Of a DNA stretch of 64,000 nucleotides, positions 1 to 64,000 are shown in pieces. This DNA comes from Eukaryota sp. GEM-RC1. Taxonomy: Eukaryota. The notes beneath the pieces were generated by a model. The model had not been told where the DNA came from and did no database searches. It saw only the letters and a list, made by a program, of their open reading frames with translations. The stretch is from assembly GCA_040285855.1 (NCBI GenBank), contig JAUFOQ010000010.1, positions 1,612,001-1,676,000 on the forward strand, read 5' to 3'. Numbering within the stretch: position 1 is the stretch's first letter; each line of letters begins with the position of its first letter. A program made the position numbers and the translations under genes.

Positions 1-702
1 CCCTCTAGTTCTCCAAAACATAGTCCGGGAAAGAAACGTTGTCAGTGATGCATCCCCAAAGAGCAAATCCCATGGCGACGTGGAGGAAGTGTTTCTCTTA
101 AACAACTTTTGGGCTTTGAGATGCCATTGTTATCCAAAAGCATGTGTTTTCATCTTCAGGTGAACGATGTGTGTGTTATGGTTACATAGAATGACAGAGA
201 AGTTGTTTATTTGAACTGGAAGAAGAGAAGTAACATAAAACTCTAGCTATACCCTGATCTTCTGTTCTTGTAACTTGTCTAGCAGGTTCAGGGACATCAT
301 TGCTTTGAGGGCAAGATCGTCTGTTGTGTCATGTTGCCTTACAAAGTCCGCGGCTCGTCTTTAGTATCAAACACAAACAAGGGAGAAACAGTTGTTAAGG
401 GGGGACAGACATAAAAAAGACAATTACCGAAGAAGCAGAATTAAAGAAGAGGAGGAGGAAGGAAACTCTAAACGTCATCAAAAATTGCAGTGATGGCGGG
501 TACCATAAATCCCATGGTGGGTACCACCAGGGTACCATCTGACACGTGTCTCAATTTGATATTGTTACCTATCCTACATCATGGATCTTTCCTCTACCGA
601 ACTTGCCTCTTGTTTCCCCTCAGGGCCCCAGGTCGCGTTAATGGCCACCACCACCAAGGACAAAATGGATGCCGTTGATTACAATTTCAACCACAGGATT
701 TT

Positions 703-2255
703 GTGTCAACTGGAGTAGAAGAAGCAGATTATGATCTGGCAATGGAACATAGTGATTTTGAAGATTCTAAACCTGATGATGCTGATCAATCGCATCAAAC
801 AAACTGGGAATTAAAAGCCAACATGGAGGATTTGAACGAAGAAGAAGACTATGGTGATCCATTGTTCGAAAAGTTACTCATCTGCTTCGCTCGTTGCCCC
901 CTGTACTTACCTATAACTTCTGTAGAAGCTTTAACAAAATTCGTACCGACTTTCTAGAATTTTTGTTATCAGTGGATCCTGCTGCTTTGAACAATCACAT
1001 CTTCTCAGATCCTCATCTAGGTGGTATTGGTTTTACTTCGTCCAAATGGTGGACTAAATCTGCTTTCATTTGTGGTGGTAATTATTTTGTCTTTGAGTTC
1101 TGTAGACGGTACCCAAGTCAAGAAAATCTTCTTGTTTCGACAAGTAGTTATTTCTTGGTAAATTTGAGAGCAGAATTGTCGCTAATTTCACCTGACCTAT
1201 GTCAAACTTGTTTTCCAGCAGATATTTGTGAAATACCAGAACGATGTGTCACCTCGTTAAAATTTGCTCTGAAGAAATTCCAAAAACACCTTTTAAAACA
1301 TTTTGAATGTTTGGATTTTAAAATTCGACTCGGCTCGGCCAAAGAAAAGAATCCAGCTTTCGCAAATTTTTTAATCGATTTGAAGGACAGTTCTTCAGTT
1401 GCTTTGATTAACCAAATTCCTCAGGGTTTATGGTTTGTTGTTGAATGATCATCAATGGACTACAACATTCAGACTTCGATTTTTCTTGTGGCCTTCTAAT
1501 TCACCCAATGATCTTCAATGCAAATGTGGTAAATTAGTTACTTTTTCTCACCTTTTGAGTTGTAATCGTTTCATTACTTATAGAACTTGTATTCATGATG
1601 CTGTCAGAGATCAAATTCATGCCATGTGTAAGTCCTACAAAATTGAATCTTTTGTTGAGCCACTGTTGAGATCACTGGAAATCAATAATTTAAAAAATAG
1701 TGATTCTGATGAGACTTTTGGTAAAAGAAGAGCTGATCTTATAGTTCCATCATCAATGATGAACTAACCGTTGTTGATGTGATTACTGTGGCTGTTTGCA
1801 AAAAAAGTGCATTCAAGGATGCTAAAAATGAAGTTTCTCCACTGAATTCTTCAGAACAATACAAGAGAAACAAATATGATGAACCATTAACTGCTCTCAA
1901 GCATATTAGATATGTTGAATACAAATTATGTCATTTTGCGATTTCAATTTATGGTCGACTTGGTAGAGATGCTCTTTGTTTTCTCTCTGATTTTGAGAAA
2001 GTGGTCAAAAAAAGAATGAAAAAGAAATTGGATTTCAAATTTTGGTTGAATCGTATTGTTTTTACAATATTTAAAACAATTCCTATCATGATTTCAAAAG
2101 CTCTATTAGCTCTCAGTGTTTTTTATGAAGAAAAAGCTGATGTGAGTTTTAATGGCAATGATTGTTGCTTTAATGATATTGAATTCTATTATTTATGTTT
2201 ATTTTAGTGTTTTTGTTCCATAAAAAGGCGTCTGCTAAAAAAATAAAAAAAAAGA
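703..2255 (+). mobile_element. Degenerate 5'-truncated non-LTR retrotransposon of the restriction-like endonuclease class (CRE/R2-like)
   Basis: Frameshifted ORFs 894-2207 give, in order: PHLGGIG (end of RT thumb), CKCGKLVTFSHLLSC (CCHC), HDAVRD, EP, RADL...DV (PD-(D/E)xK-like), KRNKY and FAISIYGRLG. An A-rich tail follows at ~2237-2255. No RT catalytic core seen. Confidence 0.8.
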
Positions 2256-3230
2256 AAACTGAGAACTTTACATAAACCCACTTGAACGACTCACATAAAA
2301 TTTAAGCCAGCCTACTTGGAAATTCCGACCTGAAAAACGGCAACTTCTTTCCTCCGTAATATTGTTAACACTGTAATGCTATAAAAAACAGAAATGTTGC
2401 TGTTAGGTCAACGGTGATAGAAAAGAAGGGTTTATTGTTAAAAGAGAAATCCTTAAGATTGAGTGACACGTCATCAGATGTGAAGATAACTACTACAGTA
2501 GGTATCGCTATCTTCACAAACACTAGATCTTCTCAGCTTTTTTATAGGGCTTTTATAACAGTTATCGTCAACATTACATGTTGGTTGATCTATAATGGCT
2601 GTATAAGACCGTTCATTGACTTTGTGAGAACCTGAAACAGGTTCATAAATAATGTCTCCTGTTATGAAACGAACAAAGCAGGACTCTGACGACACCTTCT
2701 TGGAATATCCTGAAAATTGTTTTGAAGGATGTACTGAAGAAGGAAGTACCCAAACTTTTCAAAAACTTCTTTAGAGGGATTCGTTGAATTAACGTTGTAC
2801 TTCTATTATGGTGTTGATAAAAGTGCCCGTGATTTTTTAAAATTGAAGACATTACCTTTTATTTTCGTCAAGACATTGAAGTCAAAAGTCCTCGAGGTAG
2901 CAAGAAGGTACAACAACTTCAGCATATTACAGTGGATGAATTTGTTTGTTTTGTTAGAAGTCATTTTCTAGACGCAGCACAAAAGCAACAAATTCAGTTG
3001 TTTAATTATGAAAATCTGCTAATTTCTAAGAAGTCTACTTCAGATACTAGGGACTGGAAACTGCTAAAGGATGCTCAATTAAGAACCTGGCTTAACAACG
3101 GAATAGAATGGTTGATTTTCAAGTGGCTGTGAAACTGGTACTACTATTGTCTATTTTCCGGATTTGCCTTAATTCTACTGTTCCCCACCATGCTTCCCCA
3201 AATAATATATAATATAGCCTTCTTCTGAGG

Positions 3231-3575
3231 ATGAAGGTGAATCTTACAGCAGAAACTCTTTCCATCATTCTCGATGAACCCTCCCTTTGTAACCAAACCA
3301 TTACATTTAATGAAGAATCCATTGAAGTCAATAAATATGTCCTTGCTGCTCATTCTACGTACTTCCGATCCCTCTGGTTCTTAGAGTTTGGGGATAAACT
3401 CGCGAACCCCATCGACTTCTCACATCTCCCTGTTGATTCTAACAACTTCTTCGCTTTCCTCAAGTCCTTCTTCGGAAAGTCATTCACCCTCAACGAGAGC
3501 AACGCTTATGATTTCTACTATCTCGTCCACTACTTCCAAGTAAACAAACTGATTTACCACATTAGAAGATCACCT
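3231..3575 (+). pseudogene. BTB/POZ domain gene fragment
   Basis: VNKYVLAAHSTYFRSLW...NFFAFLKSFFG...LVHYFQVNKL is a typical BTB profile; the reading degenerates after ~3560. Confidence 0.75.
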
Positions 3576-3939
3576 AAACACTCATCTCGTGACCTTTACA
3601 TGACTGTAGCAAGCCCACACCAGCCTTGGGTTGGCTATATCATTGAGACCCTTATGGATTGCTTATTTTTGCTGATATCAGCACAATCTTTTCGAGCTCT
3701 AAGACATGCTGCCAGAAAGTTTATGATTGCAGTTTCTGGAAAATCACAAACATCAGAGAGACAAGGATCATGTATTTCGTGATTGCCTGTCAATGCCTCA
3801 TAGTTGCAAGTTTTACTATTGATCACGATTTAAAGACTATTCCTTTCAATTATTAGAACGATTTTTGACTTACTTGAGAAACTGTTTCAGTAATTTAATT
3901 CATTTAGAAAACTGTTCCTTCTGATACTCCTTCTCTTTT

Positions 3940-4050
3940 CTCACTGTTGAATATGCCAAGAAGCTCTACCAAGGTGTAAGCTATCTCCACAGTAAGTCAG
4001 TTGTCCATGGAGATCTCAAGCCAGGAAATGTGGTGATTGTTGATGATAGA
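3940..4050 (+). pseudogene. Ser/Thr protein kinase fragment (subdomains VIa-VIb only)
   Basis: Manual translation from 3961: KLYQGVSYLHSKSVVHGDLKPGNVVIVDD (HxDLKPxN catalytic loop). No DFG follows. Confidence 0.75.
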
Positions 4051-4174
4051 TATGATGTTGTTCTTCAGCTATGCAATATATACACTATGATCCCAAAGTT
4101 GAATGTAAGTACTGTCAATTTGTCCTCAATGCCCATTAATTGTTTTACTTGGGTACCAAGTGATCAAGACAATT

Positions 4175-6010
4175 ACCTTGATTATTGAAATTTTGTACAC
4201 CAAGAATAGCTAAAAAATTGACTAACAATTTTGAAAATGCAATTTTGAATATGAAATTCTGAGTAGTGAAAATTCCTTCCTCCACTGAATAGAACTACAC
4301 ATATTATAATAATCAATACAATGTAAAGAAACGCGTCAAAAATGAATCTTTTGATTAAATCCAAACGAGATAACAAATCTAAGTTCATCTTTCATTGAAA
4401 TCGTCTTAACCAATATCCATGAGAAACACGCGTGTTGTTGTCCTTGTAATGCTAGATCTACACGTAAGTCTGAGAAGTTTACCTTCTGATTCAATGATGA
4501 CGTGATCATGAGGTTATTACTAGCACTGAAAACTCCCAGAGTAAGTAGAAGATTTGTTACCATATATAAATGGTAACGGCTAAAGTCATAAAGCACGTCA
4601 TCTTTTGACCCTAGAAGTAGTACTTGATGATCGTTGACAATGAAAGACAGAAGAAAAAGACATTAAAACAAGTCATGACGAGGACCAATAGACTCTGAAG
4701 AAAGATAGGTAGGAGAACCAAGGAAAGTAATAGTATTACTTCCACAAGTACACGCAAAGATCGATGACGTGTCATTTGGATTTGATGACGTGTCACTTAG
4801 GGTACTGGGTAACCACATTCACCACTAGTGAGTAATCTAATAGTAAGCACCGAGAAGTAGAATAGATCTAGTATTGGAAGAGAGAAGAAGTGAATTAGTT
4901 GGAGTGAAGAACTAGAGAGATGAAGGGGTGGTAGGTTCCTGAAAACTTCTGATCTTTTGGGGAGTGTTAATATTCCTTAGTGTTTCTGAGAGATTGTGTA
5001 GGAGAAGTGAAGTGGGATTTAGCTTCAGCGTTTGAGCAAGAGGGATCGAATTGGCTTCTGTTTTGAACAGCAGTGCGGTGTATAAAGTAATTCATCTCGT
5101 TCTCTTGCAAGGATCTAGTTGGAGGAAAAGAATGACGTGACTTCTCTGTCCTTGAGGGGGGAGGGAGATGGCGATCGATGTAATGCTCATAAGGAAGTAA
5201 AGATCGACGAGAAGCAGGAATTGAAACAGAATAAGCTCCGCTAAGAGAGAGTACGCAGTTGATCCAGTAGTGGAAACCAAGGGAAGCAATAAGTTACCGG
5301 AAGAACATGATTGTCTAGAACTCGAGGGCGTTTAGAAGGAGGTCTTTTGACATTATGTAGTCGTGTTGGAAGTGATAGTAGAGAGTTCAAAAAAACTATA
5401 TCATTTCCTACTCGGAATTCTGCTCTCCTGAGGTTGTCCTCAACCAGTCTCATGTCTCCTACTACTGCTTGGCAGTTCTTCTATTGGAAATTAAGGTCCT
5501 TTTCGACTTTTGTTTCTCTATTGACGCCTTGTGCTATCGGTATGGGCCTATAAGTGATTTCTGTCTACTTGATTCAAATGATTCATCCCTTGAACAAGAT
5601 CATATTCTAGTAACTGCCTTTCACAGGTTTATTCAGTTGTTCCTCTGGTTTGTCATCATCCTTCAATGATTCTTTACTAACACGTACTAACGCTTCACCG
5701 ACTTTGTTACACTCAAAGTACTCGTACAACTTAAGAACTTGCACAATTCATCCTTCAAATTTCATCATATCACTGCTCTATACTTCTACTCTGTCATTTT
5801 GCTCTCAGTGGTACTTCATTCTTTCTTCACTTACAGTATTTTTTGATTAGTTAGTGGTTATTGTGTTAGTAATTCGATGTTCTACCAACTTCTCTTTTGT
5901 CTACTTCAACTTTGTGTCATCAAGTTGTACTGATTCTCAGTACAACCATTCATTGAACAGTATTCTATTCTATGATGAAAGCTAATTTTCATCATTTCAT
6001 TGAATTTGAA
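4175..6010 (-). repeat. Dispersed ~1.8-kb repeat family R, copy 1 (inverted)
   Basis: Reverse complement aligns by eye with 8365-9738 and 25315-27128, e.g. gtagttctattcagtggaggaaggaattttcactactcagaatttcatattcaaa and cctccttctaaacgccct. Confidence 0.85.
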
Positions 6011-6298
6011 TTCAATATGACTGGAATTCGACTTGTCATTTGACCCGTCGTGACGGCTTCACATAGTCGTTCAAATTTTACTGTATTATTAAAAAGGATG
6101 CCTTGCTTTTAGATGTTCTCACAAAGTTTTAGACAGACGAATAATCCAGCTTTCAGGGAATGATCTTGTTGTTTGTCTACTGATGCCGGTTTTGCGGCAG
6201 TTTTGAAGAAGGCAGTAAACCTTGTTTAGAGAGAGAAAAAATCTAAGAGAAAAATAGCTACATATACATTTCAGAAATAGACTACTGTAATACTAACA

Positions 6299-6680
6299 TT
6301 TATCTTCCTTCTTTTAAGCTTTTCAAAGCTTAGTGAAGAACGAGTGTTACCGGTTAGTGAGAGAAATGAGAATCATACCAGGCAGCCGTCTTCATGGTGC
6401 CTTTGAGTGGTTCTACAGAGGTTGAACCATCGATCCAACGTACAACAGCAGTTTAAGTAGTGAGGTTTACATCGATTATATCCTCTAGGATAGATTCGTA
6501 ATGGTCTGGACTGGAGTAGAAAGGTCTCAAAAGCTTGCTGGAGATTTGCAACTCATTACCACTAACGAGGTTGAGGATTTTTACCTTGCTGGTGGTTACT
6601 TTGAATGGACCAAGCCAAGATCCATGGCGTCGTTGAAGGACTAAGTCTCATACTTGGAAGGACTTCTTTGTTGATGAACC
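6299..6680 (-). mobile_element. Ty3/Gypsy integrase C-terminus (GPY/F motif, chromodomain-like tail) with polypurine tract
   Basis: Minus-strand translation FQV*DLVLQRRHGSWLGPFKV...VVRWIDGSTSVEPL. It is followed by purine-rich aaaagaaggaagataaa and then TGTTAG, a possible LTR start at 6298. Confidence 0.65.
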
Positions 6681-6688
6681 CTTAACCC

Positions 6689-7934
6689 TAATGCCGAAAG
6701 GCACTGAGAATCAAGAAGACAAGATTTGTAAAGAAGATACTGACAACTCTACAATACATCCACAACATCACTCTTTCTCCAATTCTTTCAAGTGTTCTAG
6801 GTGGTTGGTGTATCTTAACATAATGATACGATGGGCTTTGAGCTTTGGCGGCCACATAAAGGCAATATGTCCCTTTTCTCCGTAATTGAAGCACAACTTT
6901 TTAGACAAAGTTTCTACATGGCTTTCTTTGTCCGTGAGTTTGGTCATGAGAGACTGGGTGCTATGGTGGTTCGTTATGATGCGAGAAGAAGGTTTGTTGG
7001 TCGTACGGTACCCATCAAGTCGTTCGAAAGCGCTGCATTCATCAATTACCTCTTGTAGCAGAATAGTCATTGAGAGGATGGAACCGGCTTTAATGCGTTC
7101 TACGAAGTCTTCGGCAATCCTGGTGGGACGAACCTTTTCGGCAAATTGATTCAACCATCATGTGATGTCAGGGTTGAGGTGGCTCTCTTCCTCAATCTTT
7201 GAAATTTTATAATTTATTAAAATCTGGCGTATCTACCATTTCACAGTTGGAAGACAGTCGACTGCGAGACTTCCAGTGGTTTACACGTTCAAAGTCAGTC
7301 AGATCTTCGATAGTAACTTCGAGGAGTTCGGACCAGGAGCTGAAATAGCCACCAGCTACACGAGTTTTGAGAGATTCGGAGAGACCTTTGGGCAAAACAC
7401 CCTTAACAAATCTGGACAATATGGCTTTTTCTGTCAGCTCATATTTCTTTGCTCGTCGTTTGACAGCAACTACTTGTTTTGATCCAACACTCGGGCTCGG
7501 GGATTTGTGATAGTAGAATCCATTTTCAGCTGGAGGAAAGCGTCATAGATTTCTTCAATGGAGGCATATTCACATGAAGATTCTAGAAACTTCCTCAGTA
7601 CTTCGTCACTCTTGCTGACATCCGAGATGGAAAAGGGGATGAACTCCAATAAGTCATCTTCAACACAATTCCACAGAGTGAGTCTTGTACCACCAGTTGC
7701 GACATTATCACAAGCAGAGTGTTCCAGCAGGAACCTGCTAATACTCTCCACTGTTGTGACTGTCAGCCTTGATATAGTTCTTTGACACGTTGATTTAACG
7801 GTCATTATTCTAGGATTTGTATAGTTCATAAAACAGATTACCAGTTTGGGCCAATAATTATTGATACCGAAAGGCACTGAAAAACAAGAAGAGAAGATTT
7901 ATATAGAAGATAATTATACTATACATCCACAACA
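6689..7934 (-). mobile_element. Small gag-only LTR retroelement with ~75-bp LTRs
   Basis: Direct repeats at 7862-7934 and 6689-6767 (minus strand TGTTGTGGATG...GGTATCA). A polypurine tract gaaagaattggagaaagag lies just before the 3' repeat. Gag-like ORF pieces contain a decayed knuckle CFNYGEKGHIAFMWP. No TSD found. Confidence 0.7.
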
Positions 7935-8364
7935 TTTTGGACATTGAGGATTTTTAAAAGATGTGCTGGCTCGTCCAATGACGGGTTGATAAGAAATTTT
8001 CCAACGCTGGCTGGATGAGGGTGTAAATTATGTCGAATGATATTACATTATCCGAAGTACGAATATTCATGTCTAGGTTAGCAAACCGTTTTCATCTTCA
8101 CCAAGAATATAGTTAGTGTGGTTTTCATATGATTAGTAAAATTAAAAGAAAAAGTACCCAATCAATTTTCTCCTAGTTAGAAAAAAGATCCACTTATCTA
8201 ACATGCACCAAATATATGGTATATTCTTGTTCTTGTTCAATAGATAAAGCATTTTAATCAAGTAGACGTACATTAGAAGTCGAAGTTCAAACTGATAGCT
8301 CATGGTATCAATAAAGAATCAAAAGTCACAGCATACATTAATTTCCGACAGAAATATTTCCAAG

Positions 8365-9738
8365 CAGTAGTAGGAAACACGATGATGTATGAGGAGACGG
8401 AGAACCTCAGGAGAGGCACTCAAAGTGGTCCACTTTGAATGGTCTTGAATCTCAGACTTAGTCATCAAGACTCTTGATGACTAAGTCTGAGATCCACTTT
8501 GAGACCAAACTCTCTTCTAGAACATACTAATGTCAAAAACCCTCCTTCTAAACGCCCTACGGTTCTAGATAATCGTGTTCTTACAATATCTTGTTGCTTC
8601 CCTAAGTTGCCACCACTGGACCAACTCCGTACTCTCTCTCCCAGCGGAGCTTGTGTTGTTTCCAATCCTGCTTCTCGTCGATCTTTCCTTCGATATGAGC
8701 ATTACATCGATCGCTGTCTTCCTCCCCCCTCAAGGAGAAGGAAATCACGTCATCCCTTTCCTCCAACTAGGATCTTGAAATAGAAGGAGATGAATGACTT
8801 TATACACCGCACTGCTGTTCAAAACAGGAGAGAGTTCGATCGCTCTTCCTCAAACGTTGAAGCTAAATCCCACTTCACTTCTCCTACACAATCTCTCAGA
8901 AACACTAAGGAATACCAACACTCCCCAAAGTTCAGAAGTTTTCTGAATCCTACCAAGCTTTCATCTCTCTAGTTCTTCACTCCAATTATCTACTTTTTCT
9001 CTCTTCCAACATTAAATCTATTCTACTTCTCTGTACTTACTATTGGCTTCTACTCACTAGTGGTGAAACTAGTTACTCCTCAGTAAGTCCTCCCTAAGTG
9101 ACACGTCATCGATGTTAGGTGACACGTCATCGATGTTAGCTGGTACTGTCAGTAGTACGACTTTTACTTTCTTTGGTACTCGTTCCTATCTTTCTTGATA
9201 GTCCATTGATCTTTAACATGTCTCACTTCAATGTCTTTTTCTTCTGTCTTTCATTGCCAACTACCACTTCCAGCATTCAAAGGTGACGTGCTTACTGACC
9301 TTTGCAAACGTCATAATCTATATATACTAGTTTCCAGTGATATTACTAACCCCATGATCACGTCATCATTGAATCAGTAGATAAACTTCTCAGACTTGAA
9401 GATCTAGCATTACAAGGTCTGCAACACGCGTGTTTCAACAGAAGATGACGTGATTTGTCCGTCTTTGAGTGGTTGAGAGTTGTGAAACAAGTTGAACTGA
9501 TCTTTGTCGAAAAAAAGTTAATAATTTTTAAATTAGTAGTTCAAGCAGTCAGTTTAAGTTCAGTGGTTTTTATTTTTTAAAATTTATCTATTATTGTGAT
9601 ATGTGTAGTTCTACTCAGTGGAGGAAGGAATTTTCACTACTCAGAATTTCATATTCAAACACTTTGTCTATTTTTCAATTTGTGGTCAACTAATTGTAGC
9701 TATCATTGGTCACAGAAAATTACAATAATCAAGATAAC
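8365..9738 (+). repeat. Repeat family R, copy 2 (5'-shortened)
   Basis: Colinear similarity to 25900-27128 and inverted similarity to 4175-5450; shared 3' end cacagaaaatta...aatcaagata. Confidence 0.85.
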
Positions 9739-10399
9739 AAGTACCGTTTAGAGTTGAGGCTGTAATCGCATCAGGGACAGGAGAGGCAGCAGCAAAAGCA
9801 ACACTGAAATCTTGTACCATATTCTAAGAAACTGTTTTTACATGCAATTAAATCAGAATAAGTTGGATTGATGTTGAAAAATTAAATGTCATATGTTTTA
9901 ATGGGATGTGAATGCATGGTAGCAAGAAGCATTCTTAAAACCCCCCGCATACTTTTGTAATTCAAGTTGAGATAATATCTCTCTAAGAAGTGACCACACA
10001 TTCCTTTTTGTAACAACTACACAAGCAAGAATTAGTTCAGTACGTTTGAGAGGACGTCTTAGCAAGTGAAGATGGATAAGAATCAACAAAGTCTGCTGAA
10101 CATGGACACGTTTAGAGGGAGGATGTGTGGATGAAGACAATACTGACAGTTCATCAAAGTTAGACATCACAGAGGAGATACTGGAAGGGGTGAACGACTT
10201 CTTTTGAACAAATATTTAGTACGAGGCGCAATCATTGATGACGAAGAAATTTTACACAAAGGAAACCCATGAGAACGTTTTTGAAGCTGTTCATCTGCTA
10301 AGTCCTTTGTCAAATCAGAAGGATACAAGAGAACTAAGGGAGGAAGAGAAAGTTTAGTAATACCAGACGTTTCTTCAATTTCATCACTCACCGTTTTTT

Positions 10400-10990
10400 T
10401 CTAGGGTCTTTTACAATGAACGTTTGTATCCAATTGTATCCAATTGGCGAAATAAACGCGAGATGCTGAAATTAGAAGAGTTCCATAAAACCTCTCAACA
10501 AATTTAGAAGCCCTCCTCAGCCCTCCTGTGATTCCAATTTAGTTTTATAGCGAATATTTGAAATATCTTTTGCTGTTAATAAAACTGCTTCATTATTGGT
10601 TCTTGCTTCTTTATCTGAGTTGCAACAGTATTTTTTTCGGAGTAGAGCCGAGCACACATGATTCTTTCAATTTGATTGGGTGATACAACTCTATGAACAG
10701 AAACAGAAGTTTTACCAGCTGCTAGCATATGGTTGTGTACTACATTTCTGGATTCAACCTTCCAAAGGTCGTCGTTTTTCTGGAGTTTAAGGTACAGCTT
10801 AAAAGCACATTGCGTAACTCTTGTCTTTGAACGTCGTCGTGCAATGTCATTGTTCTCATAAACTCGATCAGGTCTATGGACAGAAGCATAGGAGCATAAA
10901 AGATAAACACGTCCACGGCATTCATTACCACCATCGCTACGGAGAGAGAAACCACTATCACCGGCCCACTTTTGCAGAGAGTTCACAGCA
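10400..10990 (-). mobile_element. MULE/Mutator transposase remnant (FAR1-type DNA-binding domain)
   Basis: WAGDSGFSLRS...LCS...RRSKTRVTQCAFKLYLK...WKVESRNVVHNH matches the FAR1/WRKY-GCM1 zinc ribbon (C..C..HNH). The DDE core was not seen. Confidence 0.7.
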
Positions 10991-11399
10991 TCTTCCTAGG
11001 ATTCAAAAGACATCAAATTACATGGAACCGGTGTTGTTGGATTGATTGTAGGGTCCTCCTTATTTAAGACGGTATTTTGGTTTAAGCTCATATTTATGAA
11101 TAATAAAGAGAGATAATTGAAGGTCAATAGTAGAATCACCAGGAGATTCTTTTTCAACGTAAAGTTCATTGAAAAATTCATCTCCAAGTACAGACAATTT
11201 GAAAACTGCAGTAGTAGCATCTTCAGGATAAAAAGAAGGAACCATTACCATTACATTAGAGAAATACATTGGAGTAATATCCTTTTTTTATACGACCTTC
11301 TTTTTTCTATTAAATTTCAAAAAAATGATGTTTTGATATTACTCATCAGAATTAAAGATAAGAAATACAGATAATTTAGTATTAGATAACAATCCTCTA

Positions 11400-11785
11400 C
11401 ATTTCTGATAACAATGTACCTCTTAATAATATAAACGAAATTTTTGCAGTAGGTCTACCAAAATCAGAACGAATGCCGGTTAATTGTGAACTTTGCATGA
11501 ACATTTCTAATTGTATCACAAATATATTCAGTTTTATCAATATTTAAATGTAGAAGAGTGCAATTTATTCCGTCGAATAACAATCATAATCCTACTGACT
11601 CTGGATTTTGTGTTCTCGAATATATTCGAATTTTGTTTGATAGCTTTGATCCTAATGTCGTCATAGGTTGGACTGCTGTTAATAATGTATTAAGCAGCAT
11701 TACTGTTAATATTTCATTGGCTCGCAGTACAATTTTGTTCTGCTTGTGTTTCCATAAACGACGAAGGTATCTGTTCCAATCCTGA
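11400..11785 (+). pseudogene. Ulp1/C48-like protease domain remnant, copy 1
   Basis: FIPSNNNHNPTDSGFCVLEYI, paralogous to 13190-13360. Confidence 0.5.
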
Positions 11786-12569
11786 TTGGGTAAAAGTCAC
11801 TGATCCTCATTGGAAGAAGAAGTTACAGAAGGAAGAGAAAGAATTAAAAAGGAAATTATGGATCATAATCAATTAGATCAAAATGAAAATCGAGATTTTA
11901 CCGAAGAATGAACCAGCCAGTTGCCATTCTTGAAAGAAATATTGAAGAACAACAAACTGTAAATAATTTTGAATCTTTTTCTGGAACTGTTGAATTGTCA
12001 CATTCACCCGCCCATGACACATGCAAATTCAAGACCAGAGAGCCAGCTGGTACTCCTCCTCAAAAAAGATGAAAAAGTAGTGTTAGTAATTGAACAGTAC
12101 CCTTAATAAACTTAACGGAACGAATTCAAAAGTGCTCTCACAAAAAAGTCACAGAAGGGTTCCGTCCCCTCATCACTCCCCCAAAGTTGATGCCTCGTCG
12201 ACTCCACGTGCTCAGGATTCTGTTCCTCATGTTGGTGTACAGTCCGTAGATGCTCACATCACTCCCACCGTGGACCCTGATGTAGTAGATCTATGTGATT
12301 GTGACGAAATTTTCAGTGGTGTAAAAAAAAACAAATAAATGGATGGGAAAAGATGTAGTTGATTATACTTCACCAACACAACAAGTTGTTTCTGAAAGCC
12401 ACGAATGGATGAAATTTATTAAATAAAAAATAAAATTTATATTTAATAAATGCGCTTAACACTATTTACCAAGTATTCTAATTCTTTCCGTCTCTGATTA
12501 TAAATATCAGAAATAGATTTATTATTTAAACTTGTAAAGATAGCTACGTCGCGAAATCTCAGACTCCAA

Positions 12570-13420
12570 GTGATTGTGGAATTTATGTCATTGTATATGT
12601 TGAAAAGTACTTACAAATTCTTACAACACATGAAAGTTTGTCTAATCTATCGATTGATTTTTTTGCAAAAAAAAATTGCATTGTGTGAACTCAACAATGA
12701 ACTTAATGCTGCAGATCTCCGTAAACAGCTTCAGAAATTGTGTACTTATGTTTACGATCAATTGTTCATCAAATATTCCAAATTACTTGTGGAATCAAAA
12801 GGTTTAATCTTTTATGACTATACAATTAGGCCAACTGATTTATATCCGTTATTGTATAATGACCAACCCTATGATAAATATCCATTTTCAGAATTTTTGA
12901 TGAAGAAATTCTTCCAATGTAGTCAAAAGAAACACCAACAAAGGCTACTTGTTCCGGTCAATAGTGCAATGGGTGATCTTAATGCTGATGGTCGTCATTG
13001 GGGTTTAATTATTCTGATCATTTCATCTCATACAAGTCATATTTTATTCATTGATCCGACCTACGTTGAGGATGATTATGCCAGAGAATTTCCTGTTAAC
13101 CAAACGCAAGTTGCACCAACTTCCTCCAATTTATTTTCAATTGTTTCACAAAATTATTCAGTTTCGTCCTTGAAATCAGTGATATACGGTTTATTCCATC
13201 AAATAACAAACATACTGTTACTGACTCTGGTTTTTGTGTTCTCGAATACATTCAACTTTTAATGAATTTAGATCAATCTGTGGTCATAAGGTGGACTGAT
13301 GTTAAAGAACTGCTGGGTAGTACCACTATTGATGTTCATGTGTCTCGAAATCTAATTTTGGATCATTTTGAAACTTTTAGTCCTGTTGATTTGTCGTATA
13401 TACAACAAAACGTTTGTTAA
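12570..13420 (+). pseudogene. Ulp1/C48-like protease domain, copy 2 (frameshifted)
   Basis: LLVPVN...GRHWGLIIL...ILFIDP, then in another frame (13193-13420) IPSNNKHTVTDSGFCVLEYIQLL: the H..D..(C) order of C48 proteases. Confidence 0.6.
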
Positions 13421-14600
13421 AAACGTTTGTCTTCAATTCTGACAGATGGAATTTCTTGTTGCTTAGTTTTAATGAGAAAAGATTTAGTTGATGAAGACGG
13501 AAATACTTTCAAAGATTTTACTGCTAAATCTCTTGGGACTTCGGAAAGATACATTCACTCTTTATCAAATGAGAATATTCAAGAATTACAATTGAAGGAA
13601 AAAAGAATTGTAGGTATCGATCCTAATGAATATGATTTAATGTATTGTGTTTCGGAAAAGACAGTCACTGGGCTTGTAGAAGAAGATATTTCTGATGAGA
13701 ATCCTCTCAAAAACGATTACACTCAGAAATCAGAAGTAAGAAAAAAGGAGGAATTAAGAAAAGTAAGAAATAATTAGAAGATTGGAAAAATTCCAATAAT
13801 GATGTAAAATCAAAGCGCAAGGCTAAGCACAAATGGAAGAAGTTTAATTACACAGCTGGAGAAAGAGCTTACGATAGAAAATCTGAAAATGAGAAACTAA
13901 GAGAATTTTCTATTGATTCACCAGATGAAACTGTCACTGAACGACAACTTAAAGATTTTTTGGTTCTCCATCCTGATAATATTATTGTAACATGAAGACA
14001 TGTCGTTAACCAATTCTCCAGAGCTGTATCAAATGGGGAAAGAAAGTCGTGTTTCAGTGACACATTTGGAACATATATTAAAGAAGCTGAACGATATAAT
14101 GTGTATTTGAGTTCTTTTTACGAAGATGACTGGTTTAGAAAGAGGAAACTCCAAATATATTCCAATAACCAATGATTGGAGAAAAACATGCTTGCTTGAA
14201 AAACGTTCGAAATGAGACTTTGTCTAAGGACAATTGCTATCATTCATTTAATTACAGATGAAACAATAATTTGTCAGACTGTGACGTTTATTCCGTATAA
14301 CCTGAAGTTGTTATTGTAATATTTATTCTCTAAGGGGATTGGAGCTCAAAAGGTAAAACCAAAAGGGATAAAACCTCTACTGTTAGAGGAGTGGAAATCC
14401 GGAAAATGTTGAGAAGTTACGGGTACCAAATTTTTCTGGTTGATGAATATTGAACAAGAAAGTGCTGTTCAAATTGTGCTAACGAAACAACAATTATTTG
14501 TGGTGTTTGACCTTATGCAAACGTCATCAGATGTAAGAAGTCAGAGTGTCAGAAATGTTTCGGAACTCAAAGTGTTGGTTCCGTATGTAGTTTTTTCTGA
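13421..14600 (+). pseudogene. Fanzor (eukaryotic TnpB-like RNA-guided RuvC nuclease), N-terminally truncated and inactivated
   Basis: Manual translation across stops and frameshifts gives ILTDGISC; RIVGIDPNEYDLMYC (RuvC-I); KFNYT; FGTYIKE...SFYEDDWFRKRKLQIYSNNQ*LEKNM; GDWS (14334); GVEIRKMLRSYGYQIFLVDEY*TRKCCSNC (RuvC-II E plus CxxC, 14388-14477); VIRCKKSEC. The RuvC-III NRD motif is absent. Confidence 0.85.
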
Positions 14601-14700
14601 ATTAGTTGTTCCCAATTGAAAAGTTGAAATATTTGAATTTTTGATCAATACGAAATTCGGAGTAATAAAGTGAATAGCGGGTTTTTTTATTTTTTTGATA
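14555..14700 (+). ncRNA. Candidate omegaRNA scaffold / right end of the Fanzor element
   Basis: Called from position (3' of the Fanzor ORF up to the junction with host gene sequence) plus a small stem cggaac(14561-66)/gttccg(14578-83). Inference only. Confidence 0.35.
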
Positions 14701-17029
14701 CGTATTGCTTCCCTTCGGATTGCTTCTGCAACAACCTCTATTCTCTACAAAAGACAACCTTCTTACTGACGCTGTCATTACCTACGATGACAACTCTTTC
14801 CACTGTCATTCCTTCGTTGTCAGTGCTTTCAGTCCTATTCTTAAGGAGAAGGGTCTGGAATCTACCACATTAGAGTTCCATCTAATTCCTTTTCTTACAG
14901 ATTCTGATATCTTCTTCTCAGTCCTATCAACTCTCTATGGACAATCTCTTAATGTTACTCCTGAAAATGTTACATCTATCTCTTTCATTGCTTCTCTTCT
15001 TCAGTTTCAGGAGTTAAGTCAGTTTGTTACTGAGAGAATGACAAAAGGGTTGGGAAATTTTGGGGATAACAATTTTAAATTGGATTCACAAAATTTAATT
15101 TTAAAATTGTAGAATCTTGCCCTAAAGACGTACGTGTTTCTTACAAAAACACGTCTATCACTTTGAACTCTGTCTTATTGATTTCATTTTCAAAAATGTT
15201 TCAGAATTTAATTACATGTGAATTTAAAGATTCTGCTGTGAGAAATTTTGAATATTCTGATGAATTTCCGGGTGTTTCTGAACATGTTTTTGGTTTGTTT
15301 TTCGGACTTATTCACTATGAGAATTCTGTTGAATTTAGTATTTCAAATATTTTGGAGTTTTTTCAATTATCTGTTTATTTCCAAGTAGATCAGTTGAAAT
15401 TGGATTGTAAAAACTTTCTCGTTTCGAATTCTTTTTCAAGAGAAGAACTTTTTTATCTTTTGAAAACTTGTAACGACAAGAATTAATTCTACTTCATTGA
15501 TCAAAATACCGAGATTTTTTCAATTTTTTCAAATATTGACAGTCCACCTTTCCCCCTAAGAGTTACTTTTATTACTTTATTATTGCCTGTTGTTGATCCT
15601 TTTGGTTGTTTAAATGTTTAATTGAGCTATACAAGAATGAATATTCTTTAGATCCAAAAACCAATGAACTATTAAAATTTCCAGAGGAGTTTCGAGTTGA
15701 GTTTTTCAAAATATTCGAGCTATTAGATTCCACTAGTGATGATCACTTAAATTCCACGTTGTTGAGGTGGTCAACTTATATTTTTGAAAACGTTAAAAGT
15801 TTTGCAAATATTCCTCCAGATTGGTTTCTATGGACCTTACAAAAGAATTCTAATTTTTTTACAGATTTAAATCTTTTTGGTGATTGTTTTCTTTCTATTG
15901 TTAAAGTTGAGTCGTTACAGAATTTTCCTCATTTATGTTTACCAAAGAATCTTCTTGAACTTCTTTGTTCAATTCTTCCTGGTGATTTCTGCGTGTGGCT
16001 GGGAAAATGTCTGGTGAAGTCTTGGAAGAATTCTGAAAAATTGAATTTTTCTTTGACAAATGATTCTTTTTTCAAATGTATCTCATTAATTATGGAAAAA
16101 ACTGATTTGAACGTGGTGCAGTTTTTAAATTCTCTGATGGAAATCAACAACGATAGTAAACTTGGATCAGCTATCACAACTTTCATTGCCAAGACTTCTC
16201 TTGATTTGTTGTCATCACGTGAAAAAGATCTCAAAGCTGGTAATCAACTGTATTCAGATGGATTGCAGTTTTTCTATGGAAATTCTGTAACTCAGAATTA
16301 CGAAAAGGCTTTTACTTTGTTTAATGAAGGTGCTAACCACAATCACGTTGATTGCATTTTCAAATTAGGAAGTTATTACTACTTAGGTTTTGGTGTTAAA
16401 AAGAATCTCTTCAAAGCCGTGGAATATTTTAAAAAATCTGCTGAATTGAAAAATGTTTTTGGAATTCTTAATTTGGGATATTGTTTTTGAATGGTAACGG
16501 AGTTGACAAGAATGAAAATGAAGCTCTACTTTGGTTCAATAAGGCGGCAGAATTAGGAAATTCTCAAGCATTTTATGGATTACATCGCTGTTATTTTGAG
16601 GGATTAGGAGTTGAAAAGAATGTACAAGAAGGTCTTAATTATTTGAAATATGTTATTTCCTTAGGTGATCCTGACGCTATGAATCTTATGGGATGTTTAC
16701 TATGGGACGGTAATTGCATGGAGAAGAACCTCTATGACGCAATTAAATATTTTAAATTGGCATCGGACGGAGGATCGTCTCATGGAATAAGAAACTTAGG
16801 CGAAAAGTATCGTTCCGGTCTTATGGTGCCAAGGAACCGGCAAAAGGCACTTGAATTGTTTATACAATCAGCAAACTTAAACAATACTTCCGGCATTCAA
16901 AGCTTAATCACTTTTTACAAAGAAAGTGCTGTACCGGATCCAGATTTACTAAGTTATTGGGAAAAAAAGAAGGTAGAATTTAACGGTTGTAATGCTACTG
17001 ACGTTTTGAAAAGAAGAGAATTGTTGTAA
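14698..17029 (+). pseudogene. BTB-BTB-Sel1-repeat gene, copy A (5' end lost)
   Basis: Two BTB domains (FHCHSFVVSAFSP; LNSVLLISFSKMF) and C-terminal Sel1 repeats (YYYLGFGVKKNLFKAVEYFKKSAE). Lacks the first ~39 codons of copy B; TAA at 15484 where copy B has CAA; frameshifts. Confidence 0.85.
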
Positions 17030-17740
17030 TATTTAAAGTTTTACGTCTATCAATACAATGATTTCCGAATCTGTTGGTTCGAAAAAAATTGTATATTTTA
17101 GATTCTGCATTAATGAACCACTGAACTTACTATTTTTAATGTGGGAACGTACGACATTGCAAATGTACCATAACATGCCCCGTTTCACCTCACCACTTTA
17201 TTGTGTCATAATTCTGATTATGTATTGATATACATAATATTCGCGGATCTAAAGGCCAAAAATCTTGAAGATGTCACAGTTTCGCTTTATGAAAGATGCT
17301 TTGCTGCTGACTATGCTCTTATTGTCGACCATTCTTCAGAATATACATATAAACTCCTTTGTGAAAAGGGAGAGTCCGATATGTAAGAAAGACTGTGGTA
17401 AAAGGAGGAAATGGGGTTGCAACTTCAGTGTTGGAGTGATTCAAACCGAAACTTTTAAAACTGGCAAGTTGTCAGCCAAAATACGTCTCATAATCATCAG
17501 CCGTATACTTTTTTGTTCACTAGTAGGAGTTGTACAGTACAAAGATCTTTTAAACAACACAATTGAGACTGAAACGTTCAACTTCAAAACTTCAGGTGAA
17601 CAACTCATTCAAGATTAAAAACCATTATTAAACCTACATTGTAGTAAACGTCATTGCAGCTCAGATATTGACATTGTCCAAAGTTTTCATGAAATTTATA
17701 TACTTGGTTCAAAAATCGTGATGTTATTTCTTCTCAAGCT

Positions 17741-17900
17741 TTGCATTTCATTGATTTGTTAAAGGTTAATGAAACAGTTACGTGTGTTCATCTCCGAGAC
17801 AGCTACATTGGTGATGAAGGTGTTAGAGCATTGGCAGAGGCGTTGAAAGTTAATACTTCAATAACCATCCTTGATTTAAGGTGCAACTATATTGGAGATG
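17741..17900 (+). pseudogene. RNI-like LRR fragment (two 28-aa repeats)
   Basis: IGDEGVRALAEALKVNTSITILDLRCNYIGDE, the same repeat type as in 35500-36372. Confidence 0.8.
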
Positions 17901-18310
17901 AAGTCTTCGTGGACTGGACGAAGAGTGGAAATGTGGTTTTCTTCGCCAGCTCTTGGATAACACGAAAAGAGTAGGTTCACTTTGGAAGAAAGAAGTACTA
18001 TCAGTATTTGTTTCAGTATTCTGCTTCATCAACGCAAATCAAAACAGGAATCACCTGGAATCCTTGTATACTTTTTCTTTTTTGGGCATCATTTCAATGT
18101 TAGTATCTCACTGCCACTTTGTTTGATTCAATTATTACTACTACTTTTATAGTTCTGAATCCATTGATTATCTCTAATTGTCTTTCTATACATTTACTCC
18201 AAAGTAACTACTTCGACCTTTGTATTACTACTAATTAACAAACCTTAGTTACACTCTAGTATTTTCTAAGCCCAGGATGTGACTATTTAAGAGCTTGAAG
18301 ACGTCACCCT
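17897..18310 (-). pseudogene. 5' end and upstream region of an RRM-LRR paralog
   Basis: MKQNTETNTDSTSFFQSEPT resembles MKHNTHTRTDETSSFHSEPT (61105). The upstream tgacgtcttcaagctcttaaatagtcacatcc resembles 34072-34102. Confidence 0.7.
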
Positions 18311-18806
18311 CTGTTTCCAGCAAATGACTTTTTGATCATTCGTTATCTAAATAGTTAGTTCCAAACTGATTTACTTTCTATTTTTGAGACTATTATTACG
18401 TTTCGAGTACTTCGCCAAGTGTCTCATGTCGTAGTCAGAGATATATACGATGTTGTCTTCTGGACCTACCCAGGGTATGTATCTATTTGGGATACCATCA
18501 TCATGGAAGTGATGATCCTCAATTGACCGAACTAACGTTAGCTCTTCGATCGTCTGGGGAGAGACTCATCTTACAAGCTAAAAGTTCTTGTTCGACAAGA
18601 AGGTTCTGTCATTCTTCGAGTCTTCTAGAGTGCTCTTTGGCGAGAGATTCCTGTTACTTGGGAATCTCTTCAGTCACTTCAGTTGACCTGTTATGTGTAA
18701 CTGGAACGACATCGTGAATGGTTTCTGTATTAAAACTATGGTTTGGTTCTACGAAAACAGAATGATGTAATTGGATCTTCTTTCAATTGACTGATACGAT
18801 TACTTT

Positions 18807-21230
18807 TTAGATTATCAATTTCATTGTAGAATTCAGCTTCATTAATTCAGTTAGTGCTTTGGTACATTCATCCCCAATATAAATACTTTCAAAACGAAGT
18901 TCTCTAACATTCAAAGAACAATTTAGCCGAATAGAATCAACTATCATCAAAAAATCTTCATCATACAATTGGCAATAAGATAAATCAAGATGAGTCAATG
19001 ATGTACTAGTCTTAATATAGTCACACAAGACTTGAAAAGCCGCTTTACTGAAACTACACTTGTTGATACGAAGGTGTATTATTTCAAGAGAAAGTAAAAC
19101 AGAGATACTCTTAGTAGTGATTTCAGTGTGGAATTCGGGCGAAAAGGAGAAAATTCCGGATTGTGAGTCAGTTATGTGAGGCGAAATATCGACATCTATC
19201 AAAAAATTATTGATGGACAGAATTTGAAAAATGGCAACAATAGTGGAAAAATTTGTAAAGGCTGGAATTCCTTTACATTGAACACATTTAATAGGAGCTT
19301 TCGATTTAAAGGCTTTTAAAAGTAATCGTAAATCAGTGTTTTTAATCTTGTCCGCGTACCTAATAATACCACAAGAGAAATCAATAGTATGAGGTAATAC
19401 TTCAATAATTGGTGGTGAGTGGTGAATAGAAAACGGTTTGAAGATATCCAAAAGAGTTTTAAATCCAATTGAAGAATTACTGAGATTAATCGTTTTTAAA
19501 TTAGAATGTAACTGAAGTGCATCAATTAAATTCACGAAATTCTCATCCAATTGTTCTTTACAAGAGGAATCATTGTACAAGTAATCAAATGGATCAGAAC
19601 TTTGCATACCACTGAAGTCAACAGAAGTCAGGGAGCTATTTCCACTGATTAAATCACACAAACTAGCAATTGCATCAACCTCAAAACAACACTTCTTAAG
19701 AGAAAGCTCTTTTATACTATAGTTTTCACAAAAGACTGTAAACGGGAGATCTCTTCAGCAGTAATCTGAGTAGAGCGTTCTGGGGAAAAACAAATCACCC
19801 CATGTTCAAAATCCAAATGATGAGCAAAAATTTCAATTTTTGGTGGTGATTTATGAGTAGAATACCGTTCGAAAAGATTCAGAAGGAATTTGAACCCGAT
19901 ACCAATGTGACTGAGATCAACCGTTTTTAAGTAGGAACTCGACCAAATGACATTAATAATTTTAGAAATACTTTTTCATCCAGTTGACAGAAACTGAAGT
20001 CTTTTAAAGTCAAGTCGTTATTAAACTTAATGAAATCACACAAAGCAATTGTCGATTCATCAGTAAAACGACAGTTTTTAGAGTAAGCTGGTGGATAGCA
20101 AATCTATCTGCAAATGACTGTAGAGAAGAAATTTCGACGATAGTAATCTTATGGGAATAAAGTAACTTTGGAGAAAAACAGAAAACGCCTTTTTAACGTC
20201 AGTGAAGTGATGCCCAAAATCAATTGAAATAGGAAATTGCTCTGTACACACTGTTTCACAATCACTAATAAAAGAGCTCAAACTCTTGAAACTATACGGC
20301 ATGATAACTTTTTTAATGACTTGATGTTCTTTCAGAGCTTCGACAATTAGTGTGAATTCACTAAAAATCATCAGGGAACCAGGAAAATTTAAAATCAGTA
20401 ATGATTTGTTTTTACGTAACATTTTGCATAAAGCTCCATATTCTTTATCTTCGAAAGTTCCCATATATCCAGGATATCCATGTAGCAACAAATCTTTTAA
20501 AGAAGAGTTTGACTCAACAGATTTAAAAATGGGTGTAAATACCGACCCAGTGTGCGTGATTTCAAATCGTTTTAAAACCGTGTTATGTTTTAAAACATCA
20601 GCAATATCATTAGCATCAAATTGTACATGTACCATATTCAACTCTTGCAGGGATAAATTACACTTTAAAGGAGCAAAAACAGAAGGAAAGATTTTTCCAC
20701 TTGGTATCACTAAATTTTCAATACTGGAACTGCTAAATAAGGGAGCCAAAACTTCAGTAAAAGAAGACAACATATGGGTTAAGTTAACTTCTTGCAAAGA
20801 GTTACAATTAGCCAGAGCACTAATCATTGGCAGATAATCAAAACGTAACAGATGGAATCCAATGGGCACAAGACAAAACTTTTTTAAAAGGCACTTACTG
20901 GAAGAGAAGATCTTAGTTAAAAGATCAGCTTTTGTTGAAGTAGATATATTAACGTGTAATGCTTCAATGGTGGTACTTTCAAGTATATACTTGGCGGTGA
21001 CCTCATTAAAGGTAAAGTTGGGACCGCTTAGTGACTTCTGATAAGGGAAAGTTGACTGATATTGGGTATGTACAGTGGACTTTGTGGCTCCTATTGTTTG
21101 GTAATTTATGTATATGAAACTCAAATCTGATTTGACATTTGTTTCTCTAATGACACTGTTTACTATCGGTTTGGGCTTGTATGAGTGATTTTTGTCTGTT
21201 TGATTGGAATGTTTCCCTCATATGTGTTCT
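18807..21230 (-). CDS. Divergent RNI-like leucine-rich repeat protein, copy A (frameshifts at homopolymers; gene or pseudogene)
   Basis: ORFs 20078-21124 and 18807-19661 contain LTHLDLSYCQL, LKTINLSNSSIG and LQEVNL. Copy B supplies the open frame across 19700-20200. Start codon not determined. Confidence 0.7.
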
Positions 21231-21888
21231 GGTTATCCAGTTCCTATTTCAATGATCCATCCTTTAAACTACATCATAGTCACACTTTTCCATAAACATA
21301 CCATGAAGATCATGTTTATTGTCATACACACTATCTAATGTAGGAGAGACAGGAAGATGCTCTGCCCAGTTTGTAAGCTTCACTTGTAGTTTTGATAAAT
21401 CAGGGTATAAGTGAATTGTAGCTGACTGGTATTTCGGTAATAATCCCAAAATTAAATTAATTAATACTATTTTCAAAACGTCAGTAAATATACAACCCTG
21501 TATTTCTATTTTATTTGTTACCCAGTAACTTATATGTAAAATAATGATTTCAAAAGCTTTGTTATCCCTAAGTGTGTTTTATGAAGACAAAGCTTCAACA
21601 AGGTTCGATTCGAAGGAATCTTGCTTTGATGACATTGAGTATTAGATCATCTTTTTTTTATTTTCGAATAAATGTACGATATATTAAAAAACTTATATGT
21701 AACGATTCAAATGTCTGTGTGTCTCTGATGTTGTACAAAGTGATTAGTTTATCAATTTCAGTAATATTGCTTACGTTTGCTGATTGTAAAAGCAAGTCGA
21801 GTGGTATTTGACTGTTCCTTGGAACCACAATATCTAAATGATATCTTACGTCTAAGTTTCTGATTCCATAAGCCGGTCCTCCTTCAGC

Positions 21889-22421
21889 TTATTTAAAAAA
21901 GTTAATTGTAATACATTCATTCATATTCTTCTCCATATCATCGCTCTTTGAAATGATGCTAAACTTGACGACTTGGCTGTCACTTATGTGTCCCAATGTT
22001 TCCTGGTAGATGTCGTGTATATACTCGTAGTTCTCTTGTGCACGAGTTTCTGTCATTAACATCGTCAGAGCTGTTGACAAGCTGAAACAAGTTTCCCTCC
22101 CAAATACTGACAGAAATTCGATGTACGCCGAAAAACTGAGCAACACCATAATGCGTTTCTTAAAAAGTGGGTATATACTGCTCGTGTCTTGGTGTCGTCT
22201 GAAGGCCGTCGATTAAGATAGTTTATGTCAATTCCATGTACGGGTTCAATGCTAAGTCCCGTAGAGGTTTGTTGAATCAAATCAAGTTTGGTGAAAGAAA
22301 AATTTAGAAGGCAACCAAACTGAAAACCACAGTTGTTAATGGTGGAAATCTTCTTTCATCAGTGAATGGAATTATGTAACTCAATGCAAGTAACATGTAG
22401 GGACTAGGTCAAATTGAATGT
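21889..22421 (-). repeat. Dispersed repeat / unknown gene fragment also at 40366-40763 and 48344-48874
   Basis: RRPSDDTKTRAVYTHF vs RRKATDDTIVRAVYPYF, plus a shared ~95-nt block accacagttgttaatggt...caaattgaatgta. Confidence 0.6.
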
Positions 22422-24099
22422 AGAATAGGTATTGTGAATTTCATAGCTATCGCATACTATAGTACTCAAAAATTTCTTACCTTCACTTTTCATAAACTAC
22501 ATCGACATGTCTTCTTCTCTCCCTCGTTCCGTAAACGAAGAATTTAATAACAATGACGAACCCGAACCCGAAGTGTCTGCTCGTAATGACTCCATTGAAG
22601 ATGACGGTTCTAATGCAATTTCTGATGTTACTGCACCATCTCTCATCCATTCACCAACGTTTGTGAAGAGAACTATTGCTGATTCCTTCAATTATATCAA
22701 ACTTATATATCGGCTTTTATGATGGAACAGTGAACATCTTCATCCATCCTGATCTTAGTAACGTTAATGTAGTTCAGTTCATTGATTTAATGGTTGAACG
22801 TTACATTGTTGAATGTAACACTAACAATAAACCTCACGTAGCAAGGTCCGAGTTACTCCTGAAATATAAAACTACTGCTAACGCTTCTTATAAAATTACA
22901 TGACCACTGAGTTTGTTGACAAAGATTTATATGACCCTTCTAGCTTGTTATCATCTGAATCTTGCTTTATACAAGTCTCACCCAGAACTCTCAACCGTGC
23001 CGACTTCTTCGAAAAATGTGTTTGGAACACGAACGAAAACAGGCGGTCTCTATTACTTTAGAAGATTTGAAGGCTGTCGATAATCGGTGTGGTTGCTGCA
23101 GACGTTGCCTGACGCTCTTGGAAGTCATTATACGAGTCGGGAAGAGCAACCATGTGCTCTATTCCGTATTCTATTCGCAAACTGTTCACTCCAAAAGCGA
23201 CCAAACCAGTAGAGCAATTGACTGAAGATGGTGTGTTGGCAAAGAATGTTGCATCCTTTGTAGTTCAACGTCTCACTGTGCTTGACTTAAAGCGAAATGC
23301 ACGTGATAATCTTGGAAGCAAGATCCTTCTGGAAGAGATCCAGACTTATATTCTAGAAGGTCAGCACAGGACCTCCAGCCAAGCAGAATTGACGAACGCA
23401 GCACATATCAACTGCAACTCCAGTAGTAATTTGCCAGACAATCATCATGATCAGTCGAGCAATTTGTTCAACACAATTAACTTCTTCCTATCCTTCTTTA
23501 TTATACTGGCCTTATCGGCAACAGATATCTATATCTATACTTAATTCATCACTTTAAAGCAGCCACCATTGGGGAAGCCACTCTTGAATACGGTGAATCG
23601 ATGGACGAATCTTCGACGAATCCGCAATGTCTATAGTAGTCACGACAATCATGATTACGTACTGTTCAAGACAGAAAAGAACCATCTCTATTACTTGGCA
23701 ATGGAATGTCTCCACGTCCTGGAAATTGATCAACATAACGTGGTTTTTCACACATGATAGTGTAGTACAATAGAATTAGGTACAATCATAAATCACCTTA
23801 ATTTCATTCAATACTTTCCGTATAACTTCATCTTCCAACGACTCAAAGCATCAATATATTATTACTCTGTATATTGGCTGAAAAGAACAAGAAGAAACTC
23901 ACCAAATGAGCTTCTCTACAAAAGGCAAGGATCCCTCTGTGAAAAGAAAAAAACCCAATACCTCAGACCTAGAAAAGCTATTAGGGTCAACCCCTGACAA
24001 GGACAGTGTTGGCTTCCTCACCCCTCTCGGTGGACCCTCTTTTGGAAAAGACGATAAAACTTCAAAATCTTAAAAGGATGATGGTACTTCCAAATACCA

Positions 24100-24500
24100 C
24101 TTCTCAAAGCATTTATGGAAGGCCATTTTGATAGAATTAGTTCTGTATCTTTTCGAAACATCATTATAACTCTAACAAATTAGAAAGTTTTCCAGGTATA
24201 AGATCGATTTTTATACGAGACGATTGTAGAATTGACTGTTCTCCTGGCATTGATGAGACAATAAAGCAGTGTGGGAATAAGTATATCAAATTGCCCACTT
24301 AATGTCCGGAGATGAACCCGATAAAAGCCTTTGATGCAGTGCTAAAATGCAGAGTAGTTGATGCAGTAGAACGGTTTCCTTTGAGTAATCCAGTTGATTT
24401 GGTTAACAGTCAAATTCACTCACTGCAACAATATTCTAGTGTTTGGTTGTTTCGACAAGTAGGATACGATGATGGTCAATGCTATTCTTCGCCAACGGAT
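24100..24500 (+). mobile_element. IS630/Tc1-mariner DDE transposase remnant
   Basis: IFIRDDCRI (second D region) and YIKLPT*CPEMNPIK (LPxYSPxxNPIE motif). Confidence 0.6.
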
Positions 24501-25314
24501 TTTTTCGGTAATCACGGTTATTTTTTTCTTTCTTTTGATGATCTCCATGTCACCAGCCCAGAAGTAATGTATAAATATCAGTTGAAAGGGTTATATAACC
24601 AGAGAATCGCTGTCAATTCCACTTCAAAGGCTTTCAAACATTAGATTTTCGACAAAAAGACTACGTTTTCTGTCAGCTAACATCGATAGCGACATGTACA
24701 AGGAACATGTTCCCGTTCAGTCGAAACAAAAGCTAAGAACAATTTCTTTTGCTGATTTGACAGTAGAAAACTCTGACTGGGAAGCCTACAATCAACAAGA
24801 ATGGTCTGATTTGTATTCAAAAATTGACAAGATTTTCGGCTGTTGGTATACCATCTGTTCTGGAAATCTCGATTTCTATCTGGTAAATCGATCAGCAATT
24901 GTTCAGTTAAAAAAGAACATCAATGATTTGATAGACTGTGAGCTTGTTAGCCAACAAGACACTGTTATGACATCCTCTTAAAAGATCCACCGTAGATCTT
25001 GAAGTTCCCATGGTTTCACAACTGATGTTTAACAAAAATTTAAAAGAACAAAAAGAAGTAATATTGAAGACTGTTTTCAAGGGATCTGTTTTCTTAATTA
25101 TTTCCGTGATTTGAGCAATCATCCAGAATTATTGTTGATCTCGAAGTACCACATGTACTTTCCAATCGTAGTGTTTCTAATGAAGAAATGGTTAAATTAC
25201 AAATTCTTGACGTTCAAAGTGACCATATTTCTGAACATATAAATAGCCACTGACATTGTGTCCATGAGAAGGGTTTTAAAATGCAATAACGTGACGTATT
25301 CAGCACATTTGAAA

Positions 25315-27128
25315 TCCAATGTAATGGTGAAAATTAGCTTTCAACATAAAATAGAATTACATTCAATGAAAAGTTCTCTCGAAATTTAGTCCCAAAAAAT
25401 GATACAAAGACAAAGTGGAGAATCAATCTAACTTCGAATTACTACCAAAAGAACTACTACCAGAAGAACTACTACCAAAAGAACTACTACCAAAAGAACT
25501 ACTACCAGAAGAACTACTACCAAAAGAACTACTACCAAAAGAACTACTACCAGAAGAGGCTGTAAGTGAAGAAAGAATGAAAGAGACATAGTGAAGTATA
25601 AATCTGTGGTAACGGTGTAGTTTGTATAAGATCTTGAGTTGTACGAGTACTTTGAGTGCAACAAAGTCGGATCAGTGTTGCCAGGTGTTGGAAAAGACAC
25701 ACCAGAGGAACATTTCATCAGAGCTGTGAAAGAACGACAGTAACTAGGAACATAATGTTGTTTGAGGGATAAAGCATTTCAATCGAGTAGACAAAAATCA
25801 CATGTACAGGCTCAAATTGATAGTACATAGCGTCAATAGAGAAACATAAGTCAAAATGATCTTGAATTACCAGAAATAACTGCCAAGTAGTTGTAGAAGA
25901 AGAAGACGAAGACACGAGGACGTATGAGGATACGTAGAACCTCAAAACAGAAGGACTTGATGAGTGCGAGATTCACTTCAAGACTACGGTTCTCTCTTCT
26001 AGAACTTCCAACTACATACTAATGTCAACAGTCCCCCCTTCTAAACGCTCTCTGGTTCTAGATGATTATGTTCTTCCAATAACTTATGGCTTCACTTAAT
26101 TACCACATACACGTACTCTTTCTGCCGATGGAGCTTGTGTTGTTTCCAATCCTGATTCTCGTCGTTCTTTACTTACGTATGATCATTACATTGCCCTCCC
26201 CCTTTCCCTCAAGGAGATGTAAATCACGTCATCCTTCTCCTCCAACTAGGTCCTTGAAATAGAAGATGATGAATGACTTTATACACCGTGCTGTTCAAAA
26301 CAGAAGCCAGTTCGATCCCTCTTCCTCAAACGCTGAAGCTAAACCACACCTCAATTCTCCTACACAATCTCTCAGAAACACTTAGGAATACTAACACCCC
26401 CAAAAGATCAGAAGTTTTCTGAATCCTACCACCCTTTCATCTCTCTAGTTCTTCACTCCAACTATCTACTTCTTCTCTCTTCCAGTACTAGATCTCCTCT
26501 ACTTCTTAGTACTTACTATTGGCTTCTATTCACTAGTGGTGAAACTAGTTAACCCTCAGTAAGTACCCCAAGTGACACGTCATCAATCTTTGCCAGTACT
26601 GTCAGTAGTAATACTATTACTTTCTCTTTGGTTAAAAGATGACGTGGTTTATGACCTTTTGCAATCTACACGTGTTAACGAATCTTCTCTATTACTTTGG
26701 TTGTTTTCAGTGATAGTAATAACCCCATCATCACGTCATCATTGAATCAGTAGATAACGTTTTCAGACTTAAGTGAAGATCTGGAATTACAAGGGCATCA
26801 ACACGTGTGTTTCAATAGAAGATGACGTGATTTTTTCTTCTTTGAGTAGTTGAGAATTAAGACTGGTGAAACAAGTTGAACTGATCTCTCTTTTTTTTGA
26901 AAAAAGTTAACAATTTTCAACTTGTTGTTCTTTCAATCATTTTAATTTCAGCGCTTTTTTCTTTTTTTATTATTTTATTATTGATTATAATTGTGTAGTT
27001 CTATTCAGTGGATGAAGGAATTTTCACTACTCAGAATTTCATATTCAAAAGCTTTGTGTATTTTTTTAATTTGTGGTCAACTAATTGTAGCTATCATTGG
27101 TCACAGAAAATTAGATTAATCAAGATAG
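25315..27128 (+). repeat. Repeat family R, copy 3 (longest)
   Basis: Inverted similarity to 4175-6010 over its whole length; direct similarity to 8365-9738. Confidence 0.85.
25441..25557 (+). repeat. 15-bp minisatellite ACTACCA(A/G)AAGAACT, ~7.8 units
   Basis: Directly visible; ~5.8 units in the duplicate at 51893-51979. Confidence 0.95.
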
Positions 27129-27379
27129 TTATCTCACAAAGTATTGTTTAAAAGAGTTCTTCAGAATATCTTGTATATACCCAATCACAAGACACGAATT
27201 GTGATTGTCACGGTAAAAATATTCATATTTTTGTAGAGATTTATTTTGACCATTCATTTTTATATTCTTGGTTGTTATATTTTTGGCGGTTTGTTTTGTT
27301 TGATGGATTCTTTCTTTGAATAAGTTTGTTTCTTCTAACAACTTTTTGAGTTCCTGTTCCTGTTCAATCTTAATCAGCT

Positions 27380-27830
27380 TTGAGTTCTTAGCTCTTTTAG
27401 AAGCAAAATCTTTAACAACAACAGGGTGAATGACATTACTGAGAGGATAAAGTTGACTAGATTTAACAATTCCAGACATGATACCAGACATGATTACTAT
27501 CCGTCTCATTTCTACCTTTGATTGTAGAAGAAGTATTCTTGTCCTAGATGGATGCAAGATTCGTATTTCCCCACATTTTATTGATTGGATTAGAAAAACG
27601 GGGGCGCTGTAGTGGATACTCCCACCATGTTCCCCTGAATTTAATCCGATCGAACAGTTTTTCGTCAATTCCGCTGCCGTGTTAGAGATTTCTCGCATTT
27701 ACATCCAAACGTACCAACCTTTCAAAAGTTGCAAATTATTCTTACTCAAATGACTTACAACTGTTCAGCTATGTTTGAACATTCTGGTTGGTTTCAAGGC
27801 AAATATTACACATCAGGAAACCGATTGTTA
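27380..27830 (+). mobile_element. IS630/Tc1-mariner DDE transposase remnant
   Basis: Plus-strand ILVLDGCKI and WILPPCSPEFNPIEQFF. The C-terminal MFEHSGWFQGKYY resembles LFRQVGYDDGQCY at ~24450. Confidence 0.75.
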
Positions 27831-27879
27831 AATTTTTTTCAATAGTTTTTATTAATTGTTATTGTTAAATAATCAATAC

Positions 27880-28850
27880 TACTTTTAAGAGTTTAAGTGA
27901 AGAGCATACGGATCATCCGCAGATTCAATCTCATCAAAATTTCTTGAAGGTCCTGGGCCCAAAAGTGCAACAGATGATGGACGTCTTCTTTTGACGTCAA
28001 TATAAGAGTGGACTTCTCGGAATAACTGCTCTCTAAGTGATTGCCTACGTTTCAATAAAGTTCTCTACAAGAAACACTTTGTCGATGCAATCAACTGGTC
28101 GACGACCGACTTCCCTTGCAGCGGCTAGACCATGAGAACAAGGAAAACCATCTTTTGCCAACCGTTGCAGGTACATGCTCAGTTGACATCAACAAGATTC
28201 CGGTTATTAGTTCTCTACTTGTGAGTCTTTGGTACATCTTTCTGGGCCTTGCTTGGACAAGTTGTTTTTATGTCCTGGATGTCTACACATACATATAGTA
28301 CATGTATGATTACTTTTAGGAGGCGCAGGTTTTTGAGGACACTTTGGCGTTGTATGGCCTTCCATTTGACAATAAAGACACTTACTCACACTTTTTTTCT
28401 TCTTAGCAATCTGATATGTTATTCTCGCCATCCTCGACAATTGTTGTTTGAGATTTTGGTCTCTCTAGGACAGCAGGTCTACACTGACCTTGGATAATTC
28501 CATGCATAGTACTATAAATATTGATTGCTAAAAGTCTCTACTCCAAAAGAGTGCACATTCAACACACTGGACTAAGCCCTATTGTGAGACCTTTTTGTTG
28601 CAAAATCAGTATTTAAACAGATATTTTCCTTGTTTTTAGTGGCACCCCCAGAGCAACATCAATTGATCGACAAAGCAAATACACTTTAAATCCATTTTTT
28701 CGTTACATTTTACAAAGAGTATCACCTTTTACTGTAGTAGCCAGACCCCCTCTTTTTGAGAATAGAGTTTCACTCCAATTCTCAAAACCAACAACAAGTT
28801 CATTTGGAATGCCAAACTGGAGAGAAAATCTGTGAACCATGTTTTGTTCA
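27880..28850 (-). pseudogene. Decayed gene with a CCHC zinc knuckle, probably transposon-derived
   Basis: CLYCQMEGHTTPKCP followed by CTICMCRHPGH; family not identified. Confidence 0.35.
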
Positions 28851-29629
28851 CTTCTTTCTTTTTTGACTTATAGGGTCAAACGTCTACGTTTAAACCATAT
28901 GGTGAAAAATTTAATATGTAACAGTATTGTGATAAACTGAAATTATTAAATTCGGTTTCACACTCGAATTACTTGTTGTACCCTTTTGTATTTTCACTGT
29001 ACGGTTCTTTTGGTGATTCTGCAACATCATTACTTAAAATCTTTGTGAGGATTGTAAAAGAATCTATCTTTAAGGTATGGTGACTTCTGTATCTAGCGCC
29101 TCATTATCTCTTGGCAGATATTATTGAGACATTATGAGGATAAGGTAGGTGACAATTTCCAAATAGGTTTTCTGGACTTTGCGATATTGATTACAAGACG
29201 TATGTACACTGTAGTGTTGTTGTCAATAAATTTTGTTTGACGGAGAATTTGTTTTTACTTAGTATATTTTTATAAATGTAAAATATATTTTTTTTGAGAA
29301 ATTAAAGTTTATTATAAATGTTATAGATCAAACAACTAAAATGTGATGTCATTAAAACAACACCCGTCGCTATCAAACCTTACAACAGCTTTGTCATCAT
29401 GTAAAATATTGTGAACAAAAATAATAATCTATTTATTGACAGTTCACTTATTAGTTTGTCTTGTTAAAAATGAATTGAACAACCTACAGCGAATTAATGG
29501 TCATTTATTAGCATCCAAAAGGCTGATAAGTGTTAAAACCCAGTTCTTGGAAACGAATTTCGTTTGAGAGTGACATGTGAAGTAAAGCAAATTATGGCCA
29601 TAAAGTGGTTATTCTAGAACCAGGGAATC

Positions 29630-30550
29630 TAAATCTATTTTATGTCATCATTGTCGAAAACCAGTGGAGTCACAAATAACACTCTCAGAATGTGGATGTT
29701 ACTATCATCCAACCTGTGTGAAAGAACGTCCTAGTATATATGATTCAAATGCACACAAGAGTCAGTGTAATTTTTGATTTGTACTTCTACAAGTTGAAAA
29801 ACTTAAAACAGTCTTTCTATAATAAAGCAAGATAAAAATGATGTTAAATGGGTTGTATAAAGAGTGGCATACTTCTTCAAATGTCTATTTGCCACTCACT
29901 GAAAGATCTCCAAAGCAGCCCGCATCAGCATCAGTTGCTCCAATAATCTGCATCTGTGAATGATTTCCGTGTTGATCGCCCATCTTCCGAACAATTACAG
30001 ATAGAAAAAACCTCCACTAGCTCCGAAACTCAAGTCTGCTGTTTAACTCGTAAGACTCAGACAACTGATGACATATTGGAAGTTCAGTTTCCATTAATGA
30101 TCCAATAGCCTCGGAGCCGTCACAAAATTTTGGAGACATCCGAAAACAATACTGCCCGGAGACTCATGAGCTTTTCGACCAACTGATGCTGACTGATAAT
30201 CGTAAATATCAAAATTTAAAAGAATTAATGTCAGGTGATTTTGTTCCTGTTGAACTCAAACCATCATACATACCAGGTGCTGGTATAGGAGTGTTCTCGT
30301 CAAACGAACTTCCAGGGAACATTATTGTCATGGAATATCTCGGCGAAAAACTTACCAAAAAGCAGAGCAAAGTCCGAGAACAAGCTTGGTTAGTCAATAA
30401 TCCAGAGTCGAAGGTTTCATATATCTTCGAATATGGCTATACAATTATTGATTCAGCATCCATGGATCTTGGTTACACTGGTGTGGGTCGCGACACCAAT
30501 ACAAGTAAGTTCTGCAATCTACATGGTAAAAAAAGTGAATGTACGTTTTT
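29630..30550 (+). pseudogene. PHD/RING-like finger plus SET-domain methyltransferase remnant, copy A
   Basis: LCHHCRKP...ECGCYYHPTC at ~29640-29720; SYIPGAGIGVFS...MEYLGE...YIFEY...IDS...GRDTNTSKFCN (decayed RxxNHS). SET C-terminus missing. Confidence 0.7.
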
Positions 30551-31753
30551 TTATTCATCAGTTGATCTAATCCACTTCATCTGTCAATGTTTTCCATGTT
30601 GATGACGCACCTTGGGAACAATCACAAACAGAAAAACGATTACTTGTTCCCAAAAATCAAATTTGCTGTTGAACACATGAAACTCAGACAACCGATGACA
30701 GATTTGGAAACCGACTTCTCCATTCAAGATCCAATATCAATATGGTACATGCATAAAATTTTGTTTCTTCAAATCATCTTAAATGTGAGAATGAAATTCT
30801 GAGTAGATAAAATTACTTCCTCTACCGAATAGAATTACACTTTGAACAGAACGAAATCACAATGAAAAAAGCTACACAGTTCTCAATTTGAAGACGTTTG
30901 GGAAAATTTTCAATTTCATTTCTGCGTGTCAAGTGATGAAATTGTACCACTTTCAGTGCTCATCAATAGATGTTCTTTGTTCTTAAATTTGAGATGATTA
31001 TTAGAAAGCCATTGATCAACTGAGAACTCGTTATAGACTCACTGTGAATGAGCCCAATCAAAAAAATAGCAGATTTTTTTTACATAGTGTGTCCGAGCTG
31101 TTGTTACGCCCATGAGGTCACGTAGCACAACCAGAAGTTTATAGGAATGCAAACATATCTTTTCCTCTGATGCCCAACTTTCTTCCCTTTTGTAGTGGAA
31201 ATTCTAGGCCATTATACACCATCATGATGGTTTTTCTTGAAGGAGACAGAGCTGTTCTGTGATGCTCTTTCTTAAAAAATACAGTGCTCTTGTTGGGAAG
31301 AGATGCTTAGATCAGAACAGTTGATATATATGCATATATGCATATATGCATAAGTTCAGTCAGTCATGGTTTTTTACATAAAAAAATATTTCTGTATATT
31401 TGAATCAACTTATTTTAAGTCCTTTATTAACGTAGTGTAATCAATTGACTAGTACATACAAAGTCAAGGTTTGTGGTCTTCTGGTGAAGACCTTGAAAAC
31501 TATAATGAAGACGAGTTTAATGAGGCTAAGAACAAAAACCACATGATATATGCCAAGAAAGATACATGACAAGTTCTGTATCAAAACGTCGTGAAAAGTA
31601 ACTCGCTGAAGTGACTAGGAAAGAACAGAAAACTCATCAAGCTAGAGAAGCCAGGAGCTAGTATCGTTTGTATATGGGTACGAATTGTCAAGTGAATCCC
31701 TTAGTTCTAAAATAAAGTGATCTGAAAGAGACCTATCACTAGTTCGCGAAGCC

Positions 31754-32826
31754 ATGGGGGAAGTAGATGTAACTAGACTCAACCTAGTGACTAAGACGGT
31801 GTTAATGGGAGGACAAAAGATATTCGAGGCTCACTTACTGAGGGACCCTCCTCCCCCGCAAAACCACCTAATCCAACCCAAAAAACCCCGAGCCAAAACC
31901 GGCAGCAACAGAACAACCAGAACCTCCAAGAACAACTTCGTCGTCAACCACTCCGGAATACTCTTGAAGCACCGCTTCACCCAACTCTACTCCGATAACG
32001 ATGAATCAATCGAATTCGATCTTGATCTGTCCAAGTTTCTCTCTAACGCTTTCTTATGCACTCATTCTAGGTTAGTCGAATCTCCTCAGGTTCCCGATGT
32101 AACTGCTGCGACAACGACTGAACAGCTGATGAGTGTCCCGCAGGAATTAAGATCTTCCACGGAATCGAGCCCAATAACAGGATCGGATCACGACCCTTTT
32201 CTACTATTGATCGTCAGAGTAACTCTGACGATCATTATCAAGTGAATTCGCTAAACACTAACTTTAGAAAATCAAAATTCCTTGAATACCATCTCGAAGC
32301 TAATGGTGTTCCTCTCTGTAGTACAATTGATACTGCAGCAGAAACATCTTGCATTACTCTTGATCTTGACACTAAAACAAACATGAACACTACCAACAAA
32401 GAAATTCCCATCTATTTGGCTAATCATTCTGTAATTTTCTCTCCTGGTTTGGCCACTGGTCACCTCACTTTTGCCTTCGATGGACCTGCCAAGAACGTCC
32501 ACATTAAAGCATCAAAGCCTATATTACCTGTCAAAGACCAACTGCTTATTGGGTGTGATCTTCTATCCACCTTAGGTCTTATGAATGACTCTGGTGTATA
32601 CATAAGAACGGACGAAGAGCATCGTAAGTTTCTAGTTGCTGAAGCTTTGTTTGATTCTTTGATCATTCGTGTGCCTGAAGTTTTCGCAACCAACGTTCCT
32701 AACCCTGACACTACTCCTCTTTCGAGGTTCAAACAAATCCTGAAACAAAAACGAACACGTATAGAGTTACCCGAATCCGAAGCAAAAGAACTCTTCGCAA
32801 CACTTCACAACTTTGCTGATATGTAA
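31754..32826 (+). mobile_element. LTR retrotransposon gag-protease fragment, copy A
   Basis: IDTAAETSCI (retropepsin D-T-G/A motif), IYLAN and LLIGCDLL; truncated before RT. Confidence 0.7.
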
Positions 32827-34069
32827 CTCCAAGGAGGTCTTTTTTTTGTTGGATATCAACACCACTGTACACCAGGATTATAAGAACCAAAAAGAGAAGT
32901 ATGAAATGGTGGAATTATTCTCGGTTGTTCTATAAACTTTGTATGAGTTTATCACGTAGTCCACCTAGATTCAACTCGAAATCTCATGAAGCCAAAATGA
33001 TACCACCAATGAACAACTGAAGAAAATAGTTCTTGAAATCAAGAAGATGAGAAAGATTCTGAGAATCATATGGGGCAAAAAAAGGAAATTTTGTAAAATT
33101 CCTGATGATTTCACTGAAATGGATATTTCACAGAATATCACTTATTCATAAACTAATACATCATCTCTTTATGTCATTGATGACTTCCCCACCGTCTGAA
33201 GTCTCTGTGAGATCTGCAACACGCCGTCAAAATGACTTCTCCGCAGTTCCTATTTCCAGGACAGTAACAGTCTTCCCTGGGGATAATTGTACTAAGCACA
33301 CAAGAGGTGTTCTATTCTGTATTTCCTCTAGAAAAGAACCAGTACCTATCTTGTTTGACAAAAACCAATTACTCATTGGTTGCTTACGGTCTTTTGTCAT
33401 TACTTGTTGATTAAGAAATTCCTTTAACCGAAATATCTTAGGACAAAAGAAAAATCGGATCAATGAATTGATTTCAGGGAGTTAGCAAACAATATTTCCA
33501 AGTATGGGTTTAAAATTACTGTGAAGGGCTATTTCACCAAAGGAGTTCCAGACATAAAGTTATTATGATGTAAGATGGGTTCAATTTTCCTTTGTTATCT
33601 TGGGAGAGTGTAAAATGTCAGCCAAAAAAACAATGCTTGAATGATGTACGGAACAAGTAATGTGTTTAACTTTACTTTCTGGATGAAAAAGTAGTGACAT
33701 CAATTTCCTTAATTGAATTGAAGAACTTATTGTTTTCGAAATTAATCAAATGTTCATCACGGCCATGAATATACCTAAAGTGCCAAGTAATCAACTGAAT
33801 CTAACTAGACACTAGATAATAACGTGGCGGCTGGTCTCTTTTCTTGAAATTAGGAAAATTCGGAGTGGATGAAAATTCATCATACTCTAGATAGAACTAT
33901 GAAAAATTATTGAAAATTTTTTTAACACAGTATTCTTCTCAAACAAACATTTGAAGTAGATTGAATCAAAAGAGCTCAAACGTTTGACAAAAGAGAACAA
34001 GAGATCAAAAGGTCATCTGCTGTAACATATGGTGAGATTTTACTCATAAATCATTCCACTTTGTTTAAT

Positions 34070-34081
34070 GATGACGTCATC
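34070..34081. promoter_or_regulatory. Perfect CRE/ATF-type palindrome GATGACGTCATC upstream of the RRM-LRR gene
   Basis: 12-bp palindrome ~480 bp before the ATG; conserved at 60630-60641. Function inferred only. Confidence 0.3.
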
Positions 34082-34557
34082 AACCCTTCAAAGAGTAACA
34101 TCCGAGAAGATACTAGAGTATAATTAAGATTTGTAAATTTGAAGTGATACCGAAGTCTAAGTAGTTGCTGTGGAGTAAGAGTATAAAAAGAGAAAAAAGA
34201 GACAATCAGTGGATTCACAACTAAAAAAGAAATAGTAATCAAAAAACGACGTGATATTGAAATACATCAATAGAAACGATGAACAACAAAGAAAAGAAGA
34301 CATAGATTCCAGGGGACACTAGGAGAGACAGACGTGTTTGAAGTGAAGATGGGTCGAAATCACCACGTAAGCAAGAGAATATCATGGTATTGAAGAGTTC
34401 TTATGAGTGATGACGTATCTTACGTTATCTATGTAACAAGATGTGAAGGATAGATGAAAACGGGAGGAGTCATCATATGATGTTGAACTAGAAGGAAACA
34501 GAAGAAGGGAATCTCCATCTTTGATGCTTGTCAATTGTCCTGTTTTGATTTGCTTTG

Positions 34558-36372
34558 ATGAACACAAGAACTGATGAAACATCCTCCTTCCACGGTGAAC
34601 CTACTCGACTTTCTTGTAATCCACGAGCTTGCGAAGAACCACTGATTTCCACTCTACTCCCAAATCACGAAGAGTATGAACTTCCCTCTGAAGCCCCCTT
34701 CACTGCCAAAATCGTGAACGTTGCTTACAATGCAACAGAAGCTGACATTAGGCAAGCTTTCTCATCTCTTCCCGTTAAAGAAGTTCGATCTCCTAGTAAT
34801 ATACCGGGTACGTTCTTTGTCGAGTTTCTTGACGTTCAAGGACTCAAGCAATGTTTAGATAAGTATTGGATGTTTAAGATCCATGGCCGCCCTATCCGTA
34901 CCTATGTAGCCTCTACTCCTCGGTCTTCTGTTAAACCATTGAATACTAGTACCTTCTCTTCTAAACCTAATGCTGAACCTAAACCACTTGAACTTCTCCC
35001 TTTCACTGCATCATTCCAAACTCCTTTAAGATACCTACACTTTCAGCAGTCTTTGCTAATTCTCATCAATGTTCACTTGTTGAGAAGTCTTTGTGAGTCT
35101 TCCCTTGAATGGGATCGTGAGGAACCTCGTGATGGATTCCTTTGTTTAAAGAACGAACTTCATTCATTCTTCAAGAAAGTTGGCTATGTAAGCCATCATT
35201 TCTTTGAATCAGCTTTTCTAGCAACCAAGGTGTATCTCCAAACAAACACGTTCCATGTAGAACCTGAAGACCTTCCCCAACTCTGTTCATTTGCTTCTTT
35301 CTTTGGAGCAGAGATACAATCTGTTTTCTTACACGTAGACGGGAGCTTTAATGTAGAAGAATTTCTCAATTATTCTAATGTAATTTCAGGATTGGAATTG
35401 ACATTGGAGAATCACAATGACTTGGAGTTTCTTAACAAGTCTTTGTTCATTTTTCCACGTCTTAAGGAGCTTCATGTGTGTGCAGATTTTTCTATTTCTA
35501 TGCCGTTGATCGAATTGTTAAAAGTTAATACTGCAGTTACAAATGTTGATCTTGATTATCACTTTATTGGAGCTGAAGGTGGTATTACATTGTCCGATGT
35601 AATTAAAGTCAATAATTCAATCCACTGTATTAATCTCAATTCCAACTCCATTGGATCTGAAGGTGCTAGTGCTTTGGCAGAAGCGTTGAAAGTCAATACT
35701 ACTTTGACAAGAATTGATTTGTGTGCAAACTCCATTGGTCCTGAAGGTGCTAGTGCTTTGGCAGAAGCGTTGAAAGTCAATACTACTTTGACAAGAATTG
35801 ATTTGTGTGCAAACTCCATTGGTCCTGAAGGTGCTAGTGCTTTGGCAGAAGCGTTGAAAGTTAATTGTACAATTACAAGTATTAATCTTGATGAAAACTT
35901 TGTTGAAGTTCAAGGTGCGAGAGCTTTAGCAGAAGCTTTGAAAGTTAATTCTACCGTCACGAGTATTGTTCTGAGTAGAAACTCTATTGGACCTCAAGGT
36001 GCTATAGTATTGGCAGATGCGTTGAAAGTTAATCATGCAGTTACAAGTATTGATCTAACATGGAACTATATTGAAGATGAAGGTGTTATTGCTTTGGCAG
36101 AGGCCTTGAAAGTTAATACTAGACTTACCAGTATTGATCTTTGTCTCAACTCTATTGGAAGTGAAGGTGTTAGAGCTTTGGTAGATGCGTTGATAATTAA
36201 TTCTACAGTGAACTGCATTAGCATGGGAGGCAACTCTATTGAAGATGAGGATGCCAATGCTTTGGGAGAGGCGTTAAGAGTTAATAACTCAGTTACAAGT
36301 TTTAATCTTAAGAACAACTCTTTTAAAGATGAAGAATTTAGAATTTTGGAAAATGTACTAAAAAGGAAATAG
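34558..36372 (+). CDS. RRM (eIF4B-like) plus RNI-like LRR protein, copy A (10 LRR units)
   Basis: Intact ~604-aa ORF: LPSEAPFTAKIVNVAYNATEADIRQAF...GTFFVEF...IHGRPIR (RRM) and 28-aa repeats IGPEGASALAEALKVNTTLTRIDL. Confidence 0.9.
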   Translation: MNTRTDETSSFHGEPTRLSCNPRACEEPLISTLLPNHEEYELPSEAPFTAKIVNVAYNATEADIRQAFSSLPVKEVRSPSNIPGTFFVEFLDVQGLKQCLDKYWMFKIHGRPIRTYVASTPRSSVKPLNTSTFSSKPNAEPKPLELLPFTASFQTPLRYLHFQQSLLILINVHLLRSLCESSLEWDREEPRDGFLCLKNELHSFFKKVGYVSHHFFESAFLATKVYLQTNTFHVEPEDLPQLCSFASFFGAEIQSVFLHVDGSFNVEEFLNYSNVISGLELTLENHNDLEFLNKSLFIFPRLKELHVCADFSISMPLIELLKVNTAVTNVDLDYHFIGAEGGITLSDVIKVNNSIHCINLNSNSIGSEGASALAEALKVNTTLTRIDLCANSIGPEGASALAEALKVNTTLTRIDLCANSIGPEGASALAEALKVNCTITSINLDENFVEVQGARALAEALKVNSTVTSIVLSRNSIGPQGAIVLADALKVNHAVTSIDLTWNYIEDEGVIALAEALKVNTRLTSIDLCLNSIGSEGVRALVDALIINSTVNCISMGGNSIEDEDANALGEALRVNNSVTSFNLKNNSFKDEEFRILENVLKRK

Positions 36373-37869
36373 TATAGTTGAAACACCACATCAGCTTCCC
36401 CTTCTGTATAACTATAAATATGAAACAGACGTTTCAACTTAAACACTACTGAAGACGTAAAACATATTATGTTCCAATGATTTTGGCAAGCTCAATCAAA
36501 TTCTGTCTTCGAAATATATGGATCTTTCAGTTGTTATATCTAATTTTGAAAGTATTATTAAAATGAGTTCTCAGTTTTTCATTGATTTTGTGTTTATGCG
36601 TAAGTCTAGTTTCAGATCTAAACGGTATATGCAAACTGTATACATATATGCATAAGTCCGACTAGTCATGTGTTTTTGCATAAGCATCATTTTATACATT
36701 TTTGAATCTACGGATTTTATATACTATTAAAACATTGCAGTATTGTACCACACAGAACACTATTGAGGAAGTACTGTCAGAGTGATGCAGTCAGTTTTAA
36801 CACCCAACAATCATGTAAACAATTGATCTGTAAATAAGAACACTACACTTCTTAATAATGTTAGTGTCAACCACATGTATTAGAAGGATATCGTAGGGAC
36901 ACAATTATAAACAGCATAACAATAATTATAATTATAATTATGTACATCATTTTATTGCTTTCCAACTGTCAGTTATCAATGACAACAACTAGATAAGCCC
37001 TGTAAAGAAACAAGTTACTACAAATTGAACTAACTCTAGTACTGATGAGTGTTTTGATCGAGTACCTAGGTAAGTTCCAGTCCATTCATGTAAGTATACA
37101 CTTGTAGCTATATCCTCTAAAAGGCGGGAACCTTTCAAAGGAAGAAAGGTTGACAACGATATCAGCAAGTAGCAGGCAACTTTACTATTGCCAGCGTTGA
37201 CCTAGTTTGCACATATACCATCATCTTGAAAACCCATCCGAAAAATCATTGCCAAATGATTCGATACGTTGCCAGATGTATGTATTGTAGAAATCTAGCT
37301 AGCAATATCTATTAAAAATCACATATATTTTATTCACATTCACATATTTCATCATCTGATGCTACAAGCAACAAAATAATTACATGTTACAGTACAGATC
37401 CATTTCAGATGTGACTAAATTTGGTATTTCCAAAAGCACCTTCGTTTATTCGTGATTGTTTTTCAAATAGTACATGGGATTTGCTCTTTGGGGATACATC
37501 TCTGACTACGTTTCTTCGCAACTGTTGTTTTGGATGTTCTACACACTAACTTCATTCAGAGATGAGATTCTACTTGCCATTTTGCTGTGGGAAGGTGTTG
37601 CCAATCACTTGTGATTGCACTTCAGCAATCACAATTTATGACCTCATGAAAATTTTTGTCGCATGACAAAAAATTGTCGTGTTGCTATTTTGTATATTTA
37701 GTTGAATATTTAGGTTGCCTCAATTTTAATATACATCCAGAACAAGAGTGTTCTGGTCGTGGAGTACGCCTGTGTCATCATACAGAACGCAATGCTACTT
37801 TAATTGTGAATCTCCGATTCTACGTACGTACCAAGACTCCTAAACGTCTTCGTCGAAGCTCCTTCTGAC

Positions 37870-38580
37870 AATGTTTCCATTGTAGAGGCGTTCCAGTCCA
37901 ACAAGAAAACACTTGCTGGTGAAACTTTATCTAAGTTCATTTATTGCAGTAATATGGCTTTAATATTGTATTCTAGTCTGTTTGCGAAATTTGTATCACT
38001 CATTGGGCAAATTGGCACAAGTGACTCAGTTCCAGCTTCGTCCACTATGAGAAACACGTTCATGCCTAATGAATATTGAGAAGAAAAGGAAAATGTTGAC
38101 AATGACATCAAAAAAATATAAATGGTTACCTAATTTAAACGGTTGGAGTGATGGTGATCGATCACCTATAAATTGTATTTTAGTTTCTCCTAATGTTACT
38201 ACTTTTTTTAGAGCTCTCAATGTATCTGACAAACCAACGACTGGTGAATACATCGCATTGTCAATTCAAGATGTCATTGCAGATATTGGAAAGGAAAAAA
38301 TTAATCAAGTGGTAACTGATAGTGGTTCTGTTATGTCTAAAAATTTTTCATACACGACGTTTGTGTCATAGTCTTGATTTGGTTCTGGAATCTATGTACA
38401 AAAAATTCAATCAATCATCGTATCCAGAAGTTTCAACATTTTTTGAACAAGTTCGTAGAATTGTTACTTTTTTACTACCCATCTAAGCCAGGAGCATTAC
38501 TCAAAAATCATACTCATTTGAAGATTAGAAAATGTACAGAAACGGGATTTTCTATTCATTTTTAACGTTGAACAGAATAG
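37870..38580 (+). mobile_element. hAT transposase remnant (DUF659-type region)
   Basis: NGWSDGDRSPINCILVSP...FF...TTGEYIA...DIGKEKINQVVTDSGS. Confidence 0.75.
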
Positions 38581-38648
38581 TTCGAACATCAGCTCCCATA
38601 TGCCGTTAAATCAAGGAAAATTGGATGACTGTCATTGACAAGAAATAA

Positions 38649-39143
38649 ATGTTATCAAATTCGTTTGACTCCTCATACTTATGTCTTACACTCCGAGAGA
38701 AAATAGCAGTGCTTGGACTCTACTTAGAAGTTTTACTTCACCATTCAAAACCAGTGTCAAAACGAGACATACTTGAAGCTACTCACAAGCGCAATCCAAA
38801 CTTCGAAACATCTGGATGGGTTGAAGCTTCCAATTTCATCAATAATGGTATGGTTACAGCTCCACAGGAAAAGGAGAGACTCTACTCATTGACTTCCGAA
38901 GGCATAGCAGTTATTCAAAGGGATCATGTTGTTTCAAAAGCCAAACCTTCTGAAAACTTGGTACAATCAGTAAATCCAATAAATCTTACTTATAATCGTC
39001 CGTATGATGTCTTTGACTTTAATAAACCAATCATCCCCATAGAACTTAATTACGATATTGTTACTAGAAGAAGAACGTTTGGTGATAAGTATGTTGGATT
39101 GTCTTTGACGATATCCTTGACGTCACAGTCGAAAACCTTATAA
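38649..39143 (+). pseudogene. Winged-helix fragment resembling the Mus81 WH domain
   Basis: VSKRDILEA...SGW...FINNGMV...LYSLTSEG pattern; no ERCC4 nuclease motif recognised downstream. Confidence 0.35.
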
Positions 39144-41028
39144 TCACCATGCCTTTTGTGTAAAGATCAATCCCCAGGTGCTAATTGGTGCCACGTGTCA
39201 TGGTCAATGGGTCCATACGGAAGAGCAGGATAACGTACAGACAATTACTTTGGTTAATCAAAAGAGAGCAGAAACTTCAAAGTCACATATACTTTTTCTT
39301 GGAGAAGTTGTCGATAATCCCATTTCAACCCATATGACTAAGGAAATTGAGCAATATGCGTTTTCTAGGCTTTTCAAAACAACTGTGTTTTCTCGAAAAA
39401 TGTTCTTGAATACCTAGATGCATGTGAAGCCAAATATTTCCGAGAAACGTGGACTTCTACCATTGAAATAGGTAAAAGATACATCAGCCAAGTTTTAATG
39501 AACGTTCGATGTCGAACAATCACTGTCAAGAGTTGACCAAGCTAAAGACATTCAACATGAATTATAGATTGTTGTTTTCATTCATTTAAGATTTTTTTTC
39601 ACTCCATTGATGGGTAGTATCCTTTCAAAACCTAAAAACTCCCTACTCGAACAAATATTGTTACAAATATTGTAGGTCTAAAAAGCCTTCTCCGCAGTCA
39701 AACAATAAATGTGGTTAGTATACATTGTACGTGGTAAGTTGGTGTCTTCAAATAAAAGTATTTTTTCAAGAAAAATAGAATTTTTTGTTGATTTGTAGAT
39801 TGCATTCATAATGCATAATTCACGACATTTTTCAGTTTTCTCACAACCTTTTCACATCCAAATCATCTTAGGCGATCATTTTTAACAAAATTTGGGGCTT
39901 GCGGTTGCGAATTGACATAAAGACATCCCAGAGCGACTTCGACGGTGACATTGGTGCATAAAACTCTTGTCACCACACAGTCCTCTCCATGATTTGGGTT
40001 TTAACAGAGATGTTCCAGTTGAACGCCGTTATGATTCATCATACGTCTCCAGCGCTAATACAAAAACTATAGATCCTTTAATCTGATCACATCCTTCATG
40101 ATACTGTTATAACTCAAATTAAACTCCACATTACCGATTATTCTGTGTATACTTATGAGTCACCTTGTTTTGATTAAATACTGGCGATATTGTATCAAAT
40201 CAATAGCAACTGATGGACTATATATACTTTCCATAGATACGCTAAAAAAATGTTTGTGATGATGTGTGTTGTCCCACAATAGCAACTCGAGTTGAGTTTA
40301 GGATAGATAGTTTTGAGTTGTTGAGATGCATGCAGTAACGTCTCTTTGTGTATTCAAAAGAGAGACTATTTCTCGGAGATACAATAGAGGATGTTCGTAT
40401 AAAATGTTTTTGAAATATACCAAATCGTCTTCAGATAGCTTTCGAAGACCTGATATCGTGTTTTAAGGAGCAAAACATTTGACACAAGGAAAAACTCAGC
40501 GCAACTTCTGCCTGAGTTTTGTCCAAAGTAAGGGTAAACAGCTCTGACGATAGTATCATCTGTGGCTTTACGTCGTAAAGAAAGTTGGTCAAGTTCAGAA
40601 TCTAACAAAAGTTGAAGTGAGTGTCCCATAAAAAGCGAATTTGCTCACACACGCGAAAATTTTAGGAACCACAGTTGTTAATGGTGAAAATTTTCTTTCA
40701 TCATTGAATGGAATTATGTAACTCAAAGCAAGTAACATGTATGGACTAGTTCAAATTCAATGTACAGTAAGTAAGAGAAGCTAAAGACTCATGGAACCAA
40801 AAGAAGTCTAGAAGAAGAAAGAAACTGTCCGATAAGCTTCATAAGGACAGTTAAGAGAAGGAAATAACGTCAAGTCAAAAAGGAATTGACCTAGAACTAA
40901 AAGAAAAGAAAGAACTAGCAGAAGACACTGTAGGAGTGGCTGAACAAGATTGACTAGAACATTCTAAGGAGAGAGAACGAAGTAGACTGCCTTTACATTG
41001 GTGTATGTCTTTGATATGAACTTGAAGA

Positions 41029-43476
41029 ATGCCCAATCTCATGTCCAATTCAAGTAACTCTCGACCCTCTTCTAGAACTTCCAACAACGCCAAAAGTCCT
41101 CCTTCTAAACGCCCTCGAGGTCTAGATAGTCTTGATCTTGCACATACTTATTGCTTCCCTTCGGATTGCTTCTGCAACAACCTCTATTCTCTACAAAGAG
41201 ACAACCTTCTTACTGACGCTGTCATTACCTACGATGGCAACCCTTTCCACTGTCATTCCTTCGTTGTCAGTGCTTTCAGTCCTATTCTTAAGGAGAAGGG
41301 TCTGGAATCTACCACATTAGAGTTCCATCTAATTCCTTTTCTTACAGATTCTGATATCTTCTTCTCAGTCCTATCAACTCTCTATGGACAATCTCTTATT
41401 GTTACTCCTGAAAATGTTACATATATCTCCGTCATTGCTTCTCTTCTTCAGTTTCAGGAGTTAAGTCAGTTTGTTACTGAGAGAATGACAAAAGGGTTGG
41501 GAAATTTTGGGGATAACAATTTTAAATTGGATTCACAAAATTTAATTTTAAAAATTGTAGAATCTTGCCCTAAAGACGTACGTGTTTCTTACAAAAACAC
41601 GTCTATCACTTTGAACTCTGTCTTATTGATTTCATTTTCAAAAATGTTTCAGAATTTAATTACATGTGAATTTAAAGATTCAGCTGTTAGAAATTTTGAA
41701 TATTCTGATGAATTTCCAGGTGTATCTGACGAAGTTTTTGGTTTGTTTTTCGGACTTATTCACTATGAGAATTCTGTTGAATTTAGTATTTCAAATATTT
41801 TGGAGTTTTTTCAATTATCTGTTTATTTCCAAGTAGATCAGTTGAAATTGGATTGTAAAAACTTTCTCGTTTCGAATTCTTTTCAAGAGAAGAACTTTTT
41901 TATCTTTTGAAAACTTGTAACGACAAGAACCAATTCTACTTCATTGATCAAAATACCGAGATTTTTTCAATTTTTTCAAATATTGACAGTCCACCTTTCC
42001 CCCCTAAGAGTTACTTTTATTACTTTATTATTGCCTGTTGTTGATCCTTTTGGTTGTTTAAATGTTTAATTGAGCTATACAAGAATGAATATTCTTTAGA
42101 TCCAAAAACCAATGAACTATTAAAATTTCCAGAGGAGTTTCGAGTTGAGTTTTTCAAAATATTCGAGCTATTAGATTCCACTAGTGATGATCACTTAAAT
42201 TCCACGTTGTTGAGGTGGTCAACTTATATTTTTGAAAACGTTAAAAGTTTTGCAAATATTCCTCCAGATTGGTTTCTATGGACCTTACAAAAGAATTCTA
42301 ATTTTTTTACAGATTTAAATCTTTTTGGTGATTGTTTTCTTTCTATTGTTAAAGTTGAGTCGTTACAGAATTTTCCTCATTTATGTTTACCAAAGAATCT
42401 TCTTGAACTTCTTTGTTCAATTCTTCCTGGTGATTTCTGCGTGTGGCTGGGAAAATGTCTGGTGAAGTCTTGGAAGAATTCTGAAAAATTGAATTTTTCT
42501 TTGACAAATGATTCTTTTTCAAATGTATCTCATTAATTATGGAAAAAACTGATTTGAACGTGGTGCAGTTTTTAAATTCTCTGATGGAAATCAACAACGA
42601 TAGTAAACTTGGATCAGCTATCACAACTTTCATTGCCAAGACTTCTCTTGATTTGTTGTCATCACGTGAAAAAGATCTCAAAGCTGGTAATCAACTGTAT
42701 TCAGATGGATTGCAGTTTTTCTATGGAAATTCTGTAACTCAGAATTACGAAAAGGCTTTTACTTTGTTTAATGAAGGTGCTAACCACAATCACGTTGATT
42801 GCATTTTCAAATTAGGAAGTTATTACTACTTAGGTTTTGGTGTTAAAAAGAATCTCTTCAAAGCCGTGGAATATTTTAAAAAATCTGCTGAATTGAAAAA
42901 TGTTTTTGGAATTCTTAATTTGGGATATTGTTTTTGAATGGTAACGGAGTTGACAAGAATGAAAATGAAGCTCTACTTTGGTTCAATAAGGCGGCAGAAT
43001 TAGGAAATTCTCAAGCATTTTATGGATTACATCGCTGTTACTTTGAGGGATTAGGAGTTGAAAAGAATGTACAAGAAGGTCTTAATTATTTGAAATATGT
43101 TATTTCCTTAGGTGATCCTGACGCTATGAATCTTATGGGATGTTTACTATGGGACAGTAATTGCATGGAGAAGAACCTCTATGACGCAATTAAATATTTT
43201 AAATTGGCATCGGACGGAGGATCGTCTCATGGAATGAGAAACTTAGGCGAAAAGTATCGTTCCGGTCTTATGGTGCCAAGGAACCGGCAAAAGGCACTTG
43301 AATTGTTTATACAATCAGCAAACTTAAACAATACTTCCGGCATTCAAAGCTTAATCACTTTTTACAAAGAAAGTGCTGTACCGGATCCAGATTTACTAAG
43401 TTATTGGGAGAAGAAGAAAGTAGAATTTAACGGTTGTAATGCTACTGACGTTTTGAAAAGAAGAGAATTGTTGTAA
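41029..43476 (+). CDS. BTB-BTB-Sel1-repeat protein, copy B (full length ~815 aa if homopolymer frameshifts are sequencing errors)
   Basis: ORFs 41029-41910, 42054-42536, 42539-42937 and 42928-43476 join across single-base gaps in T runs; N-terminal PPSKRPR basic motif. Confidence 0.8.
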
Positions 43477-44188
43477 TATTTAAAGTTTTACGTCTATCAA
43501 TACAATGATTTCCGAATCTGTTGGTTCGAAAAAAATTGTATATTTTAGATTCTGCATTAATGAACCACTGAACTTACTATTTTTAATGTGGGAACGTACG
43601 ACATTGCAAATGTACCATAACATGCCCCGTTTCACCTCACCACTTTATTGTGTCATAATTCTGATTATGTATTGATATACATAATATTCGCGGATCTAAA
43701 GGCCAAAAATCTTGAAGATGTCACAGTTTCGCTTTATGAAAAATGCTTTGCTGCTGACTATGCTCTTATTGTCGACCATTCTTCAGAATATACATATAAA
43801 CTCCTTTGTGAAGAGGGAGAGTCCGATATGTAAGAAAGACTGTGGTAAAAGGAGGAAATGGGGTTGCAACTTCAGTGTTGGAGTGATTCAAACCGAAACT
43901 TTTAAAACTGGCAAGTTGTCAGCCAAAATACGTCTCATAATCATCAGCCGTATACTTTTTTGTTCACTAGTAGGAGTTGTACAGTACAAAGATCTTTTAA
44001 ACAACACAATTGAGACTGAAACGTTCAACTTCAAAACTTCAGGTGAACAACTCATTCAAGATTAAAAACCATTATTAAACCTACATTGTAGTAAACGTCA
44101 TTGCAGCTCAGATATTGACATTGTCCAAAGTTTTCATGAAATTTATATACTTGGTTTAAAAAATCGTGATGTTATTTCTTCTCAAGCT

Positions 44189-44760
44189 TTGCATTTCATT
44201 GATTTGTTAAAGGTTAATGAAACAGTTACGTGTGTTCATCTCCGAGACAGCTACATTGGTGATGAAGGTGTTAGAGCATTGGCAGAGGCGTTGAAAGTTA
44301 ATACTTCAATAACCATCCTTGATTTAAGGTGCAACTATATTGGAGATGAAGTCTTCGTGGACTGGACGAAGAGTGGAAATGTGGTTTTCTTCGCCAGCTC
44401 TTGGATAACACGAAAAGAGTAGGTTCACTTTGGAAGAAAGAAGTACTATCAGTAGTTGTTTCAGTATTCTGCTTCATCAACGCAAATCAAAACAGGAATC
44501 ACCTGGAATCCTTGTATACTTTTTCTTTTTTGGGCATCATTTCAATGTTAGTATCTCACTGCCACTTTGTTTGATTCAATTATTACTACTACTTTTATAG
44601 TTCTGAATCCATTGATTATCTCTAATTGTCTTTCTATACATTTACTCCAAAGTAACTACTTCGACCTTTGTATTACTACTAATTAACAAACCTTAGTTAC
44701 ACTCTAGTATTTTCTAAGCCCAGGATGTGACTATTTAAGAGCTTGAAGACGTCACCCTCT
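44189..44760. pseudogene. LRR fragment (+) joined to an inverted RRM-LRR 5' fragment (-), copy B
   Basis: Duplicate of 17741-18310. Confidence 0.7.
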
Positions 44761-45253
44761 GTTTCCAGCAAATGACTTTTGATCATTCGTTATCTAAATA
44801 GTTAGTTCCAAACTGATTTACTTTCTATTTTTGAGACTATTATTACGTTTCGAGTACTTCGCCAAGTGTCTCATGTCGTAGTCAGAGATATATACGATGT
44901 TGTCTTCTGGACCTACCCAGGGTATGTATCTATTTGGGATACCATCATCATGGAAGTGATGATCCTCAATTGACCGAACTAACGTTAGCTCTTCGATCGT
45001 CTGGGGAGAGACTCATCTTACAAGCTAAAAGTTCTTGTTCGACAAGAAGGTTCTGTCATTCTTCGAGTCTTCTAGAGTGCTCTTTGGCGAGAGATTCCTG
45101 TTACTTGGGAATCTCTTCAGTCACTTCAGTTGACCTGTTATGTGTAACTGGAACGACATCGTGAATGGTTTCTGTATTAAAACTATGGTTTGGTTCTACG
45201 AAAACAGAATGATGTAATTGGATCTTCTTTCAATTGACTGATACGATTACTTT

Positions 45254-47680
45254 TTAGATTATCAATTTCATTGTAGAATTCAGCTTCATTAATTCAGTTA
45301 GTGCTTTGGTACATTCATCCCCAATATAAATACTTTCAAAACGAAGTTCTCTAACATTCAAAGAACAATTTAGCCGAATAGAATCAACTATCATCAAAAA
45401 ATCTTCATCATACAATTGGCAATAAGATAAATCAAGATGAGTCAATGATGTACTAGTCTTAATATAGTCACACAAGACTTGAAAAGCCGCTTTACTGAAA
45501 CTACACTTGTTGATACGAAGGTGTATTATTTCAAGAGAAAGTAAAACAGAGATACTCTTAGTAGTGATTTCAGTGTGGAATTCGGGCGAAAAGGAGAAAA
45601 TTCCGGATTGTGAGTCAGTTATGTGAGGCGAAATATCGACATCTATCAAAAAATTATTGATGGACAGAATTTGAAAAATGGCAACAATAGTGGAAAAATT
45701 TGTAAAGGCTGGAATTCCTTTACATTGAACACATTTAATAGGAGCTTTCGATTTAAAGGCTTTTAAAAGTAATCGTAAATCAGTGTTTTTAATCTTGTCC
45801 GCGTACCTAATAATACCACAAGAGAAATCAATAGTATGAGGTAATACTTCAATAATTGGTGGTGAGTGGTGAATAGAAAACGGTTTGAAGATATCCAAAA
45901 GAGTTTTAAATCCAATTGAAGAATTACTGAGATTAATCGTTTTTAAATTAGAATGTAACTGAAGTGCATCAATTAAATTCACGAAATTCTCATCCAATTG
46001 TTCTTTACAAGAGGAATCATTGTACAAGTAATCAAATGGATCAGAACTTTGCATACCACTGAAGTCAACAGAAGTCAGGGGAGCTATTTCCACTGATTAA
46101 ATCACACAAACTAGCAATTGCATCAACCTCAAAACAACACTTCTTAAGAGAAAGCTCTTTTATACTATAGTTTTCACAAAAGACTGTAAACGGGAGATCT
46201 CTTCAGCAGTAATCTGAGTAGAGCGTTCTGGGGAAAAACAAATCACCCCATGTTCAAAATCCAAATGATGAGCAAAAATTTCAATTTTTGGTGGTGATTT
46301 ATGAGTAGAATACCGTTCGAAAAGATTCAGAAGGAATTTGAACCCGATACCAATGTGACTGAGATCAACCGTTTTTAAGTAGGAACTCGACCAAATGACA
46401 TTAATAATTTTAGAAATACTTTTTTCATCCAGTTGACAGAAACTGAAGTCTTTTAAAGTCAAGTCGTTATTAAACTTAATGAAATCACACAAAGCAATTG
46501 TCGATTCATCAGTAAAACGACAGTTTTTTAGAGTAAGCTGGTGGATAGCAAATCTATCTGCAAATGACTGTAGAGAAGAAATTTCGACGATAATAATCTT
46601 ATGGGAATAAAGTAACTTTGGAGAAAAACAGAAAACGCCTTTTTTAACGTCAGTGAAGTGATGCCCAAAATCAATTGAAATAGGAAATTGCTCTGTACAC
46701 ACTGTTTCACAATCACTAATAAAAGAGCTCAAACTCTTGAAACTATACGGCATGATAACTTTTTTAATGACTTGATGTTCTTTCAGAGCTTCGACAATTA
46801 GTGTGAATTCACTAAAAATCATCAGGGAACCAGGAAAATTTAAAATCAGTAATGATTTGTTTTTACGTAACATTTTGCATAAAGCTCCATATTCTTTATC
46901 TTCGAAAGTTCCCATATATCCAGGATATCCATGTAGCAACAAATCTTTTAAAGAAGAGTTTGACTCAACAGATTTAAAAATGGGTGTAAATACCGACCCA
47001 GTGTGCGTGTTTTAAAATCGTTTTAAAACCGTGTTATGTTTTAAAACATCAGCAATATCATTAGCATCAAATTGTACATGTACCATATTCAACTCTTGCA
47101 GGGATAAATTACACTTTAAAGGAGCAAAAACAGAAGGAAAGATTTTTCCACTTGGTATCACTAAATTTTCAATACTGGAACTGCTAAATAAGGGAGCCAA
47201 AACTTCAGTAAAAGAAGACAACATATGGGTTAAGTTAACTTCTTGCAAAGAGTTACAATTAGCCAGAGCACTAATAATTGGCAGATAATCAAAACGTAAC
47301 AGATGGAATCCAATGGGCACAAGACAAAACTTTTTTAAAAGGCACTTACTGGAAGAGAAGATCTTAGTTAAAAGATCAGCTTGTGTTGAAGTAGATATAT
47401 TAACGTGTAATGCTTCAATGGTGGTACTTTCAAGTATATACTTGGCGGTGACCTCATTAAAGGTAAAGTTGGGACCGCTTAGTGACTTCTGATAAGGGAA
47501 AGTTGACTGATATTGGGTATGTACAGTGGACTTTGTGGCCCCTATTGTTTGGTAATTTATGTATATGAAACTCAAATCTGATTTGACATTTGTTTCTCTA
47601 ATGACACTGTTTACTATCGGTTTGGGCTTGTATGAGTGATTTTTGTCTGTTTGATTGGAATGTTTCCCTCATATGTGTTC
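45254..47680 (-). CDS. Divergent RNI-like LRR protein, copy B (interrupted)
   Basis: ORFs 47012-47575, 46160-46942 and 45254-46093; in-frame stop at ~47012 where copy A reads FEI. Confidence 0.7.
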
Positions 47681-50554
47681 TGGTTATCCAGTTCCTATTT
47701 CAATGATCCATCCTTTAAACTACATCATAGTCACACTTTTCCATAAACATACCATGAAGATCATGTTTATTGTCATACACACTATCTAATGTAGGAGAGA
47801 CAGGAAGATGCTCAGCCCAGTTTGTAAGCTTCACTTGTAGTTTTGATAAATCAGGGTATAAGTGAATTGTAGCTGACTGGTATTTCGGTAATAATCCCAA
47901 AATTAAATTAATTAATACTATTTTCAAAACGTCAGTAAATATACAACCCTGTATTTCTATTTTATTTGTTACCCAGTAACTTATATGTAAAATAATGATT
48001 TCAAAAGCTTTGTTATCCCTAAGTGTGTTTTATGAAGACAAAGCTTCAACAAGGTTCGATTCGAAGGAATCTTGCTTTGATGACATTGAGTATTAGATCA
48101 TCTTTTTTTTATTCTCGAATAAATGTACGATATATTAAAAAACTTATATGTAACGATTCAAATGTCTGTGTGTCTCTGATGTTGTACAAAGTGATTAGTT
48201 TATCAATTTCAGTAATATTGCTTACGTTTGCTGATTGTAAAAGCAAGTCGAGTGGTATTTGACTGTTCCTTGGAACCACAATATCTAAATGATATCTTAC
48301 GTCTAAGTTTCTGATTCCATAAGCCGGTCCTCCTTCAGCTTATTTAAAAAAAGTTAATTGTAATACATTCATTCATATTCTTCTCCATATCATCGCTCTT
48401 TGAAATGATGCTAAACTTGACGACTTGGCTGTCACTTATGTGTCCCAATGTTTCCTGGTAGATGTCGTGTATATACTCGTAGTTCTCTTGTGCACGAGTT
48501 TCTGTCATTAACATCGTCAGAGCTGTTGACAAGCTGAAACAAGTTTCCCTCCCAAATACTGACAGAAATTCGATGTACGCCGAAAAACTGAGCAACACCA
48601 TAATGCGTTTCTTAAAAAAGTGGGTATATACTGCTCGTGTCTTGGTGTCGTCTGAAGGCCGTCGATTAAGATAGTTTATGTCAATTCCATGTACGGGTTC
48701 AATGCTAAGTCCCGTAGAGGTTTGTTGAATCAAATCAAGTTTGGTGAAAGAAAAATTTAGAAGGCAACCAAACTGAAAACCACAGTTGTTAATGGTGGAA
48801 ATCTTCTTTCATCAGTGAATGGAATTATGTAACTCAATGCAAGTAACATGTAGGGACTAGGTCAAATTGAATGTAGAATAGGTATTGTGAATTTCATAGC
48901 TATCGCATACTATAGTACTCAAAAATTTCTTACCTTCACTTTTCATAAACTACATCGACATGTCTTCTTCTCTCCCTCGTTCCGTAAACGAAGAATTTAA
49001 TAACAATGACGAACCCGAACCCGAAGTGTCTGCTCGTAATGACTCCATTGAAGATGACGGTTCTAATGCAATTTCTGATGTTACTGCACCATCTCTCATC
49101 CATTCACCAACGTTTGTGAAGAGAACTATTGCTGATTCCTTCAATTATATCAAACTTATATATCGGCTTTTATGATGGAACAGTGAACATCTTCATCCAT
49201 CCTGATCTTAGTAACGTTAATGTAGTTCAGTTCATTGATTTAATGGTTGAACGTTACATTGTTGAATGTAACACTAACAATAAACCTCACGTAGCAAGGT
49301 CCGAGTTACTCCTGAAATATAAAACTACTGCTAACGCTTCTTATAAAATTACATGACCACTGAGTTTGTTGACAAAGATTTATATGACCCTTCTAGCTTG
49401 TTATCATCTGAATCTTGCTTTATACAAGTCTCACCCAGAACTCTCAACCGTGCCGACTTCTGCGAAAAATGTGTTTGGAACACGAACGAAAACAGGCGGT
49501 CTCTATTACTTTAGAAGATTTGAAGGCTGTCGATAATCGGTGTGGTTGCTGCAGACGTTGCCTGACGCTCTTGGAAGTCATTATACGAGTCGGGAAGAGC
49601 AACCATGTGCTCTATTCCGTATTCTATTCGCAAACTGTTCACTCCAAAAGCGACCAAACCAGTAGAGCAATTGACTGAAGATGGTGTGTTGGCAAAGAAT
49701 GTTGCATCCTTTGTCGTTCAACGTCTCACTGTGCTTGACTTAAAGCGAAATGCACGTGATAATCTTGGAAGAAAGATCCTTCTGGAAGAGATCCAGACTT
49801 ATATTCTAGAAGGTCAGCACAGGACCTCCAGCCAAGCAGAATTGACGAACGCAGCACATAGCAACTGCAACTCCAGTAGTAATTTGCCAGACAATCATCA
49901 TGATCAGTCGAGCAATTTGTTCAACACAATTAACTTCTTCCTATCCTTCTTTATTATACTGGCCTTATCGGCAACAGATATCTATATCTATACTTAATTC
50001 ATCACTTTAAAGCAGCCACCATTGGGGAAGCCACTCTTGAATACGGTGAATCGATGGACGAATCTTCGACGAATCCGCAATGTCTATAGTAGTCACGACA
50101 ATCATGATTACGTACTGTTCAAGACAGAAAAGAACCATCTCTATTACTTGGCAATGGAATGTCTCCACGTCCTGGAAATTGATCAACATAACGTGGTTTT
50201 TCACACATGATAGTGTAGTACAATAGAATTAGGTACAATCATAAATCACCTTAATTTCATTCAATACTTTCCGTATAACTTCATCTTCCAACGACTCAAA
50301 GCATCAATATATTATTACTCTGTATATTGGCTGAAAAGAACAAGAAGAAACTCACCAAATGAGCTTCTCTACAAAAGGCAAGGATCCCTCTGTGAAAAAG
50401 AAAAAAACCCAATACCTCAGACCTAGAAAAGCTATTAGGGTCAACCCCTGACAAGGACAGTGTTGGCTTCCTCACCCCTCTCGGTGGACCCTCTTTTGGA
50501 AAAGACGATAAAACTTCAAAATCTTAAAAGGATGATGGTACTTCCAAATACCAC

Positions 50555-50955
50555 TTCTCAAAGCATTTATAGAAGGCCATTTTGATAGAATTAGTTCTGT
50601 ATCTTTTCGAAACATCATTATAACTCTAACAAATTAGAAAGTTTTCCAGGTATAAGATCGATTTTTATACGAGACGATTGTAGAATTGACTGTTCTCCTG
50701 GCATTGATGAGACAATAAAGCAGTGTGGGAATAAGTATATCAAATTGCCCACTTAATGTCCGGAGATGAACCCGATAAAAGCCTTTGATGCAGTGCTAAA
50801 ATGCAGAGTAGTTGATGCAGTAGAACGGTTTCCTTTGAGTAATCCAGTTGATTTGGTTAACAGTCAAATTCACTCACTGCAACAATATTCTAGTGTTTGG
50901 TTGTTTCGACAAGTAGGATACGATGATGGTCAATGCTATTCTTCGCCAACGGATT
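50555..50955 (+). mobile_element. IS630/Tc1 remnant, duplicate of 24100-24500
   Basis: Near-identical sequence. Confidence 0.6.
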
Positions 50956-51766
50956 TTTTCGGTAATCACGGTTATTTTTTCTTTCTTTTGATGATCTCCA
51001 TGTCACCAGCCCAGAAGTAATGTATAAATATCAGTTGAAAGGGTTATATAACCAGAGAATCGCTGTCAATTCCACTTCAAAGGCTTTCAAACATTAGATT
51101 TTCGACAAAAAGACTACGTTTTCTGTCAGCTAACATCGATAGCGACATGTACAAGGAACATGTTCCCGTTCAGTCGAAACAAAAGCTAAGAACAATTTCT
51201 TTTGCTGATTTGAAAGTAGAAAACTCTGACTGGGAAGCCTACAATCAACAAGAATGGTCTGATTTGTATTCAAAAATTGACAAGATTTTCGGCTGTTGGT
51301 ATACCATCTGTTCTGGAAATCTCGATTTCTATCTGGTAAATCGATCAGCAATTGTTCAGTTAAAAAGAACATCAATGATTTGATAGACTGTGAGCTTGTT
51401 AGCCAACAAGACACTGTTATGACATCCTCTTAAAAGATCCACCGTAGATCTTGAAGTTCCCATGGTTTCACAACTGATGTTTAACAAAAATTTAAAAGAA
51501 CAAAAAGAAGTAATATTGAAGACTGTTTTCAAGGGATCTGTTTTCTTAATTATTTCCGTGATTTGAGCAATCATCCAGAATTATTGTTGATCTCGAAGTA
51601 CCACATGTACTTTCCAATCGTAGTATTTCTAATGAAGAAATGGTTAAATTACAAATTCTTGACGTTCAAAGTGACCATATTTCTGAACATATAAATAGCC
51701 ACTGACATTGTGTCCATGAGAAGGGTTTTAAAATGCAATAACGTGACGTATTCAGCACATTTGAAA

Positions 51767-53562
51767 TCCAATGTAATGGTGAAAATTAGCTTTCAACATA
51801 AAATAGAATTACATTCAATGAAAAGTTCTCTCGAAATTTAGTCCCAAAAAATGATACAAAGACAAAGTGGAGAATCAATCTAACTTCGAATTACTACCAA
51901 AAGAACTACTACCAAAAGAACTACTACCAAAAGAACTACTACCAGAAGAACTACTACCAGAAGAACTACTAACAGAAGAGGCTGTACAAATAGAAGAGGC
52001 TGTAAGTGAAGAAAGAATGAAAGAGACATAGTGAAGTATAAATCTGTGGTAACGGTGTAGTTTGTATAAGATCTTGAGTTGTACGAGTACTTTGAGTGCA
52101 ACAAAGTCGGATCAGTGTTGCCAGGTGTTGGAAAAGACACACCAGAGGAACATTTCATCAGAGCTGTGAAAGAACGACAGTAACTAGGAACATAAAGTTG
52201 TTTGAGGGATAAAGCATTTCAATCGAGTAGACAAAAATCACATGTACAGGCTCAAATTGATAGTACATAGCGTCAATAGAGAAACATAAGTCAAAATGAT
52301 CTTGAATTACCAGAAATAACTGCCAAGTAGTTGTAGAAGAAGAAGACGAAGACACGAGGACGTATGAGGATACGTAGAACCTCAAAACAGAAGGACTTGA
52401 TGAGTGCGAGATTCACTTCAAGACTACGGTTCTCTCTTCTAGAACTTCCAACTACATACTAATGTCAACAGTCCCCCTTCTAAACGCTCTCTGGTTCTAG
52501 ATGATTATGTTCTTCCAATAACTTATGGCTTCACTTAATTACCACATACACGTACTCTTTCTGCCGATGGAGCTTGTGTTGTTTCCAATCCTGATTCTCG
52601 TCGTTCTTTACTTACGTATGATCATTACATTGCCCTCCCCCTTTCCCTCAAGGAGATGTAAATCACGTCATCCTTCTCCTCCAACTAGGTCCTTGAAATA
52701 GAAGATGATGAATGACTTTATACACCGTGCTGTTCAAAACAGAAGCCAGTTCGATCCCTCTTCCTCAAACGCTGAAGCTAAACCACACCTCAATTCTCCT
52801 ACACAATCTCTCAGAAACACTTAGGAATACTAACACCCCCAAAAGATCAGAAGTTTTCTGAATCCTACCACCCTTTCATCTCTCTAGTTCTTCACTCCAA
52901 CTATCTACTTCTTCTCTCTTCCAGTACTAGATCTCCTCTACTTCTTAGTACTTACTATTGGCTTCTATTCACTAGTGGTGAAACTAGTTAACCCTCAGTA
53001 AGTACCCCCAAGTGACACGTCATCAATCTTTGCCAGTACTGTCAGTAGTAATACTATTACTTTCTCTTTGGTTAAAAGATGACGTGGTTTATGACCTTTT
53101 GCAATCTACACGTGTTAACAAATCTTCTCTATTACTTTGGTTGTTTTCAGTGATAGTAATAACCCCATCATCACGTCATCATTGAATCAGTAGATAACGT
53201 TTTCAGACTTAAGTGAAGATCTGGAATTACAAGGGCATCAACACGTGTGTTTCAATAGAAGATGACGTGATTTTTTCTTCTTTGAGTGGTTGAGAATTAA
53301 GACTGGTGAAACAAGTTGAACTGATCTCTCTTTTTTTTGAAAAAAGTTAACAATTTTCAACTTGTTGTTCTTTCAATCATTTTAATTTCAGCGCTTTTTT
53401 TTTATTATTTTATTATTGATTATAATTGTGTAGTTCTATTCAGTGGATGAAGGAATTTTCACTACTCAGAATTTCATATTCAAAAGCTTTGTGTATTTTT
53501 TAATTTGTGGTCAACTAATTGTAGCTATCATTGGTCACAGAAAATTAGATTAATCAAGATAG
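51767..53562 (+). repeat. Repeat family R, copy 4 (duplicate of copy 3), including the 15-bp minisatellite at 51893-51979
   Basis: Near-identical to 25315-27128. Confidence 0.85.
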
Positions 53563-53814
53563 TTATCTCACAAAGTATTGTTTAAAAGAGTTCTTCAGAA
53601 TATCTTGTATATACCCAATCACAAGACACGAATTGTGATTGTCACGGTAAAAATATTCATATTTTTGTAGAGATTTATTTTGACCATTCATTTTTATATT
53701 CTTGGTTGTTATATTTTTGGCGGTTTGTTTTGTTTGATGGATTCTTTCTTTGAATAAGTTTGTTTCTTCTAACAACTTTTTGAGTTCCTGTTCCTGTTCA
53801 ATCTTAATCAGCTT

Positions 53815-54265
53815 TGAGTTCTTAGCTCTGTTAGAAGCAAAATCTTTAACAACAACAGGGTGAATGACATTACTGAGAGGATAAAGTTGACTAGATTTAA
53901 CAATTCCAGACATGATACCAGACATGATTACTATCCGTCTCATTTCTACCTTTGATTGTAGAAGAAGTATTCTTGTCCTAGATGGATGCAAGATTCGTAT
54001 TTCCCCACATTTTATTGATTGGATTAGAAAAACGGGGGCGCTGTAGTGGATACTCCCACCATGTTCCCCTGAATTTAATCCGATCGAACAGTTTTTCGTC
54101 AATTCCGCTGCCGTGTTAGAGATTTCTCGCATTTACATCCAAACGTACCAACCTTTCAAAAGTTGCAAATTATTCTTACTCAAATGACTTACAACTGTTC
54201 AGCTATGTTTGAACATTCTGGTTGGTTTCAAGGCAAATATTACACATCAGGAAACCGATTGTTAA
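53815..54265 (+). mobile_element. IS630/Tc1 remnant, duplicate of 27380-27830
   Basis: Same LPPCSPEFNPIE motif. Confidence 0.75.
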
Positions 54266-55984
54266 ATTTTTTTCAATAGTTTTTATTAATTGTTATTGTT
54301 AAATAATCAATACTACTTTTAAGAGTTTAAGTTAAGAACATGAGGATCATCCGCAGATTCCATCTCATCAAAATTTCTTGAAGGTCCTGGGCCCAAAAGT
54401 GCAACAGATGAAGGACGTCTTCTTTTGACGTCAATATAAGAGTGGACTTCTCGGAATAACTGCTCTCTAAGTGATTGCCTATGTTTCAATAAAGTTCTGT
54501 ACAAGAAACGGAAAGTCGACGATCGACTTCCCTTGCAATGACTAGGCCATGAGAAGAAAGAAAATCATCTCTCTGCCAACCGTTGCAGGTACATGCTCAG
54601 TTATTGAAGACACGGTTCTTCGTTCTCTACTTGTGAGTCTTTGGGTACATCTATCTGTATGGCCTTCCATTTGACAATAAAGACACTTACTCACACTTTT
54701 TTTCTTCTTAGCAATCTGATATGTTATTCTCGCCATCCTCGACAGTTGTTGTTTGAGATTTTGGTATCTTTAGGACAGCAGGTCTACACTGACCTTGGAT
54801 AATTCCATACATAATACTATAAATATTGATTGCTAAAAGTCTCTTCTCCAAATGAGTGCACATTCAACACACTGGACTAAGCCCTATTGTGAGACCTTTT
54901 TGTTAAAAATCAGAATTAAAACAGATATTTTCCTTGTTTTTAGTGACACCCCCAGAGCAACATCAATTGATCGACAAAACAAATACACCTTAAATCCAAA
55001 TTTTCGTTCCATTTTACGAAGAGTATCACCTTTTACTGTAGTAGCCATACCCCCTCTTTTTGAGAATAGATTTTCACTCCAATCCTCAAAACCAACAACA
55101 AGTTCATTTGGAATGCCAAACTGGATAGAAAATCTGTGAACCATGTTTTGTTCACTTCTTTCTTTTTTGACTTATTGGGTCAGACGTCTACGTTTATACC
55201 ATATGGTGAAAAATTTAATATGTAACAGTATTGTGATAAACTGAAATTATTAAATTCGGTTTGACACTCGAATTACTTGTTGTACCCTTTTGTATTTTCA
55301 CTGTATGGTTCTTTTGGTGATTATGCAACATAATTACTTGAAATCATTGTAAAAATGGTAAAAGAAAAAACATCTAGGACTTTTGGTCTTAGATTTTGGA
55401 AGAATCACATTGTATTTACTATCTTTATATGTATGATGACTTCTGTATCTAGCGCCTCATTATCTCTTGGCAGATATTATTGAGACATTATGAGGATAAG
55501 GTAGGTGACAATTTCCAAATAGGTTTTCTGGACTTTGCGATATTGATTACAAGACGTATGTACACTGTAGTGTTGTTGTCAATAAATTTTGTTTGACGGA
55601 GAATTTGTTTTTACTTAGTATATTTTTATAAATGTAAAATATATTTTTTTTGAGAAATTAAAGTTTATTATAAATGTTATAGATCAAACAACTAAAATGT
55701 GATGTCATTAAAACCACACCCGTCGCTATCAAACCTTACAACAGCTTTGTCATCATGTAAAATATTGTGAACAAAAATAATAATCTATTTATTGACAGTT
55801 CACTTATTAGTTTGTCTTGTTAAAAATGAATTGAACAACCTACAGCGAATTAATGGTCATTTATTAGCATCCAAAAGGCTGATAAGTGTTAAAACCCAGT
55901 TCTTGGAAACGAATTTCGTTTGAGAGTGACATGTGAAGTAAAGCAAATTATGGCCATAAAGTGGTTATTCTAGAACTAGGGAAT

Positions 55985-56895
55985 CTAAATCTAGTTTATG
56001 TCATCATTGCCGAAAACCAGTGGAGTCACAAATAACACTCTCAGAATGTGGATGTTACTATCATCCAACCTGTGTGAAAGAACGTCCTAGTATATATGAT
56101 TCAAATGCACACAAGAGTCAGTGTAATTTTTGATTTGTACTTCTACAAGTTGAAAAACTTAAAACAGTCTTTCTATAATAAAGCAAGATAAAAATGATGT
56201 TAAATTGGTTGTATAAAGAGTGGCATACTTCTTCAAATGTCTATTTGCCACTCACTGAAAGATCTCCAAAGCAGCCCACATCAGCATCAGTTGCTCCAAT
56301 AATCTGCATCTGTGAATGATTTCCGTGTTGATCGCCCATCTTCCGAACAATTACAGATAGAAAAAACCTCCACTAGCTCCGAAACTCAAGTCTGCTGTTT
56401 AACTCGTAAGACTCAGACAACTGATGACATATTGGAAGTTCAGTTTCCATTAATGATCCAATAGCCTCGGAGCCGTCACAAAATTTTGGAGACATCCGAA
56501 AACAATACTGCCCGGAGACTCATGAGCTTTTCGACCAACTGATGCTGACTGATAATCGTAAATATCAAAATTTAAAAGAATTAATGTCAGGTGATTTTGT
56601 TCCTGTTGAACTCAAACCATCATACATACCAGGTGCTGGTATAGGAGTGTTCTCGTCAAACGAACTTCCAGGGAACATTATTGTCATGGAATATCTCGGC
56701 GAAAAACTTACCAAAAAGCAGAGCAAAGTCCGAGAACAAGCTTGGTTAGTCAATAATCAAGAGTGGGAAGTTTCATTTATCTTCGAATATGGCGATACAA
56801 TTATTGATTCAGCATCCATGAATCTTGGTTACACTGGTGTGGCTCGCCACACCAATACAAGTAAGATCTGCAATCTACATGGTAAAAAAAAGTGA
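55985..56895 (+). pseudogene. Zinc finger plus SET-domain remnant, copy B
   Basis: Duplicate of 29630-30550; reads GVARHTNTSKICN. Confidence 0.7.
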
Positions 56896-58456
56896 ATGGA
56901 CGTTTTTGTATTCATCAGTTGATCTAATCCATTTGATCTGTCAATGTTTTCCATGTTGATGACGCACTTTTGGAACAATCACATACAGAAAAAACGATTA
57001 CTTGTTCCCAAACTCAAATCTGCTGTTGAACACATGAAACGCAGACAACCAATGACAGATTTGGAAACCGACTTTTCCATTCAAGATCCAATATCAATAT
57101 AGTACATGCATAAAATTTTGTTTCTTTAAATCATCTTAAATGTGAGAATGAAATTCTGAGTAGATAAAATTACTTCCTCTACCGAATAGAATTACACTTT
57201 GAACAGAACGAAATCACAATGAAAAAAGCTACACAGTTCTCAATTTGAAGACGTTTGGGAAAATTTTCAATTTCATTTCTGCGTGTCAAGTGATGAAATT
57301 GTACCACTTTCAGTGCTCATCAATAGATGTTCTTTGTTCTTAAATTTGAGATGATTATTAGAAAGCCATTGATCAACTGAGAACTCGTTATAGACTCACT
57401 GTGAATGAGCCCAATCAAAAAATAGCAGATTTTTTTTACATAGTGTGTCCGAGCTGTTGTTACGCCCATGAGGTCACGTAGCACAACCAGAAGTTTATAG
57501 GAATGCAAACATATCTTTTCCTCTGATGCCCAACTTTCTTCCTTTTGTAGTGGAAATTGTAGGCCATTATACACCATCATGATGGTTTTTCTAGAAGGAG
57601 ACAGAGATGTTCTGTGATGTTCTTTCTTTAAAATACAGTGATCTTGATGGGAAGAGATGCTTAGATCCGAACAGTTGATATATATGCATATATGCATATA
57701 TGCATAAGTTCAGTCAGTCATGGTTTTTTACATAAATAAATATTTCTGCATATTTGAATCAACTTATTTTAAGTCCTTTATTAACGTAGTGTAATCAATT
57801 GACTAGTACATATAAAGTCAAGGTTTGTGGTCTTCTGGTGAAGACCTTGAAAACTATAATGAAGACGAGTTTAATGAGTCTAAGAACAAAAACCACATGA
57901 TATATGCCAAGAAAGATACAGGACAAGTTCTGTATCAAAGCGTCGTGAAAAGTAACTTGCTGAAGTGACTAGGAAAGAACAGAAAACTCATCAAGCTAGA
58001 GAAGCCCGGAGCTGGTATTGTTTGTATATGGGTACGATTTGTCAAGTGACTCCCTTAGTTCTAAAATAAAGTGATCTGAAAGATACTTATCACTAGTACG
58101 CGAAGCCATGGGGGAAGTAGATGTAACTAGACTCAACCAGTTTGTCCCACTTTTGACTTTAAATAGCTGGTCAAACATTTAAAACGAACCCAAGAGGATT
58201 ACTTCAAAAGATTCACAATTCCATGTCCATTAAAGAAAGATGTTTTTTTAAAAGAAACTGAATGCTACTCATGTTCGAGAAGAGAAGACGTAATGTTAGA
58301 GAATAATAATTGAGTGGTCTTTCTTTTCGAGTGTCGATCGGTTTACTGAAGACTCTGACTTGTTTCTCTCTGACAACATCAATGGAGAAGCTTCCACAAC
58401 AACAAGGGCAAGATGCCGGCAAACTCAGACTAAAACTCAGAAACCGCCGTTGACAG

Positions 58457-59403
58457 GTGACTATAGTGACTAAGACGGTGTTAATGGGAGATCAAAAAAT
58501 ATTCGAGGCTCACTTACCGAGGGACCCTCGCCCCCACAAAACCCAAGGAACCACTGAGCCACAACAGGCAGCTTCAACAGAACAACCAGAACCTCCAAGA
58601 ACAACTTCGTCGCCAGCCACTCCCCATTCAGAGAGGAATGCTCTGGCAGTACCGCTTCACGCAAGATGAGTCTTACTCCGATAACGATGAACACATCGAA
58701 TTCGATCTTGATCAGCCCAAGTATCTCTCTAACGCTTTGTTATACACTCACCCTAGGTTACTCGAATCTAGGTACCCGATGTAACTGCTGCGACAACGAC
58801 TGAACAGCTGATGAGAGTCCCGCAGGAATTAAGATCTTCCACGGAATCGAGCCCAATAACAGGATCGGGTCACGATGCCTTTCTACTAATGATCGTGGTA
58901 CTATTGATACTGCAGCAGAAACATCTTGTATTACTCTTGACCTTGCCACTAAAACAAACATGAACATTACCAACAAAGAAATTCCGATCTATCTGGCTAA
59001 TCGATCTGTAATTTTCTGTGCTGGTTTGGCCACTGGTCACCTCACTTTTGCCTTCGATGGACCTGGCAAGAACGTCCATATCAAAGCATCTAAGCTTATC
59101 TTACCTGGCAAAGACCAACTACTTATTGGGTGTGATCTTCTATCCACCTTAGGTCTTATGAATGACTCTGGTGTATACATAAGAACGGACGAAGAGCATC
59201 GTAAGTTTCTAGTAGCTGAAGCTTTGTTTGATTCTTTGATCATTTCGTGTGCCGGAAGTTTTCGCAACCAACGTTCCTAACCCTGACACTACTCCTCTTT
59301 CGAGGTTCAAACAAATCCTGAAACAAAAACGAACACGTATAGAGTTACCCGAATCCGAAGCAAAAGAACTCTTGGCAACACTTCACAACTTTGCTGATGT
59401 GTA
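58457..59403 (+). mobile_element. LTR retrotransposon gag-protease fragment, copy B
   Basis: TIDTAAETSCI...LLIGCDLL; has indels relative to copy A. Confidence 0.65.
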
Positions 59404-61104
59404 ACTCCAAGGAGGTCTTTTGTTGGATATCAACACCACTGTACACCAGGATTATAAGAACCAAAAGAGAAGTATGAAATGGTGGAATTATTCTCGGTTG
59501 TTCTATAAACTTTGTATGAGTTTATCACGTACTCCACCTAGATTCAACTCGAAATCTCCAACATGATACCACCAATGAACAACTGAAGAAAATAGTTCTT
59601 GAAATCAAGAAGATGAGAAAGATTCTGAGAATCATATGGGGCAAAAAAGGAAATTTTGTAAAATTCCTGATGATTTCACTGAAATGGATATTTCACAGAA
59701 TATCACATCACTTATTCATAAACTAATACATCATCTCTTTATGTCATTGATGACTTCCCCACCGTCTGAAGTCTCTGTGAGATCTGCAACACGTCGTCAA
59801 AATGACTTCTCCGCAGTTCCTATTTCCAGGACAGTAACAGTCTTCCCTGGGGATAATTATACTAAGCACACAAGAGGTGTTCTATTCTGTATTTCCTCTA
59901 GAAAAAACCAATACATATCTTGTCTGACAAAAACCAATTACTGATTGGTTGCTTACGGTCTTTGTCATTACTTGTTGATTAAGAAATTCCTTCAACCGAA
60001 ATATCTTAGGACAAAAGAAAAATCGGATCAATGAATTGATTTCAGGGAGTTAGCAAACAATATTTCCAAGTATGGGTTTAAAATTACTTTGAAGGGCTAT
60101 TTCACCAAAGGAGTTCCAGACATAAAGATATTATGATGTAAGATGGGTTCAATTTTCTTTTGTTATCTGGGGAGAGTGTAAAATGTCAGCCAAAAATACA
60201 ATACTTGAATGATGTACGGAACAAGTAATGTGTTTAACTTTACTTTCTGGATGAAAAAGTAGTGATATCAATTTCCTTAATTGAATTGAAGAACTTATTA
60301 TTTTCGAAATTAATTAAATGTTCTTCACGGCCATGAATATGCCTAAAGTGCCAAGTAATCAACTGAATCTAACTAGATAATGACGTGGCGGTTGGTCTCT
60401 TTTCTTGAAATAAGGAAAATTCGGAGTGGACAAAAATTCATCATACTCTAGATAGAACTATTACAAATTATTAAAAAAATTAAAACATAGTATTCTTCTC
60501 AAACAAACATTTGAAGTAGATTGAATCAAAAGAGCTCAAACGTTTGACAAAAGAGAACAAGAGATCAAAAGATCATCTGCTGTAACATATGGTGAGATTT
60601 TACTCATAAATCATTCCACTTTGTTTAATGATGACGTCATCAACCCTTCAAAGAGTAACATCCGAGAAGATACTAGAGTCTAATTAAGATTTGTATATTT
60701 GTAGAGAACGAAAGTTTAAATAGTTGATGTGGTGTAAGAGTATAGAAAGAGAATACGCGACAAACAGTGAATTCACAATTAAAGAAGTAATAGTAATCAA
60801 ATAACAACGTGAAAGCGAAATACATCAATAGAAACGATGAACAACAAAGAAAAGAAGACAGAGATTCCAGGGGACACTAGGACAGACAGACGTGTTTGAA
60901 GTGAAGATGGGACGAAATCACCATGTAAGCGAGAGAATATCATGGTATTGAAGAGTTCTTATGAGTGATGCGGTATCTTACGTTATCTATGTACCAAGAT
61001 GTGAATAATAGATGAAAACGGGAGGAGTCATCATATGATGTTGAACAGAAGAAGGGAATCTCCGTCTTTGAGGATTGTCAATGGTCCTGTTTTGATTTGC
61101 TTTG

Positions 61105-62847
61105 ATGAAGCATAATACTCACACAAGAACTGATGAAACATCCTCCTTCCACAGTGAACCTACTCGATCTTCTTGTAATCCACGAGCTTGCGAAGAACCA
61201 CTGATTTCCACTCTACTCCCAAATCACGAAGAGTATGAACTTCCCTCTGAAGCCCCCTTCACTGCCAAAATCGTGAACGTTGCTTACAATGCAACAGAAG
61301 CTGACATTAGGCAAGCTTTCTCATCTCTTCCCGTTAAAGAAGTTCGATCTCCTAGTAATATACCGGGTACGTTCTTTGTCGAGTTTCTTGATGTTCAAGG
61401 ACTCAAGCAATGTTTAGATAAGTATTGGATGTTTAAGATCCATGGCCGCCCTATCCGTACCTATGTAGCCTCTACTCCTCGGTCTTCTGTTAAACCATTG
61501 AATACTAGTACCTTCTCTTCTAAACCTAATGCTGAACCTAAACCACTTGAACTTCTCCCTTTCACTGCATCATTCCAAACTCCTTTAAGATACCTACACT
61601 TTCAGCAGTCTTTGCTAATTCTCATCAATGTTCACTTGTTGAGAAGTCTTTGTGAGTCTTCCCTTGAATGGGATCGTGAGGAACCTCGTGATGGATTCCT
61701 TTGTTTAAAGAACGAACTTCATTCATTCTTCAAGAAAGTTGGCTATGTAAGCCATCATTTCTTTGAATCAGCTTTTCTAGCAACCAAGGTGTATCTCCAA
61801 ACAAACACGTTCCATGTAGAACCTGAAGATCTTCCTCAACTCTCTTCATTTGCTTCTTTCTTTGGTGCAGAGATACAATCTGTATTCTTACACGAAGACA
61901 GGAGCTTTAATGCTGAAAAATTCATCAATTATTCTAATGTAATTTCAGGATTGGAATTGACATTAGAGAATCATAATGACTTGGAGTTTCTGAACAAGTC
62001 TTCGTTGATTTTTCCACGTCTTAAGGAGCTTCATGTGTGTGCAGATTTTTCAATTTCTATGCCGTTGATCGAACTGTTGAAAGTTAATACTGCAGTTACT
62101 AGTATTGATCTTGATTATCACTTTATTGGAGCTGAAGGTGGTATTACATTGTCCGATGCAATTAAAGTCAATAATTCAATCCACTGTATTAATCTTAATT
62201 CCAACTCCATTGGATCTGAAGGTGCTAGTGCTTTGGCAGAAGCGTTGAAAGTCAATACTACTGTGACAAGAATTGATTTGTGTGCAAACTCCATTGGTCC
62301 TGAAGGTGCTAGTGCTTTGGCACAAGCGTTGAAAGTCAATACTGCTTTGACAAGAATTGATTTGTGTGCAAACTCCATTGGTCCTGACGGTGCTAGTGCT
62401 TTGGCAGAAGCGTTGAAAGTTAATTGTATAATTACAAGTATTAATCTTGATGAAAACTTTGTTGAAGTTGAAGGTGCCAGAGCTTTAGCAGAAGCTTTGA
62501 AAGTTAATTCTACAGTCACGAGTATTGTTCTGAGTAGAAACTCTATTGGACCTGAAGGTGCTATAGTATTGGCAGATGCGTTGAAAGTTAATCATGCAGT
62601 TGCAAGTGTTGATCTGACATGGAACTTTATTGAAGATGAAGGTGTTATTGCTTTAGCAGAGGCCTTGAAAGTTAATACTAGACTTACCAGTATTGATCTT
62701 TGTCTCAACTCTATTGGGTGTGAAGGTGTTAGAGCTTTGGTAGATGCGTTGAAAGTTAATTGTACAATTACAAGTATTAATCTTGATGAAAACTCTTTTA
62801 AAGATGAAGAATTTAGAATTTTGGAAAATGTGCTAAAAAGGAAATAG
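61105..62847 (+). CDS. RRM (eIF4B-like) plus RNI-like LRR protein, copy B (9 LRR units)
   Basis: Intact ~580-aa ORF paralogous to 34558-36372. Confidence 0.9.
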   Translation: MKHNTHTRTDETSSFHSEPTRSSCNPRACEEPLISTLLPNHEEYELPSEAPFTAKIVNVAYNATEADIRQAFSSLPVKEVRSPSNIPGTFFVEFLDVQGLKQCLDKYWMFKIHGRPIRTYVASTPRSSVKPLNTSTFSSKPNAEPKPLELLPFTASFQTPLRYLHFQQSLLILINVHLLRSLCESSLEWDREEPRDGFLCLKNELHSFFKKVGYVSHHFFESAFLATKVYLQTNTFHVEPEDLPQLSSFASFFGAEIQSVFLHEDRSFNAEKFINYSNVISGLELTLENHNDLEFLNKSSLIFPRLKELHVCADFSISMPLIELLKVNTAVTSIDLDYHFIGAEGGITLSDAIKVNNSIHCINLNSNSIGSEGASALAEALKVNTTVTRIDLCANSIGPEGASALAQALKVNTALTRIDLCANSIGPDGASALAEALKVNCIITSINLDENFVEVEGARALAEALKVNSTVTSIVLSRNSIGPEGAIVLADALKVNHAVASVDLTWNFIEDEGVIALAEALKVNTRLTSIDLCLNSIGCEGVRALVDALKVNCTITSINLDENSFKDEEFRILENVLKRK

Positions 62848-63530
62848 TATAGTTGAAATACTAAATTAGCTTCCCCTTCTGTATAACTATAAATATGAAA
62901 CAGACGGTTTTACTTAAAAACTACTGAAGACGTAAAACATATTATGTTCCAATGATTTTGGTAAGCTCAATCAAAATCTGTCTTCGAAATTTATGGATCT
63001 TTCAGTTGTTATATCTAAACCTTGAAAGTATTATTGAATTGAGTTCTGAGTTTTTCATTGATTTTCTGTTGATGCGTAAGTCTAGTTTCAGATCCAAACG
63101 GTATATGCAAATTGCATGCATATATGCATCAGTCCGACTAGTCATGTGCTTTTGCATAAGCATCACTTTATACATTTTTGAATCTACGAATTTTATCTAC
63201 TATTAATTCATTGCAGTATTGTACTACACAGAACATCGTGGAAGCACTGTCAGATTGATGCGGTCAGTTTTAACACCCAACAATCATGTAAACAATTCTT
63301 CTGTAAACAAGAACACTACGCTTCTTAAAAATGTCAGTGTCAACCACATGTATTAAAAGGATATTGTAGAGACACAATTGTATACGACAACTTTACTATT
63401 GTCAGCGTTGACCTGGTTTGCACATAAACCATCAAAGTTGTTGAAAACCCATCCGAAGAATCATTGCCAAATGAATCGATACGTTACCACATGTATGTAT
63501 TGTATGAATCTAGCTAGCAATATCTATGAT

Positions 63531-64000
63531 TAGGGTTGGGCAAAACTCCACTCGAGTTCTACTCCACTTCACTCCAAACTCCACTTCACTCCAAATTTCT
63601 ACGAGTTGGAGTTGTCAAAATTTTACGAGTAAGTCGAGTTGGAGTGAAACTTGTGATTTAATCAGTATTTTTGAGTAAGCTGTACATCGTGTACAATTGT
63701 TTTACCGCTGTAGAGTAACACCTATATGCTTTGTCACTAGAAACAAGGTAAACAAATAAAGGACAGTCTAAAGGTCAATTTGGCGACGTTATTATTCATT
63801 TTGAGTCTAGTAATTCTGGAAGTGAATTCAAGAATGTCTTCGATGTTGAATGGACTATCTATTATCAAGAGCACAGATTAAATATCTGCTTTAAAGTAAG
63901 ACGTAATGGAAAGAAGAAGAGAAAGATCAAAAGCTGAAGTGGAGATAGTGTTGGAATCAAGAAAGAGTTTAACTCCTAGGAAAGCAGATTCAAGGAAACG
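63531..64000 (+). mobile_element. Terminus of a probable hAT-type DNA transposon or MITE
   Basis: Starts TAGGGTTGGGCAAAA within a few bases of where duplication homology stops; dense subterminal ACTCCA/TGGAGT repeats in both orientations. The other end was not identified in the window. Confidence 0.55.

Follow-up and report, generated by a model that had tools for sequence, protein, structure and literature searches.

Positions 13424-14583 of the forward strand of the window, the 64,000-nucleotide stretch of Eukaryota sp. GEM-RC1 DNA analyzed here, are a dead, truncated Fanzor1 gene fragment with 80% identity to Skoliomonas sp. GEMRC proteins. The value of the relic is that it leads to a Skoliomonas lineage whose Fanzor1 proteins are very large and multi-domain and which, judging from gene models, apparently has complete members in both RCL and GEMRC. 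We interpret it, together with a Ulp1-type protease fragment joined to it in frame, as what an internal deletion has left of a multicopy mobile element, intact members of which are predicted to encode a polyprotein with guide-RNA-directed DNA cutting, and we place the probability of this reading at about 80%.

Table 1. Relic features and the neighboring duplication, in window coordinates (an asterisk within a sequence marks a stop codon).
Feature	Coordinates	Strand	Remarks
Ulp1/C48 domain 1 tail with Q-x-x-x-D-C-G catalytic-Cys motif	12539-12660	+	Rest of domain unrecognizable
Second tandem Ulp1-like domain (HWGL, DPTY)	12678-13417	+	Ser for catalytic Cys; 1-nt frameshift at 13168
In-frame junction, KRLSS (post-Ulp1 linker) overlapping SSILTDG (Fanzor)	13421-13441	+	Frameshift-aware alignments
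Fanzor1 TDG segment and RuvC-I	13424-13627	+	Catalytic Asp codon 13619-13621; 60/63 identities to P0011
ILTDGIS	13436-13456	+	Same frame as VGIDPN
VGIDPN (RuvC-I)	13610-13627	+	In the 116-aa ORF 13427-13777
Lysine-rich lineage-specific insert after RuvC-I	13628-13845	+	1-nt deletion at 13710; stop at 13771
Helical region between RuvC-I and RuvC-II (YT motif, FY..WFRKRK..Y..Q)	13846-14193	+	Stops at 13993 and 14173; 18-nt deletion at 13875
FYEDDWFRKRK..Y..Q	14116-14172	+	Second frame
Decayed stretch	14194-14333	+	Frame shifted by some 80 nt of additional DNA (14194-14300); 9-nt insert with stop, 14325-14333
GDWS	14334-14345	+	Third frame
GDWS, RuvC-II Glu in rearranged (Ealt) position, first zinc-finger CxxC	14334-14486	+	Glu codon 14445-14447; stop at 14451
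GYQIFLVDEY*TRKCCSNC	14421-14477	+	Third frame
Last homologous residues (NVSELKVL.P) and truncation	14487-14583	+	42-nt insert; 1-nt frameshift; second CxxC, RuvC-III and knuckle lost
Left edge of 26.45-kb tandem duplication	14698-28260 vs 41144-54677		98.9% identity

The original prediction was of a Fanzor relic recognizable by an ordered series of motifs, and six-frame translation of 12800-15400 places these motifs in the predicted order on the forward strand, in three frames (Table 1). The Fanzor assignment stands, both on the 80% identity given above and on a profile search with the stitched frames: joined with an X at each break, the relic pieces reached 156.8 bits (E 3.9e-50) in a match to positions 339-577 of a 674-position HMM profile, built from 99 Fanzor-like proteins from outside Skoliomonas (at least 500 aa, less than 42% identical to any Skoliomonas protein). 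This profile includes no member of the Skoliomonas lineage though it leans towards it, since Skoliomonas queries were used to collect its sequences. Among 489 scored shuffles (501 submitted), none exceeded 6.0 bits. Both the N-terminal half and the C-terminal tail of the profile are missing from the relic. Single-frame pieces had no Pfam match at E≤0.1, and the C-terminal piece read through with X matched PF07282 at E 0.019, below the cut-off; a protein search with the C-terminal piece returned 9 proteins from 26 candidates, all from Eukaryota sp. GEM-RC1. The GC content of the window, 32-41%, is in line with the Skoliomonas metamonads. The segment at 13708-14193 is 84% identical to P0002/P0006.

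Frameshift-aware alignment yields 60 identities in 63 positions to P0011 at 13424-13612, and 217 in 270 to P0006 at 13640-14583. Compared with its relatives, the relic has four stops (13771, 13993, 14173 and 14451), a 1-nt deletion at 13710 and an 18-nt deletion, as well as about 80 nt of additional DNA (14194-14300) and inserts of 9 nt and 42+1 nt. Approximately 900 residues of the N-terminal half and the entire RuvC-III tail are missing, and an HMM of the relatives' tail has no match in 13000-15000. The copy is thus as dead as had been predicted, without N-terminus or RuvC-III, by frameshift-aware alignment and HMM scans alike. The predicted extent (13421..14700) misses an Ulp1-type piece immediately upstream, at 12539-13417, which matches the same elements. 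One predicted motif, RC...C (14529-14549), is a frameshift artefact and not the second zinc-finger pair: it lies inside the 42-nt insert and 1-nt frameshift, which interrupt the family segment 'FVECENVSELKVLGP', and the true second pair (C..C..W.RD), found 68-78 residues after the first in relatives, is missing from the relic. Homology ends at 14583. Because the window copy has neither the complete C4 zinc finger nor the RuvC-III RD of the motif of Bao and Jurka, it is filed as a Fanzor1-descended relic and not as a functional member.

Sequence and fold both agree with the predicted Fanzor1-like character. P0006 matches SpuFz1 (8gkh) at E 3.4e-12, with PpFz1 also matched, and a profile of the family (132 sequences) finds SpuFz1 (E 1.5e-114), PpFz1 (1e-111) and GtFz1 (2.5e-75); no chain of a Fanzor2 protein appears at E≤1. 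Residues 270-1441 of P0064 were modeled with AlphaFold (mean pLDDT 66.7, with high values in the nuclease and low ones across the first 430 residues), and a fold search with this model retrieved SpuFz1, PpFz1 and GtFz1 at E 8e-20 to 2e-13, and the Fanzor2 ApmFz2 (9b0l) at E 0.02. These comparisons support a placement of the Skoliomonas family closer to Fanzor1 than to Fanzor2/TnpB. Against NCBIfam guided_TnpB, for which the cut-off is 100, the relatives scored 24.5 bits, with no Fanzor-level match. The RuvC-I consensus has the catalytic Asp followed by Pro, as DPG (PMC10711439, in part); the VGIDPN of the window has this Asp-Pro with Asn for Gly, as in SpuFz1, whose RuvC-I residues are D383 and N385 (PMC10432273, in part). 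The rearranged RuvC-II Glu lies six residues before the zinc-finger CxxC in VDEY*TRKCCSNC (14439-14477), and the counterpart of this segment in the relatives is VDEYRTSKCCSKC.

In a FastTree phylogeny (114 sequences, 308 columns, midpoint-rooted), the relic falls with Skoliomonas family A (support 0.987), and both belong to a clade (1.0) that unites all 15 Skoliomonas-type rows; the tree contains no named Fanzor1 or Fanzor2 references and is therefore no test of Fanzor1 versus Fanzor2. Descent of the relic from family A is shown. The predicted insert after RuvC-I proves to be a lineage trait: the DPN and YT motifs are 73-93 residues apart in all nine Skoliomonas proteins measured, as against a median of 18 and a maximum of 44 outside Skoliomonas (50 of the 99 proteins measurable), and the 55-75 extra residues are common to the Skoliomonas clade.

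At least five Fanzor families (A to E) are present in GEMRC, and Fanzor fragments occur in S. litria (TZLM1-RC). The protein clusters have 13, 26 and 14 members and the family A rows are 88-96% identical to each other, which points to recent multiplication. It had been suggested that intact relatives may exist, and six gene models do contain all three RuvC motifs; the complete D-E-D triad and C4 finger are found in P0037, P0044 and P0045 (3 of the 102 GEMRC models examined) and in P0064, P0215 and P0216 (3 of 5 RCL models), with a D-to-TS spacing in P0064 of 281, slightly over the published 125-275. Family A models start just after RuvC-I and include RuvC-II and RuvC-III; the N-terminal half of this family is absent from the database gene models.

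The gene models of two Skoliomonas species, GEMRC and RCL, share a domain order: a 2A/StopGo motif (a likely ribosome-skipping peptide), Ulp1 domain(s) (GEMRC only), a PolB-type 3'-5' exonuclease, Fanzor1 and often a CCHC knuckle. This architecture rests on automated gene models (AUGUSTUS pipeline) seen as proteins, in which exon structure is not visible. Two RCL models (1473 and 1479 aa) each combine, within a single chain, the 2A motif, ExoI to ExoIII and a complete RuvC triad; RCL models have neither Ulp1 nor knuckle, family B models begin at the exonuclease and are without Ulp1, and the knuckle, where present, is C-terminal (4 of 6 relatives checked). P0030 (GEMRC, 1182 aa) has the PolB exonuclease at 83-246, ahead of Fanzor, and the same order is seen in P0064 (RCL, 1473 aa), which belongs to a cluster of four members and was found by a protein search with P0030 (among the best 150 of 1110 matches at E≤0.001). 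Among the relatives then compared, only P0030, P0064 and P0215 match both the exonuclease and the RuvC region. P0218 unites 2A, the two Ulp1 domains, the exonuclease and the Fanzor N-terminus, in that order, in a single model, and an overlap chain reaches RuvC-I through P0230-P0213 (94% over 453 aa) and P0213-P0065 (94% over 125 aa). The overlap of P0106 and P0066 gave no BLAST match, leaving the family C chain not closed by sequence overlap; no GEMRC model spans 2A to RuvC-III, and RuvC-III is in frame in none of the six family-B models with RuvC-II. A whole-length Atlas search with P0064 gave no usable match. From these models we infer a full order of leader, 2A, Ulp1 (active motif), an optional second Ulp1 (Cys to Ser), low-complexity linker, exonuclease, Fanzor1 and CCHC knuckle.

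PF03104 (cut-off 23) is matched by P0030 at 39.3 bits and by P0064 at 49.4 bits, the latter also matching PF07282 at 31.6 bits, and is above the curated cut-off in P0030, P0024, P0031, P0064, P0076, P0085, P0143, P0160, P0183, P0210 and P0212-P0214; P0215 likewise has exonuclease and Fanzor in a single model. The identity of the domain is indicated by PDB profile matches to B-family polymerases (E 1.8e-10) and by Atlas features (0.95). AlphaFold modeling of it gave low confidence twice (pLDDT mostly below 50; mean 44), and the fold search with the model, which listed only B-family polymerases and none at E≤0.001, is not counted as support. In 16 of the 19 exonuclease-bearing models tested, the exonuclease gives way, without any spacer, to the usual Fanzor1 N-terminus (profile positions 10-70; 15 matches at iE≤0.004; 18.0 bits for the real sequence vs 5.6 for the best shuffle); the HMM missed this segment in all three RCL models tested. 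Exonucleases of this type are defined by ExoI (DxE), ExoII (NxxxFD) and ExoIII (YxxxD). These acidic motifs are intact in all three long RCL models (P0064, P0215 and P0217), and P0183 has ExoI and ExoII and ends before ExoIII. The canonical set is found in none of the 34 non-RCL exonuclease-bearing proteins in the part covered, many of which are fragments, and one has ExE at ExoI; by sequence, the GEMRC domains have lost the canonical motifs and kept the domain.

Ulp1 domain 1 is over the PF02902 cut-off in P0209, P0211, P0212 and P0143, with DCG or HCG intact, and the triad (HW His, Asp, Q..xDCG Cys) is present in relatives. The 2A motif D(V/I)ExNPGP occurs in 13 proteins, always upstream of the other domains: directly before the first Ulp1 in 11 from GEMRC, and before linker and exonuclease in two from RCL; P0217 has a one-residue variant. 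The leader ahead of the motif is variable (42-311 residues) and often tandemly repeated. The motif alone is insufficient for skipping, which depends on upstream residues (PMC3708506, in part).

Remains of both Ulp1 domains precede the Fanzor fragment in the window. An HMM of the relatives' first domain matches 12539-12634 (iE 1.4e-7) and 12591-12764, the Cys motif being the only triad element kept. The second domain, the best-kept part in the window, matches domain 1 at E 6e-6 and is 86% identical to P0209 over 165 aa and 68% identical to P0229; it has DSG for DCG, and so no catalytic Cys, as do all 13 relatives holding the domain, and it has no Pfam match. A protein search with the window ORF directly upstream of the relic returned 7 proteins from 214 candidates, all from GEMRC and 81-88% identical, which are annotated as Ulp1 (PF02902) and/or PolB exonuclease (PF03104). 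The alignment of the Ulp1 part (12548-13435) to P0230, with 217 of 289 identities when frameshifts are allowed for, ends in KRLSS at 13435, and the P0011 alignment starts at 13424 in the same frame, giving a two-serine overlap; a stop stands just ahead of the junction, at 13418. The 2A motif is absent from all six frames of the window, and HMMs for the 2A region, the exonuclease and the REC lobe found nothing significant there. The two-serine overlap likely marks one internal deletion, which would have removed the linker, the PolB-exonuclease domain and the REC lobe. A separate Ulp1 piece and a family C Fanzor piece lie 1.6 kb upstream.

The junction may instead join two elements of the lineage, with the Ulp1 end coming from a family C/D-type copy and the nuclease half from a family A copy, brought together by a larger deletion or by recombination in the nest of relics. 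What raises this possibility is that no model shows the N-terminal half of family A, while double-Ulp1 models chain to family C/D-type Fanzors; there is the nearby pair of Ulp1 and family C pieces, and the models combine their Ulp1 and exonuclease variants in different ways (P0218 vs P0240). The two parts are, however, on the same strand and in the same frame, overlap at a shared Ser-Ser, and have decayed to a similar degree (217/289 and 217/270 identities), and we consider a junction of two elements unlikely, though it deserves to be kept in mind; under it the fused architecture would still be real, and family A would perhaps be without Ulp1, like the family B and RCL models. Rather less probable again is a viral reading, in which the elements are what is left of a large DNA virus or Polinton-like element that had integrated; this would have been the source of the PolB exonuclease, cysteine protease and 2A, and the elements would have spread with it and not as the cargo of a stand-alone transposon. 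Fanzor1 is indeed common in large eukaryotic viruses (PMC3627910, in part), StopGo is mostly viral (PMC12846837, in part) and Nucleocytoviricota are represented in one of the Atlas clusters close to the exonuclease. The best clusters are nevertheless eukaryotic, 2A-like motifs also occur in non-LTR retrotransposons (PMC3708506, in part), and no relative was found in viral contigs by scans that detect close matches only; the scanned ORFs of the window belong to host-type and transposon families (BTB, Sel1, LRR, SET, FAR1 and DUF659), with no capsid or polymerase domain among them. Scans of metagenome contigs gave no relative either.

That the long fusions are gene-prediction artefacts, transposon ORFs joined by false introns around an ordinary Fanzor of 650-750 aa, would fit with the automated and fragmentary nature of the models, of which 3 of 102 from GEMRC have all three RuvC motifs. 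We regard this as quite improbable: the spacer-free exonuclease-Fanzor order recurs in 16 models with four exonuclease variants and again in three RCL loci that are 91-93% identical along their length, and the window DNA itself has Ulp1 and Fanzor pieces in one frame. There is next to no chance that the gene is alive, with stops that come from a non-standard code, from short introns or from errors of assembly, even though long-read assemblies of repeats carry indels and some of the inserts hold GT...AG pairs. The four aligned stops are TAA and TGA and fall at Gln, Gly, Arg and Arg positions, which fit no single codon reassignment; they are therefore lesions, and a variant genetic code is ruled out. 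The inserts were also rejected as introns, as relatives lack them and the aligned stops would remain after their removal, and the two large deletions (about 900 N-terminal residues and the RuvC-III tail) stand against a living gene as well.

For the internally deleted mobile element that we favor, a mechanism can be proposed, none of whose activities the window copy can carry out. StopGo at D(V/I)ExNPG/P would probably shed the variable leader and leave a fixed N-terminus whatever the start codon or upstream transcript; such a fixed-start role has been proposed for retrotransposon 2A peptides, the activity of which varies with upstream residues (PMC3708506, in part). Fanzor, with omega RNA from the element's right end, would then cut empty or excised sites, and repair from an occupied copy would restore or spread the element, with a transposase acting in trans from elsewhere, a step for which we hold somewhat less but still favorable confidence. 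That Fanzor may help transposons in trans is a discussion point in PMC10432273 (in part). The exonuclease and Ulp1 steps are the weakest. Tentatively, the RCL exonuclease, with its acidic motifs kept, might trim the 3' ends left by RuvC and block simple re-ligation, and the GEMRC exonuclease might be a non-catalytic nucleic-acid-binding module. Homologous repair uses 3' overhangs, which a 3'-5' exonuclease would not produce, and this weakens the end-trimming step. In one experiment, T5 exonuclease fused to SpuFz1 lowered editing (PMC13434818, in part). Only slightly short of an even chance, in our estimate, is that the first Ulp1 domain strips silencing or degrading SUMO or ubiquitin-like tags from the element's products and that the second is a Cys-to-Ser pseudo-protease; alternatively, Ulp1 might serve in self-processing of the polyprotein. 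The role against SUMO-dependent silencing is drawn from an analogy with Ulp1-bearing Mutator elements, and capture of Ulp1 by MULEs is known, as is homing by TnpB.

The characterized Fanzor1 proteins (SpuFz1, 8gkh/9ceu; PpFz1, 9cf0; GtFz1, 9cer) share with the Skoliomonas family TDG, the RuvC-I D-P-N, GDWS, the rearranged RuvC-II Glu before the zinc finger and W.RD; they are the best sequence and fold matches, and both are multicopy, with full and partial copies. The Skoliomonas relatives differ in being 1180-1480 aa long or more, whereas the 99 outside Fanzor-like proteins have a median of 666 and a maximum of 1033 aa and none has an exonuclease, Ulp1 or NPGP match; in the distance between zinc-finger pairs, 68-78 residues as opposed to 26-29 in two outside proteins; and in the 55-75 extra residues after RuvC-I and the C-terminal CCHC knuckle (4 of 6), the window copy being in addition dead. 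Fanzor2, TnpB and Cas12f share the RuvC triad and zinc ribbon, but no Fanzor2 chain is found at E≤1 by profile, and the ApmFz2 fold match is at E 0.02, compared with 1e-13 to 1e-19 for Fanzor1. Proofreading exonucleases of B-family polymerases (archaeal PolB, Pol delta, RB69/T4) share PF03104, the PDB profile matches and, in RCL, the Exo motifs; the relatives, however, have no polymerase domain, and the Fanzor N-terminus comes right after the ExoIII helix. Non-LTR retrotransposons with 2A (L1Tc, Ingi, CR1, L2 and Crack) also have D(V/I)ExNPGP near the polyprotein N-terminus (PMC3708506, in part), and some carry deubiquitinase domains (PMC13405545, in part), but the Skoliomonas models are without reverse transcriptase or APE, their payload being Fanzor. 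CCHC and SWIM fingers and FAR1 are features of Mutator-like elements (PMC6446971, in part), and in Mucorales Fanzor1 is found within MuDr-type ends without transposase (PMC3627910, in part). The FAR1 and weak SWIM relics near Fanzor pieces, with the CCHC knuckle, hint at a Mutator-like carrier; no transposase tied to the element was found, the element in the window came with no core of a MULE transposase, no terminal inverted repeats and no 9-bp duplication, and the link is a lead only.

An arrangement of 2A, Ulp1, exonuclease and Fanzor1 was not found in the literature searched, and a prior description, in subscription papers or Repbase, is possible. Among the matches listed, no paper joins Fanzor and Skoliomonas, none combines Fanzor with 2A terms and none is by title on natural Fanzor fusions; papers on Fanzor and Ulp1 are unrelated by title, and Skoliomonas with transposons returned the genome paper only. 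No exonuclease is mentioned in the available main text of PMC3627910, PMC10530073, PMC10711439, PMC10432273 or PMC13565253, and the word 'metamonad' does not appear in the available text of the four of these checked for it. The supplements of PMC10530073 and PMC10432273 (one image file aside) hold no added-domain names, and PMC12338488 gave no match. The 2A peptide tables in the supplement of PMC13405545 (available in part) may list the Skoliomonas motifs. DnaQ-like exonucleases occur in LTR retrotransposons (PMC6338049, in part).

Known Fanzors are compact, single-purpose nucleases. The Skoliomonas lineage, which by its gene models has reached 1200-1900 residues through the addition of a PolB exonuclease, SUMO-type proteases and a 2A peptide, shows what Fanzor elements recruit for work in the eukaryotic nucleus. 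The strongest form of our proposal is that one mobile ORF in Skoliomonas encodes a self-contained RNA-guided system for cutting and trimming, in which a virus-like 2A peptide releases a Fanzor1 equipped with an active exonuclease of the proofreading type and, in GEMRC, with a deSUMOylase, and that full-length copies are still active; we put this forward with some doubt. If this is true, Fanzors would have their first natural nuclease-exonuclease fusion, their first StopGo polyprotein and their first lineage described in metamonads. The contrast between two sister species, one with intact Exo motifs and the other retaining the domain without them, amounts to a natural experiment, and domain deletion could test what Fanzors do for their elements. 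Exonuclease add-ons to RNA-guided nucleases give mixed results, and an evolved fusion would be of practical interest; the window copy itself is a pointer to the family only.

No terminal repeats or target duplication were recognized in 9500-15000, where only short, chance-level pairs occur, and both relic ends are deletion junctions; the right end of the element, where an omega RNA would lie, is deleted in the window. Position 14698 was considered as the element's right end and rejected: homology stops 115 nt earlier, and there is no matching left flank in the window. An Rfam scan of 11000-16000 gave no match, and the folding of three candidate RNA stretches (z -0.07, -0.31 and -0.64, the value of -0.31 being that of the decayed stretch 14194-14333) is nothing beyond that of shuffles. 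A FAR1 relic lies at 10576-10986, and a weak SWIM relic is found beside another Fanzor piece. Since the left edge of the tandem duplication is at 14698, the Fanzor relic is single-copy in the window. The BTB gene at this edge is without its first 38 codons, which its second copy has (ORF 41029-41910); an exact look-up of the BTB ORF gave no match.

A second Ulp1-Fanzor relic lies upstream of the main one: an Ulp1-like piece, with 58% identity to the related database gene model P0232 and 73% DNA identity with window 13133-13305, is continued directly by a zinc-finger piece of a family C Fanzor that matches another such model, P0118, at 90% over 42 aa. Like the main relic, this is an element of that type with an internal deletion. 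Between the two, a WMGKDVVDY motif may be the decayed beginning of Ulp1 domain 1 (the first of the tandem Ulp1 protease domains in the relatives' predicted polyproteins); the HMM did not pick it up. A 16-nt AT-rich hairpin is present at window 12414-12451.

Additional features of the window
Feature	Window position	Strand	Remarks
Ulp1-like piece and family C Fanzor zinc-finger piece	11503-11960	+	protein and DNA similarity
Pro/Ser/Val-rich low-complexity open stretch, then WMGKDVVDY	12100-12450	+	
FAR1 DNA-binding domain relic	10576-10986	-	PF03101 match under the cut-off (E 1.8e-5)
Family D-like Fanzor relic, WFxRRR through C-terminal knuckle	28195-28900; 54596-55201	-	
hAT-type transposase relic with frameshifts	38069-38640	+	DUF659, E 1.7e-11
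Weak gag-aspartyl protease match	32242-32826	+	E 0.032
Tandem segmental duplication	14698-about 37300 vs 41144-about 63500		spacing 26.45 kb
605-aa ORF, RRM and leucine-rich-repeat array	34555-36372; 61102-62847	+	duplicated
Dispersed repeats	4167-5746 vs 8243-9737, 25622-27134, 52062-53568	both	

RuvC-III is in frame in none of the six family B gene models that have RuvC-II (P0010, P0023, P0027, P0030, P0033 and P0034). Four of these stop at one common point and two switch frame at a second point, also common to them; this pattern suggests shared frameshifts, homopolymer errors or recoding.

The copies of the tandem duplication are 95-99% identical across most of their length, and include BTB, Sel1, LRR and SET genes in differing states of decay; the leucine-rich-repeat array of the 605-aa ORF has a unit of 84 nt (28 aa). 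The dispersed repeats are 74-84% identical and likely constitute a BTB-related paralog family.

Both copies of the duplication also carry the family D-like Fanzor relic. At 28195 its last codons adjoin the relic of a SWIM zinc finger, a weak match (E 0.021) that may be left from a Mutator-like transposase. The gag-aspartyl protease match is possibly an LTR retrotransposon remnant. The FAR1 DNA-binding domain, seen here as a relic, is typical of Mutator-like elements.
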